Shown piece by piece: positions 1 through 64,000 of a DNA stretch of 64,000 nucleotides. How positions within the stretch are numbered: the stretch's first letter is position 1; the number at the start of each line of letters is the position of its first letter. The stretch covers positions 384,001 to 448,000 of the forward strand of contig CM000429.1 in the NCBI GenBank assembly GCA_000165345.1, read 5' to 3'. Both the position numbers and the translations under genes were made by a program. The notes beneath the pieces are model-generated. The model made no database searches. It saw nothing but the letters and a program-made list of their open reading frames with translations, and had not been told where the DNA came from.

Positions 1-23
1 TTTATCGACCATTTTTGTTTTGA

Positions 24-41
24 TTTTTTTTTTTTTTTTTT
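24..41. repeat. T18 homopolymer (A18 on the minus strand) in the 5' flank
   Basis: Direct read: an uninterrupted run of 18 T. Confidence 0.9.
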
Positions 42-330
42 GGCTTTTCCTCTATCTATTTTTTAACTAGTATAACTTTATTTATTAAGCTGAAAGTAGT
101 GAAATAGGATACATGCGATAGATCGTAATTATATCAAAATTTTGATGATAAATTAAACTTAAGTGATAAAACTCGCCTTTCTTAATTATTGATTAAAATG
201 CGGTAGTATTGGCTGCATTACTCCAGCCCAAAGTCTATTCAATTTATTATATTATGATTCTATATTTCTTAAGCTAGCAAAAATAGATTATAAGGCTGTA
301 TAAATTTTTAAAATAATATGACAAATAGAG

Positions 331-456
331 ATGCTTCAAAGTAGTGGAAAATTAAGAAAGAGCATTCGCATAGAACCTAGTATTTATCAGGCATGGGTGC
401 CTCCGATTTTTTCAGAGCCCAATCGCGAAGACGAAATAAAGATTTCATTTAAAAAG
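331..456 (+). CDS. Putative 5' exon (42 codons) of the giant AT-hook/PHD protein gene
   Basis: ATG at 331 is the first in-frame ATG after a TGA at 319-321. The open frame ends exactly at a canonical donor, AAG|GTAAGT at 457. The 88-nt intron has a T-rich tract and TTTTCTTCAG acceptor ending at 544. The downstream exon continues in phase 0 straight into the 641..9271 ORF, 32 codons with no stop. Confidence 0.45.
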
Positions 457-544
457 GTAAGTAAAATCTAATATATAAATATCCTACTGTGAATTTGTAC
501 ATTTTCATTTACTTGTTCTAACTCCTTTTATTTATTTTCTTCAG

Positions 545-3500
545 TGCGAACGTTTATATGATCCGAACCTTGTTGAGAATGAACAAACTGATAAAAAAAC
601 CGATGAAACCCTCAAAAATTTAAGATTTTTACTTAGGAGCATGGAAACTGATTTTAACTACCTCTCGGGAGAAAAAATATTGGAATATATGTCTAAAAAT
701 GTGTCGGAATCGCAACGCTTTCCTTCCTATGCAGAAAAATTAATACTAACACGAGATGAGGATCTAAACGTAACTAGTATTTCTCCTATAAAATATAAAA
801 CTGACTTGAATAGGATTAAATTATTCAAGGATGAGGTTTGCTGGTCCATCAATAAATCTCAAGACTCCATGACAACTCAAAATAAGAATTTATTAGACGA
901 AACAAAAATATCTGGTAAGGCTATTAACGATAAATCATACGTGGATTCTAGCCCCATCTCCTATGGAAAACTTTGGGAAAAAACGATAAATCAACATATT
1001 TTTATTAGCATCATAGACAATTGGAAGAAAAGTGTTGGTTTTATATTTAATGATAGCTACAAGAACCTAAAATATACTTTGAACGAGGGAATTGAGCTGC
1101 TACAAGAGGGGATAGCACTAAATAATAAAATTAGACTTCCAGAATTGGAAACTCTCGTAAATGCTGTTGAAGAATCGCTAGCATTCGAAGAAAAAATCAA
1201 AAAATTACTCTCTATAGACGACCCAACAGTAAATTTAGGAGCTCTCAAGTCTCCTTGTAAGATCCCAATTACAGAGTTATGTGAACTATTGAAAGAAGGA
1301 GAAAGCTGTTCGTTTAGGTCAAACTATTTGGATTTCTTGAAATGCCAATTAGAAAAGTTGAAGTCATGGAGGAGCAATGTACAATCTGCAATAATTGAGA
1401 AAAATTTGGATAAGTGCAAAGACTTAATAAAAGATAAAGACGAGATACTTATAGAAGTTCCAGGAATAAATGACCTTACCGAGCAAATAGCAGCAAGCAA
1501 CTGGATTGAAAAGGTTGAAAGAAGCCTTAGCCGTCCAATGAAATTTAATTTTGCAGAAAATTTATTAAATGAGCCCGCATCAAAATTTTTGGATGAAAAA
1601 AATGTGGCAGCTAAACAACAATTAATTAATAGAGTCCAAAAGGCTCAAGAATGGCTCAATGTTGTTCAATCTCCACCTTTTATATATAGCTTAGTTTCTG
1701 CCTGCAAAACTACAGCTCCAAATGACATATCTGAAGTAACACAAAAAATTATTGATCAAGCAAAGATAGAAATGGAAGAATCTAAAAATTGGAAGCTCCC
1801 AAGACCTACTGAATATGAAAAAGTTTGGCTTGAAAGTTCCACACTCAAAATTATTATTCCTTTGATGAAATATATGGAGCCTGTATATTTACGTTGGAGA
1901 AAATGGAACAAGAAATATAAAAGACTTATGGATGGACTGTGCATTTATATGGAAGCACAACTTATTTTAGAGGAAGCAGAATATACATTATGCGACTATC
2001 TAGATATGAGTGAATACCTTCCAGAATTACGCAAAAAAATTAAAGAGAGTGGTGATTGGCTAAATACTAGCAAGGAGTTTCTCAACACGATCTCAGACTT
2101 TCACACAAAACAAGATATTAACAATGTATCTTCAAGTATTTGGAATACTGTTGCCGGTATAAAAAAAGGAAGTGAGTTTTCAAGGCTTGAAATTCAACAA
2201 GCTTTAGACTTCATGAACTCCCAGTTTCATGAACGCTTAAGTTATGAAAAACTGAAGCAATTAATAGAAATTGGAAACGAGCTTACTATATATGAAATGA
2301 CAATCTTGCAAGAACTTACGTCCTGTCAAGATAGCTGTGAAAAATGGCTCAAAAAGGGAAAAGAATATTTAAAATGCTCTAAGATATCTGGAATTAACAT
2401 TGCAATGGTAATAAGCCTGTTATTAGAGCGTAGCTGCATTCTTGTTTCAAAAGAAACAGAAGATTCTCTTTTTGCTGAATTGCATTTCATCATTTGGAAA
2501 ATGGACATTAATGAGATCCAAGCTCCTATTAATGACTACGAATTAAGTTCGCTTATTGAAAGATTTAATGAAGTGAAGTTATATTTTGACTTTGATCATT
2601 CTAACTTGGCAAAAACACAAAATGAAAATCAAACCCAACCTAATAAATTGATCGCTCTATCCTTACCTAATATAAAAAAAGAAAATGAAGAATCAGACCC
2701 TCAAAATAATGAAGAGTTATTAGCTCATCACTCAAGCGTATGCGAAAATAATACTACACAATCTGAAGCAAGCTATGATCCAAAAAGTCCTGAAATTAGC
2801 ATTGAAGAAATAGATATTCAACAAATAAATATTTCACACTGGAACCAGATTAAAGAACTAGAAGCTGCCGCATTTATTACAAAACTACAAAATATCTTAA
2901 TTTATTGGACCAACTTAATTCATGAGTATGAGACTGAAAAGAAAGAAGTTGAAGTTTGGCGTAGTATTTTGGAAGACCTCAAGCATCTTCCAATTTCATT
3001 TAATAAACTTGAATTAAAAATCAACAAAATAATAAGTGATTATGATCGAATTATTTCGATTCTAAAATGCGGAGATGAAGAGTCTAATCATTTGCCAGAT
3101 TTAAAACACCCGTTTTCACTTTTATATTCTTATAAGAGACTTAATGAACTAAATATTGAGGTTTCCAACCTACCAGTGAAAATTTCTGAATGGGACAAAT
3201 GGCAAAAACACTTGGATGAACTAAACCAATGTGATGATTATACCCTCTCAATGTTCTCTTATTTGAAAGAGACAGAAATTATAGTTTCAAATTGTGAAAG
3301 CACAAGTATTGAACAAATTGAGAGGAAAAAGGTGATGGATTACTTAAATAATATAAACGAAAGACTTGTTTCAAATTCTGTTTGGGGTATTACTGACTTC
3401 AAAAGAATTTTAATAGATTTGAAGTTTACAGGTAAACTGATTCAGGACTTATCTATTTGTGAGTGTTGGATAAAAAGTGTAAAGGGAGATTCCTCAAATG

Positions 3501-6500
3501 ATCCAATGGGAATCGAACATTGGAATAGCTTGCTTCAAAGAGGAAGAACAATTAGAATAATTGACCACGAAATTTTCAATAAATTCGAAGCTCAAGTTAA
3601 GCAGTCAATAGAATGGAATGAAATATACTTCACAGCTCTGCATTCGGATGCATTTTGCAAAGTTATAAAGTATAAAAGGAATAGTAAACCATCTAATAAG
3701 ATAATTTACGAAATTGCAGAACTTTTGGTTAGAGTAGATTATGGAATAGGCGAAAGACTCGTTACTTTTAGAGAGCTAAGACAGAGCGTAAATTCTTTTG
3801 TAGAACTACGTAACCAGGGAATTAAATATTTGAATATATGTATTAATGAAAGAAGAGATAAAGTTTTTTCTAGGTTATTAAATAAATATTTGAATCAATC
3901 CCAAGTTTCTACTCAACAAAACTCAGAAGTTATAGACCAAATAAATTCAATTAAGCAATTTACATCTGATTTAAAGAACCTCCTGGAAAGCTGTAATCAA
4001 CACACAATTTCTATGGATTTAATAAGTTATATACAAGATGAGATTCTATTGCGTGAAATCAATCAGAAAATGTTCAACGCACTAATTAATCAAGAAAATC
4101 CTTATTTCACAACAAATTTATATGGTTATTCTGCTGCTTCAAATGATTCAAAGATCCCCACATTCGATGAAGCAAATGATATTGTTAACTTTATTAGAAT
4201 TAATGATTTAAATATTATGCCAGAAAACTATTCAAACATAAATGAGACCAATGGCTCTCAAACTCAGCTTTCATTTGAAATTCATGAAAAAAGTCAGCTC
4301 ACAATCAAAGAGCTTAAAGAAATAGTTTTGAATTCTGAATCTGTTTTAATGAAGGGCCTTGATTCAACTGGAATGTTAATTGAAAAGAAATACATTGATG
4401 TTGATCTGTTCAAAAAATTTAGGAAAGCTGTATATATTTCTAGTGAATGGTTGAAAGTTTTCAAGATTAATCATTTTAACATAATTGATAACATAAAAGC
4501 TGAAAGTTTTTATAATAGAGAAGTTCCAAAAAACTTGTTATCACTTAACGTTAAATCTTCAATAGATTATTTGTTAAAAGAATATCTTAAGAGCCAAGTA
4601 AGTGAGCTCGTGATTAATTCAGTACCAGAAAAAGAATGTGCTATCAATCAAGTCAAATTTGAGTTAAATTGGAATCAAATCCTTGAAAGATTTAATGAGT
4701 TGGAGATGAATGATTTAATCCAATTTAAAGGGAAAAATAATGATATTATTAAGAGATTGTTACATACTTTTGAAGTGGCTGATGAACGCTTAGATGATTA
4801 TTCAACAAAGCTTGATGAGAATATTCTATGCAAAAATGAACAATCTTCCGAGGAAGTATTTTTTGATGACTATTCAAAATATAGTGCCCCTTTATTTTTA
4901 AACCTTTTGCATTATTTAAGGAATAATAAGAGTGCTTTATCGAATTTTGCCGATGAAAAATCTTACTATGAAAGCCTACTCAACTCTATTAAATCACATA
5001 TAAATCTTAAATATTGTATCCACTTATCCGATGAAGAAAGATTAAATATTCAACAATTCGAAGAAAGTTTAGGTGTCAGCAGTAATTATAGATTAAGCGA
5101 TACAGAATTACAGAAAAATGAAACCATACAGGATCCAAATATATCAACTCAAAATATAAAATACAAAAGAAATAAGAGATCTAAATCGCTAATTAATGGA
5201 GAAAGGGTTAATGAAGAAAACATTGATAGTATTATCAATATATTAAGGAATATTGAAATGCCAAGTATCGAATTATCTCTTTTCCTAATCAATTTTGGAA
5301 AAAAGTTTGTTAAATTTGAATTAAAAGAATTCTCAAATTTATGTAAAATGGTTGAATTTTCTTTGCTTTGGATGGCCTTAGTTATTACTAAATTCCCAAA
5401 TTTTATAAAAGCGAGCCTGGGAGATGATATCAGTGAAATAAGTGGCATTGAAGCAATAAAAAAACAAAATAGTCAATTAGTTTTTGAAGATTGGGAGAAA
5501 AATGTTTGTTTTGATTTTTTCAGTACAAACAATATTTGTCTCGGTACTATTAATACTGGCGAAATAGCAAACTCTCAATGTAAGCGTCTTCAAAATACTT
5601 TGGAACTCAAAGAATTCGTCTCTTTAATTGAGACATGCGATCAATTACCAATTCAAATACCAATTAAATCGAGGCTTGTAAATATTCTTGTGGATGCATT
5701 AAAATGGACAATCTCCGCTAGAGAAGCAATATTACTATTACCTAGAAATACAATATTATGTCCATGGGTACATATTGAAGGAATAGTGGAAGAAATTACT
5801 CTACGCTCAAAGAATAGTCAAATAATGAAAACTATTGGCCTTGATAAGAATATTTATAATATCAAAGATGAAGAAATTATGAATATCATATCAAACTTCA
5901 ACGCTAATGAATATGAAACTTGTTCTAATTTTGAAAAGAATGGTGAAGTAGACATTCAAGTTAAAAAACTTCCAAGGCCTAGAGGAAGACCTAAAAGAGA
6001 ACAGGTTTGTGTGACAAAAAACGAATCACAATTTGAAGATATATTTAATAATATATGCATGGATTACAAAGAAATAGATCGCTTGCCTAATTGCGTTTTT
6101 CCAAAGTCATTTTATTTGTGGTTGTTAAATGAAAACAACAATAAATATTTTAGTGTTCAAGATTTGATGTCTATTACATCCAAGGATGAAGATAATAAAA
6201 ATTCCAAATTAAATAATTCCCAAAACTGTAATTCAAACATTGGATGGGAGAACGGTTACTTTTATTGGAATAAAAGCGGTAGTTCAGCTTCAAAAGAATC
6301 CATTGTTGAAGATGACTGTGGAAGTGATTGTAAATTGCAATATATTGGATTGATTGATCCCCAAAATTATCCAAAGAAGGAGGTTTATAAAAGCAAATTA
6401 TTGTTAGATTTTATCCTTTGCATTGAAGTATACAATAACATTCAAAACAATCCTGCAGAGTTGTGTTCTATTTGTTCCAATTTCAGAAAACGAAAACATA

Positions 6501-9271
6501 CTAATAATATTTCACCTCTAAACTGTAACTCTAGCTGGATTGTTTGCGAAGAATGCAGCCGTTGGTACCACCAGGATTGCGTTGGGTATTCCTCCAAGTC
6601 AAATAATTTTCCAGAGAAGCTATCAAATGGTTCTAATTCAGCAAATGAATTGTCATCTTGGACTTGCCCATCGTGTAGTTTGAGGTCTTCAACTTCAATT
6701 GGTCGTTCTAATTCAATTATTAACTTATTAAAAAACAGCAATAATCTTGAACTTTTTCATAGTAATAATGCTTACATACTTTCGGATATACACTGTAAAT
6801 CTATTGATCGAGCAGAAAAGAATAAAACTTATGATAAATCATTAAAAAGAGAAGTCCCAACTTTAGAAAACCTTAAGCAAATCATGAAGAGCAGTTTCTC
6901 TGATAAAATTTCTTTCATTAGGCTTCATGAAAGAAACGTAATTGCAAATACATTTTATCTATTTAATGTTTGGGTGAATGACTTTTATAGAATATTAAAA
7001 TGGGACCCATTTGAGTTTTCTGAATTTAATTCTTCAGTTTTCTTTGATCCAGCTGAGATTCAAGAACGCATAATGAATAAACAAATACTGAAAGAAAAGA
7101 GTGATCTTCTGGATAAAGCTGAAGAAGACGAAAATTTATTAAAGGAAAAACATATAGAGCATGAACAAGCTGTTGCTATGTCTGATATTACGCAAACTAG
7201 CCGTAAAGGTAGACTACTTAAAAACAAATTATCAGCAAAGGAGATGCTAAATCCTAAATTGAATTCCATTAAACCAAAGAAGGGAAGAAAGAGACGCTTG
7301 CTATTCCCAAGTACAGTTACTAAAAAACAAATTAGAAGAAGTTTTCCCTGTATGATTGATAACTCAGCTGGCACTCTACAAATAAACTTTGAAACGGTCT
7401 TCAAGGATATCTCTCCCGGCTGTAAATATAATATCGATCTAGATTATATAGGCAAAAATAAAATAATTGAAGCTGGCTTATCAAAGCCTTTAGAAATTGA
7501 TGAAATTATGAATTTGTATATTATTGGGTCTCTAATTGGTTTGGACGGAGCTGTTGAATTTGAGTGGTTATACTGTATATTAAAATATTTGGTATTCTTC
7601 AATTCTAAATTCGGATTTTATAACGAAAACCTTGCGTTACTAAACAGTTTTCAGCTCTCTGAAGAATTATCATTTATCAATACTCTCAAAAATCAAAAAA
7701 GACTTTCTTGGGAGGAATTCAAATATATCTTAGTTCATTTTTCACCAAACTTTCCAATAAAGCTTAATTCTTGCAAAATTTTTTATTTGAATTTACCAAA
7801 GTTGAGATCGATAAAACTAAAATGTAAATCAATTTTAGATTATATTAAAAATTCTAGCCAGGAAAACCTTACAAAACCTCAAAGTATTGATCAAAATAAT
7901 CGAAATTTGTTTACAGATCACGAGCAACACAAACTAAATGGGAAAAACTTTAAAACTGAGTTAGAGTCATTGTTAATTGGCATCGTCAAATCTGGAATAA
8001 TCATTCCTGAAGAAAAGATTGTTTCCCATTTATTGTTCACATACTGTTTGGAATCTATTTTACTGCTATATGGAAAACAAATTTCAAGTGTATATTGTAA
8101 CCAACTTAATCCAAAACCTTTGCATTCAACATTAGTTAATATTAATCAACACATTTTATTTTGGAAAGAGTCAGATGCTAATCTTTCAAAGATATATGGA
8201 ACCAGATTCATTCCTCCAGAATATAATGGTTTTGTTTTAGAAAATGAAGGCTCATGTTTCCAAAATCAGGAAAACAAACCCTTGTTGCGCATTCAACGCT
8301 TTATTAAATATTGTGAAACAATTCAAGAATCAATAAATCAATGCAATGAATGGAATGAAAGATACAAATTTTTAATGGAAACACCAAATGAATTTGAGAT
8401 TTATGTTAAGTTTCTTAAGCAGGGGCTAAATCTACCTTGTATTTACCCTACTGTATATTCTTTTGGAAATATATTAGCTTCAATAGAGAGCTACGAAGAC
8501 TTTGTAAATCAAGTTTTTGAAAGCCCAAGTAATGCTAGCTCGCTTACAAAAGCTTCAAATCCTCCAGGTAGCTTCAAACCATCATTTGCGCAAACAGTTG
8601 GTGCTATAGTTGGCTCCAGCCAACCCTCACTGAACCCAAAATTTGAAAATATTCAAATATTAAAAAATGTAAGGGAGTTCTTAAAAGGACTTCCTATTCA
8701 GAAGAGTGATTTAATTTTAAAAATAGACCAAATGGAAGAAAATACCCAACGTTTTATTGAAGGTATCAAACAAAAAATGCCGCAATTAAAGCAACTTAGT
8801 TCAACTGAAGCGTTAATTTCCCAATTACAACTAATTAAAGAAGAAGCGATTCACAAAGTTCCAATAATTGTCAATAATGTGCCTGAACTTAGGGAGTTAT
8901 TGAGTAATATCCCTGATTTTGGCTCCCCTCATCACAACTTGTTATTAAGAACTCAATTTCTTATGTCATTACAATGCCCAATTGCCAAGTTAAGGAAGCC
9001 ACTCAATCCATTCCCAAATATCCCGGAAGCTTCTTCTAGCCTATCTAGTGTCGTTGGACAAAGCCAAAATAACGAACTTCATCAGTCAGAAACTAAAGGA
9101 GAACTTATGGACTCTCAAGGAAATAATTCTAACAAGTCAATCTTACATGCGCCTGGCGGCGCAAATAGTAAAATTAACACATCTTGCCAACTACCAAACA
9201 GTATGTCATTTATCTGGCAAAACTTAGTCCAACAGGGGAGTAATCCTATGAGTCATTACTATTATAAATAA
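545..9271 (+). CDS. Giant nuclear/chromatin protein of about 2900 aa with an AT-hook (KKLPRPRGRPKRE) and a C4HC3 PHD finger (CSICSNF...CEECSRWYHQDC...WTCPSC), otherwise low-complexity. This is main exon 2; the track ORF 641..9271 is extended in frame back to the acceptor at 545.
   Basis: An 8.6-kb uninterrupted ORF. The PHD cysteine/histidine spacing and RGRP AT-hook are visible in the translation. Lys/Asn/Glu-rich composition is typical of apicomplexan nuclear proteins. Confidence 0.8.
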   Translation, partial: CERLYDPNLVENEQTDKKTDETLKNLRFLLRSMETDFNYLSGEKILEYMSKNVSESQRFPSYAEKLILTRDEDLNVTSISPIKYKTDLNRIKLFKDEVCWSINKSQDSMTTQNKNLLDETKISGKAINDKSYVDSSPISYGKLWEKTINQHIFISIIDNWKKSVGFIFNDSYKNLKYTLNEGIELLQEGIALNNKIRLPELETLVNAVEESLAFEEKIKKLLSIDDPTVNLGALKSPCKIPITELCELLKEGESCSFRSNYLDFLKCQLEKLKSWRSNVQSAIIEKNLDKCKDLIKDKDEILIEVPGINDLTEQIAASNWIEKVERSLSRPMKFNFAENLLNEPASKFLDEKNVAAKQQLINRVQKAQEWLNVVQSPPFIYSLVSACKTTAPNDISEVTQKIIDQAKIEMEESKNWKLPRPTEYEKVWLESSTLKIIIPLMKYMEPVYLRWRKWNKKYKRLMDGLCIYMEAQLILEEAEYTLCDYLDMSEYLPELRKKIKESGDWLNTSKEFLNTISDFHTKQDINNVSSSIWNTVAGIKKGSEFSRLEIQQALDFMNSQFHERLSYEKLKQLIEIGNELTIYEMTILQELTSCQDSCEKWLKKGKEYLKCSKISGINIAMVISLLLERSCILVSKETEDSLFAELHFIIWKMDINEIQAPINDYELSSLIERFNEVKLYFDFDHSNLAKTQNENQTQPNKLIALSLPNIKKENEESDPQNNEELLAHHSSVCENNTTQSEASYDPKSPEISIEEIDIQQINISHWNQIKELEAAAFITKLQNILIYWTNLIHEYETEKKEVEVWRSILEDLKHLPISFNKLELKINKIISDYDRIISILKCGDEESNHLPDLKHPFSLLYSYKRLNELNIEVSNLPVKISEWDKWQKHLDELNQCDDYTLSMFSYLKETEIIVSNCESTSIEQIERKKVMDYLNNINERLVSNSVWGITDFKRILIDLKFTGKLIQDLSICECWIKSVKGDSSNDPMGIEHWNSLLQRGRTIRIIDHEIFNKFEAQVKQSIEWNEIYFTALHSDAFCKVIKYKRNSKPSNKIIYEIAELLVRVDYGIGERLVTFRELRQSVNSFVELRNQGIKYLNICINERRDKVFSRLLNKYLNQSQVSTQQNSEVIDQINSIKQFTSDLKNLLESCNQHTISMDLISYIQDEILLREINQKMFNALINQENPYFTTNLYGYSAASNDSKIPTFDEANDIVNFIRINDLNIMPENYSNINETNGSQTQLSFEIHEKSQLTIKELKEIVLNSESVLMKGLDSTGMLIEKKYIDVDLFKKFRKAVYISSEWLKVFKINHFNIIDNIKAESFYNREVPKNLLSLNVKSSIDYLLKEYLKSQVSELVINSVPEKECAINQVKFELNWNQILERFNELEMNDLIQFKGKNNDIIKRLLHTFEVADERLDDYSTKLDENILCKNEQSSEEVFFDDYSKYSAPLFLNLLHYLRNNKSALSNFADEKSYYESLLNSIKSHINLKYCIHLSDEERLNIQQFEESLGVSSNYRLSDTELQKNETIQDPNISTQNIKYKRNKRSKSLINGERVNEENIDSIINILRNIEMPSIELSLFLINFGKKFVKFELKEFSNLCKMVEFSLLWMALVITKFPNFIKASLGDDISEISGIEAIKKQNSQLVFEDWEKNVCFDFFSTNNICLGTINTGEIANSQCKRLQNTLELKEFVSLIETCDQLPIQIPIKSRLVNILVDALKWTISAREAILLLPRNTILCPWVHIEGIVEEITLRSKNSQIMKTIGLDKNIYNIKDEEIMNIISNFNANEYETCSNFEKNGEVDIQVKKLPRPRGRPKREQVCVTKNESQFEDIFNNICMDYKEIDRLPNCVFPKSFYLWLLNENNNKYFSVQDLMSITSKDEDNKNSKLNNSQNCNSNIGWENGYFYWNKSGSSASKESIVEDDCGSDCKLQYIGLIDPQNYPKKEVYKSKLLLDFILCIEVYNNIQNNPAELCSICSNFRKRKHTNNISPLNCNSSWIVCEECSRWYHQDCVGYSSKSNNFPEKLSNGSNSANELSSWTCPSCSLRSSTSIGRSNSIINLLKNSNNLELFHSNNAYILSDIHCKSIDRAEKNKTYDKSLKREVPTLENLKQIMKSSFSDKISFIRLHERNVIANTFYLFNVWVNDFYRILKWDPFEFSEFNSSVFFDPAEIQERIMNKQILKEKSDLLDKAEEDENLLKEKHIEHEQAVAMSDITQTSRKGRLLKNKLSAKEMLNPKLNSIKPKKGRKRRLLFPSTVTKKQIRRSFPCMIDNSAGTLQINFETVFKDISPGCKYNIDLDYIGKNKIIEAGLSKPLEIDEIMNLYIIGSLIGLDGAVEFEWLYCILKYLVFFNSKFGFYNENLALLNSFQLSEELSFINTLKNQKRLSWEEFKYILVHFSPNFPIKLNSCKIFYLNLPKLRSIKLKCKSILDYIKNSSQENLTKPQSIDQNNRNLFTDHEQHKLNGKNFKTELESLLIGIVKSGIIIPEEKIVSHLLFTYCLESILLLYGKQISSVYCNQLNPKPLHSTLVNINQHILFWKESDANLSKIYGTRFIPPEYNGFVLENEGSCFQNQENKPLLRIQRFIKYCETIQESINQCNEWNERYKFLMETPNEFEIYVKFLKQGLNLPCIYPTVYSFGNILASIESYEDFVNQVFESPSNASSLTKASNPPGSFKPSFAQTVGAIVGSSQPSLNPKFENIQILKNVREFLKGLPIQKSDLILKIDQMEENTQRFIEGIKQKMPQLKQLSSTEALISQLQLIKEEAIHKVPIIVNNVPELRELLSNIPDFGSPHHNLLLRTQFLMSLQCPIAKLRKPLNPFPNIPEASSSLSSVVGQSQNNELHQSETKGELMDSQGNNSNKSILHAPGGANSKINTSCQLPNSMSFIWQNLVQQGSNPMSHYYYK

Positions 9272-9386
9272 AATTAACTGATCTCATATATAATTATTGA
9301 TTGTATTTTTTAGCTTAGTACTCTGCTATAATTTTTTTTTGTAATTCGAGCTTATACATGCAAACTTTCCCCTTTGTGAAAAAATT

Positions 9387-9773
9387 ATGGAAAACTTAAT
9401 AATTATGTGGAGTTTAATGAAAAGTTGTTGTTATTCAATTGGAGGAAGCTCTTGCACAGATCCTGTCAATTTTAATGCAGATTGGTGTAGTTTGATACAT
9501 ACAAATGATGAGGAATCAAAAAATTTTCAATATAAGTTGAACTCCTCTAAAAGAGATGAATCTTCAGAAAACCAGAAAAAGATATCAATGAGCTCCACAG
9601 ATATTAATGATCTCGTAAACTATTTTATTAAATGCGCATTAAATGGAGTATCTGTCGATATTTATGATCAAGCAAGTCAGTCTTTTGTTTCAGGCAAATA
9701 TTTTATCAACAGAAATTTGAATATTATTACATTTAAGTCACCTGTACATACAATAATCATTCCATTTAAAGCT
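9387..9773 (+). CDS. Hypothetical small protein, possibly the first exon of a multi-exon gene
   Basis: A 133-aa ORF whose last codons overlap a canonical GTAAGT at 9774. AG acceptors downstream (9819, 10050) allow an in-frame continuation. No recognisable family; weak Roadblock/LC7-like pattern only. Confidence 0.2.
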
Positions 9774-10339
9774 GTAAGTTTATACTGAGGTAAACTGTCC
9801 AATTCTTACAAAATCTTAGATAAATACACTCCTAAACAGTTCTGAATTTAACTACTTGTATTCAAACAGCCATAACATGTCAAGCGACCACAACAAGCAA
9901 ATTATTACGATTATTTTCGATTCTAATATGGAAAAAAGTGACACAATTCCAATTCTATTTAATGATCAAAGCTCCGCCAACAATTTCTTACTTGTGGTCG
10001 AGATTCTGAGGTAAGCTGTAACTCAAATAACCCTGGAAAGCTATCTAACAGAATGCAGATACAATGAAATGAGCGACGAGAACTACAGGGAAAACTCAGA
10101 CGAGTCCATGGCTGAGAACAAAATTCCAAATTTGCAGTGAATTGAACAAGAGATAATAAAAGGTTAAGAAAAATGAAAATAATGAAAAAAAAGTACTGTT
10201 AGTTTAAAATACCTATTTAACAGCTTTCCTAGACTCGAGAAGATCCATAAAATCGATATTTATCTAACGTAATAAACTTATGTGAGAAACAGCTCCCATA
10301 GGATACGTAATTAATTATCACGTAGGATAATTTAACAGC

Positions 10340-10663
10340 TTATGCTGCTCTCTTTCTCTGTTGCTGAATAATATCAACAAGTTCATCTCGCTTCTTCTTG
10401 GCTCTTCTTTCAGTCCCCAAGCGTGCTCTAGCAAATCTCATTGCTCTCTTAGCTGTCGATGCAGACCCAACCTTTAATAATTCCATCATTCTCTTTTCAT
10501 ATGGTGCGAAACCTGCAACTTCGCGAATTACCTGTCTAACCAAGGCATTTCTTGCAGAAAGCTTTCCCTTGCGCGAACTTGGTCTGGGTCGTTGTGGTCT
10601 CTTAGTCACAATAAAGCCGGTATTCAAGCCAACTACGGTTCCTGTTGAAATAGATGAGGTCAT
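10340..10663 (-). CDS. RPL36: 60S ribosomal protein L36e
   Basis: The 107-aa translation VGLNTGFIVTKR...RQVIREVAGFAPYEKRMMELLKV...RRAKKKRDEL matches the eukaryotic L36e family along its full length. Confidence 0.93.
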   Translation of the reverse strand: MTSSISTGTVVGLNTGFIVTKRPQRPRPSSRKGKLSARNALVRQVIREVAGFAPYEKRMMELLKVGSASTAKRAMRFARARLGTERRAKKKRDELVDIIQQQRKRAA

Positions 10664-11021
10664 TGTTACAATTCAAAGCTTGCCCAATTAAGACTTCGCT
10701 AACTCTGATTTAACGCTGCAATATTATTATTTTGAAGTCAATAAGAACTAATAATAGTTAAATAGCAATCGTTTTAATAAAACATATACGTTTTAAAAAT
10801 AAAACTAACATTTGTCTCAGCACATGGCGGTATTGAGTTGCCGCCTCTTCGGTAACTCATCTATTTTGTCAGCTGTGACAATTAATCAACTTGTCCTGAA
10901 ATATTTCTGGGCAAGTGAAATGAATGTATCTATAAAGTTAAGTCAGTTATTATACATAAAGGTAATTGATATATTGAATTTGAAACGCTAATATTCCCCT
11001 TAAATCTTCTAAATACGTGCA

Positions 11022-12407
11022 ATGCCAAAGTTTAAAAAGAGTAAAAACAAGCCTTCTAGGAACAGAAATCCTCTACATGTAGATATTGAGTCTGCAAGTT
11101 GCCCATACTCAAAACCAAGAAAAATTAAACCAATAGATTCTTCCCATGACTCCCTTTATGATAACCTTTCTAATGAAGAACAATTTTCTTCTGAAGTGCC
11201 AAAAAATATTGGAAAAAAAATCTTGAACGAGGCGAACCGACAGCTTAATGACTTCTACGATGATGAAATTCAGGAACATATTATTTACGAAGAAACAAAT
11301 GAATCTGAAGAAAAATCTAATCTTCCTATTGATAGTGCCGGTTTTATATATATTGATGAAAGTGGAATAGGAACGGCTGATGATATGGGACTGGATAATT
11401 CTTATTGGAATGATTTATTAAAAAATTATGAAAATGAAAATCATTCAAGTCAAAGCATTCGAAATCAAACGGGTTTCATAGACACTATTGTTTCTAAGCT
11501 ACGTGAGAAGAGTTCAGATAGAAAACCTTTAGAAATATCTGAAAGTTGTCAAAACTCTAATATTCCCGAAAAGGTAACTCAAGTTTATACTTTAATCGGT
11601 GAATGGCTTACCAAATATAAATCTGGAAAACTTCCAAAAGCATTTAGTATTATTCCGAAACTCGAAAATTGGGAGGAAGTTGTATTTCTTACTAATCCAC
11701 ACAATTGGTCTCCAAATGCAATGAATGAAGCAGTAAGAATTTTTTCTTCAAATCTATCCCCAAAAGACTCACTAAAATTCTATTCAAAAATTTTATATCC
11801 TACTATTCGAACGAATATATCTCAAAATTATGGCAAACTGAATTATCATTATTACCAAGCACTTAAAAAAGCTATGTTTAAACCTGCTGCATGGTTCAAA
11901 GGTATCTTATTGCCCCTTGCAGAAGATGAGTCTTGTACAATCAAAGAAGCCATAATTATTGGGAGTGTATTAAGTAAAGTTAGTATTCCTGTTCTTCATA
12001 CTGCTGCTGCAATTATCAAGCTCTCACAAATTAAGGTGTGGAATACATGTCAAACACATTTTATAATGGTTCTGCTATGTAAGAAATATTCAATGCCTAA
12101 GAAAGTAATTGATGAGTTGGTTGATAATTTTACCAAATTTGACCAAAAATTCCTGCATTATAATGACTCTTCACCATTATTTTCACAAAATAACATCAAC
12201 CTAAATTCAACAAACGTTCAAACAAATAGTATTTTACCTGTAACTTGGCATAAAACTCTGCTGGTATTTGTTCAAAGATACAAATACGAGTTTTCATCCG
12301 ACCAAATTAATAGATTAAATGATCTTGTCAAAAACCAATATCATTATTTAATCTCTCCTGAAATTATTCGTGAACTTTCTCACTCGCTAATTAAAGTTCC
12401 GAGTTAG
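11022..12407 (+). CDS. Bystin/Enp1 (40S ribosome biogenesis factor)
   Basis: The C-terminal half KAFSIIPKLENWEEVVFLTNPHNWSPNAMNEAVRIFSSNL...YYQALKKAMFKPAAWFKGILLPLAEDESCTIKEAIIIGSVLSKVSIPVLHTAAAIIKL is near-collinear with the conserved bystin domain. Confidence 0.88.
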   Translation: MPKFKKSKNKPSRNRNPLHVDIESASCPYSKPRKIKPIDSSHDSLYDNLSNEEQFSSEVPKNIGKKILNEANRQLNDFYDDEIQEHIIYEETNESEEKSNLPIDSAGFIYIDESGIGTADDMGLDNSYWNDLLKNYENENHSSQSIRNQTGFIDTIVSKLREKSSDRKPLEISESCQNSNIPEKVTQVYTLIGEWLTKYKSGKLPKAFSIIPKLENWEEVVFLTNPHNWSPNAMNEAVRIFSSNLSPKDSLKFYSKILYPTIRTNISQNYGKLNYHYYQALKKAMFKPAAWFKGILLPLAEDESCTIKEAIIIGSVLSKVSIPVLHTAAAIIKLSQIKVWNTCQTHFIMVLLCKKYSMPKKVIDELVDNFTKFDQKFLHYNDSSPLFSQNNINLNSTNVQTNSILPVTWHKTLLVFVQRYKYEFSSDQINRLNDLVKNQYHYLISPEIIRELSHSLIKVPS

Positions 12408-12524
12408 ATTTCGACTTTATAATGAACAAGATTCTACATTAAAATAGTATATTATATTCAAAATCAAATTTCATAATTAAATTATAATTATTAAAGTGCC
12501 ATTGAATTGTATGATTTATTTATT

Positions 12525-15500
12525 TTAATAGAAATCGTCTTCCTTCAAAGACATACGAGCTATGCTCAACGCACTGTTCATATATTTATCAATAAATTCT
12601 TGTTTCTTAAACTCTGGTGAGGTTTTGGAGTAGTAAATAGCCTTTATTGTTGAATGAGACCTTGTACGTTCTTTAGAATTGATCAGTTTGCTGAATGTGT
12701 TGTAGAGGTGTTCAATAGTCATTTTATTATTAATATAATCTATTGCTCTTTGTAGATTAAAACTTTCTGAGAGGTCGCCTACGTAACGAATTTCATCCCA
12801 GTAATGGTTAAGCTTCTGATTAAATGAATTCCCTATTGATTTTGCTTCTTGTATTAATGCGCTTTTAATATCTTCAAACATGTGACTTTCCATATTTCCT
12901 AGCTTTCTGGTTGAAAACTCGTATAATGTATTACGTATAATCGACTCAATTTTTTCAACTGAATTATTGTTGTCTCCCTCAACTCCTACAACCAACAACC
13001 TGGTACTACTTATAGGAACAATATTTGCAAAAATAATATATCCTAATTGTTTGTTTGTCCTCAAATTGTCATAAATATATCCTTGAATAATTGGCTGTAA
13101 TGCCATTAAATGTAATTTTTCTTCAAAAGATGGGACTCCAAACTGGTAAAATGCCAATACAGTGTTATTAATATCCTCAAAAACTGGATTTATTAAGGCA
13201 ATATCAATCGGCCTTGTAAGTTTGTGGATTTTTTTTTTCATTGAATATTTATCATTAAGTGATAAAATTTTGCTATTTAATACAAACTTCTCAATTAGAT
13301 ACAAAGATTTATTCTTGGAAATATTTCCCTGTAAATATGCAATAATTGATTGTCTATGTAATAGCTTGTATGCCCAACTATTAAACAATTCGCATTTATT
13401 GTATCCTTTATTTGAACTTGAACCCAAAATTGTTTGTGTATATTCAAGTATGAATGAAATAAATTTATGTCTATTTTTGCTGGGATTTTGATTTTCTATT
13501 TCAACGAACATTCTGTTAATAAAGTTTCTATATTCCCACTCTGTGTATTCTCCATTGGTTTGCAATGACTTAATTATTAACATAATTTTAGAATATGTTG
13601 TATCTTCTGAATTAAAAGCATATTTAGAATTATTTAGCTCTGCAATGATTTCATTCAAAATGCTGCAATCAAAATTAGAAATATTTGCAATTTCTGATGC
13701 AACTATTTCGTTCAAAAGAATGTCGATATCATCTGAATACCCAAATGTATCTATGCTTATTAAGATACCCTCGACATCCCATTCTATATAAAATGACATT
13801 CCGCATTCACTATACCTCTCAATTTTTTCTTTAATCAAAGTATCTAAAATATACGTAATAATTTCTCCCCAAACTTGAGTTTCAATTCCTTTATTATATC
13901 TCCTTGGAAACTTGAGAAGTATTTTTATTCCGATTTTATGACTTTTTTTTACAGGACCATTCCACCAAATATTAGCTAACATGGAATCTAACCTTTGCGG
14001 AGTTGATAAATCTTCTACCTCTTGAATTATTCTTAAATTAATTGGCGAACACTTTTCTGGAGTTGGTAATTTTATTTCGTTTTCTTCTCGCTCATTAAAT
14101 TTTGTTTTTTTCCAAGCATTTAATGTTTTTATGGGAATGTCTTCAATAGCGTGCTTAACATGAAAAAATTTCTCATAAGTTCCTGAAAATTCCTGTTCAT
14201 CACTTACTAAAAATAAAGTATCAAATGGCGAAATAGCATTCAAAATCTCGTAAATTAAATTTTCATCAACATCTTCGATTAGAATATCTCCACTTAATGC
14301 TGCATGAACTCCGTATTGAATCATCTTGGAACAAATTTCTGATGTGGAATGCATAGGTGAACTTTCTAACATTTCTGTGTTTGTGATGAACTCTCTCTCT
14401 GTTAATGATCTTATTCCTTGATAAACCTTTAATAATTCTTTGCTTTCTTTTAATTTGTTGATATATTTATAAATTAAACCAATTATTTCGAATTGATTTT
14501 TTAACCCTTCTGATGTTAATTCCAATTGATAGATGAAAATACTACCAAATGTATAATTTTCATATACTGAGTTTGAATTTGTTATATAATTGTTTTTTTG
14601 TAGAAACCAGAAGAGTGAGTTTTTTTGTTTAGAATTAAGAATATATGATAAATAAATCAACGGCTGTTTGACAGGAGAAATTAAACGAGCTGGAAATGAC
14701 CAAATTAACCACAGTAAATCGCGTCCGCCGAGAGATTTTACGTGGATCTTCTTACTCAAATATTTTTGATCAATTATGGATTTGTTCAAAATGCCATGCT
14801 CTTTTTTTAGTGAACTGAATTCGCATTGTCCATCATTATCGATTAAAACTCCAGAAAAATATTTTTGTAATAATTTTTCCTGATCTGTTAAACTTCTCTT
14901 TGAAGATAAAACAATAAACATATTTATTCCACAATAATATTTTTTATACATTTTTTTAAGTAGTCTTGGGATTGATATCCCTAATTTATTTGGAATGTCA
15001 ACCAATGTTTCAATATTTCCTGTTGTGAATTGTGACATTGGCTTATTTGTGTGAGTTTTTAACATATGAAATAGACGATCAAATTCATTGGGAATATTTT
15101 TCAAATGCTCTGAATTTATTATATGAATTTCTTTTTCAATAACATTTTCATAAAATAAAGGATCTATAAAAAAGTGTGAAAAGCGATCTAATCCTTCTTC
15201 CAAGTACTCTTCCCCAATTTCATTAAAGTAGATTGTTCTTTCTTCTGAAGTATATGCATTGTTTTTTCCACCATGTTGGGCCATAAATTCATCGTAGCTT
15301 TCAGGAGCCGGATACTTTTTTGTCCCCAAAAAAAGCACATGTTCAATTAAATGAAATAATCCCAAAGCATAAACAGGATTATTAAAAGATCCAACTTTTA
15401 TCCCAACAGTAAAACCTGCTTTTTCTGAAAATTTATCTTCTATCAGCAGTGCAGTAATTCCATTTTCTAAAGTGATGTTTTTATAGCTTCTATCGTCTGT

Positions 15501-15608
15501 TTTTGGCTTTAAAACAGAGTAGCCTGATTTCCAAATAGAGCTTGAGCAGCTAAGCGAAATTTCATTGTTGATACTGATAATTATAATAAATAAAAGCAAG
15601 CATAGCAT
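12525..15608 (-). CDS. Secreted insulinase-like zinc metallopeptidase, M16A family (1027 aa)
   Basis: N-terminal signal peptide (MLCLLLFIIIISINNEISLSC). Inverted zinc motif HxxEH (FHLIEHVLFLGTKKYP) and downstream EEGLDRFSHFFIDPLF glutamate motif are both intact. Length is typical of the insulin-degrading enzyme family. Confidence 0.88.
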   Translation of the reverse strand: MLCLLLFIIIISINNEISLSCSSSIWKSGYSVLKPKTDDRSYKNITLENGITALLIEDKFSEKAGFTVGIKVGSFNNPVYALGLFHLIEHVLFLGTKKYPAPESYDEFMAQHGGKNNAYTSEERTIYFNEIGEEYLEEGLDRFSHFFIDPLFYENVIEKEIHIINSEHLKNIPNEFDRLFHMLKTHTNKPMSQFTTGNIETLVDIPNKLGISIPRLLKKMYKKYYCGINMFIVLSSKRSLTDQEKLLQKYFSGVLIDNDGQCEFSSLKKEHGILNKSIIDQKYLSKKIHVKSLGGRDLLWLIWSFPARLISPVKQPLIYLSYILNSKQKNSLFWFLQKNNYITNSNSVYENYTFGSIFIYQLELTSEGLKNQFEIIGLIYKYINKLKESKELLKVYQGIRSLTEREFITNTEMLESSPMHSTSEICSKMIQYGVHAALSGDILIEDVDENLIYEILNAISPFDTLFLVSDEQEFSGTYEKFFHVKHAIEDIPIKTLNAWKKTKFNEREENEIKLPTPEKCSPINLRIIQEVEDLSTPQRLDSMLANIWWNGPVKKSHKIGIKILLKFPRRYNKGIETQVWGEIITYILDTLIKEKIERYSECGMSFYIEWDVEGILISIDTFGYSDDIDILLNEIVASEIANISNFDCSILNEIIAELNNSKYAFNSEDTTYSKIMLIIKSLQTNGEYTEWEYRNFINRMFVEIENQNPSKNRHKFISFILEYTQTILGSSSNKGYNKCELFNSWAYKLLHRQSIIAYLQGNISKNKSLYLIEKFVLNSKILSLNDKYSMKKKIHKLTRPIDIALINPVFEDINNTVLAFYQFGVPSFEEKLHLMALQPIIQGYIYDNLRTNKQLGYIIFANIVPISSTRLLVVGVEGDNNNSVEKIESIIRNTLYEFSTRKLGNMESHMFEDIKSALIQEAKSIGNSFNQKLNHYWDEIRYVGDLSESFNLQRAIDYINNKMTIEHLYNTFSKLINSKERTRSHSTIKAIYYSKTSPEFKKQEFIDKYMNSALSIARMSLKEDDFY

Positions 15609-15657
15609 TTGTATTTTTTTGATATCTTAAATATTTAATTATTTACTACGTAAATTA

Positions 15658-15665
15658 TGCATGCA
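15658..15665. promoter_or_regulatory. TGCATGCA palindromic box (AP2-type motif), about 50 bp upstream of the insulinase-like peptidase ATG
   Basis: Exact 8-mer TGCATGCA in the short intergenic space. This octamer is the best-known ApiAP2 target in Cryptosporidium/Plasmodium promoters (established knowledge). Function here is inferred. Confidence 0.3.
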
Positions 15666-15843
15666 TGTACTCATGTAAATATTTTCTGCGTTAAAAATTA
15701 TCAAAAGTAAAAAAGGATTACAAGAATATTTAATGCAGATACTTTTATTTCAGTAAATTTAGCAAATAATTCCTAAATCATTAAGTTCTAATTCTTTGAA
15801 GTCATTCATGAAAAATTGTTCATATTAACAATTATTTTGTATA

Positions 15844-17826
15844 TTAATGAGACGAAACATCTAGAAGGCTTATTTCATTAGAATGCTGTTCTAATCCATC
15901 ATTTATTCCGCTAGGTATTGGGTGAAAAACTCGTGTTTCAGAGTTTGAGTTGTTAGATACCATTACATCAGTTTTTTTTTTTTTATTATCTATTTTAAAT
16001 TCATTTGAACTATTTTTTTTTTTTATTTGCGGTAATCTCCTTTGTTTTGACCTCAAAGAATTCAAATAATACTTAATTGCTTTATAAACCGATTGCCAAT
16101 GCATAATACTTGACGTAGATTCACGAACAAAAGTTCCTTTTGAAGCAAGTCCATCTATTGATATAATTCCCTTTGACCAAGGTAATATTTCATTTGAACT
16201 TTTTTCTATTCTCTTTTCAATATGAAAAATAAATACTTCAAATTGTTCTTTGGAAAACTCCATTATTTGAGCAGGCCAAAATGTACACTTATAGTTTACC
16301 CATACTAACTCACCGATTTGAAATTTTGACCCTGGTTTAAGCTTATTTCCATGGGCTTTACAATAGTCACAAAACCAATCATTTTTTGTGATTTTATTCG
16401 CCTGGCTTTGACATGTCAGGTGATATATGTATCCACAATTTACGCACATATTCATACTCTCTTTCCCATTTCTTGGAACCTTACAAATATAGCACTTCCA
16501 TTCTGAATCTTTGGGTAATGAATGCCTAAAAAATACAGGAATATTTAATTGAAAGTTTTCGTCTTTTATATCGTTGTTAATAGAATTGCTCTCCGACTTT
16601 ATTGATTCGAGTTCTAATTCTATTTTTTCCGTTTTGTCACACCGTAAATTATTTAACAAGTTTTTCTGCTCAAGTAATTTCTCATTTGTCTCGCCTTTTA
16701 AATCTGAATTGTTTTGAAGAACTTTTTGTCCAATTCCAGCGAATATCATGTCAATTAGTTCTTCTTTTGTAATATCTTCGGATTTTTCATCAATAGAAAT
16801 CGAAATACCTGGATTTCTTCTTTTTAGTATTTTCGCAACAATATACTTAGGAAGGCAAGAAATTGCTGCATATAAATACATCTTGAAGTTCTCAACATCT
16901 ATTTTATCATTGTAAAAACTTGTATTCTCTATTTTTCCGTTTGAGTTTTTACTCGATTCGGATTTATTCGAATTTAAATTAGAACTTTTTTCCAATTCAA
17001 AAATGTGATTATTTCCATTAATTACTTTTCTTAGTGTATTGTATGTACTTAAATGATCCATTTCCTTATCGTCAAAATGAAATCTATTGTCAGAGTTGTA
17101 ATTAAATAGAGTTGTATCTTCATTTGTTGAGCTTTGAAAGCCAGAATTAATCTTTGAATTGTATTGACTATTCTCAGTATATTGAGTATCCACTAAAGAA
17201 TTTAATATTTGATTGTTTTGAAGTGATTTTTCTTTACTATTTGATAAATACTTATTTGAATTACTATTCTTGCAATTTTGAGAAATACTTTCGTATTGAG
17301 TATTTTGGAATGCTTTATAATAAATACATCTTCCTCTATGGCTTATAAATCCTTTGACACTAAAATAAATTTTCTTGCAATAAATACATCTCACTCTCAA
17401 ACTGGATTTAGTTGGAGTAAATGCATAATTGCATTCTACCTTGATTTTACCTTTTTTTATAGATACCTTTCCTTCTTGCCAGTTTAAATCTAAATTGTTT
17501 TTTGACTTGTTCTTGAAATCGGAATCGAAAGTTACATCTTGGCTCATCTTTCCCTTTAACGCTTCTAGTGAAATGCAATTTTGATTCCCTAACTCATCAA
17601 CCGGGCTCGCGCTATTATTATGGTTATTGTAATCATTGGAATTATTTGCCTTCTCAAGTAAATTAGAATTAAATTTTTCTTGCGTGTTAAATATATAATC
17701 GCTTGTTTGAGTGCAACCTTGGAATATCGAATTCCCCAGAAAATCTTTCTCTACTTCATTTATAGTTCGGATATCTGCAACAGTTTCTTTATTATTTTGA
17801 GAAGTGTTTAGGATATTAATAAACAT
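15844..17826 (-). CDS. Chromatin-reader-like protein with a PHD finger followed by a PWWP-like domain (660 aa)
   Basis: WKCYICKVPRNGKESMNMCVNCGYIYHLTCQ...WFCDYC has C4HC3 spacing. It is followed by GELVWVNYKCTFWPAQIMEF, which resembles the PWWP core. An extra Cys/His cluster (CIYCKK...HRGRC) lies upstream. The rest is Asn/Ser-rich low complexity. Confidence 0.7.
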   Translation of the reverse strand: MFINILNTSQNNKETVADIRTINEVEKDFLGNSIFQGCTQTSDYIFNTQEKFNSNLLEKANNSNDYNNHNNSASPVDELGNQNCISLEALKGKMSQDVTFDSDFKNKSKNNLDLNWQEGKVSIKKGKIKVECNYAFTPTKSSLRVRCIYCKKIYFSVKGFISHRGRCIYYKAFQNTQYESISQNCKNSNSNKYLSNSKEKSLQNNQILNSLVDTQYTENSQYNSKINSGFQSSTNEDTTLFNYNSDNRFHFDDKEMDHLSTYNTLRKVINGNNHIFELEKSSNLNSNKSESSKNSNGKIENTSFYNDKIDVENFKMYLYAAISCLPKYIVAKILKRRNPGISISIDEKSEDITKEELIDMIFAGIGQKVLQNNSDLKGETNEKLLEQKNLLNNLRCDKTEKIELELESIKSESNSINNDIKDENFQLNIPVFFRHSLPKDSEWKCYICKVPRNGKESMNMCVNCGYIYHLTCQSQANKITKNDWFCDYCKAHGNKLKPGSKFQIGELVWVNYKCTFWPAQIMEFSKEQFEVFIFHIEKRIEKSSNEILPWSKGIISIDGLASKGTFVRESTSSIMHWQSVYKAIKYYLNSLRSKQRRLPQIKKKNSSNEFKIDNKKKKTDVMVSNNSNSETRVFHPIPSGINDGLEQHSNEISLLDVSSH

Positions 17827-18094
17827 TGCGAACTTTTTAATAAAATCTTGATCGATTGCGCCCCCCTATTGTTTATTAGTGACTGTTTAATAATTACTCG
17901 TAATTAGTACAAAATTCAACTTACATCATGTTTTATTTCTCCATTTTCGAAATGACTTTGTGCGCTACTCATATTTTCCTTCTAAATACATTTGAAACGT
18001 GTCCGATCAAACCTAAGTTCTCATTAATTTGATGAAAATTCATTAATATTATTCTAGTCGCATGCAATCATTTATTTACCACTTCTTTCTTTCA

Positions 18095-18102
18095 TGCATG
18101 CA
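18095..18102. promoter_or_regulatory. TGCATGCA box, with a second GCATGCA at 18060..18066, about 270 bp upstream of the PHD-PWWP gene ATG
   Basis: Two copies of the AP2-type palindrome within 45 bp in the intergenic region 17827..18254. Confidence 0.3.
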
Positions 18103-18254
18103 ACTAGTTAAACCCGCCATAATTTCGTGGGAACCTCGATAACATGCCAAATAACCCACTAATACATGAAAAATTGGTAGAAAATATACATTTATTATAG
18201 AAATGAAAGCTCAAAAGCTACTAAAATCTACAACCTACATCCTACAAAGAAAAG

Positions 18255-20585
18255 TTAAGATAGCTTACAGAATCCATTAGAATATGAGTCATACCAAAGG
18301 GGATTTTGCCATGTGTCAATGCAAGAAATTGATGAGGAATCAAAGTCCCAGGAATTACAATCATTTTGACTTGAGCTTTCATCTTCTTGCTGAACTTCTG
18401 CAGAGTATACAGTTGGAAGGGTACAAGATACAGATGAATTAAAGAACTTTGAACCAACTGAATAATGAGGGACAGAGGTCGAAGCTTCAGAGCTTATTGG
18501 ATTTTTATCTGTTGTTGGAATACAAAACATATCAATGTTTAAATAATCACAATTCCATGACTCTGTAGCAACCAAGTGCTTGTTAAAGATTGTATAATTC
18601 ACTTGATCATGTTCTATTTGCTCGTTATTCTGAGACAAGGTATTATGGGTGTCCTGATCCAATTGGAAGGATGACAGCGTTTCCGCCTTTTCCTCATTTT
18701 CCGTACTATTGGAATTTCCAACACAAGAACTCAACCCTACCGAAGATTGTACGGTCGTCTCTTCGCTCCATCGGCTTGTTTCAGTGTTAGAATAAAAGTA
18801 TGTCCCAGAAGAAATATACATTGTTTTGTTTGGATCTTCTAAAAATGGTCCATCATAGGTTGAGAAAGACTGGCATGGAGAGGAGGTATAAGAAGAAATA
18901 TTACAGTAATTTGTGTTAGGCGAAACTGTGGTAGATGCTTGATGATGGACAGGCGTTGAAACAGAAAACTTATTACCAGAAACCATGCTATTCCTGCTAT
19001 CCGAACACTTTCTGGATAACACACTATTGCTCAATTTACCTCCAATCCGACTTGGATATGAGTCAATACTTGAACTTTGCGTTGGACTTTGGTGTATACT
19101 ATTTATAGGGCTTTCCTCTGCATTACTTACAACATTCAGTTTTAAGCAATTTCCTCCATAAGATTCTTCGATACCTACCATTATATTGTTTTCGCCAGTG
19201 TTCAAACCGCAATTAACATCGAATGAAAGTTGCTCACTGATTGAAAAGTTTTCTGCAAAGCTGTGCCTTTCATCTACATGAGTTTCGGTTAATTTGTTAC
19301 CATCAATAAAAATATTTTGAGCACAGTGATTGTTTATTTCTAACAGCGAGCTTTTTGAACTGCTATTTTTGTAATTCATTCCGGTTGTATTGGCCTGGCT
19401 GCATACATCAATTGAAGGTTTATCAATAGAAATATTACTATAACCGCAATGTAATCCTACCTCGCTTGAGCCAGAAACTAACTTCCCTGATCCTTCTGGA
19501 ATATCATTGGTAACTGTATTCGTTAATGAAATGCCTTGAAACCCAATTATTGAAGAACAATAACATCGCTGATTATTACCGCATGTTTGGCAATCAAATG
19601 TAGAGTTAGAACAAGCTAGATTCGAACTCGCCGAGTAAGGTGATGACCTAAATGAGATTGGTTTGATGCATTGGCCATTATTAATCGCCGCATTAAGATT
19701 ACAACTTGCTGGATCATTTTTCAAGTTATCATTGGGAACATAAGCGTTCAAATTTTCAGTAAGGTCATGAGAGATAGCTTTACGGTCTTTGTTAACTGCA
19801 TTATTCATTATTGAAACATTTCTACCGTTTGCCACTAAATTTTTACCAACAATTCCACTTATTTTATATCCCACTCCGCCCATTCCTCTTGAATAACTTT
19901 GCCTTTGAGAATCATAATTTTCCTTATTCATTCCTATTTTTTGTGTTTTTAATAGCCCAATAGTTGAACAATTCAAATTATTGTTCATACCTATCTGTAA
20001 AGGTAAACATTTACCATCACGTTTTTTTCTTTGCTTCATCCAACAAGCATTACAGACCCTTAACTTTGATTCGACCGAACATACCGAAATATATCTCCAC
20101 TGAGGAGTTTTTGTAGCAGAGCAAATCTGACAAAAGTAATCAGACCTGTCTAGGGGTGGCCTTCCTGCCCTCCTCTCATTTGTTTGTTTAAGTTTACTAT
20201 CCATATTTTTCATTGATTGAATTTCAGTATCAAAATACCTGGTATTTTTATATCCAAAAATCATGTCTCCCTCACTATTACCATCGCCACCTACATTTCG
20301 CACTGAATCTATCAATATACGATCACCCGATATAACATTATTTAATGGCTGTTGTCCTAACATATTAAGAAAAGGATAATTCTCAAGGCATTGAGAGTCG
20401 CCAGATAAAGTTCTTGTGCCAATGAGAGACTGATCATCAGATAATATATCACAGGATGTTAAGTTAGTCAAAATATTGCTCCTTTTAACTAGCTTTTCAT
20501 CTTTGCTTTGAATAATATTTTCAATAAGAGGAATAGCAATGGACCCACCATTCATATTTCGATTAGTTTCAATTTGCGATTTCAT
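18255..20585 (-). CDS. GATA-type zinc-finger protein with long Ser/Asn-rich low-complexity regions (776 aa)
   Basis: CQICSATKTPQWRY...(17 residues)...RVCNACWMKQRKKRDG follows the C-x2-C-x17-C-x2-C GATA finger pattern, with the basic tail. No other recognisable domain. Confidence 0.65.
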   Translation of the reverse strand: MKSQIETNRNMNGGSIAIPLIENIIQSKDEKLVKRSNILTNLTSCDILSDDQSLIGTRTLSGDSQCLENYPFLNMLGQQPLNNVISGDRILIDSVRNVGGDGNSEGDMIFGYKNTRYFDTEIQSMKNMDSKLKQTNERRAGRPPLDRSDYFCQICSATKTPQWRYISVCSVESKLRVCNACWMKQRKKRDGKCLPLQIGMNNNLNCSTIGLLKTQKIGMNKENYDSQRQSYSRGMGGVGYKISGIVGKNLVANGRNVSIMNNAVNKDRKAISHDLTENLNAYVPNDNLKNDPASCNLNAAINNGQCIKPISFRSSPYSASSNLACSNSTFDCQTCGNNQRCYCSSIIGFQGISLTNTVTNDIPEGSGKLVSGSSEVGLHCGYSNISIDKPSIDVCSQANTTGMNYKNSSSKSSLLEINNHCAQNIFIDGNKLTETHVDERHSFAENFSISEQLSFDVNCGLNTGENNIMVGIEESYGGNCLKLNVVSNAEESPINSIHQSPTQSSSIDSYPSRIGGKLSNSVLSRKCSDSRNSMVSGNKFSVSTPVHHQASTTVSPNTNYCNISSYTSSPCQSFSTYDGPFLEDPNKTMYISSGTYFYSNTETSRWSEETTVQSSVGLSSCVGNSNSTENEEKAETLSSFQLDQDTHNTLSQNNEQIEHDQVNYTIFNKHLVATESWNCDYLNIDMFCIPTTDKNPISSEASTSVPHYSVGSKFFNSSVSCTLPTVYSAEVQQEDESSSQNDCNSWDFDSSSISCIDTWQNPLWYDSYSNGFCKLS

Positions 20586-21212
20586 ATTAATAACTGCTCA
20601 TAAAAAGTCACAAATAAATGCCATATATCTCTTGACTTATCTTGAAATAATTTATTTGTAGGTATCACCAACAAATATACCTGTATCAAAAATAAAAGTC
20701 GATCTATTTCGTAGATCAAAAACATAGAGTATCAGAATGATACAAAACCCAATAAAAATGACCAGTATTGGCGATACTCTTCAGAGAGCTTGAAATAATT
20801 ATCTCTCAATACCTTAATTTTAAAATGTTATTCAATCTAAATAGTATCTTATAAAGTGCACAATTTACAATGATGCATTAGATCATGAGCAATTTTACCT
20901 GAATAATCCTGTCGTTTATCAAATACCTGAAAACTTAATGAAATAACACACTCAGCACCTTTCATAAACTATCTCCTTTCAAATAGAACTACCCTCAATT
21001 GGAACTGCATTGACCACAATAACAACTGCACAAAGACATGCGCTGCAATCTGGACAACCATCGTCTCCCCTTTAACCCACAGCCCGCGCCCTGAGGCGGT
21101 TTTTTTGGATATTCACTTCTGTATCAATCTTGAGAGCGGTATAATAAACCTAGTGATGAAATTAAAAAAAACTTTAAGATTTAATCGAAAGAATCATTTG
21201 GCATGTAGCCTT

Positions 21213-22139
21213 CTAATTATATGTATGGATACTAGGTCTCAAATGGCCACCATCACCTAGGCCACTGCAAATAACAAGGCTATCTGTTGAGATAGACATT
21301 CTAGTTACGCCACAGTTCAAGTGATTTAATCTAAGCCAACCGCTTGTGGGGTACTGGAGTCCCTTGCAAAACATGTATCGAATTACATTACCATGGCAAA
21401 CAATAATGTCTACATTATCTCCAAATGACTTTCCATTCTTAGAGAAGTATGTGTTAAATGCGTTATCTATTCTTTCCTTATCTTTTACAATCTCTCCTAT
21501 AGTTGGTTTAAATCCGCTGACAGAAGGGCTGGGAGCAATTGGAACTCCTTCTGCCAGATTGGGATCTTCGATCAACTTTACTCCAGGAAAGTATTTTGAA
21601 ATTATTGTTGCTGTTTCCTTAGCCCTTGTTAAATTCGAGTGATAAATTGCATTTACCTTTTCTCCATACTGTTGCGAAAGATATTTGCCAGTTTCTTCCG
21701 CCTGTTCTTTCCCAAGATCGGTTAGTACCTTCTCTTCATCTTTTGCAGCAGACGTTATATACTGGGCATGTCTAACTAGTATATTTTGGTGCCACTTGCG
21801 TGCATTATCACTTACAACCTTACCATTTCTCTTGTTTTCATGTTTATAATTACCATCCCAATTTGGATTCCAATTAATTGAATCTTTCAAATAGTAACCA
21901 AAATTCACAAAAGAGTAAATGGTTACTATGCCACTTAATATTATTGATGATGTGGAAAACTTTGCAAACCTATACAGCTTGGATGAAGCAAGTGTTTTTT
22001 TATTGAATAAAAAAGAAAAGTTCATTTTTCTTTCTTTCAACTGAAAGTTATTTGCTCTTGCTAAAAATGAGTATTTCCTAAGGGAACTAAAAATAGATGC
22101 TAGCATTGCTAATGAAAAATTTGTTAAATTGGTTAGCAA
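21213..22139 (-). CDS. Histidine phosphatase of the phosphoglycerate-mutase superfamily, PGAM5-like, with an N-terminal membrane anchor
   Basis: LVRHAQY (the RHxQ catalytic-His motif) sits after two N-terminal hydrophobic segments. Conserved HSNLTRAKETA and C-terminal HGNVIRY motifs are present. Confidence 0.8.
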   Translation of the reverse strand: MLTNLTNFSLAMLASIFSSLRKYSFLARANNFQLKERKMNFSFLFNKKTLASSKLYRFAKFSTSSIILSGIVTIYSFVNFGYYLKDSINWNPNWDGNYKHENKRNGKVVSDNARKWHQNILVRHAQYITSAAKDEEKVLTDLGKEQAEETGKYLSQQYGEKVNAIYHSNLTRAKETATIISKYFPGVKLIEDPNLAEGVPIAPSPSVSGFKPTIGEIVKDKERIDNAFNTYFSKNGKSFGDNVDIIVCHGNVIRYMFCKGLQYPTSGWLRLNHLNCGVTRMSISTDSLVICSGLGDGGHLRPSIHTYN

Positions 22140-22232
22140 ATAAAACTCTTAAGTTTAAATAGCGCTAGTAACGATACCTCACAAATTGAGCGGTTCTAAT
22201 TTTCTTTTCTATAACTTTATTTAAGTAACAAA

Positions 22233-25200
22233 ATGAGAGAGCAAATTCAAAAATTGGTAGAAAACCTTGAGGAAATTGGAAGCGATTATAATACTCTAAT
22301 CGGCGCTTTGGATGTACTATTAAAAGTTCAGTATGAACAATCTATTAATAAATCTGCTTTGGAACTGTATGATGTCATATTAAGACTTGTCAGAGAAACA
22401 GATTATTTGAAGTTTCAAAAAAAGTTTCTCTGTTACATTTACATATTAAAACTCATATCTAAACGTATAAAACTCTCCCTCAGAGAACTATTTTTAGAGG
22501 ATTTTTTAATTAATTTTCCCAAAATAAAATGTAAAATAATCAAAGATCAAATCAATGAAATCATTTTCAATGTTTTATGTTCAAATTTTTCAGAATTTGA
22601 CATAGTTATAAATAAATGGCGAAGTTTGTTTAACGAAGTATATGAAGACAAATGTGGATTTGAATCATTAACTGAATTAATTTTTTATATTTGTTATAAA
22701 ATGCAATTTGAGCCTGAATTTAATTTACCATTCAACACAATTATTTATAAAATCATTCAGAATTTTTCCGAGGTTTATGAAAATGATGGTTCTATTTTCT
22801 TGATCAATTCATTTGTTTCCAAGCTGGAATATTCTCAAAATTTATTATTCCCAATGTTTTTAAATCGTGATTTCGTAGATCAGGCAAGTAAGCTTATTGG
22901 AAATATGATTAAATTATTCGAGAGTAATATAAATATAAAAGTATTTGTTTTTACTTTAAGAATTCCTGGCTTAATCGAATGTTTTATTTCTAATGGATAT
23001 ATTTTTGGCTATAATAAATTCACAAAATCCTTAATTCAAGGAATCACTAGCAAAGATTTTGAAATAAGAAAAAGTACAAGGTTTATATTGGAAAAGTTAG
23101 AAACATTATTAATAGAGAAAAATCTTAATAATTTCAATGCTACTGATAAAAACCATCATTTAAACAACGTAAAATCATTTATCTGTATTTTAGATTGCTA
23201 TGAAAATTTCAGTATTCACTTATTAAAAACTAATTGGGATAAATTTGAAAAATTATTGTTCGATCTTCAAAATTTAGAAAAGGAGTGGTGGATAGATTGC
23301 TTAATAGAAATTGGGCTCAATCATGAGAATTTGAACGTTCGGAAATTTGTCGCTTTTAATACTATTAACCTTGCAATTAAGAATCCCAAGAATTTACCCA
23401 ACTGGATAAAGCGCAATACATTTTTTAATGAATATTTAAGATATATTGTTTCATCACTTAACAATAAAATCAGCCTTCAGATAGAAGAGCTTTTCCTGAA
23501 ATTTATTTATTGCGTACTAAGGGTCAAGATTGAATGGATTAATGAGTATTTGAAATACATTGCATGCAATATCAAAGCCTTTACGCCAATTCGTGTTTTA
23601 ATTTACCCTTTAACAATCGGTACAAGGAATAACTTATATCTTTTCAATGATTCCATGAATATATCAGAAGGAACTAATGTTACTAAGATTGAGAGTTTGT
23701 TCCATAACTTTAATTCATGTAATATTAAAACAAATGTATCGAAAGATATAGCCAACAAATATTCTTTTCAAGAACACAAAGATTTCGAAGAATCTATTAT
23801 TATCCCAAAAGAATTATTTACTAAAGTTCTTGATATTTCGATACCAATCATTAAATTTGTTCCAATATTATTGAGACGTGAAGTTTATTCCAAATGGTTA
23901 GAAATTATCTTAAATTATTTTGTTTGTAACGAATTTTCTACGGATGAATTAATAAAAAATCTTATTTTATTTTTGGGGATAATCCCTGAATACTTGTTTT
24001 CTACAAATGAGATTTATGCAGTTATATATAATAATATTATAAAACATAAATTGGTTATAAATTCTTGTTTTGATCCTGAAATATTAACTTCATCAAAAAC
24101 ATGGTTTAATATATTTCAATTAGGAGTTGGGTTTGGGAGGCTAAAACAAATCTTTGGATCTTTTAGCGATTCGAGTCTAATAATTAAAAGTCATGTTGTA
24201 TTTGTTTCTTCATATTATAATTGCGAAGAAATGTATAATTTAAATAGTAGTATGAATGACAAGATAATTGAGATTTCCGAAAAAATGAAAATTTTGTTCG
24301 AAAACTCTGATGGAAATAATTTTATTGATATCGACTTGCTTTGGCTTGATATTCACTTGTTATCAATATTAAAAGGTGATTCCTATAATTTTTATCTGGA
24401 AAAATTATGGAATTGGTGCATTTTAGTAATAAGCGATATTGACACACTTTTAAATAGAATAAAATCAAATATTAATTCACAGATTTCTTTTGCAATGATA
24501 TTAAAGTGTCTGATTTATTTGCAAAAAGTTGGAAAATATTCATCGATACAGAATATTTTTGACATTGTTAATAATTTATTGTTAATAAGCAATAAAATGT
24601 TATCAAATTTGTTAATGAACAACCAAAATTTAATTATTTGGGATAAAGCCAGAAGAACGAATTTTTTATACGATATAATTGATATACATTCCATAAGCAA
24701 TGACAAATATTGCATAATACAATCATCATTTTTAACGTTAGGCTTTCCAGAAAATTACTCGAGTAAATATAATAATATTATTAGGGGGAACAGACTTGTT
24801 CAATTATTCCCTTCAAATTACCGTGATTTTTTTAATCTTATATCTCAATTAAAGTTTCAGTTAGTTAATTTAATTATTTCAAAAAATGCAGATGAAGCTT
24901 TCAGTTTAGTAGAAAATGATATTTATTATTATTCTATAAGCTTAAAAGTCTCTGGAGATAATTTTTTGTATGCAAAGGGATCTCTTTCAGATTGGTTCAA
25001 ACACATCACAGAAATATTGTTTTATGAGATTGAACACTGTGGCTTTGATAGTTTTTATATATGGTTATTAATGGAACAATTGCTTGGCTTTGTTTGCATT
25101 GAAAATTATTATAATTTTGAAGAAAACTTCATTTCTCAACTCTTGAATAAAATATTTGAATTAATAATTAAAAATTGCGATGAATTGATAGATAATGGAA

Positions 25201-27659
25201 TCTATAGAAATAATTTATTCACAATTTTTAATTCAATTTTGACAAAAAAAGAATACACAATATTGTTTGAAAGACATTACTTGATAAATAAGGTGGCCAA
25301 CCATTTTTACTCTTGTATTAAATTAAATAACGGCAATGTACGGTTTTTTATTTTCCCTTTATTGGATTTAATCAAAAACTATATTGAAAGTTGCAATGAA
25401 GATATTTTTGAAGAATCTCTTAAATATTCAAGAAACATGATTCAAATCGATTCAGAAAGTCTTAGTAATATTATTATATTTGCAAATATTTTAGTTGAAT
25501 TGATCGTTTTTGAAGAGCAAGGGTTAATTGACGGAAGCAAAGTGAGATTTCAAGAATTTTCTATAGAGAATAATGTTGGAATAAGTGAAATGATTGATAT
25601 TTATAGAAGATGTAAGATATATGAGGATAGTGGTAGTTTTTTAAGACATGTAACAATTATTTATCTGTCAAATCTTATCGAAGATTCGAATTCGAAAAAA
25701 CATGATTCGTTAATAAAATTCATCTCAATGATAATTATTTTATTGACAAAAAAATTAGAAGGTGCTATTCCAGCGTCAGTTCAAGATAAGCTGGCTTTAA
25801 CAAATATTCAAGTAAATACAACTGATTTAAATATTTCAAATTGCTTTTTAATTAATGAAGCCGAAAATAGTTTCAAAAATGCAAAAAAATTCCCTCCCTT
25901 GCCAAATAGCAACCATCATAAATTTCTAATTAATATTTGGCAGTCGATTTGTTGTTTAATAAATATTTTAAATTCAAGCGAAGACAAATTTGTTAATTAT
26001 TTGATTGGATTCTACTTCAAGCATCTACAATACCTTTATAATCCAGATGTTAGGCAGTATATTGATATGTTTGGCTGCAATATTGTCGTATATTTTCCAA
26101 AAAAGTGCATTGAGTACATTATTGAAGGCCTTTCAAACAATATTAACAATCATACGCAAGTAATTTATTCTTATCTTTGCATTTCAAGCTATTTGATACA
26201 TTTTTTGAAAGATGTTTCTCCTCTGCCATTTAACGATAACTCTGAAACGGAAGTAATTAGCGATATTTTTGCTTTTGAAGGAGATTTATGGATTAAAATA
26301 AATATTGAATTTCTTGATAAGTACGTTTCGTTCTTTAATTTGTTTGCCAGCTATTCAATATCAAACTCATCCCTTTTGAGAAATGTTGTTCTATATACAT
26401 TATATGATGCATATAATAATAATTACGTTTTTGAAATTTTACAAAGGTCTTTTGAAAGTTACTTCTCTTCAGACACTGAAAATATTCATTCATTAGCGAT
26501 TGATTTTAAAAGTGCCCTCAAAATTGAAGAAACTAAGGCTAAAATAGAGATAATTCGAAATTCAAGATATTATGCGAGTAATAAGCTAGATACTTCCAAA
26601 CAAATATTTTTACTTAATTTATTTATTTTAGAAGAATCAAAATATATGAGAACTTTAGTTAATAGTATTTTCAATAATCATGATATCTTGAAGATGCTAA
26701 AGAATTTATCAATAGTTTGGACTATTTGGAAACCAATTAAATATTGTGCAGTAGAAAATATTATTCCGCGAGATAATTTGGTAGAGTTCTCGGATCAAAA
26801 GGAATCCCAAAATTTCTTTAATTGTTCATCATGCTTAGATTCAATATTAGGCAAATTGGATGGCAGTACCGATATTTATGAAACCAACTTTGAAAAGGAG
26901 CTACTTGCAATGCAAGATAAATGCGAAACATACATATTGAACTCCCATTTGATATTTGGAGATCTTAGACCCTCGTGGAGTCTCTACTATCTACTGAAGA
27001 AAATCATATGCAAAGAGATGAGCGGATACTACGCACAAGAAAAAGAAGAGAAAGAAGAGCATAACGCAATAGAAATTCAGAGGTCTCATAACTACCAACT
27101 AAAATTCGAACCTCCACACTACGATAGCCTCATTTCCGGTGAGCCAAGATCAAGGAGGTCGGATAACCGGCTGTTAAATAGATCAGGGCTAATAGTAATA
27201 GGAAGCCTTGTTGACAAAGTTCCAAATATAGCAGGAATAACTAGGACCTGCGAGGTCTTCCGCGCCAATGAGTTACTGTTGAGCAGCAAGAAAGTTATGA
27301 ACGACCCTATTTTCAGACAAATCTCTGTTACAGCAGAGAAATGGCTGCCAATAAACGAGCTGGAACCTACAAAGATCAAAGAATACGTTCAGAGGAAGCG
27401 GATGGAAGGATACAAGATATTTGGATTGGAGCAAACGTCCTCTAGTATTTCCATTAAAGGATGCGTCTTCCCAGAAAAGTCTGTTTTGATTTTAGGGAAA
27501 GAGAAAGAAGGTATACCCTCTGAAATTGTTTCGATTGTGGATCAGTGCATTGAAATCCCTCAATATGGGATAATAAGATCGCTTAATGTTCACGTATCAG
27601 CTTCAATCTTTATATATGAGTACACAACTCAATTTATGCAAAGCTTATCGATTAATTAA
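22233..27659 (+). CDS. TARBP1/Trm3-like large protein with a C-terminal SpoU/TrmH 2'-O-ribose RNA methyltransferase domain (1808 aa)
   Basis: The C-terminal 160 aa carry the three SpoU motifs (GLIVIGSL...; IFGLEQTS...ILGKEKEGIPSEI; IPQYGIIRSLNVHVSASIFIYEY). The roughly 1600-aa N-terminal region is helical-repeat-like, as in Trm3/TARBP1. Confidence 0.85.
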   Translation: MREQIQKLVENLEEIGSDYNTLIGALDVLLKVQYEQSINKSALELYDVILRLVRETDYLKFQKKFLCYIYILKLISKRIKLSLRELFLEDFLINFPKIKCKIIKDQINEIIFNVLCSNFSEFDIVINKWRSLFNEVYEDKCGFESLTELIFYICYKMQFEPEFNLPFNTIIYKIIQNFSEVYENDGSIFLINSFVSKLEYSQNLLFPMFLNRDFVDQASKLIGNMIKLFESNINIKVFVFTLRIPGLIECFISNGYIFGYNKFTKSLIQGITSKDFEIRKSTRFILEKLETLLIEKNLNNFNATDKNHHLNNVKSFICILDCYENFSIHLLKTNWDKFEKLLFDLQNLEKEWWIDCLIEIGLNHENLNVRKFVAFNTINLAIKNPKNLPNWIKRNTFFNEYLRYIVSSLNNKISLQIEELFLKFIYCVLRVKIEWINEYLKYIACNIKAFTPIRVLIYPLTIGTRNNLYLFNDSMNISEGTNVTKIESLFHNFNSCNIKTNVSKDIANKYSFQEHKDFEESIIIPKELFTKVLDISIPIIKFVPILLRREVYSKWLEIILNYFVCNEFSTDELIKNLILFLGIIPEYLFSTNEIYAVIYNNIIKHKLVINSCFDPEILTSSKTWFNIFQLGVGFGRLKQIFGSFSDSSLIIKSHVVFVSSYYNCEEMYNLNSSMNDKIIEISEKMKILFENSDGNNFIDIDLLWLDIHLLSILKGDSYNFYLEKLWNWCILVISDIDTLLNRIKSNINSQISFAMILKCLIYLQKVGKYSSIQNIFDIVNNLLLISNKMLSNLLMNNQNLIIWDKARRTNFLYDIIDIHSISNDKYCIIQSSFLTLGFPENYSSKYNNIIRGNRLVQLFPSNYRDFFNLISQLKFQLVNLIISKNADEAFSLVENDIYYYSISLKVSGDNFLYAKGSLSDWFKHITEILFYEIEHCGFDSFYIWLLMEQLLGFVCIENYYNFEENFISQLLNKIFELIIKNCDELIDNGIYRNNLFTIFNSILTKKEYTILFERHYLINKVANHFYSCIKLNNGNVRFFIFPLLDLIKNYIESCNEDIFEESLKYSRNMIQIDSESLSNIIIFANILVELIVFEEQGLIDGSKVRFQEFSIENNVGISEMIDIYRRCKIYEDSGSFLRHVTIIYLSNLIEDSNSKKHDSLIKFISMIIILLTKKLEGAIPASVQDKLALTNIQVNTTDLNISNCFLINEAENSFKNAKKFPPLPNSNHHKFLINIWQSICCLINILNSSEDKFVNYLIGFYFKHLQYLYNPDVRQYIDMFGCNIVVYFPKKCIEYIIEGLSNNINNHTQVIYSYLCISSYLIHFLKDVSPLPFNDNSETEVISDIFAFEGDLWIKINIEFLDKYVSFFNLFASYSISNSSLLRNVVLYTLYDAYNNNYVFEILQRSFESYFSSDTENIHSLAIDFKSALKIEETKAKIEIIRNSRYYASNKLDTSKQIFLLNLFILEESKYMRTLVNSIFNNHDILKMLKNLSIVWTIWKPIKYCAVENIIPRDNLVEFSDQKESQNFFNCSSCLDSILGKLDGSTDIYETNFEKELLAMQDKCETYILNSHLIFGDLRPSWSLYYLLKKIICKEMSGYYAQEKEEKEEHNAIEIQRSHNYQLKFEPPHYDSLISGEPRSRRSDNRLLNRSGLIVIGSLVDKVPNIAGITRTCEVFRANELLLSSKKVMNDPIFRQISVTAEKWLPINELEPTKIKEYVQRKRMEGYKIFGLEQTSSSISIKGCVFPEKSVLILGKEKEGIPSEIVSIVDQCIEIPQYGIIRSLNVHVSASIFIYEYTTQFMQSLSIN

Positions 27660-28905
27660 GTTTCTTTTTGCTACATTCTGCCTCGCAGTACTCACCAATT
27701 AAACTAGAAAAACTAGTTTCTGGGGAGAACGTTTGGACAGCCCTAGAAACATAAGAAACTGCAGGGGTTGAACCCATAGCTGCGATAGGAAAACCGACTT
27801 TAGACATTATCTCCAAGTCATTTTCACCGTCACCCAAATATGCTACTTGGTGGAATTTGAGTTTGAGTTTCTTCAAGATGAGTCTAGCACCATTCAGCTT
27901 GGAGGCGTTTTGAGGGACAATTTCCAATACATTTGGTACTGACCTGTAGATTTTGCAGCCAAACATTTTGACAAACGTCTCCAAATGCTCTCTTAAATGA
28001 AGGAGCACATCAGGGTCCTCCACTATGACAATCTTGAATATTCCCTTAATCTTTTCACCTTCTCTTGGTTCCAAAAATTTAGACAAGTTAACACCCTTAT
28101 GAACCATGCTATCAATCTCTTGGCTCATATACTCCTTCATGTTTTCGCCCTCAAATCCATCAACGAATAGGCCATTAGAGTTCTCAATTGCGATGTTCAA
28201 TAGACGTAGCGAATCAGCAGATTCGTCATCCTTCTCTTCATTATTAGAAATCTTTGCATACTTAGAATTTCCGTTTCTATTTGATTCAAATCTTAAAGAC
28301 TTTTCATTAGATACTGCAAATTTCTTAACATACTTAACAATTTCCAATGCATCTTCGGAATTAATCCTGGTTTCGTATAATACATCCTTAATGCCACCTG
28401 GACCAAAGACAAGAGCACCATTGTAATATACTCCTGGAAATCCGGTAAATACAGAGTTCTTAAGACCGTTTGTAATAAACTTCAATGAGCTAGTGTATGA
28501 TTTACCAGTAGCAGGGAAAAATTTAATATTAGATGAGAGAATGTCTCCGAAAATCATTGAATTTGATTCAGCAATATAGCTCGAACCAACTCCAGCTAAT
28601 GAACCATCCAAGTCAGAAATAATACAATTGAAAGAACAATTATATTTTCTCTGCTCCTTCTTTGCACGCAAGCTTCTATGCACAGACATGTTAAGATCAA
28701 GTACTTCAAACGGCAAGACTAGAGGGGTATATGAAGCATTGAAGTACGTAAAATTTGACATGATTTCCATCGAGCTATTTTTATCCAATTCAGTTATGTT
28801 CCCATTGCTATTTTCCAGAATAACATCCTGAGATCTTGTATCCTTGATGAGGGCAAATGCAAGAACAATAGTTGAAACTAGGGCTTTCTTAATCATTTTA
28901 AACAA
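27652..28905 (-). CDS. Secreted HAD-superfamily phosphatase, Cof-type (417 aa)
   Basis: N-terminal signal peptide (MIKKALVSTIVLAFALIKDTRSQ). HAD motif I DxD (IISDLDGSLAG) and motif IV GDGxND (YLGDGENDLEIM) are present. The CDS stop overlaps the convergent TARBP1-like CDS by 8 nt. Confidence 0.8.
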   Translation of the reverse strand: MFKMIKKALVSTIVLAFALIKDTRSQDVILENSNGNITELDKNSSMEIMSNFTYFNASYTPLVLPFEVLDLNMSVHRSLRAKKEQRKYNCSFNCIISDLDGSLAGVGSSYIAESNSMIFGDILSSNIKFFPATGKSYTSSLKFITNGLKNSVFTGFPGVYYNGALVFGPGGIKDVLYETRINSEDALEIVKYVKKFAVSNEKSLRFESNRNGNSKYAKISNNEEKDDESADSLRLLNIAIENSNGLFVDGFEGENMKEYMSQEIDSMVHKGVNLSKFLEPREGEKIKGIFKIVIVEDPDVLLHLREHLETFVKMFGCKIYRSVPNVLEIVPQNASKLNGARLILKKLKLKFHQVAYLGDGENDLEIMSKVGFPIAAMGSTPAVSYVSRAVQTFSPETSFSSLIGEYCEAECSKKKLN

Positions 28906-28968
28906 ATTTTAAATCACTTACACAAAATAATCAAAGTGATAGTTACGTGGAGAAAGCTTGATGTCTTC

Positions 28969-28983
28969 GGGGGGGGGGGGGGG
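28969..28983. repeat. G15 homopolymer (C15 on the minus strand) followed by AAGGGAG, in the intergenic region between the HAD phosphatase and DDRGK1 genes
   Basis: Direct read. This is the only long G/C homopolymer in an AT-rich window. Confidence 0.9.
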
Positions 28984-29032
28984 AAGGGAGTGTTGTCTTT
29001 GAAAATCGTGGGAGCCCGCAACAATAAATATA

Positions 29033-29818
29033 TTACATGGCTATTACATCATTGCAAATTAATGTAAGGTCTTTTGACTTAGATATTTTTCCGTTTTTGT
29101 TAATACAAAAGTTAATGCCTTCCCACTCCTGTTCGCTTATAAATATATATTGCCCTTTGTCTGTAATTACTCCATCTATGATTTTTTGCTCCTCAAGCTG
29201 GTTAATTCTGGAAATGACGTCTTCAATGCTTATATTAAATTCAACGCTTAAATCGTTGATATTAGTGATCTTTTCCCTAGTTATCGCATTTATAAATTTG
29301 CTTAGATTTTCATATTCACTGTTGAGATCTTCATCTCCGAATTCGAATTCATTACCAGTTTCATCAATATTTATCTTGAGCTTCCATTTCTCGTATTCTT
29401 TTTGTTCACATATTAGCGCTTTTTTCCTCTCAGACAGCTTTTCAAGAACTTTTTTGTTAATTTTATTTTCATGAAGCTCACATTTCACTGCCTTTAGCCT
29501 TTGTTTAGCTTCATACGCCTCTCTTCTGTGTTTTCTTGCTTGTTTAGCGTTTATCAACTGCTTGCTCGCAAGCTCTTCAATTCTAATTTTTCTTTTTAAA
29601 CTATTATTGAGTTTTTGGTTGTCTGTTGTATTAATTGTTGTTAAAATCTCATGGCCTCGAGTACTACCTTCATTTTGAGAAGATGTAAGATTGCTGCCCC
29701 ATATCCACTTAGTGATGTAATAATTAACAAGTAAAAATGATAAAAAAGAGCAAGCTATCCATACATAGTCCTTCTTGCTAAGAGAAAAAATAATTTCTTT
29801 AAGCAAATGTTCAGCCAT
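29033..29818 (-). CDS. DDRGK1: DDRGK domain-containing protein 1 (UFBP1) homologue, the ER-anchored UFM1-system adaptor
   Basis: N-terminal TM helix, then a charged coiled-coil region, then a C-terminal winged-helix block LSVEFNISIEDVISRINQLEEQKIIDGVITDKGQYIFISEQEW. This aligns to the DDRGK1 signature (...[31 protein letters not shown]...). Confidence 0.75.
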   Translation of the reverse strand: MAEHLLKEIIFSLSKKDYVWIACSFLSFLLVNYYITKWIWGSNLTSSQNEGSTRGHEILTTINTTDNQKLNNSLKRKIRIEELASKQLINAKQARKHRREAYEAKQRLKAVKCELHENKINKKVLEKLSERKKALICEQKEYEKWKLKINIDETGNEFEFGDEDLNSEYENLSKFINAITREKITNINDLSVEFNISIEDVISRINQLEEQKIIDGVITDKGQYIFISEQEWEGINFCINKNGKISKSKDLTLICNDVIAM

Positions 29819-29980
29819 ATATTTATCTTAGTAATATATCTATTTTTTATACGAAATAACCCTAAGTCTAAATATAGTGATACCGACTTTTTTTCTTCAA
29901 AATTGACGTGTCAAAATGGGCGCTACCTTAGTGTGCACACACAAATAACCTACTTACTCAAAATATGAGTTTCGAACTAC

Positions 29981-31519
29981 ATGATATTAAAAAATATGCA
30001 TCTAAGTAAGAATATAATTTCAAGAAAAAGTGCCAAGCTTCAGTTTTACCGTTTTTCAAAGCTCTGGCATAGCGAAGTAATATTTAAAACAGTTATAGTG
30101 GCATTACTAATTGTAATAAACATTATATTATTGATATATACATTGATAAAGATTGATGGAAATAAATGTGATGATTTCTTAGCTTTATTTGGGTGGATGC
30201 TATTACTTTTATATTGTGGAGTCTTAATTGATATTGAGTCTTCCAGAAGTTTGAAAATTTGTCTTTCAATTTTAATTCTTATTAATTTAGTGTGCATTGA
30301 GAAAAACATTTTAATGGTTGGAATTACAATTGACTTTTTAAATTTAGGAGTTCTCTGGCCTATTTTTAAGTATGGAGAAATACGTTTAGATTCAGAGGAA
30401 TATTATGAAGATGAATATATTCTGCCATTAATTGACAGTAGTAAGAAGTTATTAAATGTATACTATGAACTTTGGAGAAGAAATAGCTATGGAGGAATTA
30501 AAAGCTACAATGGGCTACTTGTAACTAGATGCGTAATAATGTCTTGTATATTCCTTTGTATTTTATTATTTAATACAGTTGATAAATACACTAATTTTGG
30601 CAAAAACAAATTTACAGAATTGCAAAACATAATCTATTTAAGAAGTACACAAATTATATCAAAAACCGAATCTATTGATAAAATATCCAAAATTGGAGGT
30701 AACGGTATATTTATAGCACAAATCATGATTATTACTTTAGCTGTGTTGCTAAAGCCGGTCTTATCAAAACTTGTTAATTTAATAATAGTATTCAAGAATA
30801 AATGCATATTAACGCTAAAAAGCAATGAAATGAGTGATGGGAAAGTAAAGCAAATAGTTAAATTTAATGATTACGAGTTTAATCATCAAAATTTGGATAT
30901 TGAATCTAACAAACAGAATGCTTTTATTAATCAGAATAAATTGCTCAATAGTTGTATATTTTTTTTTTCCGTATTTCTATTTGGAATAATAACATGTGAA
31001 AATAGGGAATTTGATATAATTTCAAGGATGTTTTTGATTGAACAAGATAAGACAATTGTGCTATGCATTTTATTGCCCTTAATTGGCTTGCTAACTGAAA
31101 TTTCTACGTTCAGAGATTGGTGTTGGTACTTCATTTTCTCATGGGTTATATATTGTTTTAATATTTGGTCAGATAATTCAATGGTAAAGAGTATCGCTAG
31201 TATACTTTCAGGAGTGCTCTTCAACATATCGGCGATATTATTTGTTATAAATCAGACAAAAAACTCAAGTAATAATAATAAAGTTCGGGAATATATTCTT
31301 ACAAGTTATATTTTTCAAAAGATGTGTTATTTTTTGGGGTGTAGTATGTCGAAAAAAGTTTTTTCAAGTCATGAAAGTAGCATTATAAAAAATATATATT
31401 TAATCATCACAAATATTATAATAATTTTTAACTTATATTTTCTTCTTTATTTTAGTTCGAGTCGAGAAATAGCTTCTAAGCAAGACGACAATGAAATTGA
31501 GTGGGATGTAGTATATTAG
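29981..31519 (+). CDS. Hypothetical multi-pass membrane protein (512 aa)
   Basis: A long ORF with at least 8 predicted hydrophobic helices and no recognisable family motif. Its stop codon directly abuts the stop of the convergent CDC50 gene. Confidence 0.6.
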   Translation: MILKNMHLSKNIISRKSAKLQFYRFSKLWHSEVIFKTVIVALLIVINIILLIYTLIKIDGNKCDDFLALFGWMLLLLYCGVLIDIESSRSLKICLSILILINLVCIEKNILMVGITIDFLNLGVLWPIFKYGEIRLDSEEYYEDEYILPLIDSSKKLLNVYYELWRRNSYGGIKSYNGLLVTRCVIMSCIFLCILLFNTVDKYTNFGKNKFTELQNIIYLRSTQIISKTESIDKISKIGGNGIFIAQIMIITLAVLLKPVLSKLVNLIIVFKNKCILTLKSNEMSDGKVKQIVKFNDYEFNHQNLDIESNKQNAFINQNKLLNSCIFFFSVFLFGIITCENREFDIISRMFLIEQDKTIVLCILLPLIGLLTEISTFRDWCWYFIFSWVIYCFNIWSDNSMVKSIASILSGVLFNISAILFVINQTKNSSNNNKVREYILTSYIFQKMCYFLGCSMSKKVFSSHESSIIKNIYLIITNIIIIFNLYFLLYFSSSREIASKQDDNEIEWDVVY

Positions 31520-32542
31520 TTATATCGATTCTAAGAAGCTTCTCAATATAATTTTTAATGTATTGCACGGACAAGATAACATAAAAATAAATAAAAAAGA
31601 TATTGTGAATAACCATACGCTCCAAATCAAGAAGAAATAGCTTGCTTTAATATTTTTACTACCAAGAAACGACACTCTTTCAATTCCTAATCTTTTTTTC
31701 GAGTTAAAATTTTCTGCTGGCCACATATTATCAATCATTTTAATCTCGTATTTTCCCCTTTCTAATCCATGAGGTATTTGACCCCAAACCATTTTGAAGC
31801 TGGGAAGCCATGCACCATGCATCCAGATTCTGTAATGTATGTCTGTGGTTTTTATCCACATCATTTTGTTGTATGGGACTGCAAACATTGAAAAATCATT
31901 TTTCAGTGATAACTGGTCAATTTCAACGTTAAGCAATTCTTTTTTGCCATCCTCTTTTAACATATATATCTCAAATTTGTCATTATAAAACGTGATGGAT
32001 GACAATCCACATGGTATCAGGGGTACTTCTTCACCAGTTTCATCAATTTTTTCTACTTGGATTTTATTTATATAGTTATCAAGAGTGTTTCCACGAACTT
32101 GGCGTAAGTAAGTAATTGTTTTTGCTGTCCCACAAGTAAAACCTGGGAAAATATCTGAAGGCCTGCTTTGAACATAGGATCGGAAATTTTGATAAAAGTT
32201 ATCTATATATATATTTATATTTACTGGCCCAGTAATATCATTCTCTATATTGAATATTAGGCTGCTTACGTTCTTTTGTATCGGTTCACTAATATACTCT
32301 ACATATGAGTTGCTTCTATAATTGAAAAAGAAAAATGCTGCAAATACTGCATGAAAGACGCCACCAATTAAGAACAAAATAATTGCAATTTTTGGTGAAA
32401 ATAGATACTTCCCAGGATTCCAAATCTTCATATCCTGTTGTACAAATGATTCTAAGATTTCATCAACTTTTTTCTCGCCCTTTCTTAGCCGTTGTATCCA
32501 AACCAAATTTGAAAGTTCGTGCCTATAATAGTTCGAGTTCAT
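31520..32542 (-). CDS. CDC50/LEM3-family protein (P4-ATPase flippase beta subunit)
   Basis: FVQQDMKIWNP precedes TM1, then a large ectodomain with conserved cysteines including LIPCGLSSITFYNDKF (the family PCG motif), then a C-terminal TM (YFFLIWSVWLFTISFLFIFML). Confidence 0.8.
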   Translation of the reverse strand: MNSNYYRHELSNLVWIQRLRKGEKKVDEILESFVQQDMKIWNPGKYLFSPKIAIILFLIGGVFHAVFAAFFFFNYRSNSYVEYISEPIQKNVSSLIFNIENDITGPVNINIYIDNFYQNFRSYVQSRPSDIFPGFTCGTAKTITYLRQVRGNTLDNYINKIQVEKIDETGEEVPLIPCGLSSITFYNDKFEIYMLKEDGKKELLNVEIDQLSLKNDFSMFAVPYNKMMWIKTTDIHYRIWMHGAWLPSFKMVWGQIPHGLERGKYEIKMIDNMWPAENFNSKKRLGIERVSFLGSKNIKASYFFLIWSVWLFTISFLFIFMLSCPCNTLKIILRSFLESI

Positions 32543-32859
32543 TCTTATGTGGCAATTCTATCATATACAATGGATGTAAATTAAGTTATATTGGATCTTA
32601 GGATAGATATTTTTAGAGCCGTATTTTTAAATATATTTTAAACATTTTTCATAGACCTAAATAATAATCCGGTATTTTCCTTCAGACGCAGAAAAAAATT
32701 TCTGCCCTCGAGAAAAAAATCGCGTATTTTTAATGAGATGTAAATATTTATATTATTAACGCATTTATGTCTTAAATTTTACTAGAAATCAATATAAATT
32801 AGAAAAATAATACTATTCTACTAGATATTTCTAAAGTTATTAATTGTCGTAAAACGATT

Positions 32860-33126
32860 CTATTTATGAATTAGCGTATACATTGTAGTCCATGTTAGAA
32901 TAAATGTTACTAGACATGTAGCAACATTTTCTATGACAATTTCTGTAGGATCTAAAATTCTTTCTGGAATATCAAGTAAATTAAGATATGTGGTTCCAAT
33001 AAATACTAATCCAAGTATTGCAGAAATAAGAACTGTGGCACCCTTAAGTCCAAATATTCCACATCCTACACCAAATAAAAGTGCACAAATTTGGAGAATC
33101 CAATAGGTTATAAGAGAAACTTCGTC
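32860..33126 (-). CDS. EMC6: EMC6 (ER membrane protein complex subunit 6), exon 2, including the stop
   Basis: Not in the ORF track. The minus-strand translation ...GVGCGIFGLKGATVLISAILGLVFIGTTYL...TFILTWTTMYTLIHK* matches the EMC6/TMEM93 two-helix core and the C-terminal FxWTxxYxxxH tail. Confidence 0.6.
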   Translation of the reverse strand, partial: DEVSLITYWILQICALLFGVGCGIFGLKGATVLISAILGLVFIGTTYLNLLDIPERILDPTEIVIENVATCLVTFILTWTTMYTLIHK

Positions 33127-33173
33127 CTGAAAATTTGATTTTCTTGTTTAGTGAGTAATTAAACTTAACTTAC

Positions 33174-33290
33174 CCTAGTCCACTCAAATGTTGCATCTGC
33201 TTTGATCGCCTTAGTAAGAAGAGAATAGTTTCTGTTATTTGTAATTTTTTCACGGATATTTTCAAAAAATTTTAATTGATTAATTGTCAT
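33174..33290 (-). CDS. EMC6: EMC6, exon 1 (39 codons)
   Basis: ATG at 33290 (minus). The exon ends at a canonical donor GTAAGT (plus-strand ACTTAC at 33168..33173). The 47-nt intron 33127..33173 has a TTTTCAG acceptor and is phase 0. Confidence 0.55.
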
Positions 33291-33316
33291 TGTTACAATT
33301 GCTCTTTCTGACGAAT

Positions 33317-34699
33317 TTATTTAAAAAGGTCTATATTGTCATTCGGCGCGTCGATTGAGTATTTAACTTCTATACAGCCGTTTACATATAGCCATGAAAT
33401 TATGGATTTTACTGTTTTTAATGCTTCATCGCGATTAGAAGAGTATATTTTATCAGAGGATTCATATGGATAATAAATTAAATGCTCAGATGCTCTTTTT
33501 TCTCTAGTAAATTTTTGGAAGAATTCAACAAGCTCACTTCTAACATCGCAAAGTTTCTTTCCATTACAAAAAAATGAGCTAATCAATATAAGTGGGTTAC
33601 ATCCTTTCCAGTCAATAATATCTTTGTATTTTAAGTTAAATCTATTTACTTGAGTTTTTATCGAATCAGGGCAAATTACATAAACTTTGTCATATCTTAT
33701 TATTTCCAAAACCTTTGCAACTTTTTTAGTAATCAGTTTTTGGCAAACCTTCAAAATATTTGATGGTTGTTCTAAAAGTTCAACTGAAATATCCCTGATG
33801 GATAAGTGTGGGTCTGCAATATTCGAAATTTCGTTTATAAGTTCATTTTCTTTATATATATTAGAAAGTTTAGACTTATCAATATAAAAAGTTAATTTAT
33901 CATATAAACTCTCTACAGGGTTTTGGAGGCAATTATTATCGATTGAAGAAAAAAAATGGTGTGGTTTTGATGGCGTTACTGTAAAATCATTGCAATCAAT
34001 TTTTAATCTCGTAAAATATTTAATAAGCTTTTTCGAAAGCCTATTGTTTTTCTCAACTATAGAAAAGATATGCTCCTGCAAATTACTTCTTTCAGACCCA
34101 CTTAAGTTAATATGTTCACTTCCAATCGACGCACCACCTTTATTATTCTGGAAACTCTTATATAAATTCTTCAAATACTCGAACGAAGTTTCATTGGACC
34201 TCAAAATTTCTACAGAAATAAAGTTATTGGCAATTTCACATGATAAAAGAGTACTTGTAATTCTAAATAGCTTTTCTTCTATGAATTCATAGTTTATCAA
34301 AGTTGATGCAATAAATACTAATGTTACGGAGAAACTTTCGATAAATTTATCCAACTCGAGATTTCTATTATCTATATTAATCTTTTTTTGATTATTATTA
34401 AATAAGGCTTGATTTAAGGATTTTGTATGGATTGTTGAACTTGGGAAGAAAACAAATCTATGCTGAAAATCTTTGGACTCAATGACTAAATCGGACATTT
34501 TGTTCCATAATGCTGAGTCAGATGGTAGAATCAAAGGTGCAAGTTTAGAGCATTCATGTCCAAAGCATTCCTTGGTTTGAATAACATTTTTCTCATTTAA
34601 TATAGAAAAGGAGCTCGGGGGATGGTAAAATATAATCTCAGGTTCTTGATATGGCCATTTGACAGTTAAAATGATTCCTACTAAGTCAAAACCGCACAT
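33317..34699 (-). CDS. Hypothetical protein with an N-terminal longin-like start, possibly NPRL2/NPR2 (GATOR1)-like
   Basis: The N-terminus MCGFDLVGIILTVKWPYQEPEIIFYHPP resembles the NPRL2 start ([25 protein letters not shown]). A mid-region ISNIADPHLSIRDISVE resembles the NPRL2 YIDGFRHIQKISAEADVE block. The family call is weak and made by eye. Confidence 0.55.
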   Translation of the reverse strand: MCGFDLVGIILTVKWPYQEPEIIFYHPPSSFSILNEKNVIQTKECFGHECSKLAPLILPSDSALWNKMSDLVIESKDFQHRFVFFPSSTIHTKSLNQALFNNNQKKINIDNRNLELDKFIESFSVTLVFIASTLINYEFIEEKLFRITSTLLSCEIANNFISVEILRSNETSFEYLKNLYKSFQNNKGGASIGSEHINLSGSERSNLQEHIFSIVEKNNRLSKKLIKYFTRLKIDCNDFTVTPSKPHHFFSSIDNNCLQNPVESLYDKLTFYIDKSKLSNIYKENELINEISNIADPHLSIRDISVELLEQPSNILKVCQKLITKKVAKVLEIIRYDKVYVICPDSIKTQVNRFNLKYKDIIDWKGCNPLILISSFFCNGKKLCDVRSELVEFFQKFTREKRASEHLIYYPYESSDKIYSSNRDEALKTVKSIISWLYVNGCIEVKYSIDAPNDNIDLFK

Positions 34700-35089
34700 T
34701 TAAAAATTTTGATAATTCAATTATATTCAGATTTGCAAAATGCCCAAGAAAATAATAAAGTATTAATAATACTTGAACAGTAGCTTATTTGTCGCCCAGT
34801 CTTACTATAAGTAGTAATGTAAACTGAAGTTAGAACTTAGATATTCTTCAATCATTGTATTCATAAATTTAAACAAATAACGCTAGTTCTGGCTTAAAAT
34901 TATACCGCTTTGGTTATAAATCTTAATGGCATTTAAATTATTACCAAATTTTAGGTGTTACCAAAATTCAGAAAGATTAATTAATACAGTTCTGTAGACA
35001 AGAAAGTAAAAATTATAGTAATATATATATTAAAATTTTTTTTTTGTTATAAAATAATTTAACATTCATGTGTTTGTGGAAAAGAAAAT

Positions 35090-35455
35090 ATGGTTGAAAG
35101 CAGTGACTTCCCACAGATATTAGACCAATTCCCTTTATATGAACATGAAGGAACGAAGACGAAAATTATTGGATTAATATTTTCAAACAAAATTCAATTT
35201 GTCTTGAGCGAAGCGGAAACCTTCGGATCAGTCTTACATGCATCTACAGATCAAGCAGGTATGATTTACGACGTCGAAGTTCTTTTAGGTGATAGAAACG
35301 ATGAGATATCACGGTTATATGCAAGGAGATTACTGGAGCTATTTCGAAGTAAGGGGTATACTAAAAGTAGCCTATTGTTGCTCACTTCTATTAGAAAGCA
35401 CTCTATTGAACATTTGAGAGGCGTTTTAAAGCATATTGATGACAATATCATTTAG
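35090..35455 (+). CDS. Proteasome assembly chaperone 3 (PSMG3/PAC3)-like protein (121 aa)
   Basis: Size and pattern match: VLLGDRNDEISRLYARRLLELF against PAC3 VLLGQDEPLIHVFAKNLVAFVS, and LLLLTSIRKHSIEHLRGVLKHI against VLLAVAVKDKSMEGLKALREVI. Confidence 0.55.
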   Translation: MVESSDFPQILDQFPLYEHEGTKTKIIGLIFSNKIQFVLSEAETFGSVLHASTDQAGMIYDVEVLLGDRNDEISRLYARRLLELFRSKGYTKSSLLLLTSIRKHSIEHLRGVLKHIDDNII

Positions 35456-37430
35456 TATCGAATGGAGGTATTTGCCTACGGCATGTTGGACATTCTAGCT
35501 TAACGCTCATCCATTGTTTAAGGCATTTTTGGTGGAATATATGATCACAGGGAGTGCAAACTGCGCACAATTCGTGATCAAAGTCCTTAAATATAGAAAC
35601 ATTCACCATACAAATCACACAGAGCTTATTTGTATGCGTTCTATCGTTGAAATTGGTTAATTCAATTTCTTCAAGTCCTGATGGTTCAGTATGTGAAATA
35701 TTATCCTGAACAAAGTTAACCTTAGATCCATTTAACGATTCAGAATTTAATTCTCCATCAATAGGAATATTAACCTCTCGTGTATCCTCATTTGAAGCTC
35801 CATTGTAGATGTCTTTACTTGTTAATCTGAAATAATTATACGGTCTTGGCCTGAATATCTTCGGAATTAAACACTTTGGTCCAAATTTTAATTGCACAAA
35901 ATAAATTATCATTTGTATTGAAGTAATTAAAAATATGAAAATAGATAGTAATGAAGAGTTCTTTGTTGAGATAGGCGTAATATTCAAATACTGGAATACT
36001 GGAGCATTGAATATCGAATTAGAATATCCCCAAACGTAAATAGGAACGAATGCCTTGCCAATTAAAGATGTAAGTATAAAATATGGGTGGAGCGGTAGAG
36101 TTGAATTCAAATGAATAGTATTAGCAAGTAGGTCATTTAGAATTTGAGGAATGAGAAATAAAAATAGTGATACATAAATACAATATGGCACGGATTGAAT
36201 GATTATTATATTTCTCTCACTTAGACTCTTTGCAAAAGTGCTAAATACTATACTTGAATTGCATATTCCGAATAGAAGTATAAAGAAAAGCACTATTCCA
36301 AATAGAAATACATAGAGCCTTCTATAAAATTGTGTTGTAATGATAGGTATTTCAGTTGAAGGAGCATTTTGTAAATAATTTGACTTCCAAATCCAAAATA
36401 AATACTTTATTTCTATGTAAAAAATGTGGATCCATTTAAAAAGTATCATAAGTGAAAACGAAGAAAACAGTAGTGAAGGTAGAGCAAATGAGCAATATAA
36501 AATAAATACACATTCCAGTATATCTAATATAATCTGCATAAATAAACAAGAAATAGATGTATTACTGACGAAGCTTGCCCCAATAACTGGTGAATTACTG
36601 TGTACAAGCTGTATTACGCTTCCTCTAATTTCCATAAGTACCTTTAAATTATATATGAATGAGAAGTGGATAATATTTAGTCTGAACAAACTCATTGAGA
36701 ATGGCTCACCTTTCAAAAGTACATTGAAGTTGCAATCCAGAGATTTAATTATAAATTCTATTTGGTTTTTACCTTCCCCTTTTTCGTTTATATTACTACC
36801 TCTAAATTTATATTTTTCATTTTCCTTCTGTGGGAATATTTGATTAACTAAGTTGGTGTCATTAGAGATATCAATTTCCAGAAGACAGTAAGTTGAATCT
36901 GAGTTTCGAATTTGGTTTGTTGGAGTTTCATTCACTTTGCTAGTAAATACCATATTTAACTCATCTTCAGCAATAATCTTTTCAAAGTTCCAGTTGTATG
37001 CTTTCCCATTTTTGTCCAGCTGTATAATTAACGAAACCAATGCAGATTTTGAGGAAATACTTGACTTCGTCCATTCAAGCTGCCATTTTGAATTGCCATA
37101 AATAGCTGTTATTGATTTGCTACCCGCGAATAAGCCATTTTTATCTTGGGGATTCCCGTGATAATTATCCAAATAAGTGTTCATTTGAAATTCACCAAAG
37201 TAAAAAGCAGATGAAGTAATGGTCGAACTGGCAACAATGGATCCATTGCCTTGAAATTTATTTTCAAAACTAAGAATTATTATTACAAAGAAAACGAAAA
37301 ATGTAAAAAATAAATTTCTTGAGTTTCTTTCAGCTGAAAAGTTCAAGATTGAAAGATCGAGGTTATTTATTCGATCAATTATTGATGCATGAAATATGCT
37401 GGGCTCCGACCTTGAATTATTATTTTCCAT
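35448..37430 (-). CDS. Tul1-like multi-pass membrane E3 ubiquitin ligase with a C-terminal RING-H2 finger (660 aa)
   Basis: Architecture is an N-terminal TM, a lumenal domain of about 300 aa, a block of several TMs, then CVICMVNV...CAVCTPCDHIFHQKCLKQW...CPTC (C3H2C3 RING-H2). It overlaps the convergent PSMG3 CDS by 8 nt. Confidence 0.78.
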   Translation of the reverse strand: MENNNSRSEPSIFHASIIDRINNLDLSILNFSAERNSRNLFFTFFVFFVIIILSFENKFQGNGSIVASSTITSSAFYFGEFQMNTYLDNYHGNPQDKNGLFAGSKSITAIYGNSKWQLEWTKSSISSKSALVSLIIQLDKNGKAYNWNFEKIIAEDELNMVFTSKVNETPTNQIRNSDSTYCLLEIDISNDTNLVNQIFPQKENEKYKFRGSNINEKGEGKNQIEFIIKSLDCNFNVLLKGEPFSMSLFRLNIIHFSFIYNLKVLMEIRGSVIQLVHSNSPVIGASFVSNTSISCLFMQIILDILECVFILYCSFALPSLLFSSFSLMILFKWIHIFYIEIKYLFWIWKSNYLQNAPSTEIPIITTQFYRRLYVFLFGIVLFFILLFGICNSSIVFSTFAKSLSERNIIIIQSVPYCIYVSLFLFLIPQILNDLLANTIHLNSTLPLHPYFILTSLIGKAFVPIYVWGYSNSIFNAPVFQYLNITPISTKNSSLLSIFIFLITSIQMIIYFVQLKFGPKCLIPKIFRPRPYNYFRLTSKDIYNGASNEDTREVNIPIDGELNSESLNGSKVNFVQDNISHTEPSGLEEIELTNFNDRTHTNKLCVICMVNVSIFKDFDHELCAVCTPCDHIFHQKCLKQWMSVKLECPTCRRQIPPFDTK

Positions 37431-37559
37431 TTTTGTTTTAGAAATAATACATAATTAGAAAGTTAGTTTGATCTTGAGAGTAGATAATAATAAAAATAAT
37501 TAGAATTATATTGTTTCCTCAGAGTTAATATAAAATAAATAAATATTTGCCAATTTTAT

Positions 37560-39041
37560 TTACTCCCAGATTTTTATAGTTCCATCCCAACCGCAAGAAG
37601 CAATGCGTGAAGGGAAAACAGGGTGCCACTGACAACCTATGCTTACCCCTTCATGGGCATTAAAACTTCTAAAATTTTTTGTAGTTTTCCAATCCCAAAA
37701 ATGAACCTTTCCATTAATATCACCAGATATTATATACTGTCCATCTGGGCTTACATCGCATTGAATTGCGTACCCTGAATTTTTAAGTCCAGTGAAGCGC
37801 TTTTTAATACATCTATAATTGGCATGCGTATCATAAACTAAAATTTTGTTATCCATACTTTGACAAACTAAATGCTGCCCATCAGAATGCAAAGCGACAT
37901 ATGGCATTGATTGCATTAATGGGTCAGCGATATGCTTCACTACAATTGGTATTCCAACATCCCAAACGAACATCTTTTTATCGTCTGAAGTTGTAACAAA
38001 CTTTTTGCCGTCTTCGCAAAATGTAACAGTATTTACCGCTCCCTGATGTTCATTGTACACTTGTACAACTTCATTAGATCTTGTGTCGTATTGAATAGCC
38101 TTTTTGTTGCTAAAGCCAACAATAATACTTTGCTCATTCTTTGGATGAACTGAAACACAGTACGGCGTCTTATCATTCAAAATTTTCCACTTCGTTTTTC
38201 CATATTCTGCATCCCAAAACAATATTTGTTTGTCATATCCACAACTATAGAAACTTTTACAGTCCCTTTGTTTATTTGAAAACTGAATATCTCTAACTGC
38301 GTTTTTGTGCCCATGGTAAATATAAATACACTTGCTATCAGAGCTCCAAATCTTTATTTGAGAATCCAACCCTGCAGATAATAATAGGTGCCCAGTTTTT
38401 GGAATGAATCTAATAGCTTGAACACCCAAAGAGTGAGCCCTTATAACTTTAATAAGTTTCTTAGGGGCATAACATTGTTCATTAGGAAGCCTTTCTTTGG
38501 TTTCATTTGGAGAGATAATCCAAGATCTATTTTGATAATCAGTACGTTCCTTGCCAAGGAATGTACTTTCGGCATACTTTTCGTCTGTCAACGAATCATC
38601 GGTATCTGATTCTTGAGTCTCATCATTAAATTCACTTTCCAAATTGTTAACTCCAAAATCTTCTTCAGTCCGAAATATGATATTCTCTGTAATGACTTTT
38701 TCTTTTTGATCTTTTCTCCACGGTCCAATGTAATTATACTTGCTCTTCTTCGATGAAGGCTTTAGTTTTTTTTCACCTATATGTTGGCTTAAATTCTCAA
38801 AATAAATTTCTTGTTTCTGACCAAATTTAGTTCTTTTATCTACTTTCTTTGAGCTTATATTTTTATTTTGAAAGTTAAAGTTTAAGTCGAATGCGGTTGA
38901 AGAGCAAGAAAAGGAATTTATTTGCTCATTTAGAGTTACTTTATTCAGATCATAATGATTAAATATAGCATCATCTACGTCTGGTGCAGAGCTTTTTTGT
39001 AAGAGTTGATTAATATTCGCTGAATCATCTTTTTCAAACAT
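37560..39041 (-). CDS. CDC40: Pre-mRNA splicing factor PRP17/CDC40 (WD40)
   Basis: The C-terminal 300 aa are near-collinear with PRP17 WD repeats (GHKNAVRDIQF..., TTSDDKKMFVWDVGIPIVVKHIADPLMQSMPYVALHSDGQHLVCQSMDNKILVY..., ISGDINGKVHFWDWKTTKNFRSFNAHEGVSIGCQWHP..., CGWDGTIKIWE). Confidence 0.9.
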   Translation of the reverse strand: MFEKDDSANINQLLQKSSAPDVDDAIFNHYDLNKVTLNEQINSFSCSSTAFDLNFNFQNKNISSKKVDKRTKFGQKQEIYFENLSQHIGEKKLKPSSKKSKYNYIGPWRKDQKEKVITENIIFRTEEDFGVNNLESEFNDETQESDTDDSLTDEKYAESTFLGKERTDYQNRSWIISPNETKERLPNEQCYAPKKLIKVIRAHSLGVQAIRFIPKTGHLLLSAGLDSQIKIWSSDSKCIYIYHGHKNAVRDIQFSNKQRDCKSFYSCGYDKQILFWDAEYGKTKWKILNDKTPYCVSVHPKNEQSIIVGFSNKKAIQYDTRSNEVVQVYNEHQGAVNTVTFCEDGKKFVTTSDDKKMFVWDVGIPIVVKHIADPLMQSMPYVALHSDGQHLVCQSMDNKILVYDTHANYRCIKKRFTGLKNSGYAIQCDVSPDGQYIISGDINGKVHFWDWKTTKNFRSFNAHEGVSIGCQWHPVFPSRIASCGWDGTIKIWE

Positions 39042-39247
39042 AACTATTTATGCTACAACTCAGCTGTCAGAACGTAATTTATAAAAAGCGCTAGCGCTAA
39101 TAACATGCCATATTCTAATTCCACACAATTAGAAGAATTTAATGGATACAAAAAAGATATAGTTGCCCTATATAATTAATACTATGTTATCTTTTCCTCA
39201 TATAAACTGCGAAAATTAGCATTTTGAAATCTTAATATTCTGAGAAA

Positions 39248-41269
39248 ATGGAAAATGAAAAAATGAAAGATCAAGAGAATGAATTCCAAGCTGAAGAAAA
39301 GGAGTCTCTAGATTCTAGTATTAGAAGCTTTGAGAACAAACCAATTTGTTCTGATGAATCTAGAGAGCTCCAAGATCATGAGAAAAATGATAATTGTTCT
39401 GGAGAAAGCTGCAAAGTAAATTCTAAACAAATTGCACAGAATGGCAATATTATTGATGAAAAAACTAATAGTTTTGATATAGACAGTCATAACTCTCAAA
39501 ATATAACTGATCTATATCTTGATCATAAGACAATTATTACGGAAAAATCTGAAAACAACAGTAATGCGGAAGTCGATCTTACAAATAACCAATCGTATTT
39601 TAAAGACTTAGATAATTCAATTGAAAAGGATGATGACAAAAGTCAAAAATCAGCTCAAAAATTAGAGAAAATTAGTCAAACTGAAGAGATGTTTTCTAAT
39701 AATAAAAATACAATAAAAATGGAATATAAAGTTAATCTAAAAGACAGGAAAGGAGAAATTAAAGAGCTATTGGACAACATCAACCAACTTAAAAGCAAAG
39801 CTAGCCAGAATGAAACTTGTATTGTGGCAAAGTTAATGAATTCTAGAGGGGTTTACTGTGGAATGCATACAGAATTATCTCTATATGAAGAATTACTGAA
39901 ATACTTGTTCTCAAAGCGTGACTTGAACGAGGAGACGTTCGAATCCATTGATATTGAAGATGATGCGTCATTAGTTGATCAGTTCGAAAGCAATACCAGT
40001 AATTTATTTCATCTGGGAATAGAGAATACAGAAACTAATACAAAAAGAAAATCAGTTTTCGAAAATATTATAGATTTTGCAGTAAAAAAAGTTTCTATTT
40101 ACAAAAATTATTCCAAAATATTTGAAAAGCCTAAACAAAATTTTGAAAATGAGCTTCTAAAACCATTGAGTGTGCATTACGATTTATCTAATCATGATAG
40201 CGTCACTTTTTTTGAAGATACAATGATTTGCGATGAAAATTTCAATAATTGTTTCGGCCCTTTTCATGTTAATGATGCATACATAAGCTTGTCCAGTAAT
40301 TATTTAAATCTTAAAATAAATCAGATAAAGAAGGAAATTGACATATTGTCAAGCTATTTAACTAAAAAAGAGTGCCAAATCTTTGAAAAAAGCATCGAGT
40401 TTAATTTTTCAATAAATTTTGGCATTAATGTCTTTAATTTATTCGAAAATAATTTATTCGGTTTAATTATTAATGAAAGATTTGATGAAAAAAATGAATT
40501 CAAATCAAAAACCAATTTAAAAGGCATAAATTCAAATAATATTCTTGCGTATAAACTGAATTTTTGTGGAATCAGATACCTAAAAGAAAATTTGATGAAT
40601 AATTTATTCAGAAAAAAATTGCAAGTTATTCAACATAGGTTGGATTCTCTATACAAATTTTTATTGCCTAGAGAAGAGTTCAGTCAAGAATTTAAAAACA
40701 AATCTATTGTTAATAGATTAATAAACGTAGAAAATATGCTACTATCTATAATCCCCAAATCTCATTCAGTTGCGGATATTTTTCAAACAAAGATACAGAT
40801 GGAGAGTAATTTACTTAATGGATTTATAATTAGTGACGTTCGGAAATCAGACTTAAAGAAGATATCAAATCTTGTAAAATCGAAAGTTTCATCTTACGGA
40901 GGAAGGAATTCAAAATTTGAAAGTGAAGGATGTGATATTGAAATGAACGATAATGAGTTATACAAAACAGAAGAAAATAAGAAAATTAAATCAATGTTGG
41001 AAGAGTTAGATGTGATAAGAAATAAAGAATCTTCCCTTTGTTTGGATGATATATTCAAAACTGCAAGCAGATTAGTGAGGAAAGAAAATACTATTGAGTC
41101 TTTTCTATCGAACGTTAAGAGAATTGAAAAATGTGAAAAAATGCATGCAGAAAATCTTGTTAGCTTAGAGAAAATTCAAGGTATTACAAACGAATTATTG
41201 GAAATTATGGAAACAAATTTAAATAAAGTCGATGAATTAAATATTGATAATATCAGTGGGAAATTATAG
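39248..41269 (+). CDS. Hypothetical Lys/Glu/Asn-rich coiled-coil protein (673 aa)
   Basis: A long ORF with coding-like composition and no recognisable motif. Confidence 0.6.
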   Translation: MENEKMKDQENEFQAEEKESLDSSIRSFENKPICSDESRELQDHEKNDNCSGESCKVNSKQIAQNGNIIDEKTNSFDIDSHNSQNITDLYLDHKTIITEKSENNSNAEVDLTNNQSYFKDLDNSIEKDDDKSQKSAQKLEKISQTEEMFSNNKNTIKMEYKVNLKDRKGEIKELLDNINQLKSKASQNETCIVAKLMNSRGVYCGMHTELSLYEELLKYLFSKRDLNEETFESIDIEDDASLVDQFESNTSNLFHLGIENTETNTKRKSVFENIIDFAVKKVSIYKNYSKIFEKPKQNFENELLKPLSVHYDLSNHDSVTFFEDTMICDENFNNCFGPFHVNDAYISLSSNYLNLKINQIKKEIDILSSYLTKKECQIFEKSIEFNFSINFGINVFNLFENNLFGLIINERFDEKNEFKSKTNLKGINSNNILAYKLNFCGIRYLKENLMNNLFRKKLQVIQHRLDSLYKFLLPREEFSQEFKNKSIVNRLINVENMLLSIIPKSHSVADIFQTKIQMESNLLNGFIISDVRKSDLKKISNLVKSKVSSYGGRNSKFESEGCDIEMNDNELYKTEENKKIKSMLEELDVIRNKESSLCLDDIFKTASRLVRKENTIESFLSNVKRIEKCEKMHAENLVSLEKIQGITNELLEIMETNLNKVDELNIDNISGKL

Positions 41270-41304
41270 GAAGCAAACTAAAAAAACATAAATATTGTAT
41301 GAAT

Positions 41305-41883
41305 TTAAAGATTTATTTCAGTAGTACTGGATAGTAGTTCCTTAGGTTCAATATTATTGAGGCCTTCCTCTAATGGCATATAATATCCAATATTGCTTGT
41401 GGAATTATTGAATCTAGGATATCCAATATATGCGATATGTAAATTTCCGCCCATTGACATAATTTTTGATTCCCAATCAATGTTATTTATAAGTAATAGA
41501 AATATCTTCAAAGATAAAATCGAACAACAAAAATGATTTGTGATTCCAGATATAAAACTTATAAAATTTAAATCTGAAAGCGTAGCATTTTGAATTTCAG
41601 CATTAAAGAAATGGACCAAGCATCCAATAATACTTGTAATCGAATATATAATATAGAGTATTGGAACTTGCAGGTGAGTTGTAACAATGCCATTACCCAC
41701 AAAAAAAAAGATCTCCAAAAGTCCTAAAATTTGATTATTTAAATAGAATAAGCTGATTGCTCCAATCAAAACTTGTAATATTATGAAATAATTTATCAAT
41801 TTGCATAAGGGGAAAATTATGTTGTAAAGACCGATAAACTGTTCTTCATCTATAGTAAAGAATAAGCTACTCCATACAATCAT
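41305..41883 (-). CDS. Hypothetical small multi-pass membrane protein (192 aa)
   Basis: An ORF with 4 to 5 hydrophobic helices. No family recognised; it could be part of a spliced gene. Confidence 0.4.
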   Translation of the reverse strand: MIVWSSLFFTIDEEQFIGLYNIIFPLCKLINYFIILQVLIGAISLFYLNNQILGLLEIFFFVGNGIVTTHLQVPILYIIYSITSIIGCLVHFFNAEIQNATLSDLNFISFISGITNHFCCSILSLKIFLLLINNIDWESKIMSMGGNLHIAYIGYPRFNNSTSNIGYYMPLEEGLNNIEPKELLSSTTEINL

Positions 41884-43053
41884 TGTTAAAGTATAAATAG
41901 CTTGAAAGTATGCAAGTCATTCACTGCAGAATAATTTAAAACAAAATATTAATTATACCTTTAAATAAATGTTTAAATTGAAAACAAATATTTTGTGGGA
42001 GGGAAAGTTGCATGTACTTCAATTAGTTATGAAAATATTGTATTGCTTCATTATAAATTATTATAGAATCTGTTCATACCTATATTAATTATTATTTAAA
42101 AAATTCGAGTATATACTATTTTATTTTCTTATTAATAGCTTTATAGAATTTGTGCTGTAGTAGATATCTAAGCCATTAATTTTTGAACGCAACACTATTA
42201 TTAGCTAGAGAAGTTCTGAAGCCACTAGGATTGGTTCGCTTATCTACATTTCATTTACCCAAATTCTTAGTTTCTTTGATAGCTTTAATAGTGTTACTAG
42301 CTAAATTTTCAAAAACATCATATCATTCCAAACTAAAAATTTGTAGTTATAAAAATACTTTAAGCATTTTCGAGATCAAATATTCAAATAAAGAAATTTT
42401 TTCGCTAGGGAAAATCTTTTTAAGTTACTGAAAATTTAAATTCCAAAGGATAAAAGGTCATCATTTTATTAATTAATCAAAACATTTAATAAACAACTCA
42501 GCAAGACTAAATATTATTTAATACAAAATGATTTTGTATTATCTAGATACTTAATCAGAGATAATATTTGTATAATTGATCTTTATATGTATGGTGAGTA
42601 GATTTTAATAACTATTTCTCATTTGATATATATCTGGGTCTGAAATAAAATCAACTATCTTTTAACATCTTTTTATAAGAAACTCGATCCTAATCGTTTG
42701 CACGAAGTTTTGGAATACGATAGAATTAACTAAATGCACATTGAGAATGTAAATTTTAATGTGCTCGATACTACTAATAATTGGTTTTAAAAAGTATATT
42801 CGTATTGCAACTTTACTTCATGTGTTAATTTAAAAGATATTTTATTAACCTTTCCCAAGGTTGGATCAATTATCGGGCGGTTACAAATATGAGACTGTAG
42901 AATTGGCTAAACAAACAAAGGATCGGGATAGAAAATAAGGATCCATACGTACATACCAGTATTTTATAAATACTGCAAATATATTTAATGCGTTTTTTCA
43001 TTTAAAAGTTTTTGTCAATCTAGCTAAATTTCTATTTATTAGCCAAAGGAATA

Positions 43054-43671
43054 ATGACGAATAATTGGAGAATGTTAAATTCTAATAAAAATCCGGAATC
43101 ACTGAGTGTATTTAGTGGTCTAAGTATTGATTTTGAAGCATATTGCAAGGAAATAGACAGCAAGCTTGTCAATATTTCGTGGATAAAGCCAGCTTCTGAA
43201 TCTTTAGGGTGTAGACCCTGTTATTTAATGTTTGGGGCGGTATTCATATTAGTTCTAATTGTAAGTATGGGTTATGCAGGAGCATTGATTTGTAACCTAG
43301 TTGGCTTTATCTATCCTGCATATATGAGCTTCAAAGCTCTAGAAACTCCAGGGAAATTGGATGACAAACAATGGTTAACTTACTGGGTGGTTTATGCAAT
43401 ATTTAATATTTTAGAAGTTTTTATTGATATTATACTTTTCTGGATGCCATTCTACTACTTATTTAAGCTCTGTTTTCTATTTTGGCTATTTTTGCCCCAA
43501 ACTACAGGAGCCGTAACTTTGTATAATAATATTTTTCGCCCACTGTTAATTAGGTTTGAAAAAAAAATAGATAATACAATTGAAAATGTTTTGGATGTAT
43601 CAAACTCCGCAAGACTAGTTGCTCAACGATATTCAAAAAAACTACTCGAAGGTTCTGAAAAAATAGAATAA
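43054..43671 (+). CDS. HVA22/TB2/DP1 (Yop1/REEP) family ER-shaping protein
   Basis: LVGFIYPAYMSFKALETPGKLDDKQWLTYWVVYAIFNILEVFIDIILFWMPFYYLFKLCFLFWLFLPQTTGA matches the TB2/DP1-HVA22 reticulon-like hairpin signature. Confidence 0.85.
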   Translation: MTNNWRMLNSNKNPESLSVFSGLSIDFEAYCKEIDSKLVNISWIKPASESLGCRPCYLMFGAVFILVLIVSMGYAGALICNLVGFIYPAYMSFKALETPGKLDDKQWLTYWVVYAIFNILEVFIDIILFWMPFYYLFKLCFLFWLFLPQTTGAVTLYNNIFRPLLIRFEKKIDNTIENVLDVSNSARLVAQRYSKKLLEGSEKIE

Positions 43672-43805
43672 TAGTTTACCAAAAAAGGTAGAACTTATTT
43701 TATGTGCTTGCAGGAAAACTTGTGTTAATTAAGTTTATTGAATAAGCGTTTACTTTCTAAATATTTTTCCTAGCCATTGACATCAGCTGTGCTTAGTAAT
43801 CATTG

Positions 43806-43813
43806 TTGGCGCC
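43806..43813. promoter_or_regulatory. E2F-like TTGGCGCC site about 195 bp upstream of the CAF-1 large-subunit ATG
   Basis: A GC-rich octamer resembling the E2F consensus TTTSGCGC in an AT-rich intergenic region, upstream of a replication-coupled chromatin assembly gene. Confidence 0.3.
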
Positions 43814-44007
43814 AGTTACTGTGGGGGCAAATTAATACAATGTAATGCGAATATAAGTTAGAGCTGAAATTAACATAAGGAGATATTAATTAATTTAAAT
43901 AGAAAAACTAGATGATTATGGGATCATCATCTTGAGCAATTCTTACTGTTGATTATTATTAATATCGTTCCAGCCTTGCTGGGTTTATATTCAGAGAATA
44001 CTGAAAT

Positions 44008-46806
44008 ATGATTGAAGAAAGCTATTCAAACTTTAGTAAAAGAGGTGATATAGAGAATCCTATTGAAATATTAGATAATGGAACCTTCCAAGATAGGGAA
44101 AACTTGAGTGTAACATCAAATAAACATACTGGGGAAGATTCACACAAAGTCATTCCATTTGAATATGGCAACGGATATGGATATTTATATACAAGACTGA
44201 AGTGGATTTTGGACAACAATGAAACAAATGGTCAATTTAAGAATGAAATGTACTCTTTACTTGAAACTATTGGCGAATTAAGAGTTTTGGGAGTGTATAA
44301 TGAGCCATACAAAAAGTATCGGAAGGCATTTGACATTTTTTCAATGAAATTTGATTCTTACAGTGAATACAATGAGAACATTATTGGCGATTTACGTTAT
44401 CAGTGTTATCAAAGCTCTTCATCTGGTAGGAAAGAGTTAAAAATTATTGATAGAGGCATTAAGGAATGGAGTAAGCGTGATCGAGAAAATAAATTATTGC
44501 ATTCATACAGGGACGCAATGTCTGAATGGCTAAATAAAAGCGAGTTAGGGATAAATAAAATGGAACCCAAAGCTATTAATAGCGAAAATATTTTTAAAGA
44601 AATTATAAATTATTCAAAAGATGTAAACAACCCTCTGCAACAATCACAAATACTATCATTTCTATCAATATCATATATTTCAGAAAAGCTGTTTCCATTT
44701 ATGTCGGGGCAATTAGCTAATAACACTTCAAGTGGAACGTTTTCATGCGGAGTTCTTAGCGATACAATAAGATCTGAAACACAAAATCCAAATGGCTCTA
44801 TTTCTTCTATTGAATTAGTTAACGAAAATGCTGTAGAAGATGCAGCTATTTCAATCGAGGAAAAACAAAACCCTTTGAGAACTGATTTCGCTTTGGAGGT
44901 AATCCAAAAAAGTAGCGAAAATTCTCTTAATAGTTTAAGAATACATAAAAATGAATCAGTTATGAACTGGATAAAAAGCAACTCTATCAGAAGGCAAGAT
45001 GCTAACGGTCAAAAGCCTGAACTAATTTACGATAAAATCCGAAAAGAAAGAAAAAAACAACTATCATTAGACAGAGAGAAGATTTTGTCTCAGGGGCTCA
45101 CTAGAGGTTCATATGATATTAATAAAGATATTTCAAATTCTTCTTTAAATAAGGACTTTATTTTAAAAGAATATTTTACTGATTATTTCTCGATTTACAA
45201 ATTATTCATTTCTACGAGGGAGAATTTATACAGCCAACGTGAATATTATAAATCAATTCCAATTGTTGGATCTATTCGATATAAGAAACAAAAGATTGAC
45301 CTCGAAGAAGTAAGAACAAGACAATTTCAAAGCATTTACAATGATGGAATTCACTCCGAACTCGTGAGCAAAATACGAAGAGTCTTAATCTATAGGAGTG
45401 AATGGAAACGCCCTCCAATGTACTTATTGATCACTCATAAAGGAAGGCATTGCAAAGGAAATTATCCTTTGGCAAAAGAGGACAACATTAACTATGATAT
45501 TGATACAGATGAGGAATGGGAGGAGCAATTTGGTGGTGAGGACGTAGAAAATGTTGATGATATACCTGATGTTTACGAAGAAGATGATGACAACGATGCA
45601 GTAGCTTCGGGATGGTTAGTTCCAGATGGGTGTTTTCAATCTGATGAACTATTAGATGAGTTCACAATTGGAAATTCAATTAACGATCATCGCGCAAATA
45701 TGGTAAATCTACTTCCTCTTTCATCCCAATATCCATCTCCTGTCGTAGTTTCATTCCTGAATCATACAAGCGTTGATTTTGGAGTTGGTATTTCGACTCC
45801 AAACGAAGAGTATGTAAATTCTATATTAAAAGGTTATTTAATACATTTTACACAAGATATTAGTTGGATATATAGTAAAATGGATACATCTAGATTTTAC
45901 TTGAGTATTACACCAGATGAATCAAATTTCCAACCCTCAAATATATCAGAAATTTCTAATGCAAAAAAAAACGTCCTCGACTTGCAATTCAAACAAGATT
46001 TATCTTACTTTATTCATGGAAAATGGGCGTCAATAAAAAAATTAGTCGACGACTTTTTTGAAATAAATAGCTATAAAGATATTAAAAAGGCGTCAGTTGT
46101 TCACTTCATTAAAGAGAATGTAAGAAAAGCAAAGCTTACAGGAGATGTCAAGTTTAGATGGTATGTTAACGAGAATTGTGCGAATCTTGGATTAGATCCA
46201 GAAAAGTTGTCAGAATTATTGGCGCAGAGAAGGGCAGAAGAAAAAAATCTTTCTAATAAAGTCGAACTCACAAAAATTACACAAAATCGAGCTTACCTAC
46301 AGTCAGATGCGGGCTCCCCAAGTCTTAAATATCAGATACAAAATTCTGGAAATTGCCCCAACTCCAATGGAAAAGGAAAGCAGACAGAATCATGTCAATA
46401 CTTAAATGGCATTGATCCCGAATATTATATTAATCAAAAAATTGTCTCAGAGAACGATGAGAATAACAACATTAATTCGCAATGTAGCTTGAAAAGTACA
46501 GATTATGTATTGAATTATATCTCATCCTCTCAAGGAAGTGAACGATCTAGTATCAACAGTCAAGTGATTGATAAGGAAACGCACACAGGAACAGTGTACA
46601 ATAAAAAGAGGAAATTTTCGACTCCAATAAGAAATGTGCCTGATGATCATTCTAACTACCCATCATTTAACCAAAAAAGAGACGCAGATGAAACGGATGG
46701 GGTTGGGAGCATTCGAACAAATACTCCGGAAAGTAAGAAAGGCCATGCATATTTATATAACAATTCACTTATTACACACTTCTTCCCGCCCAAAGCAAAA
46801 GGCTAA
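44008..46806 (+). CDS. Chromatin assembly factor 1 large subunit (CAF-1 p150/Cac1) homologue (932 aa)
   Basis: The acidic ED-region signature NYDIDTDEEWEEQFGGEDVENVDD...DDDNDAVASGWLVPDGCFQSDE aligns with human CHAF1A DYEVDSDEEWEEEEPGE...DEDDGFFVPHGYLSEDEG. A K/E/R-rich helical segment (KIRKERKKQLSLDREKIL) lies upstream. Confidence 0.7.
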   Translation: MIEESYSNFSKRGDIENPIEILDNGTFQDRENLSVTSNKHTGEDSHKVIPFEYGNGYGYLYTRLKWILDNNETNGQFKNEMYSLLETIGELRVLGVYNEPYKKYRKAFDIFSMKFDSYSEYNENIIGDLRYQCYQSSSSGRKELKIIDRGIKEWSKRDRENKLLHSYRDAMSEWLNKSELGINKMEPKAINSENIFKEIINYSKDVNNPLQQSQILSFLSISYISEKLFPFMSGQLANNTSSGTFSCGVLSDTIRSETQNPNGSISSIELVNENAVEDAAISIEEKQNPLRTDFALEVIQKSSENSLNSLRIHKNESVMNWIKSNSIRRQDANGQKPELIYDKIRKERKKQLSLDREKILSQGLTRGSYDINKDISNSSLNKDFILKEYFTDYFSIYKLFISTRENLYSQREYYKSIPIVGSIRYKKQKIDLEEVRTRQFQSIYNDGIHSELVSKIRRVLIYRSEWKRPPMYLLITHKGRHCKGNYPLAKEDNINYDIDTDEEWEEQFGGEDVENVDDIPDVYEEDDDNDAVASGWLVPDGCFQSDELLDEFTIGNSINDHRANMVNLLPLSSQYPSPVVVSFLNHTSVDFGVGISTPNEEYVNSILKGYLIHFTQDISWIYSKMDTSRFYLSITPDESNFQPSNISEISNAKKNVLDLQFKQDLSYFIHGKWASIKKLVDDFFEINSYKDIKKASVVHFIKENVRKAKLTGDVKFRWYVNENCANLGLDPEKLSELLAQRRAEEKNLSNKVELTKITQNRAYLQSDAGSPSLKYQIQNSGNCPNSNGKGKQTESCQYLNGIDPEYYINQKIVSENDENNNINSQCSLKSTDYVLNYISSSQGSERSSINSQVIDKETHTGTVYNKKRKFSTPIRNVPDDHSNYPSFNQKRDADETDGVGSIRTNTPESKKGHAYLYNNSLITHFFPPKAKG

Positions 46807-46821
46807 AGATAGTACTTTATA

Positions 46822-47271
46822 TTAGTAGCGTTTGATAAAGTCCTTTTTTCTATATATTTTAATAGGAAATTTTATGCCCTGATTATTTTTTCCCAATCCC
46901 TCTCCTTGTTTCCAGCCCATTTTTTCAAGTAGTTTTTGGCCTATTTCAAATTTGATTTCAGTTTTCTCAACTGAAATTTTATTCTCTGCCGGGGGAGACT
47001 CGCTTTTATTTTGGTGTATAGTATAAGTATTTGGTGATTTAGGATCGTATTCCAGATCTAAAAGGTTTCCACTTTTATTCCCACATCGAATATCTTGCCC
47101 CTCCATTTCGCAAACTATATTATGGTTTATTGATGAGTCAATGAATATATTCCATGTGTTAGACTTTTTAATTGCGGAAATTTCATCGATACCAGAACTT
47201 GACGATGTTTCAGTATCAGGATTGCTTCTTTTTGAAACTGGGGGTGGGAGCCCGAAATATAGGTCATCCAT
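46822..47271 (-). CDS. Small G-patch domain protein (149 aa)
   Basis: C-terminal G-patch consensus IGQKLLEKMGWKQGEGLGKNNQGIKFPI. It is convergent with the CAF-1 gene, with only 15 bp between stops. Confidence 0.7.
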   Translation of the reverse strand: MDDLYFGLPPPVSKRSNPDTETSSSSGIDEISAIKKSNTWNIFIDSSINHNIVCEMEGQDIRCGNKSGNLLDLEYDPKSPNTYTIHQNKSESPPAENKISVEKTEIKFEIGQKLLEKMGWKQGEGLGKNNQGIKFPIKIYRKKDFIKRY

Positions 47272-47434
47272 AATTGTATTAATTCATTTTTTTTATATAA
47301 TTAAATGAATGAAACCTGAATTATTCATTAAAATCGACTCTGCGCCTAGATTGAGGTACAAAAGGACATTTTCTGCGAAAATACTCATTTTTTTTTATTA
47401 AATTAATAGAAAAAAAATTAGATTTCTTTTAATA

Positions 47435-48583
47435 TTGTATTTCATTAAATTTATGGAATTGGATTCAATTAAAGCTAATGATCAGCACTGCTACTCAAAT
47501 GAAAAAAATAAAACAGGGATACCAATATTAACGGGTAGGAACAATGTTGACAAAGTTGTCGAATATTTTTGGGAGCACTTGAAGAGAAACTTATCATTTG
47601 AAGCAAATTCAAGGGTTTATAAACCTTTAATATCGGCATTATTTTCACTGTCGAGAGTTGCTTCAGAAAGCCTTGCAACAAACTCGCCAGAACTAATTAC
47701 AGAAATAACTGCAGCTAAAGAGATTTTAATGTTGAGTTTAAGTGACGAAAAGGCTCTTTATAAGCTTGTTTCTGAGTTTGGTACAACGAATATTTCAATC
47801 GCCCCAATTTGTAAAATTTTTGAATCCAAAATACTAAGTTTAGTGCTTGAGGGTTGCGACTCATCCGAATCACAAGTTACATTCTTAAAAAATATAATAA
47901 TTGAAAAAACAGATAGTTTTGTGAAAAACTTTATTTTTGGAATACAAAAAATGGTTGACTTATCTTTATCAATCTTTGTAAAGGATAGAATGACAATATT
48001 AACATTTGGATATAGTGAAAATGTTGAAATGGTACTTGAAAATGCATGGGAAAATTTTAATAAACACTATAATTTGTTTGTTGTTATGCCAAGCGAAGCA
48101 AAACAAACCAATATTGAATCTGAAGTCCGTAAAGGATTATATTCTTACCAACAAAGGAAGGTCAGCGAATGGGAAAATGGACTGACTAAAAGGGGGATTA
48201 ATATTTCTATATTATCTATGGACACAATTTATAATGCAATGAATATTGTGGACTTTGTATTACTGAATATTGAATGCATACTTGAAAATGGATCAGCAAT
48301 AGGAATTTGTGGGACTGCGGCAATATCTTGTATCGCAAAAAAAGTTTTCAACAAGCCAGTTTATATTGTCACGCATTCAACAAAGTTCACAAATTTATTG
48401 CCTTTTAATATGAATATAAATAATATTCTGTCTGACATTACTTACCAGAATCATCAGCTAAATAGCAGTCCAGTTACTTCAATTGTAGATATTTCAGAGA
48501 GCTCTTATATTTCAATGATATTTACGGACATTGGTGCAATGACACCCCAAAATGTCTCATTAGAAACTAAACAATATACCTAA
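47435..48583 (+). CDS. Translation initiation factor eIF2B-family subunit (alpha/beta/delta fold; beta-like by size)
   Basis: ILTFGYSENVEMVLENAW...FVVMPSEAKQ...GINISILSMDTIYNAMNIVDFVLLNIECILENGSAIGICGTAAISCIAKKVFNKPVYIVTHSTKF matches the IF-2B family motifs (ThgyS...; GAD.v..nG...nkiGT...A..Ak....P.yv). Confidence 0.78.
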   Translation: MYFIKFMELDSIKANDQHCYSNEKNKTGIPILTGRNNVDKVVEYFWEHLKRNLSFEANSRVYKPLISALFSLSRVASESLATNSPELITEITAAKEILMLSLSDEKALYKLVSEFGTTNISIAPICKIFESKILSLVLEGCDSSESQVTFLKNIIIEKTDSFVKNFIFGIQKMVDLSLSIFVKDRMTILTFGYSENVEMVLENAWENFNKHYNLFVVMPSEAKQTNIESEVRKGLYSYQQRKVSEWENGLTKRGINISILSMDTIYNAMNIVDFVLLNIECILENGSAIGICGTAAISCIAKKVFNKPVYIVTHSTKFTNLLPFNMNINNILSDITYQNHQLNSSPVTSIVDISESSYISMIFTDIGAMTPQNVSLETKQYT

Positions 48584-48786
48584 CAAAAGTTTTCTAATTT
48601 TTTTTAATATTTTTTAAAAGAATTCATAAAAGCTGTTGGGAAATACTAAGTCAATGTAACTGTCTCTAGCCGACTTAGTCTGAATCTAAGGAAAACCAAA
48701 ATAAAACAGGTTTGCAAGATTAATATGTAATTAAATATAGGAACACTTATTTATTGTTAAGAAATTAATCTATGTTATTAGTGTGA

Positions 48787-48806
48787 TTTTTTTTTTTTTT
48801 TTTTTT
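48787..48806. repeat. T20 homopolymer in the intergenic region upstream of the type I membrane protein gene
   Basis: Direct read. Confidence 0.9.
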
Positions 48807-48993
48807 GCAACTTTCAAAAATGTGTACAATATATCTACCAAACACACATTAAGTCCGATTACTTTTCATTTATATGAACTTTTTAAAAAATTGTATAATG
48901 CTAGATTATTGATAAATAAGTCAGCAAGAATATATATTTGGTTAAATAAAATCATTTAAAATTCTAAATTTCTCACTAATCAGCTGAATAATA

Positions 48994-50454
48994 ATGGATT
49001 TGCTTTACCTTCTATTTTTATCGTTCCTTATTTATGTGAACGGAATAAGAAACTTTCCTACTTTGGACGTCAAAGAATTCAGATCAAATGGTCTATCACA
49101 CTTTGGGAGAGTTGATGTTGGGAAAATAGATATTATTGAGGCTAACAGTCTTTATGAATCCGAAGAGGTACTTAATAAGCTTGTTTTAGCAACAAAAAGA
49201 CAACAGGAGCTAAAAGAAAAGGAAATAAACATTAAAGCTGCAATTGGTTCTAATTTGCATAAATTGAATGCAATAAGCGAGCTATTACAAATGTTAATTG
49301 AAAAAACATCGATTGAGATTAATGGAGTTGTCACTGAACTTAAAAGTACTGTTAAAGAGTCGGAGAAAACAAAAAATATGTTTTTAGTGCAGCAGAATTA
49401 CAAGGTTGTACCAACTAAAAAGCTTCCGTTGGCAGAGTATTCAGAATCAGAACTTGATACTTTTTCTAAATTTTCTGCCGGTGGAGAGTATCATGGTCTA
49501 GATTGTCCATTAAGTTGTTCTCCAAGCAGCTGCGATAATCAGCCAAAAGAACCAACTCATTGTTTCAAAGCAGAGACCCTAAAAGACGGTACTTTTGCTT
49601 CTAACTGTGTACCATTTACGAATCCAAAAACACTGACGTGCCCAAAAGGTTTTATTCGTTGTGCTTTATCACAACCAAGCAGGGGAAATTTATATGAAAT
49701 ACTAAAATCTACGGAGACGAGTACAGAAAATTCTATTAAAACTGTAAACAACAAAAAAAGATCTATTGCAATTTCAGGTAGAAACATGCATCAATGTCTA
49801 AGACTGCTAGTTGTTTCCAAGAAAACGAGCTGTAATATAGAAAATATCTTTGCTGCAGTTGACGAGTCAAGACAACTAATTATCCCTAATGGAAATAGTG
49901 TATTTCCAACTATTAAAGGCGATGTTGCTTTATTTGAAGATGTTCAAGTTAAGAAGGCAGGAAAATTCCAGCTTTGCCTATTACAATTTTACCAAGATCC
50001 TAATATAAGTGGGGGGGAAGGAGCTAGAATTATGGGTTCAGATTCTATTGGCGAGTTGAACGTGTTAAATGAAGATGAAGAAATCAGAGAAGATTTAAAA
50101 TCCAGCAGCCAGAAAGAAAATACTGAAGTATATGAAAAAGATGAAACTATTGTGGGCGCAGGAATTAAAGATGAAAAAGGCCCTAGCAATCAAGAGGAAG
50201 AGAATGAAAAAAAAGTTGTGTTGGAAAATGATGATGGAAATCAGTTGGATGATGATAAAAAAAAAAGTCATTGGGGAGTATTTTGGTATATCTTACCGAT
50301 TATATTAATTCTATTTTCATCTGGAGCAGGGTTTGCATATTACTATTATTTAAATAATAAAGAATTTGTTCATTCAAAAATAATAAATTTGCCATATCTT
50401 AGTGCATTATTTAATGTTCCAAATTCCATTACCCATGAAAACAAGGAAAAATAG
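48994..50454 (+). CDS. Hypothetical Cys-rich type I membrane protein (signal peptide, acidic stalk, single C-terminal TM)
   Basis: N-terminal MDLLYLLFLSFLIYVNG signal. A Cys-rich block (GLDCPLSCSPSSCDN...HCFKAE...NCVPF...TCPKGFIRC). An E/D-rich region. C-terminal TM HWGVFWYILPIILILFSSGAGFAYYYYL. Confidence 0.65.
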   Translation: MDLLYLLFLSFLIYVNGIRNFPTLDVKEFRSNGLSHFGRVDVGKIDIIEANSLYESEEVLNKLVLATKRQQELKEKEINIKAAIGSNLHKLNAISELLQMLIEKTSIEINGVVTELKSTVKESEKTKNMFLVQQNYKVVPTKKLPLAEYSESELDTFSKFSAGGEYHGLDCPLSCSPSSCDNQPKEPTHCFKAETLKDGTFASNCVPFTNPKTLTCPKGFIRCALSQPSRGNLYEILKSTETSTENSIKTVNNKKRSIAISGRNMHQCLRLLVVSKKTSCNIENIFAAVDESRQLIIPNGNSVFPTIKGDVALFEDVQVKKAGKFQLCLLQFYQDPNISGGEGARIMGSDSIGELNVLNEDEEIREDLKSSSQKENTEVYEKDETIVGAGIKDEKGPSNQEEENEKKVVLENDDGNQLDDDKKKSHWGVFWYILPIILILFSSGAGFAYYYYLNNKEFVHSKIINLPYLSALFNVPNSITHENKEK

Positions 50455-50707
50455 TCAGATTAAATTTTTTCGAATGGCTAAATAAAAAATAAACTTGTTT
50501 AAATTATATATTGGGAAATCTTTGAATTCAATTTCTAGGATAAATCTATTAAATATTCAAGAATGACCTAATTATTGATGATTCTCTCAAGTTTTTAATG
50601 TTTAATATATATTTAAGAAATCTATGAATATTTGAAATATCATTGTATACTATTTTTGGTAAAGGAATTTCTGGGAATAACTTGGAAATCTAAAAAGATA
50701 TTATTAA

Positions 50708-51325
50708 TTACTTTATTATAATATAAATTACCTGTATTCTTAGTTTGAATAGACTATCTGTAGAGCAAATTAACATGTCATCTTTATCTTCATTAAACCC
50801 TGTAATTTTAATCAGAATGTTATTTTTATTTGGCATTGAAATATCTATATCAATTTTATCTACTTCATTTGCGTCTTGCGTAATTAATTCAAAACATTTT
50901 GAACCAATACTATCAAATTTGTTCTCTATTTCAAGTTGATTCATAAGAAAAATTTGGTTTGATTCTAAACTTGAAGATTTATTTTCTATCGATTCAAATA
51001 AATGGATATCAACAAGGTGTTGCATAACTGCCTCATTTTCGATAATAGATCCACAGAACCTGCATATTATTGCGATTCCAGTTCTACAAATTTGTCTGTA
51101 TTGTTCAAACTCAAAAAGTAAAGATTCCTGTTTCCTATTAATGGCTACTAGCTTTTCAATTTGGTTCTGAAGAATCTCTTTATTTCTATTACTTTCATTT
51201 TGAATCTTTATATATTTCAGTTTGAGCTCTTTTAATTCTTGTTCAAGTATAACAGAGCGTTGGTAATAAAAGTGTGGGGTTTTCCCGTTTTCATCTATGC
51301 AACTGTTTAAATTTTTCATCAGCAC
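50708..51325 (-). CDS. Hypothetical coiled-coil protein with a single C2H2-like zinc knuckle (CRFCGSIIENEAVMQHLVDIH)
   Basis: ORF of 205 aa with C-x2-C-x11-H-x4-H spacing. No family assigned. Confidence 0.5.
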   Translation of the reverse strand: MLMKNLNSCIDENGKTPHFYYQRSVILEQELKELKLKYIKIQNESNRNKEILQNQIEKLVAINRKQESLLFEFEQYRQICRTGIAIICRFCGSIIENEAVMQHLVDIHLFESIENKSSSLESNQIFLMNQLEIENKFDSIGSKCFELITQDANEVDKIDIDISMPNKNNILIKITGFNEDKDDMLICSTDSLFKLRIQVIYIIIK

Positions 51326-51506
51326 AGAAACATATATTATTTTATATTTATTATCTTTGATAGTAATGCATAAGTTGCAATTGTGGGGATTTAAATTGTT
51401 TGCAGGGGGTATGTTGCCGGTTGAAATAACAAAGAAAAAATGAAATTGTGAAAAACTTTTTAAAATTAAAAGTTAAAATAATAAATAAATATAAAAATAT
51501 ATTATA

Positions 51507-51968
51507 ATGTGCGAAACAACGTTCATTGGGAGAGCTAGCGATGGCCTAATTCTTACTGAGACTTGGGATGATTTAAGCTCCAACAGATCTCTGCAGAGTT
51601 ATAAGCACCAAGCTAAACAAATATTAAAAAGCATCGGGAATGATCAAGGAGTAGAAAAATGTTCTATTGATAGTGGAAATTATGTCTTCCACTACATTGT
51701 AAATGATGGTATTATTTATATGACTTTATCGGGAAAGTCATACCCGAAGAAGTTGGCTTTTTCTTTTCTAGATGAAATAAAAAGGTTATTTATTGAAGAA
51801 CTAGGGAGAGAATTTGCAAATAGAGATGAATTCAAGAGCCTGATTGATGCAATAGATAAGCCGTATTATTTCATAAAGTTTGACCGAATAATTCAACGAT
51901 GCAAATCCGAATATAAGGACCCAAACTCGAACAAGTCGCTACAAAAACTAAATGACTCGCTAATTGAG
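51507..51968 (+). CDS. SEC22: R-SNARE SEC22, exon 1 (longin domain)
   Basis: MCETTFIGRASDGLILTETWDD...YKHQAKQILKSIG...NYVFHYIVNDGIIYMTLSGKSYPKKLAFSFLDEI is collinear with the Sec22 longin domain. The exon ends GAG|GTATGT at 51969. Confidence 0.85.
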
Positions 51969-52021
51969 GTATGTTTACTACTTGTTTTTAACCATAATGC
52001 TCAAAAAAATTAACAATTCAG

Positions 52022-52240
52022 GTAACTAATATAATGAGAAGAAATGTGGATGATATTTTACTGAGAGGTGAAAATCTTAATGATGTTGAAAGAAAAGCCA
52101 ATGATTTAAAATTTGCATCCCTGGAATTTTCTAGAGCTGCAAAAAAGCTTTCATTGCATGCATTAATTCAAAAATATGCACCAATATTGGCCTTATCGGC
52201 TATAGTTTTGATCATCATTATATGGAAGCTTATTTTATAA
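52022..52240 (+). CDS. SEC22: R-SNARE SEC22, exon 2 (SNARE motif plus C-terminal TM)
   Basis: After a 53-nt phase-0 intron (51969..52021, GTATGT...TTCAG), the frame continues VTNIMRRNVDDILLRGENLNDVERKANDLKFASLEFSRAAKKL. This has the R-SNARE zero-layer Arg and a TM anchor, matching Sec22b NIEEVLQRGEAL.... Confidence 0.85.
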   Translation, partial: VTNIMRRNVDDILLRGENLNDVERKANDLKFASLEFSRAAKKLSLHALIQKYAPILALSAIVLIIIIWKLIL

Positions 52241-52433
52241 ATTCAAATTTCTAAATTGCGGAATAAAAAAAACTTTGAACATTAGCGCCATAACTTTTTT
52301 TTTGAAAAAATTTTTGCAAGTATTACGTTTAAAAGTGCTTTATAAATTTTACTTAAAATCAATAGTAAACTCAATTGAGAGCTTTCAATCATTTAATTTA
52401 GTATATCTATTCTCTATATTTTTGGTTTAATCT

Positions 52434-53147
52434 ATGAATTTTATCGTATCCCCAACAGAACAAGAGCTTTACAGCGAGTTAAGTTCTAAATATCCGAGCC
52501 TGCACATTTGCACTCAAACACCACAACTAAAAGGAGTTATGACAATACTTAGAGATGCAAACACTTCAAAAGAAGACTTTGTGTTTTACACAGATAGAAT
52601 ATGTAGAATTGTTCTTGAACATGCTTTAAACCTTCTTCCTTATGATTATAAGGAAATTAAAACCCCAAATGGAATCGAAGTCAAGGGAATTGCATTTAAC
52701 ACTCCCATCTGCGGCGTGAGCCTAATAGGATCTGGTGAAGCGATGGAGAATGCGCTTAGATTTGTATGCAGAGGATGTAGAATAGGGAAGGTGTTATTAA
52801 ATAACTCTTCTGAAAACGAATTTGACAACGCTATTTCTGCAGCATATGTAAAATTACCCGAAGATGTCTCAGAAAGAGTTGTAATCGTAATGAGCCCAGT
52901 GTTAGGAACTGGTAATTCACTATGTTGTTTGATAGAAGTGCTGATAAAGAACAATGTAAAAGAGAAAAATATTATTTGTATGGCACTGCTTTCGTCAAAA
53001 TTAGCAATCGAACGAGTTTTCTCACAATTTCCAGAAATCAGACTTGTAATCTCCTCAATAGATTATAATCTTGATGAAAACATGCAGGTTGTTCCTGGAG
53101 TTGGTAACTTTGGCGATAGATACTTTGGAATTAAATGTAGCAAATAA
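52434..53147 (+). CDS. Uracil phosphoribosyltransferase (UPRT) homologue with a non-canonical PRPP-binding loop
   Basis: Full-length collinearity with UPRT (TQTPQLKGVMTILRDANTSKEDFVFYTDRICRIV...NTPICGVSLIGSGEAMENALRFVCRGCRIGKVLL...VPGVGNFGDRYFG). The PRPP loop reads VVIVMSPVLGTGNS where canonical UPRTs have ...LDPMLATGGS. Confidence 0.82.
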   Translation: MNFIVSPTEQELYSELSSKYPSLHICTQTPQLKGVMTILRDANTSKEDFVFYTDRICRIVLEHALNLLPYDYKEIKTPNGIEVKGIAFNTPICGVSLIGSGEAMENALRFVCRGCRIGKVLLNNSSENEFDNAISAAYVKLPEDVSERVVIVMSPVLGTGNSLCCLIEVLIKNNVKEKNIICMALLSSKLAIERVFSQFPEIRLVISSIDYNLDENMQVVPGVGNFGDRYFGIKCSK

Positions 53148-53191
53148 CTTATAATTTTTGTTTAATTATTTGTAAACTCCCGCATACTATA

Positions 53192-53199
53192 TGCATGCA
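53192..53199. promoter_or_regulatory. TGCATGCA box about 115 bp upstream of the J-domain protein ATG
   Basis: Exact AP2-type octamer in the 167-bp intergenic region. Confidence 0.3.
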
Positions 53200-53314
53200 A
53201 TCTATAACTAATTCCAAAATTAGTGAATAAAAATGATAGAAAAGACTATAAGCTCGAAATTGTGTTTATTACGTACTATAATATGCCAATCTTCTTATAT
53301 ATTGAAAAGTTATT

Positions 53315-54310
53315 ATGAATTTAATAAATAAACTTTACCGAATATATAAGAGAGAAAAAAAGGAGGACTTAAGAATAAGTGACAAAGAAGAGCCATTAAT
53401 AATATCAAAAACAAGAATGGCACTATTAGAACTAGAAATTAAAACTTTAGCTTACATTCTTTCTAGAGAATTAAAAACGAGTTCTCAAATTTCTAATCTA
53501 TCCGAAATCAAATGGGCAGAAATTACCACTGATGACTTGGATAGACTTGAATCCATCTTGTTTGAAAATGTCTACGAAATAGAAATTAACCCGATAGTTA
53601 AGTCATTAATCTCTATTTTGAGAGGACTATTAGATACACGTAACAAGTTTTTTAATGGCAAAGCGATGCCGTTCTATGTAAAATTAAAGAATGAGAATGT
53701 TCAAAGTACATTTATTTTAGAAGAAAGCGTTAATTTTCCATTTAGAAACGATAGATTAATCAAACAATGTGAAAATATAAACTCTAGTAATGCTACTCCA
53801 AAATCATATTTCTCTTCAAGAACCCCAAGAAACCTTCCAGACTTTAATCAAAAGGTAGAATTGCCAATTAAAAGTAGGTCGAACCATATAAATTTAATTT
53901 CTTCAACTCCAAGAAGTACTTCGTGTCAAACACCTAGGACAAAGAATCACATGAAACATACGAATTTAGATTATTCTACACCAAAATCCGAAATAAATAA
54001 AAAAAATTATTATATTTTTAGTGATTCAAATACCCCAAGAAGAAGCTCAAAAACTGGAATTTGTGGCAATTCGAAAATATCTAACAACCAGCAAGGAAGT
54101 ATAATGGCAGCAAAAGCGCTGCTTGGGTTAAGTGTTAATATACCTGCAACTGAGCAAGATATTAGAAAGGCATATTTGAAGGCAGCAATGAAGTGGCATC
54201 CTGATAAGATGAACTCAAGTACAAATGGGAAATCGCATATTTGTTTTACTGCAATTCAAAACGCAATGGAAATATTATTGCAAAATATTTCCAAAAATGG
54301 AGAGGTTTAA
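53315..54310 (+). CDS. J-domain (DnaJ-like) protein with a C-terminal J domain
   Basis: The C-terminus AAKALLGLSVNIPATEQDIRKAYLKAAMKWHPDKMNSST...AIQNAMEIL contains the HPD tripeptide and helix II/III pattern. The N-terminal 250 aa are Ser/Thr/basic-rich and unassigned. Confidence 0.72.
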   Translation: MNLINKLYRIYKREKKEDLRISDKEEPLIISKTRMALLELEIKTLAYILSRELKTSSQISNLSEIKWAEITTDDLDRLESILFENVYEIEINPIVKSLISILRGLLDTRNKFFNGKAMPFYVKLKNENVQSTFILEESVNFPFRNDRLIKQCENINSSNATPKSYFSSRTPRNLPDFNQKVELPIKSRSNHINLISSTPRSTSCQTPRTKNHMKHTNLDYSTPKSEINKKNYYIFSDSNTPRRSSKTGICGNSKISNNQQGSIMAAKALLGLSVNIPATEQDIRKAYLKAAMKWHPDKMNSSTNGKSHICFTAIQNAMEILLQNISKNGEV

Positions 54311-54387
54311 AATTTCAGTAATTTGGTACAAACCATTTTTGAAAAAAGTTTATTGGCCATCTGAAAAATAATTAATGCAAATCAAGT

Positions 54388-54414
54388 GGCGGGAATTTTC
54401 AAATTTGTCCCCGC
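54388..54414. promoter_or_regulatory. Inverted pair of E2F-like sites (GGCGGGAA-N11-GTCCCCGC) about 70 to 95 bp upstream of the giant SPRY/UBA gene ATG
   Basis: TGGCGGGAATTTTCAAATTTGTCCCCGC. The GGCGGGAA half-site matches the apicomplexan E2F-type motif (TTTGGCGGGAAA). The second half is its imperfect reverse complement. Confidence 0.3.
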
Positions 54415-54482
54415 ATTACATAATTGCATGTAATAACTGTCCATATGGAAGACTTAGATTAAAAAGATTTATTTAATTTCAG

Positions 54483-57400
54483 ATGGGAAATAATATTGAT
54501 TTAATTACTTATGAACAATCAAATTATGAAGTTAATGAGTTAGATAAGCTGTATTTGCAACTAGGAAATTATATTGGAAGAAAGGATGAAAATATTTATA
54601 TAAGAGAATTATTAAAGTACTTCTTACAAAATTATTATGACTTAAATCCTAATATAATTGAAGATTGGTGGAAGAGGCGCGAACAGCTATTCCTGAGTGT
54701 TGATGAACTAATTTGGAGTAACCCAAAAATGTTTGATGATTCACTTTGTGAACTAAATTTTGCAACTGAAGAAATGAAAACTTTGACAATGACGTCAAAT
54801 ACGAAAAATAAAATTTCCAAATACTTAGAAAAATTAAATTGTATTATTAATGATGAATTTTCAATTGTAGGCAGTTTTAATTGGGAAGAATATATTGGTA
54901 TTAGATTACAATGTTATGTTAACTTGATGATTACATTGAGAAGGCTTCAACTGAAATTATTGGATTATGATAAAAATAATTATTTTGGACTAAATAAACT
55001 ACTATTTAAGACCAATCAATCCAGTGAAGATATTTTTTTTCTTATAAATAAGGTTTTTAATGAAAATTTTGTAAATTTGGAAACTTATACAAAAATTAAT
55101 CAAGTATTTTTGAAACAAAAATTAACAAATAACTTTAAACGGGAAAAATTAAATTTTATACCTGAAGATGAAATTTTGAACCATTTTATGAATTTTACAA
55201 TTCCTAAATCATTAGATGAAATATATAAAAAAAATACTTCAAGTTCCGAAATTGTACTTCTCGTTAGATGTGTTCTTGGATATATTTGGAGCTATTATAA
55301 AGTCATTTTTTTATCAAATGAGTCAGTTCAGAACCAAATTTTTCTTAATGTTGACAATTTATTTCCAAAGGAAATAATTACAGGTACTACAGATAAAAAC
55401 GCTATGTTATGTTTAAGTGAAGTAATAAAAACGCTGTTAATAAATATAATATTCAACTCAATGATTAGTGAATCCAACGAAAACTTGTGTTTACTAGAAG
55501 ATTTAATTAAACTAGTCCTACAGCTTGGAAACAATATTTTATTATCAGTTTGTGAAAATAAAAGCTCAATGAACAAATGCTTTGTTTTTGGAAGTAATAA
55601 AGTAACCAATTCTGATCTCGAAAACAAAAGCTTATTAATGAAAATGCTTGAGAACATGTTTTCTGAAGATGGATTTTTTGTTAGTATAGTTAAAATTTGT
55701 TTGATCGCTATTTCAATATTAACCACAGGAGTTAATCATTTTCTAGCAAAAAATGGGCAGAAAGAGTCAAATGCTAATCAAAACTTAAGTGAAAATTACA
55801 AAAACAATGTAAAAAATTCGCAAAAGTGTAGCTATTTCTCAAATGATATATGTATTATTACAATAATTATGAGATTGGTCAGTGAATGCAAATATTTAAT
55901 GCAACGATTGTGGAATTTATATATGTTTCTATCAAATGAAGTGAATTGTTGCAATTCACCTGATTTAATTAAGGAAGAAATATATTGTTACGGGCCCATG
56001 CAATTTCATTCTTCTCCAAGAAATACCTTTATTGTTGAATTCCATGAAAAACATTCAATCGGCACTATTAATGATTCGCAAAATAAATTAAATAAGAAAT
56101 TTGAATTGGAAGTTCTGGAAAAACATAAATATTATTGGAAGCTTATACGGGTTCAAAATGCTTCTCATATAATTATATTATTTGATAGCAACTGCTCTAC
56201 AGAAAAGAATACGGATATTTTAGAAATTTTTTGGTCACGGGAAAATTATTCAAGTGATAGAATCAATAAAAATTTTAATGATTTAAGATCTCAATATAAT
56301 GAATCTTTATTTGGAAAGCTTTCTGGACCTAAACACTTGTGGCCAAAAAAGCCTACTATTTATGAAGGAAATACGCTATTAGTTGTTTTTCGCACGTCAA
56401 TTGAATCTTTAGATCAAATTAGTGATGATAAGTGGGGATTCAGAATTTATTTCCAATGCCATTATTGGGATCAAGTGATTGAAAATAAAATAAGCCATAA
56501 AATATCTGATAATAAAACAGAATTCAAGCATAGAGAAATATTGCTATATAATCTAAAAGAAGTATTTATTTTTTCTGCTGTTGCTGTTTCATCAAGCTTA
56601 AGTTTTATGTTACGTGGTCCAAACATTAAAAGAATCGAAAGAAACTTCAACGAAATTTTGGATTCTCTACTTTTTGCTGGTGGGTTAGATATAAATTATG
56701 AAAAAGAGTTTCCACATTTTTCCAACTTGAAAAAAAGTGATTTAGTACCTTTTAATACGGGAAATAAAAATTTGGTTACTTTTGCTGACTTCAATTCTCA
56801 TTCAATGGCACTGATCGATTCTAAAAATAGTATGCATGGTTCTTTGCTGAAAAATGGAATAACTCTAGACAAAAAAGTTAATAATGATCTATTTTACAGA
56901 TTTTTACCTAATATTGATGAAATTAAAGACCAAATTATTAATAATTTGCACTGGGGATTCATAGTTAACTTTGTTTTAAGTCTTTCATCTATTATCCACT
57001 ACAATGCAAAAAAAAATCATTTTAATTTATCAATTGAATTAATGAATGACAAAACATTTATGAAAATTGTAAAAAATGATTCAATAACTGCAAGATTTGG
57101 CAGCGAAAAACTTTCAATGGTGGTTAGATCTTATATATCCTGTTATTTGCATCATCTGGGACTTTATTACAATATTTTTCAGCTATGTGAGAGCCTATTT
57201 AATTTTGGTCTTGGTCTAGAGAGAATAATTCAATTGGCTTGGGAATTTTATTCAAATAATAACTTAGAACACATTTATAACGATTTTTTATTTGAATTTA
57301 TAATAAAATTCATACTAAAACAAGAATCTTGCCAACCTCTTTTAAATGTTTGGACACTGGGAAGAAAATTTAGATCTTGGATAATTATGGAAAAACATAA

Positions 57401-60400
57401 AATTGAGATTAATCAGCCAGAAGAAAAAATAATATACGAATCTAGAAACAGTATTGAAACAGATTTTGACGGTTTACTTAAATCTATTATTTGTAATACA
57501 TCTTTAATTCTAAATTTGGTACCTTTTTCTGGAAGTAAGCATGCTTCAATTTACTCTAAAAATGATTTAAATAGGAGCGAAAACTTTATGGATAATCTTT
57601 ACGAAGATGCATCTAATAATTATGATATTGGTGGATCCAAATATGTATTTTATCCAAATAGAAATATATGTTTGGTTTTAGAATCGATAATTGGTTTTAA
57701 TAAGTATGAGTTATTATTGAATAAATGCTATACAGAAAAATCAAAATCGTTAGTGAATTTTGAAAGTAATAAAGATTCAGTTATTGATACCAAATCAAGT
57801 TTCTTAGATTATAATGAATTGGAAAAATTAAATAACAGTCAAGTAATCAGAGAAATCTGTGATGGAATTGAAAATTTAATTAAATCAGCAAACTACTTTG
57901 GAAAAATGAAATATAATGAATCTGAAGAAAGCTTTTTTGGAATGGATACCGTCCTTTGCATTAGGAGATTTCGTGCAATTTCACGCTTTGAAGCATTTAG
58001 AATACTCTCTACTTTGTTTAACGATGAGAATATTAATGAATTTCTTCTCACCTCATTAATTAAAAGCATAAGATCCATGGGTGAGGAGACACTATGTTTT
58101 TCACCAATAAATAATTACAACGAAACTGGAATATTGGAGTCTCATACGCATAATTATCTTTATTTCTCAAGTGAATATTATAAAAAAGATGAAAATCATC
58201 GTACTTTGGAAGTTCATTACTCAGATAACTTGGTTGGATGCGGCAAAAAAGTACAGAAACAGGTTAAGGATGCGTATTTTAAATTGTTACATTCATTAAT
58301 AAATGGTAAAGCAGTAGCTTCAAAAGGAGCTGAGATTTTAAAAATGAGTTTGTTCGCTTATTTTGCATTGAAAAAGGCCGAGAGTTATGATTTTTTAAAA
58401 ACTGGCTTTCCTGATAGAATTCTATACTTAATGACTGGTTGTAACAAGAGCTGTGAATTAGGAAATGAATGCATACCATCAGTTTCACTTGGCCCCTATC
58501 CAGTATTCCTGGTCTATTCAATTATATGTTTAAAATGTTCCCTGCAAGAAAACTCAGCAATTAAGCTATCTTTAATATTTTCTTCATTTGTAGGGCTTTC
58601 TCACTCCATTTCAATATCTGGTGAATTTAAAGGGCAATTGACGTCAAGAGAACTTTGGAGAATTAGCGAGATTTACTTCATGGGAAAAATATTAATTCTC
58701 ACATCAAAAATGACCAATTTTTTGAAAAAAATTGAAATTTCAAAAACAGAACAAAAAATATATTTGGAATATTTTAAATATATTTTTAATAGAAGACATA
58801 ATATTAACTCTTCAATTAAATCTCCCGAATTGATTGATGATTTGTTTGTAAAATTTTTTTATATTAAACCAAGTATTCTTTCTAATATTATTTGCAGAGC
58901 TTTAGATTCAAGTAACCAAATACTACACTTTTACTGTATCAAATTTTTATGGAAATTTCTTCCATTAACTTCGACAAAGGATTTCTTAGAACAATACTCT
59001 CGGAGGTTAATTCCAAATAATTACTTAATAAAGTCTAAAACTCTTGAAAAATTAAACTATATCGATTGCTTTGAAGGCTATTTAGAAAAAATAGGCCAAT
59101 CATTGGTTTTATTTAACAGTTTTGAAGAAGAATCCAAGATTCATCCTCCAGCAGTATTGGTTAATTCTTTAGAAACTGGACTCTTATATTCGTTCAATGA
59201 TCAATTGGGATCTTTATTAGATAATAATAACAGATTTATAAATAATAATGATGACTTTTATAAAAATATAATATTTTTGTTAAGGTTAATTGCATTGTAT
59301 TCAGAAAAGAATGAACAGAAATATAATGAAGTCAGCTTTAAAAAAATAGATCTAGAGCTAATACATATGGGATTTGTCCAATTATTATCCGAACAGATAT
59401 ATAAAATTCCAACTTTGCTTGATTCACTATTAAATCTCGACGAACATTTAAAACTCGAAGAAGTTTATAGATGTATTGGAATGCTTGCTGTAATAATAGA
59501 TGATTATGATTTTGAAACTCATGTTGGAAAACTGATCCATTTTCAAGAAAATCAATTAATTGAAAGTAAGAATGAAATCAGTAAAATGGGGATATTGATT
59601 TCTAATAATCCACTTAAAAAAGAATACTCCATTTTAATTAATGATTTCAAGTCTATTGAAGTAAAGAAATTCTCTTATAACTCTATAAATATATTGAATA
59701 AAACTAATATATCTTTCCCTATGAAATTTATTATTTCTAAATTAAATTTTGATATAATAAAAATAATAACTAGTATATTGAAAATTTCATTTCAATATTT
59801 ATCCAGTTTATCTACAAATATTGATAATTTGGAAAAGTATTTTTCGATAAAAATTATGGAATATGGTGCAACAATTTCAAATTTGGAGAAAAAAAAGCTA
59901 GTTGCTTTACAAATTATTTCGATGAGTTTGAGTTTTATTAATATGTTGATTGACAATGGGTACATTTCTACATTAAACCTCAGCAATGATCGGAATGTAA
60001 ATCAATTAATTGAACTAATAAATGCAATAACTAAGATTGGAATTGTAAATTTGCCGTCTATAAATGAAAAAGATGGAATATCAAGCAATATTTCAATAAT
60101 TTTAAGTAGAAGATTTATTCAACGAACTCTTCAAAAGAATCAATTTTCTAGTTCAGGTTACTACCCAATATTTAAAAAGTCTACTCAAGCGGATTTACTC
60201 AAAAATTCGCCTTATACAAATATTATGCTAACACTTCCAACAAAATGGGAAATTAAGAACCAATGTTTTTATTTTAAAAACAAAAATACAATAATTTTTA
60301 ATATCAATCATCACTTGTTTCAAGATAAAGGAAATTCAACAATGTTTACTGCAAATTGTTATATTCCAACGTTACTTTCCTTTTACTATTTTGAAATTAA

Positions 60401-63400
60401 TTTCTCATTTAGTGATGAAATGCCAAGGCACAACGAACTGAAGACAAATTTTTGTTTTTTGAGTGAATTGGATCTTGCATTCTGTGTTTGTATAGGGTTA
60501 TATAGAGATGGCTGCCAAAAAGGAATTTCGGGTTCATTCGGCAGTTATGCATATAAAAACACAGGAAAACTTGTGCATGGTTGCGATGAGAAAGAATTTA
60601 GTGAACAAAAAGTCGAAAATTTCTGTATTGGAGATACTGTTGGCTGTGGGATTGATTTCACAAATAAAGTTGTATTTTTTACAAAGAATGGTAGGATAAT
60701 TCGTTATCAAAGTAGTCAGTATACTTTTATGCAAGAATCTCTGTGCAAAAAAAAGAGTGATTACCCGAAATTTAACAATGTAATGGGTCATTTCAAGCCT
60801 GCTATTTGGATTGAAAGGTCTAAATATGATTTTGATACAAACAAATATTTGATTGTTAATGCAAATTTTGGTCAAGAATTGTTTAAATATAAATATATTA
60901 ACAAACTCAATTCCAATAACATACTTTCTTTAGAAAATGAAGAATTATCAATTTTCAGAAATAATAGTGAACAATTAACTTTTAATAACTTTCTATGTAA
61001 TAACTATAGTGAATTGAGCAAAGCGGAATTAAATAGAAGAACTTTGGCTTTTGAGTTACATGAAATAATTAATAACGATAATTTTCCATTATCTGTATGT
61101 ATTCATGCATTAGAAAACTGCAAAGATAATTTAGAATTAGCAGCTAATTGGCTATTAGAGAAAAATTTTCAAAATTCAAGTTCAACATCAATACCAAGTG
61201 AATTTCATTTTTCTTCAGATTCAACAAATAGTGGGATAAAAACATGTTCTGATGGAACAAAATGTAATAAAGTAATTTATTCTGAAAAAGAGTATTTAAT
61301 CGACAAATTAATTAGTTCAAAAAACAAAAGCACTGAATATCATTCTAGCAAATATTTTGAGTTAATTAATACTTTTATATTTAATAAGTATAATCAAGAA
61401 TTAAACTTTATCAAAGATAATTACTTTGAAATATCAAAATACTTTCTCATTTTTGGCTCATTTGGAGAAAATCCCCTTCATAGAATTGAGAACTACGTTT
61501 TAACCAATTATTCTCAAAACGTTAATATTCAAAATTATTTATCAGGCGATATTTGGTTTAATTCACAATTTGATTTTCAAGGATATGACAGAAAAAATCT
61601 GCCGAGTGAATTTGTAGAGCAACAAATATCAAATTTAACATTACAACTATTACATAAAAGAAATTCATTTACAGGAGCATCTTTTTCCCAGAAAACAAAA
61701 AAAAACTCTTTCTTACCTGGAACAATAGTTGAAATTGCACAAAATTTTAAATACTGGATATGTGGTGTTGAAGAAAACGATTGTTTTGCTTCAGAAATTA
61801 TCTCAATGAAAAGTATGGGCACTATTATTGATTTAAACAACTCACCCAAATGTAGAATTATTTATTTCTTAAGAAAGCTTTCAAAATTTACAGGGGTTGT
61901 TTGGTCGTGTAGTCAAATTACAAACTCAACATTAGTACAATTTTTTGATTATTACTCGCTTGTTTATTATTTAGTAAATTTACCATCTAATTTTTTAATT
62001 GAAACATCGACTAATATTGGACTTAGCAATGAAAGGGTTACATACAATAAAGGAACAAAGCTTAAGGCATTCCAGGATTACATCGAAAACATTTTTTCAT
62101 CTAACATTCATAACGAAAATGGAAGGACATTTTTTTATGGTAGATTACCACAAGTATTTCACTTATACTTTAAGTTTGAGCTGATTAAATGTATACAATC
62201 AACTAGAGAAGCTATATCAAAGAATTTAAATAAAGTTCATAAGTACTTGTTTGGTCAAAGCAATCATAAGCGTTTAAATTCTCTTGAAAATATTCTCCAA
62301 ATATTTAAATTAGTCTTTGGAAGTAAATGCCCTAAAATTTCTGATTATTTTGTACCCATGTATACGAAGGAAAGATTATTTTCTATATATTATACAAATT
62401 TATTAAATCAAGAAAATATGATTGGCTATACTCGGTTTCTAGAGGAATTTCCAAAGAAAGAGACAATCAAATTTACTGATATTATACTTAGGGAATATAT
62501 TTCAACAATTAAAGCTGGAATTTATTCTGAAATTCCAATTATAAAGATTGAAACTACTCATCCATGTGAATGTTTGATTGACAAAAAATACGATATTTCA
62601 TTTAAGGACTGTGACTATTTTTTTGCGATATTTGATCCGCTTTGCGAAATTAGCTCTGACAATTTGTCGTTTTTTAAAATTACTTTCAATGATTGCTTAG
62701 ACGGGAAAAAAATCACATTATTAAAAGCGACAGGAAGAGGCTTAAGTGGATGTAAACTAGTCATACCAACAAATTTATTTACTATTTACTTGGTAACATC
62801 TTCTCAAAATAACAATAAATATGGTATTAAAGCTTGTTTTATTCCAATGAGATATTCAATAAGCGATTACAAATTAATGGAAAACAAAAATATTCATTTT
62901 TCCTATATATTATTGGATTTAATTCTTAAAAACGTTGGAAATAATATTGATATAACTCATATAAAAAAAATTGTTGAAATATTACTTTTTGTATTGTTTG
63001 AAATACACATTCCCAAACAAATTTACTCATGCAAGCAAATATCCAACAAGAATATCTCATCATTTAGTTCAAAAGAAGAAAAAGTCATTCCGATACAAAA
63101 CTCATTCATTCATATAGTTCAACAATTGATTAATATTTTTATTAAATACCCAGAAGTTATATGTAATATTTCCCAAAAGAGCATTGTTATTTTAGATTAC
63201 TTAAACACATTCTTTAATATTGTTTATCTAATTCAAATGGACCAATTACAAATTGTGACAAACCATGGGAGAAATGTTAATATTAAATATTGCATTATGT
63301 TACAACTGCATTATTTGTTATTTTTTTATAAAAATAATAAAATGGATTTTTTAATAAATAATAAATATTCCCGAGAGTCTAATTTTGGTAAGCTATCAAA

Positions 63401-64000
63401 TTTTACTTTGTCAAAGTTATCTTTAGAGTTACAAATACAACATAATCTTATAGCGGAGTTAAATCTAGCAGTGCATGACTCAAAAATTAAATATTATCAT
63501 AAAAACAAGAATGTTCTATATAATATTCCGGATACAGAAATATATTCTTTAAAAAAATATAATCAAAAAGAAACGGTTTCAAATTTTCTTTTAAATGGAG
63601 ATATTAAAACACACAACTTGATCACTATAGGAAAAAAATCTATTTTTAACTTCTGTAAATGGTATAATATAATTTCAACATCAAATATCTCTATTCAAGC
63701 TTTTATTTCTTCTATAAATTATATATATGCGGAAAAATTTAGAACCGAAAATGAAAATTTCCCAATAAAAAATTTTTATTCCAATAAAGGAAATGACAGT
63801 CATCTATTTGACTTAGAGGAATCTAAAAGTTACTCATATTATTATGAACCCAATACGCCTCTAGTACTTATTGAGAAACTTGGTGAAGTTCAAATATCAA
63901 TTTTAAGCGCAATGATAATCATTCCATTTGAAACAATGAGCTCTAACAATTCAAGTTTATCGATTGACATTTCACAATTTATTAGAGAGTGTTTGGAATT
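54483..64000 (+). CDS. Giant protein, N-terminal at least 3172 aa, running off the window end, with a SPRY domain and a UBA/CUE-like ubiquitin-binding helix bundle. Candidate giant ubiquitin-system protein.
   Basis: I read the frame from ATG 54483 codon by codon to position 64000 and found no stop. It is absent from the ORF track because it is unterminated in the window. No competing ORF exists on either strand over 9.5 kb. The SPRY core is FYYFEINFSF...GLYRDGCQKGISGSFGSYAYKNTGKLVHG...FCIGDTVGCGIDFTNKVVFFTKNGRII. The UBA/CUE-like segment is LAFELHEIINNDNFPLSVCIHALENCKDNLELAANWLLEKNF. Confidence 0.8.
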   Translation, partial: MGNNIDLITYEQSNYEVNELDKLYLQLGNYIGRKDENIYIRELLKYFLQNYYDLNPNIIEDWWKRREQLFLSVDELIWSNPKMFDDSLCELNFATEEMKTLTMTSNTKNKISKYLEKLNCIINDEFSIVGSFNWEEYIGIRLQCYVNLMITLRRLQLKLLDYDKNNYFGLNKLLFKTNQSSEDIFFLINKVFNENFVNLETYTKINQVFLKQKLTNNFKREKLNFIPEDEILNHFMNFTIPKSLDEIYKKNTSSSEIVLLVRCVLGYIWSYYKVIFLSNESVQNQIFLNVDNLFPKEIITGTTDKNAMLCLSEVIKTLLINIIFNSMISESNENLCLLEDLIKLVLQLGNNILLSVCENKSSMNKCFVFGSNKVTNSDLENKSLLMKMLENMFSEDGFFVSIVKICLIAISILTTGVNHFLAKNGQKESNANQNLSENYKNNVKNSQKCSYFSNDICIITIIMRLVSECKYLMQRLWNLYMFLSNEVNCCNSPDLIKEEIYCYGPMQFHSSPRNTFIVEFHEKHSIGTINDSQNKLNKKFELEVLEKHKYYWKLIRVQNASHIIILFDSNCSTEKNTDILEIFWSRENYSSDRINKNFNDLRSQYNESLFGKLSGPKHLWPKKPTIYEGNTLLVVFRTSIESLDQISDDKWGFRIYFQCHYWDQVIENKISHKISDNKTEFKHREILLYNLKEVFIFSAVAVSSSLSFMLRGPNIKRIERNFNEILDSLLFAGGLDINYEKEFPHFSNLKKSDLVPFNTGNKNLVTFADFNSHSMALIDSKNSMHGSLLKNGITLDKKVNNDLFYRFLPNIDEIKDQIINNLHWGFIVNFVLSLSSIIHYNAKKNHFNLSIELMNDKTFMKIVKNDSITARFGSEKLSMVVRSYISCYLHHLGLYYNIFQLCESLFNFGLGLERIIQLAWEFYSNNNLEHIYNDFLFEFIIKFILKQESCQPLLNVWTLGRKFRSWIIMEKHKIEINQPEEKIIYESRNSIETDFDGLLKSIICNTSLILNLVPFSGSKHASIYSKNDLNRSENFMDNLYEDASNNYDIGGSKYVFYPNRNICLVLESIIGFNKYELLLNKCYTEKSKSLVNFESNKDSVIDTKSSFLDYNELEKLNNSQVIREICDGIENLIKSANYFGKMKYNESEESFFGMDTVLCIRRFRAISRFEAFRILSTLFNDENINEFLLTSLIKSIRSMGEETLCFSPINNYNETGILESHTHNYLYFSSEYYKKDENHRTLEVHYSDNLVGCGKKVQKQVKDAYFKLLHSLINGKAVASKGAEILKMSLFAYFALKKAESYDFLKTGFPDRILYLMTGCNKSCELGNECIPSVSLGPYPVFLVYSIICLKCSLQENSAIKLSLIFSSFVGLSHSISISGEFKGQLTSRELWRISEIYFMGKILILTSKMTNFLKKIEISKTEQKIYLEYFKYIFNRRHNINSSIKSPELIDDLFVKFFYIKPSILSNIICRALDSSNQILHFYCIKFLWKFLPLTSTKDFLEQYSRRLIPNNYLIKSKTLEKLNYIDCFEGYLEKIGQSLVLFNSFEEESKIHPPAVLVNSLETGLLYSFNDQLGSLLDNNNRFINNNDDFYKNIIFLLRLIALYSEKNEQKYNEVSFKKIDLELIHMGFVQLLSEQIYKIPTLLDSLLNLDEHLKLEEVYRCIGMLAVIIDDYDFETHVGKLIHFQENQLIESKNEISKMGILISNNPLKKEYSILINDFKSIEVKKFSYNSINILNKTNISFPMKFIISKLNFDIIKIITSILKISFQYLSSLSTNIDNLEKYFSIKIMEYGATISNLEKKKLVALQIISMSLSFINMLIDNGYISTLNLSNDRNVNQLIELINAITKIGIVNLPSINEKDGISSNISIILSRRFIQRTLQKNQFSSSGYYPIFKKSTQADLLKNSPYTNIMLTLPTKWEIKNQCFYFKNKNTIIFNINHHLFQDKGNSTMFTANCYIPTLLSFYYFEINFSFSDEMPRHNELKTNFCFLSELDLAFCVCIGLYRDGCQKGISGSFGSYAYKNTGKLVHGCDEKEFSEQKVENFCIGDTVGCGIDFTNKVVFFTKNGRIIRYQSSQYTFMQESLCKKKSDYPKFNNVMGHFKPAIWIERSKYDFDTNKYLIVNANFGQELFKYKYINKLNSNNILSLENEELSIFRNNSEQLTFNNFLCNNYSELSKAELNRRTLAFELHEIINNDNFPLSVCIHALENCKDNLELAANWLLEKNFQNSSSTSIPSEFHFSSDSTNSGIKTCSDGTKCNKVIYSEKEYLIDKLISSKNKSTEYHSSKYFELINTFIFNKYNQELNFIKDNYFEISKYFLIFGSFGENPLHRIENYVLTNYSQNVNIQNYLSGDIWFNSQFDFQGYDRKNLPSEFVEQQISNLTLQLLHKRNSFTGASFSQKTKKNSFLPGTIVEIAQNFKYWICGVEENDCFASEIISMKSMGTIIDLNNSPKCRIIYFLRKLSKFTGVVWSCSQITNSTLVQFFDYYSLVYYLVNLPSNFLIETSTNIGLSNERVTYNKGTKLKAFQDYIENIFSSNIHNENGRTFFYGRLPQVFHLYFKFELIKCIQSTREAISKNLNKVHKYLFGQSNHKRLNSLENILQIFKLVFGSKCPKISDYFVPMYTKERLFSIYYTNLLNQENMIGYTRFLEEFPKKETIKFTDIILREYISTIKAGIYSEIPIIKIETTHPCECLIDKKYDISFKDCDYFFAIFDPLCEISSDNLSFFKITFNDCLDGKKITLLKATGRGLSGCKLVIPTNLFTIYLVTSSQNNNKYGIKACFIPMRYSISDYKLMENKNIHFSYILLDLILKNVGNNIDITHIKKIVEILLFVLFEIHIPKQIYSCKQISNKNISSFSSKEEKVIPIQNSFIHIVQQLINIFIKYPEVICNISQKSIVILDYLNTFFNIVYLIQMDQLQIVTNHGRNVNIKYCIMLQLHYLLFFYKNNKMDFLINNKYSRESNFGKLSNFTLSKLSLELQIQHNLIAELNLAVHDSKIKYYHKNKNVLYNIPDTEIYSLKKYNQKETVSNFLLNGDIKTHNLITIGKKSIFNFCKWYNIISTSNISIQAFISSINYIYAEKFRTENENFPIKNFYSNKGNDSHLFDLEESKSYSYYYEPNTPLVLIEKLGEVQISILSAMIIIPFETMSSNNSSLSIDISQFIRECLE

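What the first reader, a model, noticed from the sequence alone, without database searches (positions are those of the whole stretch)
331..9271. Giant AT-hook plus PHD-finger protein whose true start probably lies in a short upstream exon
The 2876-aa ORF (641..9271) is open upstream to 545, where a pyrimidine-rich TTTTCTTCAG acceptor sits. The region 331..456 is an ATG-initiated 42-codon frame ending exactly on AAG|GTAAGT, and the two pieces join in phase. Introns are rare and short in this genome type, so a coherent 88-nt intron is a specific, testable gene-model correction. The protein is otherwise almost featureless apart from one AT-hook (RPRGRPKRE) and one PHD finger. That suggests a large chromatin scaffold of unknown function.
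Basis: seen in the sequence. Interest (0 to 1): 0.55.

Follow-up and report, generated by a model that had tools for sequence, protein, structure and literature searches.

The report
Known two-exon Cryptosporidium chromatin gene
The proposed short first exon and 88-base intron of this giant Cryptosporidium parvum chromatin-protein gene are real, but current public annotations already contain exactly this gene model, so it confirms known work and is not a discovery.

Summary
ATG 331, a 42-codon exon ending AAG|GTAAGT at 456/457, an 88-nt AT-rich intron with a CTAAC branch site and TTCAG acceptor, and an in-phase join to the 8.7-kb ORF at 545 are all present. Random sequence of the same composition produces such an arrangement in about 0.07-0.8% of trials.

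The window is Cryptosporidium parvum chromosome 1. The spliced 2950-aa product is identical to deposited C. parvum proteins (QOY43464.1/CPATCC_000252 and two others). The unspliced 2876-aa ORF is the 2004 Iowa II model.

Nine Cryptosporidium species keep a 126-nt exon 1 with codon-periodic variation. All have an intron at the same site, 66-89 nt long with stops.

The exon-1 peptide carries an N-terminal motif ([KR]x[IV]Rx[DE]xxxYQAxVxPxF). This motif is also found in the "PLU-1 family" proteins of Besnoitia, Theileria, Babesia and Chromera.

The protein is not featureless. It has no JmjN/ARID/JmjC and no detectable DDT/WHIM/bromodomain.

Function is inferred only: a non-catalytic chromatin scaffold. 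Verdict: correct, ordinary, already known.

The parts
331..456 (+). Exon 1: start codon plus 42 codons (MLQSSGKLRKSIRIEPSIYQAWVPPIFSEPNREDEIKISFKK)
   Evidence: It is exactly 126 nt in nine Cryptosporidium species. Variable columns by codon position are 20/12/35, and 6/3/18 in codons 1-25. It forms the N-terminus of deposited C. parvum proteins.
349..414 (+). Conserved N-terminal family motif within exon 1 (KLRKSIRIEPSIYQAWVPPIFS; consensus [KR]x[IV]Rx[DE]xxxYQAxVxPxF)
   Evidence: Found near the N-terminus of Besnoitia P0024, Chromera P0026, Theileria/Babesia P0029/32/33/35/36/39 and unnamed P0031/37/38. Q20 is invariant and A21 and P25 are at least 90% conserved across 15 sequences.
457..544 (+). 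Phase-0 spliceosomal intron, 88 nt, 23% GC: donor GTAAGT 457-462, branch-site-like CTAAC 518-522, pyrimidine tract and CAG acceptor 523-544
   Evidence: An intron sits at the identical position in nine species, 66-89 nt long, with GTAAGT in 8/9, YAG in 9/9 and in-frame stops in all. Size and GC match published C. parvum intron statistics (mean 84-99 nt, 22% GC; PMC4637869).
545..9271 (+). Exon 2: remaining 2908 codons plus the TAA stop (9269-9271)
   Evidence: It is colinear with orthologues over its full length.
635..676 (+). Second conserved N-terminal motif (RSMETDFNYLSGEK; family consensus xFNxxSxE). Its Met (ATG 641) is the old annotated start.
   Evidence: F79 and N80 are invariant and S83 is at least 90% conserved in the family alignment. 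The Met is Lys or another residue in piroplasm and Chromera homologues, so it is an internal residue.
1022..2092 (+). PLU-1-like helical domain (Pfam PF08429), residues 202-558
   Evidence: E=6e-13, 49.1 bits, cut-off 28.5. Matched by 7/9 Cryptosporidium orthologues, best E 7e-20, and matched in distant homologues. The AlphaFold model is all-helical, with pLDDT 65-84 over roughly residues 190-500.
5969..6004 (+). AT-hook LPRPRGRPKREQ (the only GRP core in the protein)
   Evidence: R1853-R1860 are invariant in nine species.
6458..6688 (+). PHD finger (Cys4-His-Cys3) with a roughly 25-residue insert before the last Cys pair
   Evidence: Pfam PHD 26.4 bits against a cut-off of 24, matched in 9/9 orthologues. 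The nearest solved chains are DIDO1/DATF1, CFP1, KDM5B, BPTF, KDM5A, PHF2/8 and TAF3 PHD fingers. The motif W-[FY]-H-x-x-C-[VI]-G is shared with them.
7190..7300 (+). Conserved basic stretch TSRKGRLLKNK..KEMLNPK..KPKKGRKRR. Inferred to be a nuclear-localisation or DNA/RNA-contact patch; it is not a canonical AT-hook.
   Evidence: Invariant columns T2260-K2291; sequence.
8276..9016 (+). Highly conserved C-terminal region (residues 2620-2866), helical, with no known family
   Evidence: Dense invariant columns. The AlphaFold model has pLDDT 74-92 for model residues roughly 200-360. No Pfam hit and no PDB fold match below E=0.1.

Best explanation
This is the chromosome-1 Cryptosporidium parvum gene for the 'PHD-finger/AT-hook containing chromatin protein' (CPATCC_000252). 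It has two exons. Translation starts at ATG 331. A canonical U2-type GT-AG intron (457..544, phase 0) is removed, giving a 2950-aa protein. Exon 1 supplies an ancient N-terminal motif that, together with a PLU-1-like helical domain, defines a family found in apicomplexans and chromerids and annotated as 'PLU-1 family' or 'lysine-specific demethylase-like domain' proteins. These proteins resemble the non-catalytic C-terminal half of KDM5/JARID1 demethylases (PLU-1 domain plus PHD) but have no JmjN, ARID or JmjC. The rest is inferred, not shown. The protein would act as a non-enzymatic nuclear scaffold. It would be anchored to AT-rich DNA by the AT-hook, and to H3K4-methylated nucleosomes by a PHD finger most similar in sequence to PHD fingers described as H3K4me3 readers. 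The N-terminal motif, the PLU-1 helices and the conserved C-terminal block would serve as protein-protein docking surfaces for chromatin-modifying complexes.
For: Gene model:
- Sequence anatomy fits a canonical intron, and chance expectation is 0.07-0.85%.
- The spliced product is identical to QOY43464.1, WKS76064.1 and WRK30556.1 (C. parvum). The same 2950-aa architecture occurs in C. hominis, with 2948-2949 aa in C. meleagridis and C. tyzzeri.
- The orthologous intron is present in nine species. Exon 1 is fixed at 126 nt and intron length varies from 66 to 89 nt (6/9 not a multiple of 3). All introns contain stops, and nucleotide identity dips in the intron (0.53-0.73) relative to exon 1 (0.74-0.95).
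- Exon 1 shows third-position-biased variation.
- Baptista et al. [quoted passage not shown]

Family:
- An exhaustive HMM search of 1.8 billion representatives with residues 1-720 gave only 20 hits at E<=0.001. The named ones are Besnoitia, Theileria, Babesia, Cardiosporidium and Chromera proteins.
- They share the N-terminal motifs. The homologues scanned against Pfam, other than Besnoitia P0024, match PLU-1, and three of the large ones also match PHD (Chromera and P0031 below the Pfam cut-off). None gave a JmjC, JmjN or ARID match.

Function:
- The AT-hook and PHD are invariant across the genus.
- The PHD is closest in sequence to the solved PHD fingers of DIDO1, CFP1, KDM5B, BPTF and TAF3. 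That these bind H3K4me3 is from my own knowledge of those proteins and was not tested here.
- The T. gondii PLU-1 family protein was recovered at low peptide counts in GCN5b/AP2 nuclear pull-downs (PMC3879359 supplement) and is listed among gene-regulation phosphoproteins (PMC10634940).
Against: - No transcript or junction read was inspected directly here; RNA support rests on a general statement in the annotation paper.
- A scan of metagenome contigs for the exon-exon junction found nothing, which is uninformative.
- A conserved out-of-frame uATG lies 13 nt upstream of ATG 331 in all nine species. Depending on where transcription starts, this could reduce initiation at 331.
- Function is untested. 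No family member has been characterised.
- Structure models were of low confidence (mean pLDDT 54 and 57) and matched no solved fold.
- The T. gondii pull-down counts (4 and 2 peptides) are near background.
Confidence: 0.9

Rival explanations
1. Unspliced model: the gene is the single 2876-aa ORF starting at ATG 641 (the 2004 Iowa II annotation, EAK88431.1/XP_628004.1). On this view the upstream 42-codon frame is non-coding leader or a separate small ORF.
For: The ORF 641..9271 stands alone and is deposited as such, and gene callers on genomic Logan contigs give the same product. Deposited models for C. sp. chipmunk, C. xiaoi and a Logan contig also start at METDFN. On L008, exon 1 is called as a separate 66-aa gene.
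Against: Exon 1 is conserved as protein in nine species with a synonymous bias. It is also present upstream in the three species whose models omit it. Its motif is at the N-terminus of homologues in other apicomplexans and Chromera, where the 'start' Met of METDFN is replaced by other residues. Later curated annotations use the spliced model.
Confidence: 0.04
2. Same first exon and donor, but a different, further-downstream acceptor. This is the C. hominis UdeA01 model (CUV04106.1, 2903 aa), which joins ...ISFKK directly to YMSKN... and drops 47 residues.
For: Such a model is deposited (P0018) and it keeps the reading frame.
Against: In this window the implied acceptor dinucleotide is AA (684-685), not AG. 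The 47 skipped residues include the METDFNxLSxE block, which is invariant in the genus and conserved family-wide (F79 and N80 invariant). All other spliced models use the 544/545 acceptor.
Confidence: 0.01
3. Functional rival A: the protein is a stoichiometric subunit of the apicomplexan GCN5b/ADA2 acetyltransferase co-activator complex. It would play the H3K4me3-anchoring role that PfPHD1 plays in Plasmodium.
For: The T. gondii PLU-1 family protein was detected in GCN5b and AP2 pull-downs (PMC3879359 supplement). PfPHD1 is likewise a giant protein with AT-hooks and a C-terminal H3K4me3-binding PHD, and it anchors PfGCN5 (PMC8396726).
Against: Peptide counts were 4 and 2, against 20-38 for the two PHD proteins marked as core in the same table. 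The protein is not in the published core-complex table. PfPHD1 has four PHDs and no reported PLU-1 domain. None of the named hits of the exhaustive search is from Plasmodium.
Confidence: 0.2
4. Functional rival B: the exon-1/exon-2 N-terminal segment is a divergent ELM2-like module that recruits a class I histone deacetylase. That would make the protein a co-repressor scaffold.
For: The only Pfam hit of the 94-residue spliced N-terminus is ELM2 (PF01448), residues 18-66, which spans the exon junction, at E=0.024. The motif IRxxxxYQAxVP resembles the ELM2 signature IRVGxxYQAxIP; that signature is from my own knowledge.
Against: The score of 15.9 bits is below the 21.7-bit cut-off. Only 1 of 15 family N-termini hits ELM2. 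Profile and single-sequence searches of PDB found no MTA1, CoREST or MIER chain. No SANT/Myb domain follows. The region is predicted disordered, with pLDDT about 30.
Confidence: 0.1

Closest known systems
C. parvum IOWA-ATCC CPATCC_000252 (QOY43464.1), 'PHD-finger/AT hook containing chromatin protein'; also WKS76064.1 and WRK30556.1
   Same: The 2950-aa sequence is identical to the spliced product of window 331..456 + 545..9268.
   Different: Nothing differs. The older Iowa II model (EAK88431.1/XP_628004.1, 2876 aa) lacks exon 1.
Apicomplexan/chromerid 'PLU-1 family protein' / 'lysine-specific demethylase-like domain-containing protein' (Besnoitia XP_029216712.1, T. gondii TGME49_253750 by name, Chromera Cvel_6656, Theileria/Babesia XP_004833557.1, XP_001610738.1 and others)
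   Same: They share the N-terminal motif [KR]x[IV]Rx[DE]xxxYQAxVxPxF, then xFNxxSxE, then a PLU-1 domain roughly 120-390 residues from the N-terminus in most members. Several large members also have a late PHD finger. None gave a JmjC match.
   Different: Sizes range from about 740 aa (piroplasms, N-terminal half only) to about 4900 aa (coccidia). Identity is only 17-21% outside the genus. The AT-hook is not universal. No member has a demonstrated function.
KDM5/JARID1 histone H3K4 demethylases (PLU-1 = KDM5B)
   Same: A PLU-1 helical domain above the Pfam threshold, followed by a PHD finger that resembles the KDM5A and KDM5B PHD fingers in PDB.
   Different: No JmjN, ARID, JmjC or C5HC2 zinc finger was detected in any of nine orthologues or in distant homologues, so no demethylase activity is expected. 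Canonical KDM5 proteins did not reach E<=0.001 in the family HMM search.
Plasmodium falciparum PfPHD1 (PF3D7_1008100), a GCN5-complex subunit
   Same: A giant nuclear protein with AT-hooks and a C-terminal canonical H3K4me3-type PHD that anchors a chromatin-modifying complex (PMC8396726). This is a model for how the Cryptosporidium protein may work.
   Different: PfPHD1 has four PHD fingers and no reported PLU-1 domain. No sequence relationship was shown here.
ELM2 domain proteins (MTA1, CoREST, MIER; Pfam PF01448)
   Same: A short IR...YQA.VP-like motif at the start of the module, with a sub-threshold Pfam match to residues 18-66.
   Different: The match is below the Pfam cut-off, is not shared by family members, is not followed by a SANT domain, and has no PDB support.

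Membership tests
U2-type GT-AG spliceosomal intron of Cryptosporidium | 5' splice site GT with a GTAAGT-like consensus | tested here: met
   AAG|GTAAGT at 456/457. GTAAGT in 8/9 species and GTACGT in C. muris.
U2-type GT-AG spliceosomal intron of Cryptosporidium | 3' splice site YAG preceded by a pyrimidine tract, with a branch-site adenosine 15-40 nt upstream | tested here: met
   TTTATTTATTTTCTTCAG|TGC, with CTAAC at 518-522 and its A 23 nt from the 3' splice site. YAG in 9/9 species.
U2-type GT-AG spliceosomal intron of Cryptosporidium | Length and composition typical of the genome (mean 84-99 nt, 22% GC) | tested here: met
   88 nt and 23% GC, against exon 1 at 37%. Published values are in PMC4637869.
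U2-type GT-AG spliceosomal intron of Cryptosporidium | Removal restores one open reading frame; retention does not | tested here: met
   The spliced CDS is 8853 nt with a single terminal stop. Read-through meets stops in all nine species.
U2-type GT-AG spliceosomal intron of Cryptosporidium | Position conserved in orthologues while the intron sequence and length drift | tested here: met
   The same phase-0 site after codon 42 in nine species. Lengths are 66-89 nt and intron identity is lower than in the flanking exons.
U2-type GT-AG spliceosomal intron of Cryptosporidium | Junction-spanning transcript reads | not testable with these tools
   No RNA-seq data were accessible. Baptista et al. 2022 state that all introns of the annotation holding this model are RNA-seq supported. 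The junction 34-mer is absent from metagenome contigs (uninformative).
PLU-1 domain (Pfam PF08429) | Score above the Pfam gathering threshold | tested here: met
   49.1 bits against 28.5, E=6e-13, residues 202-558. Matched by 7/9 orthologues, best E 7e-20.
KDM5/JARID1 demethylase | JmjN plus JmjC catalytic domains | tested here: not met
   No JmjN or JmjC hit at E<=1 in the protein or in nine orthologues, nor in distant homologues at E<=0.01. The gene starts at 331, with AT-rich non-coding sequence upstream.
KDM5/JARID1 demethylase | ARID DNA-binding domain and C5HC2 zinc finger | tested here: not met
   No Pfam hit.
KDM5/JARID1 demethylase | PLU-1 domain followed by PHD finger(s) | tested here: met
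   PLU-1 at residues 202-558 and PHD at residues 2014-2090.
PHD finger (Pfam PF00628) | Cys4-His-Cys3 zinc-binding pattern and a score above threshold | tested here: met
   C2016, C2019, C2043, C2046, H2051, C2054, C2083 and C2086 are invariant. 26.4 bits against a cut-off of 24.
H3K4me3-reader subclass of PHD fingers | Aromatic-cage residues, including the Trp two residues before the zinc-binding His | tested here: inconclusive
   SRWYHQDCVGY aligns with the W[FY]H..C[VI]G of DIDO1, CFP1 and KDM5B, and BPTF and TAF3 PHD fingers are also among the hits. However W2049 is not invariant in the genus alignment, the other cage positions were not mapped, and no binding data exist.
AT-hook | R-G-R-P core flanked by basic residues and Pro | tested here: met
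   PRPRGRPKRE is the single GRP core. R1853-R1860 are invariant in nine species.
ELM2 domain (Pfam PF01448) | Score above the gathering threshold, shared by family members, and usually followed by SANT | tested here: not met
   15.9 bits against 21.7, E=0.024, C. parvum only (1/15). No SANT hit. No ELM2 chain in PDB searches.
   None appears among the Pfam hits at E<=1 in nine orthologues. Foldseek of two modelled regions against PDB gave nothing below E=0.1.
Apicomplexan/chromerid PLU-1 family (JmjC-less) | N-terminal [KR]x[IV]Rx[DE]xxxYQAxVxPxF motif, then xFNxxSxE, then the PLU-1 domain | tested here: met
   All three elements are present in the spliced product. They align with Besnoitia, Chromera, Theileria and Babesia proteins.

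The most novel reading that the evidence does not exclude
The peptide encoded across the exon-1/exon-2 junction would be a functional docking module, not filler. On this reading the motif IRxxxxYQAxVPxF, conserved from Chromera to Cryptosporidium, is a very divergent ELM2-like or otherwise new short linear element. It would tether a histone-modifying enzyme, such as a class I HDAC or the GCN5b complex, to a JmjC-less, KDM5-derived scaffold carrying a PHD finger of the kind described as an H3K4me3 reader. The strictly conserved out-of-frame uATG at -13 would add translational control of this scaffold.
Probability: 0.12. Interest if true: 0.5.

Novelty: already known. Interest (0 to 1): 0.12.

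Why it matters
For annotation, nothing changes in C. parvum. The model is already in GenBank, and the annotation paper says its introns are RNA-seq supported.

There is a small practical gain. The same exon 1 is present but unannotated in the deposited models of C. sp. chipmunk genotype and C. xiaoi. The C. hominis UdeA01 model uses an implausible acceptor. The C. ubiquitum and C. ryanae models are fused to the downstream gene. All of these could be corrected by homology.

Biologically, the gene belongs to an uncharacterised family specific to apicomplexans and chromerids. The family looks like the non-catalytic half of a KDM5 demethylase, and its defining N-terminal motif is the part the old annotation cut off. 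Anyone tagging, truncating or expressing this protein should use the 2950-aa form.

Tried and rejected
1. A further upstream coding exon was rejected. The in-frame stop at 319-321 lies 9 nt before ATG 331. In C. ryanae and C. xiaoi there is no AG between that stop and the ATG, and Met1 onward is invariant.
2. The region 1..700 was scanned as a structured or known RNA. Rfam gave only a chance-level hit at E=0.53.
3. ATGCGGTAG was tested as a recurrent promoter motif. There is one exact copy in 64 kb. One-mismatch copies number 11 against 3.8 expected, but they are scattered inside genes. This was not pursued.
4. Internal PLU-1-like repeats along the 2950 aa were tested by hhalign of 11 segments against each other. 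The best probability was 32%, so repeats are not supported.
5. ELM2 membership rests on one sub-threshold hit and failed every cross-check.
6. Structure prediction of residues 1-720 and 2340-2880 gave all-helical models with mean pLDDT 54 and 57. Foldseek against PDB found nothing below E=0.1. The afdb50 library was unavailable.
7. Word-indexed homology searches with the full-length profile found only the nine Cryptosporidium proteins. The search with the cross-phylum alignment A6 found nothing at all, probably because low-complexity runs swamped the candidates.
8. An exon-junction 34-mer scan of metagenome contigs gave 0 hits.
9. Literature searches for this Cryptosporidium protein or for a characterised PLU-1 family member in Plasmodium or Toxoplasma found only list entries.

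Full report
**What is in the sequence.** The window is AT-rich (about 30% GC). At the stated coordinates there is an ATG at 331 opening a 42-codon frame. That frame ends exactly at AAG|GTAAGT (456/457). Next comes an 88-nt stretch of 23% GC (exon 1 is 37%) that contains a CTAAC branch-site-like element at 518-522. It ends in TTTATTTATTTTCTTCAG|TGC at 544/545.

Joining 331..456 to 545..9271 gives an 8853-nt CDS of 2950 codons with one terminal stop. One detail differs from the finding. The large ORF's frame is open upstream to 479, not just to 545, but it has no ATG there and the exon-1 frame closes at 469.

I generated 20,000 random upstream regions with the same dinucleotide statistics. Only 0.065% contained any ATG-exon/GTAAGT...YAG arrangement that joins the ORF in frame, and 0.85% did with a relaxed donor.

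**Identity and prior knowledge.** A homology search returned nine Cryptosporidium proteins. The best is a C. hominis protein of exactly 2950 aa that begins MLQSSGKLRKSIRIEPS....

An exact-sequence look-up shows that the spliced product is already deposited for C. parvum as QOY43464.1 (CPATCC_000252, 'PHD-finger/AT hook containing chromatin protein'), WKS76064.1 and WRK30556.1. These sit on contigs of about 0.88-0.92 Mb, which is chromosome-1 sized. The unspliced 2876-aa ORF is EAK88431.1/XP_628004.1, the original Iowa II annotation.

The paper describing the IOWA-ATCC annotation reports manual, evidence-based curation. [quoted passage not shown] An earlier re-annotation had already raised the share of intron-containing genes from 4.3% to 10.8%. 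It gives a mean intron length of 84-99 nt at 22% GC (PMC4637869), which fits this intron well.

**Independent comparative test.** I fetched the orthologous loci of eight further species or genotypes: C. ubiquitum, C. canis, C. felis, C. muris, C. ryanae, C. xiaoi, the chipmunk genotype and one Logan assembly. The results are as follows.

- Exon 1 is 126 nt in all nine.
- An intron sits at the same phase-0 position after codon 42.
- The donor is GTAAGT in eight species and GTACGT in C. muris.
- The acceptor is YAG after a pyrimidine-rich run.
- Intron lengths are 66, 67, 75, 75, 76, 79, 88, 89 and 89 nt. Six of the nine are not multiples of three.
- Read-through meets stop codons in every species.
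- Nucleotide identity to C. parvum is higher in exon 1 (0.74-0.95) than in the intron (0.53-0.73).
- Variable alignment columns in exon 1 fall 20/12/35 on codon positions 1/2/3, and 6/3/18 in the first 25 codons. This is the signature of purifying selection on a protein.

Exon 1 is also present 297-311 nt upstream of the annotated start in the three assemblies whose deposited models begin at METDFN. On the Logan contig it is even called as a separate 66-aa gene.

A third deposited model, C. hominis UdeA01 (2903 aa), uses the same donor but joins it to YMSKN. In this window that would need an AA acceptor. It would also delete 47 residues that include the invariant METDFNxLSxE block, so I reject it.

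**Is there yet another upstream exon?** No. An in-frame TGA lies at 319-321. In C. ryanae and C. xiaoi no AG dinucleotide exists between the corresponding stop and the ATG, and the protein is invariant from Met1.

**What the protein is.** The match has E=6e-13 and scores 49 bits against a cut-off of 28.5. It is present in 7/9 orthologues with a best E of 7e-20.

The single AT-hook (PRPRGRPKRE) and the Cys4-His-Cys3 PHD finger are invariant across the genus. The PHD finger's nearest solved relatives are the PHD fingers of DIDO1/DATF1, CFP1, KDM5B, BPTF, KDM5A, PHF2/8 and TAF3, with which it shares the W-[FY]-H-x-x-C-[VI]-G motif. By my own knowledge these are H3K4me3 readers, so H3K4me2/3 reading is a reasonable inference, but it is untested.

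No JmjN, ARID, JmjC, C5HC2, SANT, DDT, WHIM or bromodomain hit appears at E<=1 in any of nine orthologues.

**The wider family.** An exhaustive HMM search of 1.8 billion representative proteins with residues 1-720 found only 20 proteins at E<=0.001. The named ones are:

- Besnoitia besnoiti 'PLU-1 family protein' (4859 aa);
- Chromera velia Cvel_6656 (4203 aa);
- Cardiosporidium 'PLU-1 family protein';
- 740-1000-aa Theileria and Babesia 'lysine-specific demethylase-like domain' proteins.

T. gondii TGME49_253750 carries the same name, but I did not test its sequence here.

All of them have, close to the N-terminus, the motif [KR]x[IV]Rx[DE]xxxYQAxVxPxF. Examples are Cryptosporidium SIRIEPSIYQAWVPPIF, Besnoitia SVRVDALTYQAWTNPFV, Chromera MIRTDELRYQAFVDPDF and Theileria SIRVDILSRQAFVSPIF. 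A second motif, xFNxxSxE, follows. In all but Besnoitia, where the best-matching stretch starts near residue 1126, the PLU-1 domain begins some 120-390 residues from the N-terminus.

The first motif is encoded by exon 1. The old 'start' Met of METDFN is a Lys or another residue in the distant homologues. This is strong evidence from outside the genus that exon 1 is coding and that the protein's true N-terminus is at 331.

Canonical KDM5 demethylases did not reach significance with this profile. The family is best described as a JmjC-less relative of the KDM5 C-terminal half, restricted as far as the named hits show to apicomplexans and chromerids.

**How it most likely works (inference).** The protein is probably a large, mostly helical, non-enzymatic chromatin scaffold. 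The AT-hook would contact the minor groove of AT-rich DNA. The PHD finger would contact H3K4-methylated tails. The N-terminal motif, the PLU-1 helices and the highly conserved C-terminal block (residues 2620-2866) would act as protein-docking surfaces.

There are two leads on partners, both weak.

- The T. gondii PLU-1 family protein appears with 4 and 2 peptides in GCN5b/AP2 pull-downs. The two core PHD proteins in the same table have 20-38 peptides (PMC3879359 supplement; core table). The Plasmodium GCN5 complex is anchored by an analogous giant AT-hook/PHD protein, PfPHD1 (PMC8396726).
- The spliced N-terminus gives a lone sub-threshold Pfam match to ELM2 (E=0.024, residues 18-66, spanning the splice junction). 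This is not reproduced in 14 other family members or in PDB searches.

I rate the generic scaffold reading at roughly 0.5-0.6, GCN5 association at about 0.2 and an ELM2-like HDAC tether at about 0.1.

**What did not work.**

- AlphaFold models of residues 1-720 and 2340-2880 were helical but of low confidence. Mean pLDDT was 54 and 57, and the first 189 residues look disordered. Neither matched a solved fold.
- Tests for internal repeats were negative.
- Two word-indexed homology searches added nothing.
- A junction-sequence scan of metagenome contigs was empty.

**Verdict.** However, the gene model is already public and the protein belongs to an already named, though functionally uncharacterised, family. 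Interest is low. The only mildly new points are two. First, the exon-1 peptide carries the family's conserved N-terminal motif. Second, several deposited orthologue models still lack exon 1 or mis-join it.

Noticed in passing
window 195-207, 251-262, 314-321 (5' of ATG 331): The three best-conserved blocks of the upstream region each contain an ATG. They are AAAATGCGGTAGT (ATG-CGG-TAG, invariant in the nine-species alignment), TATTATGATTCT (a short uORF MILYF.. in 8/9 species) and TAATATGA. The last gives an out-of-frame uATG exactly 13 nt before the start codon in 9/9 species; it overlaps the start in seven species and stops just before it in C. ryanae and C. xiaoi. These could be regulatory uORFs or promoter elements; the transcription start is unknown.
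   Followed up: partly
window 9387..10140 (+): The 133-aa ORF 9387..9788 is only the first exon of a three-exon gene. Intron 1 is 9774..9819 (GTAAGT...TTAG, 46 nt, phase 0). Intron 2 is 10011..10058 (GTAAGC...GCAG, 48 nt, phase 2). The stop is at 10138-10140. The spliced reading matches the C-terminal extension seen in the C. ubiquitum and C. ryanae models.
   Followed up: partly
L001 (C. ubiquitum, P0003) and L005 (C. ryanae, P0007): These deposited models (3147 and 3098 aa) fuse the giant gene to the downstream small gene. In P0003 the conserved ...HYYYK stop is spliced away; P0007 runs straight on past ...HCYYK. They are probably merged-gene annotation errors.
   Followed up: no
L006 1209-1334 (C. 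xiaoi), L007 1190-1315 (chipmunk genotype), L008 1204-1329 (Logan SRR31860986): Exon 1 and the intron are present but missing from the deposited or called proteins P0008, P0002 and P0004, which start at or just before METDFN. On L008 exon 1 plus intron read-through is called as a separate 66-aa gene.
   Followed up: yes
P0018 (C. hominis UdeA01, CUV04106.1); corresponds to window 456|686: This alternative deposited model uses the same donor but an acceptor that would be AA in this window. It deletes 47 conserved residues.
   Followed up: yes
P0032 (Babesia ovis GFE54007.1): A PLU-1 family N-terminal half is joined to a ThiF-family domain (residues 1139-1385) in one 1484-aa model. Other piroplasm members end at about 770-1000 aa, so this is probably two merged genes.
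   Followed up: no
window 7060..7404 (-): A 114-aa TTG-initiated ORF lies antisense inside exon 2. Nothing suggests it is more than a chance ORF.
   Followed up: no

Follow-up and report, generated by a model that had tools for sequence, protein, structure and literature searches.

Touching and overlapping 3' ends of convergent genes on Cryptosporidium parvum chromosome 1 are conserved within the genus and probably reflect passive genome compaction

The touching or overlapping 3' ends of four facing gene pairs in the DNA analyzed here (64,000 nt, hereafter the window; contig CM000429.1 of assembly GCA_000165345.1, positions 384,001 to 448,000) are genuine features of the sequence and of long standing in the genus Cryptosporidium. 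The window derives from chromosome 1 of Cryptosporidium parvum, and all eight ORFs involved are genuine genes of this organism. We regard these four junctions, together with a fifth one, as the product of passive genome compaction in Cryptosporidium, a reading to which we assign a probability of roughly 0.8. There is no sign of a special regulatory device at the junctions; the phenomenon is ordinary and has already been described. Short convergent spacers are a genome-wide property of C. parvum rather than a peculiarity of four sites.

Re-reading of the ORF ends from the sequence located the four junctions exactly where the initial annotation had placed them, and its protein labels for the paired genes hold. 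Its count of four tight pairs was too low; each of the four is present, and a fifth pair with a 35-nt spacer has to be added. Pfam domains occur in seven of the eight proteins of the four pairs and reach nearly to the C-terminus. Seven of the eight ORFs match database proteins exactly, six of these being GenBank C. parvum proteins. Orthologous ORFs are intact in six to eight species, across which residues are conserved right up to the stop (stops in relatives were called by in-frame scanning from the HSP start; tblastn HSPs can pass through stop codons). Read at the sequence level, the stops of the paired genes are their true ends, and no 3' intron is predicted to move the frame. Only in two pairs, SpoU/HAD and PAC3/RING, does each stop lie inside the partner CDS, whereas the other two of the four listed pairs abut or are separated by a gap.

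The first overlapping pair brings together a SpoU/TARBP1-like tRNA ribose methylase of 1808 aa (22233..27659, + strand; stop TAA at 27657..27659) and a Cof-type HAD phosphatase (27652..28896, − strand; 414 aa from the ATG at 28896; stop TAA at 27652..27654). The methylase is an exact match to EAK88423/QOY43456, with the Pfam SpoU_methylase domain (E=1e-25) at residues 1654-1795 of 1808 and a C-terminus, ...YEYTTQFM.., conserved in seven species. As listed, the HAD ORF spans 27652..28905 on the − strand (417 residues) from a TTG start three codons ahead of the ATG at 28896, and the three extra N-terminal residues thus contributed are its sole mismatch to the database protein. Its Hydrolase_3 match (E=5e-30) extends to residue 386 of 417, and its end, ...GEYCEAECSKKKLN followed by the stop, is conserved across species with the pattern ...ECxKKKxx-stop. 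The two CDSs share the 8 nt TTAATTAA (27652..27659), made up of one TAA per strand and 2 nt between them. The spacing is −8 in chipmunk genotype I, as in C. parvum, and becomes a gap of +8 in C. ubiquitum, +6 in L005, +18 in C. felis, +27 in C. ryanae and +23 in C. xiaoi.

The second overlap, likewise of 8 nt (TCATTTAG, 35448..35455), joins the proteasome assembly chaperone 3 (PAC3/PSMG3; 121 aa; 35090..35455, + strand; stop TAG at 35453..35455) to a Tul1-like membrane E3 ligase with DUF2921 and RING-H2 domains (660 aa; 35448..37430, − strand; stop TGA at 35448..35450). The ligase is an exact match to EAK88417, carries DUF2921 (E=1e-20) and zf-RING_2 (E=2e-8) with the RING extending to residue 651 of 660, and ends in CPTCRR.IPPF(D/E).K-stop across species. 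For PAC3, the Pfam match (E=8e-11) covers profile positions 2-86 of 87 and protein residues up to 118 of 121, and the ORF is intact in eight species at 47-84% identity. Its database matches come only from unannotated Logan assemblies, with no GenBank C. parvum protein among them, and the gene is unannotated in most NCBI records. From its domain and conservation, PAC3 appears to be a real conserved gene omitted by most annotations, probably because of the overlap with the RING ligase gene. This is the only one of the five pairs to overlap in every species compared (8/8: −8, −8, −11, −11, −8, −8, −29 and −11), and the relative reading phase is constant.

At the third junction, the stops of a multi-pass membrane protein (512 aa; 29981..31519, + strand; TAG at 31517..31519) and of a CDC50/LEM3 flippase subunit (340 aa; 31520..32542, − strand; TAA, read as TTA on the + strand, at 31520..31522) directly abut as TAG/TTA at 31517..31522, leaving a gap of 0. 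The membrane protein is an exact match to EAK88420/QOY43453, and its C-terminus, E(I/V)EW(D/E)V..-stop, is invariant in seven species; the flippase subunit matches EAK88419 exactly, with Pfam CDC50 (E=4e-28) reaching residue 321 of 340. Four species have this gap of 0; the distance changes to −4 in C. felis, +7 in C. ryanae and +37 in C. xiaoi.

The remaining junctions are gapped. A CAF-1 subunit A-like protein (932 aa; 44008..46806, + strand; stop TAA at 46804..46806), with Pfam CAF1A_dimeriz (E=3e-8), an exact match to EAK88415 and the C-terminus NNSLITHFFPPKAKG-stop conserved across species, faces a G-patch protein (149 aa; 46822..47271, − strand; stop TAA at 46822..46824) that matches EAK88412 exactly and whose G-patch domain (E=1e-15) runs to residue 144 of 149. 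The 15-nt spacer between them (46807..46821) corresponds to gaps of 15, 15, 22, −4, −4, 43 and 44 nt across species. The C. hominis ortholog of the CAF-1 gene carries the tag CHM_1g1840, so the C. parvum cgd1 identifiers are probably close to cgd1_1840. The fifth tight junction, with a 35-nt spacer (41270..41304), lies between the ORFs 39248..41269 (+) and 41305..41883 (−); its gap across species is 35, 37, 69, 45, 69 and 16 nt.

Convergent gaps in the window amount to −8, −8, 0, 15, 35, 117 and 253 nt. Their median of 15 nt (n=7) compares with 181 nt for divergent (n=7) and 317 nt for tandem (n=13) neighbors (Mann-Whitney p=0.0013), in a small sample of seven convergent pairs from one window. 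All five junctions are also tight in seven further Cryptosporidium species, whose RING-ligase proteins are 45-80% identical, and in the near-identical sister-strain locus L002. Across species, stop-to-stop spacing varies from −29 to +69 nt, with drift at four of the five junctions (−8 to +27 for HAD/SpoU, −4 to +37 for CDC50/membrane protein, −4 to +44 for G-patch/CAF-1 and 16 to 69 for the fifth). Spacing that drifts between species while remaining short is expected under neutral erosion bounded by protein C-termini. CDS overlaps reach only 4-29 nt because the antisense frames of the partner genes meet a stop every 13-24 codons.

Passive compaction probably produced these arrangements as follows. 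Convergent genes have no promoter between them to keep, which would leave 3'-3' spacers free to erode. Deletions and stop-codon shifts would shrink the spacers until two constrained C-termini meet, in places leaving the last 2-9 codons common to both strands, and how far one CDS runs into the other would have a mechanical limit, the first in-frame stop encountered on the neighbor's antisense strand. The 3' UTR and poly(A) site of each mRNA would then presumably fall inside the partner coding region, and convergent partners that are both transcribed would have mutually antisense 3' ends. According to the initial annotation, all four pairs necessarily produce such ends. If both genes are transcribed, this holds for the two overlapping pairs and the abutting pair: since an mRNA must include its own stop codon, any transcript from either gene runs antisense to its neighbor's 3' end. 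Judging from stop positions, overlapping antisense 3' ends at the junctions are very likely. We infer that this overlap is probably tolerated because C. parvum lacks the Dicer and Argonaute that would process such duplexes.

This picture has precedents in the literature on C. parvum. Baptista et al. 2025 (PMC12179316) describe UTR overlaps as frequent and attribute them to compactness, and a preprint by Xiao et al. (2025; 10.1101/2025.01.17.633476) reports extensive UTR overlap whatever the strand. Li et al. 2021 (PMC7840661) give a mean intergenic distance of 504 bp, with transcripts that merge, and the genome is 77% coding (PMC8744675). Each of the 3,302 genes assayed in a time course was transcribed at one or more time points (PMC3305300). 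For C. parvum, PMC3734150 cites the work of Williams et al. (2005 PNAS, PMC1182411) on overlapping transcription in eukaryotes with compacted genomes. A search of open-access papers turned up no study that tabulates CDS overlaps between convergent Cryptosporidium genes.

Other explanations for the junctions deserve consideration. The true stops would lie further apart if a 3' intron, or a member that is not a gene, had been missed in a pair, which is exceedingly improbable. The initial annotation had envisaged that splicing might place the true stop further upstream, and GenBank models of this kind do exist for two genes, in addition to PAC3 being mostly unannotated; cross-species coding conservation and Pfam coverage reject them. 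Spliced membrane-protein models of 394-399 aa appear in NCBI annotations of the sister strain, C. hominis and one C. parvum assembly, and involve a 92-nt GT..AG intron (31120..31211) with a stop 247 nt upstream, but this "intron" is conserved as ungapped coding sequence in seven species; the spliced tail decays to 20, 13 and 4 aa across species, and the unspliced end EIEWDVVY-stop is invariant. A 381-aa spliced HAD in the sister-strain annotation (52-nt intron; stop ~40 nt upstream) would remove the conserved motif GFPIAAMG, which follows GDGxND within the Pfam match, and the conserved ...ECxKKKxx-stop end also contradicts it. PAC3, for its part, is a whole-domain Pfam match. Constrained 3'-end processing, whereby cleavage/polyadenylation signals would sit, under selection, on the strand opposite the partner's last codons, is unlikely, even if overlapping pairs need some signal inside the partner CDS. 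At the CDC50/membrane-protein junction, both strands do carry A(A/G)TAAA hexamers, at +67 to +71; chipmunk genotype I has the hexamers of both strands at unchanged offsets and C. ubiquitum that of one strand, but they lie inside conserved coding sequence and are inseparable from protein constraint. In six of the ten crowded genes, the interval from −150 to +300 around the stop has no copy of A(A/G)TAAA, the published C. parvum poly(A) hexamer, and near stops it is not enriched over a background of ~3 per kb; therefore, 3' ends are not placeable from sequence. Nor is the conservation of synonymous positions raised in the last 35 codons before the stop (0.40, against 0.41 further inside the genes; p=0.93), which agrees with passive compaction, although the comparison has low power (182 near-stop sites). 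Control genes resemble the crowded genes in synonymous third-position conservation, and the last 10 codons exhibit a slight, nonsignificant excess (0.56 vs about 0.40). Scanned in full against Rfam, the window yielded no structured RNA, whether at the junctions or outside them.

Functional antisense coupling would require that overlap be maintained for transcriptional interference, for effects of RNA duplexes on transcript stability or on translation, or for polymerase collision in termination. This is distinctly improbable, as overlap turns into a gap in other species at the drifting junctions and, in a comparison of low power, no extra synonymous constraint marks the vicinity of the junctions. 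The same two observations leave unsupported the proposal of the initial annotation that antisense ends imply either constrained 3'-end processing or antisense-based co-regulation. Published data further oppose co-regulation: neighboring genes were not co-regulated in a genome-wide RT-PCR time course (PMC3305300), and the genes for Dicer and Argonaute are reported absent in C. parvum (PMC12246861, citing Abrahamsen 2004), whereas regulatory examples of cis-natural antisense pairs need RNAi or chromatin pathways. Antisense transcripts, of unknown function and with a 3' bias, are nonetheless recorded for about 10% of C. parvum genes (PMC12246861 and PMC7840661), which is compatible with coupling, as are the CDC50/membrane-protein gap of 0 kept in four species and the RING/PAC3 overlap, found in 8/8 species in the same phase and involving two genes of the ubiquitin-proteasome system. 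The constancy of the latter is accounted for by the conserved C-termini IPPF(D/E)xK-stop and HLRGxLKHI..I-stop. In a narrower version, RING-H2/PAC3, and perhaps also CDC50/membrane protein, would form a selected convergent module in which antisense ends or polymerase collision set termination or balance two ubiquitin-proteasome genes without RNAi; we consider this very improbable. As an observation in its own right, the constant overlap and phase of RING/PAC3 and the gap of 0 at CDC50 in four species could reflect selection on the arrangement and not constrained C-termini alone.

Short overlaps in prokaryotic and viral genomes likewise involve a few nucleotides at stop codons, arise from stop loss or shift under deletion bias and do not extend past the first stop met in the other frame, a limit also seen in this window. 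Most prokaryotic ones are same-strand and tied to translational coupling in operons; the pairs described here are, unlike them, convergent and separately transcribed eukaryotic units. Tail-to-tail cis-natural antisense pairs known from yeast, plants and animals, some of them sources of nat-siRNA, also consist of opposite-strand coding genes whose 3' ends overlap and may give complementary RNA, but these overlaps are usually UTR-UTR, not CDS-CDS. Transcripts that run across several genes, often in one orientation, are said to have been the main concern of the Williams study on compacted genomes. There (PMC1182411, via PMC3734150), as here, transcript ends are pushed into neighboring genes when intergenic space is lost, and this is read as a by-product of compaction and not as regulation; Williams et al. 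2005 dealt with transcript overlap, whereas our observations concern stop-to-stop distances, read from the genome sequence. Closest of all are the C. parvum UTR-overlap studies (PMC7840661, PMC12179316, 10.1101/2025.01.17.633476), which address the same phenomenon in the same organism, with minimal intergenic space and abundant 3'-biased antisense RNA. Their passages on the subject treat general UTR overlap and antisense lncRNAs, whereas the present five junctions add CDS-on-CDS overlap and species conservation.

Extreme compaction and overlapping UTRs, already documented in C. parvum, are a known source of trouble for annotation and RNA-seq quantification. Here, the unspliced 512-aa membrane protein and the 414-aa HAD are the correct models among competing GenBank versions. 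A knock-out, tagging cassette or 3'-UTR swap introduced at one of the ten genes will also hit the 3' end of the partner. C-terminal tagging by CRISPR, the standard method in C. parvum, carries the same risk to the partner at each of these ten genes.

In the window, stop-to-stop gaps between convergent genes measure -8, -8, 0, 15, 35, 117, and 253 nt (negative values denote coding sequence [CDS] overlap; median, 15), versus medians of 181 nt for divergent start-to-start and 317 nt for tandem spacing. Convergent gaps are shorter than the rest taken together (Mann-Whitney p=0.0013), so convergent pairs as a class are systematically crowded, beyond the four junctions singled out by the initial annotation. 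The sequence and an ORF check confirmed the coordinates of all four. The SpoU methylase (22233..27659, +) and Cof-type HAD (27652..28905, -) CDSs share TTAATTAA at 27652..27659, and PAC3 (35090..35455, +) and the DUF2921 plus RING-H2 ligase (35448..37430, -) share TCATTTAG. The TAG stop of a membrane protein gene (29981..31519, +) is followed without spacer by TTA, the stop of CDC50 (31520..32542, -), and 15 nt lie between CAF1 (44008..46806, +) and the G-patch gene (46822..47271, -). A fifth tight pair with a 35-nt spacer (39248..41269, +, and 41305..41883, -) had been overlooked. Pfam bears out the protein labels (SpoU methylase, Cof-type HAD, CDC50, PAC3, DUF2921 plus RING-H2, CAF1A, and G-patch), with domains approaching the C-terminus within a few residues; the membrane protein alone among the eight has no Pfam family. 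Seven of the eight ORFs match database proteins exactly, with GenBank C. parvum Iowa II/IOWA-ATCC proteins (EAK88412-88423, QOY43443-43456) as exact matches for six and unannotated Logan assemblies holding the only exact matches to PAC3. The HAD ORF differs from its database protein solely by a TTG start that the ORF caller chose three codons upstream of the ATG (28896). The long, intron-poor, tightly packed ORFs and G+C content of 25-35% are consistent with the compact C. parvum genome, which is ~77% coding (PMC8744675).

We compared loci anchored on the RING ligase, with 10-kb flanks, from chipmunk genotype I, C. ubiquitum, L005 (a Logan assembly), C. canis, C. felis, C. ryanae, and C. xiaoi, with RING-ligase protein identity from 80% down to 45%; stops were located by in-frame scanning from tblastn alignments, independently of annotation. 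Gene order and orientation are identical at all seven loci. Listed from C. parvum through these species in the same order, gaps in nt (na, not available) are -8, -8, +8, +6, na, +18, +27, and +23 for HAD/SpoU; 0, 0, 0, 0, na, -4, +7, and +37 for CDC50/membrane protein; -8, -8, -11, -11, -8, -8, -29, and -11 for RING/PAC3; 15, 15, 22, -4, -4, na, 43, and 44 for G-patch/CAF1; and 35, 37, 69, 45, 69, 16, na, and na for the fifth pair. Junctions stay tight while gaps vary; the crowding is thus old and persistent, with unconserved exact spacing. Overlap and gap interchange in both directions among species except at RING/PAC3, which overlaps in all eight in one relative phase. Both C-termini are strongly conserved there (RING, CPTCRRxIPPF(D/E)xK-stop; PAC3, HLRGxLKHI..I-stop), and the simplest reason for the constant overlap is that they leave no nucleotides free to drift. 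On the antisense strand, the 3' end of any window gene presents stops at mean intervals of 13-24 codons, limiting CDS-on-CDS overlaps to a few or a few tens of nucleotides (observed, 4-29 nt).

Passive genome compaction is, with a probability of about 0.8, the best explanation of these junctions. Lacking a promoter, convergent spacers would erode until constrained C-termini meet or have a few codons in common. Each 3' UTR would then necessarily lie antisense within the partner's coding region, an arrangement that a parasite lacking RNAi can probably tolerate; C. parvum has neither Dicer nor Argonaute (PMC12246861). The earlier deduction of mutually antisense transcript ends is sound and in line with published transcriptomics. 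In a long noncoding RNA (lncRNA) study, genes are on average 504 bp apart, transcripts overlap and merge, and 92% of lncRNAs are antisense; its discussion describes antisense transcription as biased toward the 3' end of the sense transcript (PMC7840661). As early as 2013, a study citing Williams et al. 2005 drew attention to transcript overlap in genomes compacted to this degree (PMC3734150). The crowding was correctly observed and is an ordinary property of this genome that had been described before; we found no tabulation specific to convergent CDS overlaps in Cryptosporidium in the open-access literature. The crowding calls for caution in C-terminal genome editing of genes at these junctions.

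The initial annotation had further proposed constrained 3'-end processing or antisense co-regulation, to which comparative and literature evidence lends no support. Functional antisense coupling of convergent partners appears improbable, although it, or constrained processing, may apply to RING/PAC3. [quoted passage not shown] Processing signals selected within the partner's coding end, an idea partly overlapping with compaction, are unlikely too, if somewhat less so. Such elements would be expected to cause unusual synonymous conservation in the partner's last codons. The fully conserved fraction of third positions of identical codons in four species was 0.40 near the stop (<=35 codons) versus 0.41 further in for the crowded genes (p=0.93), with no excess in this low-powered comparison (182 near-stop sites). 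Control genes whose 3' end has no tight convergent partner behaved similarly (0.53 versus 0.49), and pairwise species comparisons concurred. The last 10 codons of crowded genes were slightly more conserved (0.56; small numbers, n=32), a pattern to be expected if two genes physically share codons. Of the ten crowded stops, six lack A(A/G)TAAA, the published Cryptosporidium poly(A) signal hexamer, between -150 and +300, and the hexamer shows no enrichment there above a background of ~3 per kb. The CDC50/membrane protein junction is the only one with copies on both strands (+67 to +71), which lie within conserved coding sequence; both are kept in chipmunk genotype I and one in C. ubiquitum. With this hexamer uninformative and no structured RNA in the window matched by Rfam, 3'-end positions are not derivable from sequence alone.

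That the junctions are an annotation artefact is very unlikely, even though spliced models that move stops upstream, the outcome that the initial annotation named as refuting, do exist. The NCBI annotation of L002, a near-identical sister-strain locus, has a 399-aa membrane protein (L002 positions 16159..17450) and a 381-aa HAD protein (18533..19730), each with a small 3' intron shifting the stop upstream; C. hominis likewise has membrane protein models of 394-399 aa, as does one C. parvum assembly. The putative introns, from the Cryptosporidium sp. 43IA8 GenBank annotation, correspond to 31120..31211 (+, 92 nt, GT..AG) and 27743..27794 (-, 52 nt). Cross-species conservation speaks against both. 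The former stretch shows ungapped coding conservation in seven species, in which the unspliced frame ends in invariant E(I/V)EW(D/E)V..stop, and the post-splice tail dwindles across the three species that allow it to be modeled (20, 13, and 4 residues). The latter would remove GFPIAAMGSTPAV, a conserved stretch after GDGxND inside the Pfam match, and the unspliced HAD C-terminus (...ECxKKKxx-stop) is conserved across species. Given this conservation and the intact, whole-domain PAC3 ORF, we take the unspliced stops as real; the comparison indicates that the small introns are gene-predictor artefacts truncating conserved C-termini, which adjudicates the conflicting models. Predictors may add introns or trim ends, thereby avoiding convergent overlaps. 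Annotated and homology-based 3' ends also disagree for chipmunk genotype I SpoU (1774 aa), C. felis CDC50 (301 aa), C. canis G-patch (129 aa), and C. ubiquitum PAC3 (89 aa), at loci L003, L004, L006, and L007. The membrane protein C-terminal motif (31490..31519, +), E(I/V)EW(D/E)V(V/T/E)(Y/F)-stop, is invariant genus-wide. HAD ends in conserved, KKXX-like ECSKKKLN-stop (27652..27700, -) and has a signal-peptide-like N-terminus, features that may reflect endoplasmic reticulum retention.

PAC3 emerges as a conserved gene absent from most annotations. Its 121-aa ORF matches the whole Pfam domain (E=8e-11) and is intact in eight Cryptosporidium species at 47-84% identity. Among NCBI proteins of C. 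parvum and C. hominis, none falls in its 90% cluster, which includes just a 93-aa "hypothetical protein" from C. meleagridis, and L002, L003, and L006-L009 lack the gene in their NCBI annotations. PAC3 has probably escaped annotation, perhaps on account of its overlap with the RING ligase.

Elsewhere, the stop of a 460-aa gene (33317..33319, -), overlapped by AATAAA, lies only 26 nt upstream of the EMC6 ATG (33288..33290); EMC6 has a canonical 47-nt intron, GTAAGT..TTTCAG (33127..33173, -), and both genes are fused in the L003 and L009 annotations. The two (32860..33319, -) form a candidate dicistronic unit of a kind reported in a 2025 preprint (10.1101/2025.01.17.633476). The window also holds two giant genes, one at 641..9271 (2,876 aa) and one open frame, 3,174 codons or longer (54477..64000, +), that runs without a stop past the right end.

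Follow-up and report, generated by a model that had tools for sequence, protein, structure and literature searches.

Gene structure and neighbourhood

The window analysed here is a stretch of 64,000 nucleotides of Cryptosporidium parvum DNA (GenBank assembly GCA_000165345.1, contig CM000429.1, forward-strand positions 384,001 to 448,000), and all coordinates given below refer to it. Positions 32543..33316 look empty to a program that lists open reading frames (ORFs), because of the length filter applied in such a listing, whereas public annotations place a gene there. A sequence-only reading had called this an apparently empty gap, which holds for the ORF lister alone, and had proposed that it hides a small spliced gene. 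Upon re-reading and translating the minus strand of 32500..33700, we found its coordinates for this gene, from the strand and the start codon to the exons, the intron and the length of the product, to be exact to the base.

Exon 1 (33290..33174, minus strand, 117 nt) comprises an ATG and 38 further codons, translated as MTINQ...ATFEWTR; the ATG at 33290 is the first start codon past an in-frame stop. It is followed by a phase-0 intron of 47 nt (33173..33127, minus strand) with the sequence GTAAGTTAAGTTTAATTACTCACTAAACAAGAAAATCAAATTTTCAG, which begins with GTAAGT and ends with TTTTCAG. Exon 2 (33126..32860, minus strand, 267 nt) adds 88 codons, translated as DEVSLITYW...MYTLIHK, and a TAG stop codon. 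The spliced product has 127 aa and a C-terminal end reading ...TFILTWTTMYTLIHK. The cytosolic helices at the N-terminus and the first half of a motif, EW-x-[KR]-DE, that is typical of the protein OPTI (see below) come from exon 1, whereas exon 2 encodes three membrane helices and the entire match to the Pfam family PF07019.

Read unspliced, the frame opened by the ATG ends after 41 codons (a 41-aa ORF at 33165..33290), as the intron contains an in-frame stop after two codons. The open frame of exon 2 runs to 95 codons, and its sole in-frame ATG, GTG or TTG is an ATG at codon 82. This is the reason why no ORF is listed over exon 2, even at a minimum of 30 aa, and it also means that the membrane domain can be translated only with exon 1 spliced on; the translation of exon 2 by itself was ruled out on these grounds. 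A 57-aa ORF on the plus strand (32933..33106), antisense to exon 2, was found to be without support.

Upstream of the small gene and on the same strand lies a gene for a protein of 460 aa, whose stop codon occupies 33319..33317. The spacer between this stop codon and the ATG of the small gene (33291..33316) measures only 26 nt, compared to 46-74 nt in other Cryptosporidium species. With a spacer of this size, the small gene must have its promoter and 5'UTR within the coding or 3' region of the upstream gene, or else the two genes share a transcript. The 460-aa gene itself (33317..34699, minus strand) has kept its position and its length (449-463 aa) across the genus and has no Pfam match on record.

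On the other side of the small gene there is a convergent pair, consisting of a gene for a 512-aa multi-pass protein without Pfam match (29981..31519, plus strand) and a gene of the CDC50/LEM3 family (31520..32542, minus strand). The two abut at 31519/31520 with zero bases between their stop codons, and their 3'UTRs must therefore overlap on opposite strands.

Conservation in Cryptosporidium

A word-indexed search of 5.8 billion proteins yielded orthologues in C. hominis (98% identity) and C. ubiquitum (82%), as well as in C. canis, C. felis, C. serpentis and C. muris (58-71%). Across the whole genus, the identity of orthologues ranges from 55% to 98%, and residues W37 and T38 are invariant. 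The order of the genes is also kept across the genus, with a RING/DUF2921 protein, the 460-aa protein, the small gene, CDC50, the 512-aa protein and a DDRGK protein following each other.

In all six species compared, a phase-0 intron is located at the homologous codon boundary, between …EW[TS][KR] and DE[VA]SL…, and carries the splice signals GTAAG[TC]...[TC]AG. It has a length of 47 nt in C. parvum, 46 in C. ubiquitum, 43 in C. felis, 45 in C. canis, 49 in C. bovis and 64 in C. muris. These lengths are mostly not multiples of three, and on reading through the intron a stop codon is met in all but one of the six species. Exon 2 measures 267 nt in every one of the six, and exon 1 measures 117 nt in five of them and 105 nt in C. 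bovis. Substitutions in exon 2 are dominated by third codon positions, with 9, 3 and 31 differences at the first, second and third positions relative to C. ubiquitum and 13, 5 and 38 relative to C. canis. Exon 1 has the same third-position bias in a weaker form. Such a bias is the mark of purifying selection.

These observations bear on the possibility that there is no functional spliced gene at this locus, but a chance juxtaposition of ORF pieces or a decaying pseudogene, for which one could point to the fact that neither exon is listed on its own as an ORF of at least 60 aa. The exon lengths, the reading frame, the position of the intron and the splice signals are, however, shared by C. parvum with species as distant as C. 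muris, the substitutions follow the pattern of purifying selection, and the homology to OPTI continues unbroken over the exon junction, the alignment to the OPTI chain 7tut_9 starting at residue 21. Further, independent annotations of several species agree on the model. Judged by these comparative data, which contradict it, a pseudogene or non-gene would have to be regarded as excluded, and we see practically no chance that it is the correct explanation. In view of the Pfam match, the orthologues, the conserved intron, the constant exon 2, the gene order and the homology that spans the junction, the gene and its splice appear as secure as comparative evidence allows.

Deposited models of this gene in other species depart from the conserved structure in two ways. 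In C. canis, the 45-nt intron is in frame and free of stop codons; in the deposited model it is translated (…WTRVSLKTIIYLTKKLPQDEV…), and the start is placed at an upstream ATG. Read-through proteins of this type have been deposited with 151 aa and with 142 aa. Splicing the C. canis gene at the conserved sites restores a protein of 127 aa. In C. bovis (625 aa) and C. xiaoi (637 aa), the deposited models fuse the upstream gene of the 460-aa type to the small gene of the OPTI type. The small gene of C. bovis by itself encodes 123 aa and has a 49-nt intron. A natural fusion of the two genes in C. bovis was ruled out, since the upstream ORF ends at a TAA of its own, 53 nt ahead of the small gene's ATG; the fusion model is thus an artefact of annotation.

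Existing annotation

GenBank and UniProt already contain this gene with its two exons and its family label, for C. parvum as well as for its relatives. An exact-sequence look-up found four C. parvum accessions for the identical 127-aa protein (QOY43451.1, TRY53573.1, KAL5370417.1, WKS76077.1), all of which bear the name 'Rab5-interacting protein'. A gene of 431 nt and 127 aa is called at the locus in three C. parvum assemblies, and in CP044422.1 the gene is identical in sequence to that in the window. In the current records of C. parvum, C. hominis and C. meleagridis, the gene is modelled with two exons and 127 aa throughout.

The 2004 Iowa II model, XP_628017.1, is different. It spans 32860..33144, is labelled 'partial' and has 95 aa without a start codon, beginning with TRKSNFQDEVSL…; it consists of exon 2 extended back by seven codons into the intron, and exon 1 is missing. 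The description of this gene as missed, given in the sequence-only reading, is therefore apt for the 2004 model, but not for current records. A further ENA entry, from C. hominis, comprises exon 1 and its continuation into the intron, 41 aa in all. The example illustrates how short spliced genes escape filters on ORF length when a genome is as compact as this one, and it also reveals the 2004 reference as an incomplete model.

Family membership and assignment to a paralogue

Compared to the Pfam profile PF07019 (EMC6/Rab5ip), the spliced 127-aa product obtained a score of 53.4 bits (E=3.7e-14) over profile positions 2-81 of 81, far above the gathering cutoff of 23.3 bits; exon 2 alone scored 54.7 bits. 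The family similarity for which the earlier reading had suggested such a search is thus borne out. Three other Pfam entries, the PspC transmembrane region, Bt_P21 and DUF5455, were matched with E-values of 0.04-0.1, far under their cutoffs, and were discarded as noise from hydrophobic helices.

PF07019 was formerly named Rab5ip and is now named EMC6. It takes in two eukaryotic paralogues, EMC6 (TMEM93) and C20orf24/RAB5IF, which is also called OPTI (PMC9630114; PMC8675477). A match to this family leaves two identities to be considered. One is that the protein is a true EMC6, as had been proposed from the sequence alone, and the current name of the Pfam family speaks for it, as do the fold and the W..Y..H motif near the C-terminus, which the protein shares with EMC6. 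The resemblance of the C-terminal tail to EMC6 had been taken as support for this identity; it is real, yet the tail is common to both OPTI and EMC6 and for this reason does not tell the two apart.

To OPTI and EMC6, the protein is related to very different degrees. In a phmmer search of all PDB chains with the 127-aa query, OPTI (C20orf24/RAB5IF, 7tut_9) was matched at E=6.6e-8 over residues 21-126 of 127, whereas no EMC6 chain was matched at E<=10. In the control, human EMC6 as query found yeast EMC6 at E=5e-4 but did not find OPTI at E<=0.01, from which it follows that the method detects relatives of EMC6 and that the two clades are separable. A profile built from seven Cryptosporidium sequences (the genus profile) matched OPTI in the PDB at 7e-12 (48.5 bits), yeast EMC6 at 0.22 and human EMC6 at 7.2, and thereby ranked EMC6 chains about 11 orders of magnitude or more behind OPTI. 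When scored directly, the 127-aa query reached 34.2 bits with OPTI versus 6.5 and 4.2 bits with EMC6.

A search of 1.84 billion representatives with the genus profile and no word index gave 146 matches at E<=1e-3, and at this threshold retrieved no EMC6-type protein. For 145 of the 146 we computed scores with three references, human OPTI and the EMC6 of human and yeast; OPTI was the best reference for all of them save one, an 87-aa fragment without a match to any reference, so that all scorable relatives in the database are OPTI-like. In addition, the motif W-x-K-(D/E)-E…(aromatic)W-x-x-Q, located before helix 1, is present in the C. parvum protein (EWTRDEVSLITYWILQ) and absent from human EMC6. 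Another rendering of this motif is EW-x-K-DE...(Y/H/W)W..Q. Within a set of 18 OPTI-type sequences, W48 is invariant and W37 nearly so.

The protein is therefore closer kin to OPTI than to EMC6, which always came second by a wide margin. The identification as EMC6/TMEM93 stands at the level of the family and is not supported at the level of the paralogue, where phmmer, the genus profile, Foldseek (see below) and the scores of the homologues all favour OPTI.

Structural comparison

The AlphaFold model of the protein (pLDDT 77, pTM 0.66) has two short N-terminal helices, formed by residues 3-17 and 20-30, and three long hydrophobic helices, formed by residues 39-64, 69-90 and 99-126. According to this model, the protein would consist almost entirely of membrane helices, with about 38 cytosolic residues. 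The description of the product as a protein with two transmembrane segments, as given in the sequence-only reading, is at odds with the three hydrophobic helices.

In a Foldseek search of the PDB with this model, the best seven matches were all OPTI or EMC6 chains. The top match was OPTI (7tut_9), with TM 0.71/0.81 and an rmsd of 2.3 Å over 107 columns at 28% sequence identity, whereas the chains of human EMC6 were matched with TM 0.50-0.52/0.60-0.63 and an rmsd of about 4 Å.

The C. parvum protein and OPTI (PDB 7TUT, chain 9) are nearly equal in length (127 vs 129 aa), colinear over residues 21-126 and of the same three-helix fold, and they share both the N-terminal motif W-x-KDE...YW..Q and the C-terminal motif W..Y..H. 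Yet they are only 28% identical and differ in the loop between helices 2 and 3, which reads LDIPERILDP in Cryptosporidium, where it is invariant across the genus, and is the acidic QIDEEEYGG in mammals. The likeness to EMC6 (PDB 6WW7, chain F; 6WB9, chain 6) comprises the membership in PF07019, the three-helix fold (Foldseek probability 0.85-1.0), a glycine-rich helix 1, the C-terminal W..Y motif and an analogous role as the small partner of an insertase of the Oxa1 superfamily. The sequence scores for EMC6 are, however, at noise level (E 0.22-7.2), EMC6 is without the N-terminal motif, and its structural fit is poorer.

Relatives outside the genus

The nearest relatives outside Cryptosporidium were found in Platyproteum, Gregarina, Vitrella, Neospora, Besnoitia, Cystoisospora and Hammondia (HHA_222090), and were matched by the genus-only profile with E-values from 1e-14 to 1e-8. 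Where these myzozoan and apicomplexan proteins have been given a functional name, it is Rab5-interacting protein. They belong to the same length class as the C. parvum protein and have the same motifs, but are only 20-30% identical to it. The gene numbers of Hammondia presumably follow those of the Toxoplasma orthologues, according to the ToxoDB convention, in which case HHA_222090 would correspond to TGME49_222090.

A published survey on the ER membrane protein complex gives TGME49_239690 as the EMC6 of Toxoplasma and PF3D7_1214400 as that of P. falciparum (Wideman 2015). The coccidian orthologue HHA_222090 thus bears a different number from the Toxoplasma EMC6, a comparison made by gene number and not by sequence. 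Provided that the numbering convention applies, both paralogues are present in coccidians, and the Cryptosporidium gene has its orthologue in the one that is not EMC6.

In C. parvum, the same survey found EMC1-4 and EMC8, but not EMC5, 6, 7 and 10 (Wideman 2015). As EMC3, encoded by cgd8_2780, is kept and no EMC6 is reported, the partner for EMC3 is unaccounted for, and this vacancy is the one positive argument that can be made for a true EMC6. Set against it are the ranking of EMC6 by the genus profile, the failure of the single-sequence search to match any EMC6 chain when the control finds yeast EMC6, the OPTI-like character of the relatives together with the N-terminal motif, and the differing coccidian gene numbers. 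A true EMC6 is in our view quite improbable.

Proposed function

Taken together, our results make it likely that the gene is the orthologue of RAB5IF/C20orf24/OPTI on C. parvum chromosome 1, encoded in two exons with 127 aa, and a putative partner of TMCO1 in the endoplasmic reticulum (ER). It is an ordinary housekeeping gene. Equivalent roles as small partners are played by EMC6 for EMC3 and by GET2 for GET1.

In mammals, TMCO1 and its obligate partner OPTI make up the GEL complex, which is part of the multipass translocon (PMC9630114; PMC8675477). The dependence between the two proteins is mutual, and OPTI has EMC6 and GET2 as homologues (PMC9630114). C20orf24 has also been described as a paralogue of EMC6 that co-occurs with TMCO1 (PMC8675477), whereas EMC6 itself belongs to the ER membrane protein complex, as the partner of EMC3 (PMC9630114; PMC8675477). 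Going by this homology, the C. parvum protein would be a small protein of the ER membrane and the obligate partner of TMCO1, an insertase of the Oxa1 superfamily. If the mammalian system is a guide, the OPTI-type protein and TMCO1 would stabilize each other, the pair would dock beside Sec61 on translating ribosomes, and there it may help to insert the transmembrane segments of multipass proteins.

For TMCO1 in P. falciparum, a gene is catalogued (PF3D7_1362300), and the partner is therefore present in Apicomplexa, a statement that concerns its presence in the phylum only. In a search with human TMCO1, using a query identical in sequence to PDB 6w6l, the best 120 of 903 matches were all to animal or unnamed sequences. 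Searches of the literature found nothing that joins TMCO1, or 'calcium load-activated', with Cryptosporidium, and nothing that joins 'Rab5-interacting protein' with Cryptosporidium.

The name under which the protein is deposited suggests another main function, namely that of a regulator of endocytosis or autophagy that binds Rab5, and not that of a translocon subunit. A report of an interaction between human EMC6 and RAB5A during the formation of autophagosomes (cited in Wideman 2015) points in the same direction. The name 'Rab5-interacting protein' is, however, inherited from the family, and the mammalian orthologue is seen, in a solved structure, as part of the multipass translocon bound to the ribosome, where it and TMCO1 are mutually dependent. 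Further, the protein is by its AlphaFold model built almost wholly of membrane helices, with roughly 38 cytosolic residues. We thus consider a role centred on Rab5 unlikely, and the assignment to the translocon as partner of TMCO1 the better supported.

With a canonical EMC6 and EMC5 lost and EMC3 kept in Cryptosporidium (Wideman 2015), the OPTI-type protein may be the sole member of the EMC6 family there and, in that case, could partner EMC3, either alone or besides TMCO1. We hold this to be very improbable; if it were true, one shared accessory subunit would serve two Oxa1-type insertases in a reduced parasite.

For the annotation of the family, the assignment to OPTI means that the Pfam name 'EMC6' is misleading for this protein, for which 'OPTI/RAB5IF-type' is the apt label. 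Since the protein belongs to the OPTI/RAB5IF paralogue, it should not be used to fill the slot of the 'missing EMC6' in reconstructions of the Cryptosporidium EMC. For the biology of the parasite, the presence of an OPTI-type protein suggests that, of the multipass translocon, Cryptosporidium probably keeps the GEL module at least, and the retention of this module would be relevant to the question of how a reduced parasite makes its multipass transporters.

Follow-up and report, generated by a model that had tools for sequence, protein, structure and literature searches.

cgd1_1900 of Cryptosporidium parvum, a conserved uracil phosphoribosyltransferase homologue with a degenerate active site

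Described UPRTs and their non-canonical relatives

Canonical eukaryotic uracil phosphoribosyltransferases (UPRTs; EC 2.4.2.9), represented by Toxoplasma gondii UPRT and the Fur1p proteins of yeast and Candida, carry the type I PRTase PRPP-binding motif, the definition of which includes its acidic residues (PMC10380321). The roles that we assign to single residues below are taken from papers on the bacterial and T. gondii enzymes and not from mutagenesis of cgd1_1900 itself. In the Mycobacterium tuberculosis (Mt) enzyme, Arg77 and Arg102 bind PRPP, and Arg102 and Asp198 have been assigned to catalysis (PMC3570474). In T. gondii (Tg) UPRT, OD1 of D235 lies 3.2 Å from O2 of 5-fluorouracil (5-FU), and M166 and A168 contact 5-FU as well (PMC10970046). 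UPRTs are also oligomeric and bind regulatory GTP or UTP, and such nucleotides are seen in crystals of the UPRT fold, including TgUPRT-GTP (1jlr) and C. albicans Fur1p-UTP (7rh8).

Conserved homologues that depart from this canonical site have been described in animals. Human UPRT, whose loop is likewise without the Asp, was reported to be inactive once purified (PMC4536494, PMC3570474), and the Drosophila homologue krishah (kri) has a non-canonical site, yet 4-thiouracil incorporation in vivo was reported for it (PMC4536494). Two further systems may serve as precedents by analogy, each from a different PRT subfamily than cgd1_1900. Bacterial PyrR, described with only weak UPRT activity (PMC3570474), keeps the PRT fold for nucleotide sensing and regulation, and the second APRT isoform of T. 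brucei is reportedly a kinetically inactive paralogue in a parasite. The C. parvum gene cgd1_1900 belongs to this known kind of protein, the conserved UPRT homologues with degenerate active sites.

Cryptosporidium is without de novo pyrimidine synthesis, and its few salvage genes are therefore treated as drug targets. cgd1_1900 is counted among the salvage enzymes, the field regarding it as one of two UPRTs, and many studies use its locus because knockouts and insertions are convenient there. According to Striepen et al. in 2004, reportedly, the parasite has three enzymes of pyrimidine salvage, namely this UPRT, the UK-UPRT and TK. The C. parvum UK-UPRT is cgd8_2810 (AAS47700). We also considered 'cgd4_4460' as a third UPRT gene and rejected it; it is cited as UPRT in one paper and as DHFR-TS elsewhere.

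The cgd1_1900 locus and its predicted fold

The window analyzed here is a 64,000-nucleotide stretch of C. parvum DNA, and all coordinates refer to it. A complete coding sequence of 237 amino acids plus stop runs as an ATG-to-stop open reading frame at 52434..53147 on the forward strand; the literature knows this gene as cgd1_1900, on chromosome 1. Its protein matches EAK88408.1 ('Fur1p like uracil phosphoribosyltransferase [C. parvum Iowa II]') exactly, and the same sequence appears in four independent C. parvum records (EAK88408.1 and three others), so Ser154 and the other substitutions described below are not sequencing errors. The gene is thus one that has already been annotated, knocked out and screened, and not an overlooked paralogue.

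The Pfam UPRTase family (PF14681) was the only domain found in the 237-residue frame and covers its full length (E 6.5e-61; 205.8 bits where the cutoff is 27; positions 2-205 of the 206 in the profile), and the best solved relative is T. gondii UPRT (1bd3, E 3.3e-63), with which the HMMER alignment is collinear. Both results uphold the collinearity with UPRT that the first-pass annotation had read from the sequence. That annotation had also called the protein a stand-alone homologue, which agrees with the absence of a uridine-kinase (PRK) domain from the frame and with the identity of the flanking genes, a longin/synaptobrevin SNARE gene upstream and a DnaJ gene downstream. The order SNARE, UPRT homologue, DnaJ, usually followed by a HECT gene, recurs in C. 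meleagridis, C. canis, C. felis, C. xiaoi and C. serpentis.

An AlphaFold2 model, for which 29 aligned sequences served as input, reached a mean pLDDT of 90.4 and a pTM of 0.87, the sole weak internal stretch being residues 127-131 of the flexible loop (pLDDT below 50). When compared by Foldseek, the model matched T. gondii UPRT structures with TM scores of 0.90-0.93 and rmsd values of 0.9-1.4 Å (for 1jlr, TM 0.93 and 1.4 Å over 231 columns), followed by C. albicans Fur1p-UTP and then by bacterial and archaeal UPRTs. By this model, cgd1_1900 is predicted to keep the type I PRTase/UPRT fold. It shares Pfam family, length and stand-alone architecture with canonical eukaryotic UPRTs, at about 42-43% identity in the structural alignment (TM 0.93), and has in common with them the RIGK motif, the TG-x-S phosphate loop and the FGDRYFG hood.

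Substituted and retained parts of the active site

The PRPP-binding motif of cgd1_1900 spans residues 150-162 (VIVMSPVLGTGNS; 52881..52919, forward strand), where T. gondii UPRT reads VMLLDPMCATAGS. In the HMMER alignment, VVIVMSPVLGTGNS of cgd1_1900 pairs column for column with WVMLLDPMCATAGS of T. gondii UPRT, and likewise with LLDPMLATGGS of C. albicans Fur1p and IVDPMLATGGS of Bacillus caldolyticus (Bc) UPRT. Because the invariant Pro155, Thr159 and Gly160 fix the register, Ser154 (codon AGC, 52893-52895, forward strand) occupies the position of the PRPP-loop Asp, and the acidic residue of the motif (hhhhDP...TG.S) is absent. We considered whether the motif Asp might instead be present but offset, and ruled this out; there is no Asp or Glu nearby, the stretch VVIVMSPVL contains no acidic residue, and Pro, Thr and Gly anchor the register. 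The replacement of the loop Asp, from which the first-pass annotation had started, is therefore confirmed against T. gondii UPRT. At the far end of the loop, the 5'-phosphate-binding TG-x-S element is kept (GTGNS).

Two further loop residues differ from the T. gondii enzyme, as Val156 and Gly158 stand where T. gondii UPRT has its base-contacting Met and Ala. The changes from Met to Val and from Ala to Gly would enlarge the pocket near uracil C5, and both residues are nearly constant in Cryptosporidium (V156 in 13 of 13 sequences, G158 in 12 of 13), which is what one might see if the protein had changed its chemistry or substrate and become a phosphoribosyltransferase for another base, or had acquired a nucleotide-processing activity that does not need pyrophosphate binding. 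The PVLGTGN loop also occurs in algal UK-UPRT domains, and conservation of the pocket argues for ligand binding. Without the loop acid and the arginines that bind pyrophosphate, however, PRPP-dependent transfer of any kind should fail, and no precedent for new chemistry in the UPRT fold family was found, leaving a purely inferential reading that we consider improbable.

Both of those arginines are replaced. Gly99 (codon GGA, 52728..52730, forward strand) stands at the PRPP-binding Arg of the '(I/V)xRAGE' motif (Bc Arg79, Mt Arg77), LIGSGE pairing with ILRAGI. Asn124 (codon AAC, 52803-52805, forward strand) replaces Bc Arg104/Mt Arg102 in the alignment with GLYRD and lies in the flexible-loop segment, residues 121-137 (LLNNSSENEFDNAISAA; 52794..52844, forward strand). 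This segment contains no basic residue in C. parvum, so nothing there could substitute for the lost Arg. B. caldolyticus residue numbers follow the natural numbering of its chain in the HMMER alignment.

The fourth replacement lies in the uracil-binding hood, residues 219-232 (VVPGVGNFGDRYFG; 53088..53129, forward strand), which includes the C-terminal VPGVGNFGDRYFG at residues 220-232. The first-pass annotation had quoted this region without naming a change in it, and here it must be amended, as a catalytic role has been proposed for the first Asp of the hood (Bc Asp200, Mt Asp198, Tg Asp235), where cgd1_1900 has Asn225 (codon AAC, 53106-53108, forward strand; aligned with GLGDAGDR). Apart from this change of Asp to Asn the hood is conserved, with PGVGNFGDRYFG kept and the pattern PGxGxFGDRYFG present, and the invariant positions of the alignment include P221, G222, G224 and F226-Y230 in addition to P155, T159 and G160. 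Four role-assigned positions are thus replaced in cgd1_1900 (Gly99, Asn124, Ser154 and Asn225), of which the first-pass annotation had seen only Ser154. The earlier idea of a divergent or pseudo-enzyme paralogue is strengthened by the three additional losses, with the correction that the gene is an annotated one.

To place these replacements in the wider protein, we took 50 canonical UPRTs and asked which of the positions with at least 90% conservation among them are lost in Cryptosporidium; the 50 were picked for carrying Arg, Arg, Asp-Pro and Asp, so that sites 99, 124, 154 and 225 are invariant among them by construction. The scan returned 12 positions, seven in the active site (99, 123, 124, 154, 156, 158 and 225), three elsewhere (182, 191 and 233) and two at poorly aligned termini, and of 40 family-conserved positions all 13 Cryptosporidium sequences still keep 23. 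On these counts, the change in the Cryptosporidium protein is focused on the catalytic site.

We next assessed how unusual this combination is in the family. When 1.84 billion representatives were searched exhaustively with HMMER, 1108 relatives reached E <= 1e-10, and we tallied the best 150 of these 1108. In that set, the first Arg position (Bc Arg79) was Arg in 137 and Gly in none, the loop acid position was Asp in 115, Glu in 9, Tyr in 17 and Ser in 1, the second Arg (Bc Arg104) was Arg in 72, and the hood Asp (Bc Asp200) was Asp in 49, Asn in 31 and Glu in 17, with 32 unaligned. Only 3 of the best 150 deviated at all four sites. Judging from these tallies, the family already contains several non-canonical lineages, among them a Tyr-loop group that includes a duck UPRT homologue (P0153), an Asn-hood group that includes insect UCKL (P0074), and the algal UK-UPRT domains. 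The Cryptosporidium combination, with both arginines and the loop Asp lost and the hood otherwise intact, is unlike all three.

The comparison with each of these groups is partial. The first-pass annotation had likened the protein to metazoan UPRT homologues, and this likeness stands at the loop position, where the duck homologue (P0153) is likewise Asp-less (VLLMYPILSTGNT), where 17 of the best 150 relatives carry Tyr, and where C. serpentis has Tyr (LMYPV) as in the metazoan homologue. The second Arg is also lost both in the metazoan proteins (human UPRT, Drosophila krishah) and in Cryptosporidium. It does not extend to the first Arg or the hood, as the first Arg is still present in the metazoan proteins and their GxGDFGDR hood is gone (HFGQKYFG in duck), whereas Cryptosporidium has lost both arginines and keeps the hood apart from Asp to Asn. 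Of the two features by which the metazoan type has been described (PMC4536494), a Tyr loop and a uracil region without its two glycines or GxGD part, the loop change alone has its counterpart in Cryptosporidium. We found no evidence for orthology of cgd1_1900 to the metazoan homologues, and from the alignments the two sets of losses look independent. UCKL-type domains (plant and algal UKL, animal UCKL-1) share GNFGDRYFG with cgd1_1900, hood Asn being found in 31 of the best 150 of the 1108 relatives; algal UK-UPRT domains share the PVLGTGN(S/T) loop and VVPGVG and have Glu in the hood instead. In the UK-UPRT and UCKL domains, which are fused to uridine kinase, both the first Arg and the loop Asp are present, whereas the stand-alone cgd1_1900 has neither.

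Family scores point the same way. Against the NCBIfam UPRT equivalog NF001097 (cutoff 114 bits), cgd1_1900 scored 106.6 bits and, unlike TgUPRT, fell below the cutoff. T. gondii UPRT scored 169.6 bits, a canonical protist UPRT (P0040) 183.7 and a fungal one (P0011) 165.5, so that canonical eukaryotic UPRTs exceed the cutoff by about 50-70 bits. The other intestinal Cryptosporidium proteins scored 102-111 bits and C. serpentis 117.5; the UK-UPRT/UCKL domains scored similarly to cgd1_1900, at about 115-122 bits (algal UK-UPRT 115.6, insect UCKL 121.7), and the duck homologue scored 79.0. The bacterial model TIGR01091 gave cgd1_1900 109.9 bits against a cutoff of 208.35, one that the T. gondii, P0040 and P0011 controls fail too. 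A neighbour-joining tree was dominated by long-branch grouping, with distances of 0.82-0.90 to both Fur1/T. gondii-type and algal UK-UPRT-type proteins, and group HMMs with the diagnostic sites masked gave 232-241 bits for all groups, canonical and UKL-type lying within 10 bits of each other. Neither measure separated a Fur1/T. gondii-type from an algal UK-UPRT-type ancestry for cgd1_1900.

We also searched for the C. parvum UK-UPRT itself. It was not identifiable among the best 150 of the 1108 relatives, and an AT-rich UK-UPRT (P0187), considered as a candidate Cryptosporidium UK-UPRT, proved not to be from Cryptosporidium. A peptide rebuilt from the published CRISPR homology arms of cgd8_2810 had zero matches in the word index, and a degenerate DNA pattern for DYNFDHPNSVDF had zero matches in JGI metagenomes.

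The substitutions bear most directly on whether cgd1_1900 might still be a working UPRT, in which a remodelled site, perhaps using water, metal or partner-subunit residues, catalyses the formation of UMP from uracil and PRPP. Against such an enzyme, all four role-assigned residues are gone together and three of them drift within the genus, the flexible loop of C. parvum has no basic residue to take over, the score lies under an equivalog cutoff that canonical eukaryotic UPRTs pass with ease, and human UPRT, likewise Asp-less, was inactive when purified (PMC4536494, PMC3570474). In its favour, the whole uracil hood and the phosphate loop are conserved, the literature annotates the gene as a UPRT, and kri is reported to be active in vivo despite its non-canonical site (PMC4536494), so missing consensus residues are not proof of inactivity. 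Hydrogen bonds to the hydroxyls of ribose and to O2 of uracil are also still within reach of Ser and Asn. We regard a working enzyme as the main rival to our preferred reading and as the less likely of the two, a question to which the knockout data below also speak.

Selection, knockout fitness and candidate roles

The first-pass annotation had raised the question of whether orthologues share the loop substitution. All syntenic orthologues, from 11 named species or genotypes and three further assemblies, lack the loop Asp (Ser, Asn or Tyr in its place) and carry Asn225. At the positions of Arg79, Arg104, the loop Asp and Asp200, respectively, C. parvum, C. hominis, C. tyzzeri, C. meleagridis, C. 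ubiquitum and the three further assemblies have Gly, Asn, Ser and Asn; C. sp. chipmunk genotype I has Gly, Ser, Ser and Asn; C. canis has Gly, His, Ser and Asn; C. felis and C. xiaoi have Gly, Asn, Asn and Asn; and C. serpentis has Arg, Lys, Tyr and Asn. In the 13-sequence Cryptosporidium alignment used for site counts, site 99 is Gly in 12 and Arg only in C. serpentis, site 124 is Asn, Ser, His or Lys, site 154 is Ser, Asn or Tyr, and site 225 is Asn in all 13. The presence of Asn225 in every sampled sequence indicates that it was fixed before the sampled species diverged, while the three other sites drift. Drift at 99, 124 and 154 is as expected if those sites no longer matter.

We then estimated selection on the gene by the Nei-Gojobori method. 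dN/dS was 0.065 between C. parvum and C. meleagridis and ranged over 0.047-0.074 in the remaining unsaturated pairs of intestinal species, about 0.06 overall; the adjacent DnaJ gene gave 0.185 between C. parvum and C. meleagridis. cgd1_1900 is under strong purifying selection. A constrained gene with drifting catalytic sites is the pattern expected when the catalytic residues stop mattering and the protein still matters. A pseudogene was ruled out on the same evidence, the reading frames being intact and syntenic in five other species at a dN/dS of about 0.06. More broadly, a functionless relic of an ancestral UPRT in the course of decay could account for the lost catalytic residues, the three variable sites and the viability of knockout parasites, but it is hardly credible given a frame that is intact and syntenic in every species examined, a dN/dS below that of the adjacent DnaJ gene, 23 of 40 family-conserved positions still invariant, and the strong depletion of the knockout in competition.

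That depletion comes from published work on the locus. Replacement of cgd1_1900 by mCherry gave viable, transmissible parasites; the same laboratory later described lower selfing success of the knockout, with a growth or developmental defect suggested, and ascribed its viability to 'the second copy of uprt'. When eleven pyrimidine-salvage genes were screened in vivo by pooled CRISPR, the log2 fold enrichments of cgd1_1900 were -8.15 and -7.37, similar to those of ribonucleotide reductase (-9.9 and -8.0) and of UK-UPRT cgd8_2810 (-9.2 and -6.6); the dispensable TK, DHFR-TS and dCMP deaminase scored positive. The strong depletion in pooled screens and the reduced selfing indicate that the cgd1_1900 protein does something. 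In an organism without de novo pyrimidine synthesis, this cost is equally expected from loss of a real salvage enzyme. If cgd1_1900 were a working UPRT, the knockout would simply have lost uracil salvage, and both that fitness cost in a salvage-dependent parasite and the strong purifying selection would follow. The searchable literature yielded neither an enzyme assay of cgd1_1900 nor a comment on its missing residues, and nothing relevant on whether Cryptosporidium incorporates uracil, 4-thiouracil or 5-FU.

Setting the working enzyme aside, the reading that we prefer follows the division of the site into two halves. The dismantled half comprises both arginines assigned to PRPP, the acid of the PRPP loop, which should hold ribose and metal, and the Asp proposed as the activator of uracil. 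The kept half, the TG-x-S phosphate loop and the GxGxFGDRYFG hood, which would read the base through backbone atoms, fits a uridine 5'-monophosphate moiety. The parts that act on PRPP are gone and those that would hold UMP are conserved, which suggests a dead or nearly dead fold with a non-catalytic job; UMP would then not be formed from uracil and PRPP at a useful rate. A candidate job is that of a uridine nucleotide or base binder, such as a sensor or a partner subunit of a salvage enzyme like UK-UPRT cgd8_2810, and as a mechanism either the sensor role or the UK-UPRT partnership is plausible.

Collectively, these observations suggest that cgd1_1900 is probably not the ordinary pyrimidine-salvage enzyme of its label, although full fitness of the parasite clearly depends on it. 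Whether it is a selectively maintained, catalytically degenerate UPRT-fold protein that has lost UMP synthesis at a useful rate and now acts as a non-catalytic binder of uridine nucleotide or base, we judge to be evenly poised. We offer a more specific version tentatively and with less conviction, namely that before the genus radiated the only stand-alone UPRT turned into a non-catalytic uridine-nucleotide/uracil binder that the parasite needs to grow competitively in the gut, for instance as a sensor or as a subunit that regulates or complements UK-UPRT.

The finding on cgd1_1900 is real and somewhat stronger than first stated, but it concerns a gene that is known, annotated and already manipulated. 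Should cgd1_1900 prove not to be a UPRT, the pathway maps that count two redundant UPRTs are in error, the expected activation of 5-fluorouracil or 4-thiouracil through cgd1_1900 may fail, and the marked cost of the knockout in pooled screens would suggest that a dead enzyme fold has some unrecognised role, possibly a regulatory one. If the binder reading is true, the parasite's 'two UPRTs' would not be redundant enzymes, the knockout phenotype would not be one of uracil salvage, and real uracil salvage, if there is any, would rest on cgd8_2810 alone. If it is not a UPRT, the protein would also stand as an independent protist example beside the conserved, apparently inactive and poorly understood homologues known from animals. 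Views of pyrimidine salvage in Cryptosporidium, and of the popular 'uprt' locus, would be altered by the answer.

Genes and open reading frames in and around the UPRT homologue

Upstream of the stand-alone UPRT homologue cgd1_1900 (window 52434-53147, + strand) lies a longin/synaptobrevin SNARE gene (window 51507-52240, + strand). A GT..AG intron of 53 nt (window 51969-52021, + strand) interrupts this gene, which appears in the window ORF list as two ORFs. We also noted an antisense ORF of 102 aa (window 52646-52954, - strand) situated entirely within the UPRT-homologue coding sequence; this ORF has most likely arisen by chance. The whole 64-kb window (1-64000) contained no detectable tRNA genes.

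In C. felis (GCA_014529505.1), the deposited model P0005 (408 aa; locus L005 4001-5604) fuses the upstream longin SNARE to the UPRT homologue. The C. felis UPRT homologue, however, possesses its own intact ORF of 233 aa (L005 4903-5604), and the fusion is therefore probably a mis-merged annotation.

Published sequences and gene labels

When comparing the cgd1_1900 homology arms in the machine-read supplementary tables of PMC12368253 with the window, we observed lengths of 47-48 nt as opposed to 50 nt. Letters are lost within homopolymer runs in these tables, and sequences copied from them cannot be trusted base for base. A discrepancy of labelling concerns cgd4_4460: a comparative-genomics study (PMC7371110) lists this gene as a uracil phosphoribosyltransferase missing from C. 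ryanae, whereas cgd4_4460 is identified as DHFR-TS in other papers (PMC6800313, PMC1779779), so that the reported loss may not concern a UPRT-like gene at all.

Active-site changes in relatives outside Cryptosporidium

The choanoflagellate Mylnosiga fluctuans (EukProt) encodes a UPRT homologue, P0184, whose PRPP loop (ILLLSPIIYSGQT) has the same Ser-Pro as that of cgd1_1900, and all four of its catalytic/PRPP positions deviate as well. The Ser-Pro loop substitution in this protein is a case independent of that in cgd1_1900.

In the exhaustive representative search, a metagenomic cluster of the UK-UPRT type (P0041/P0190), in which uridine kinase is fused to a UPRT-like domain, was match no. 2 outside Cryptosporidium (E 1.2e-53). 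Its UK-UPRT-type domain carries GNFGDRYFG, as in Cryptosporidium, but, unlike Cryptosporidium, retains both arginines and the loop aspartate intact. This combination of residues hints that the D-to-N change can come before the other active-site losses.
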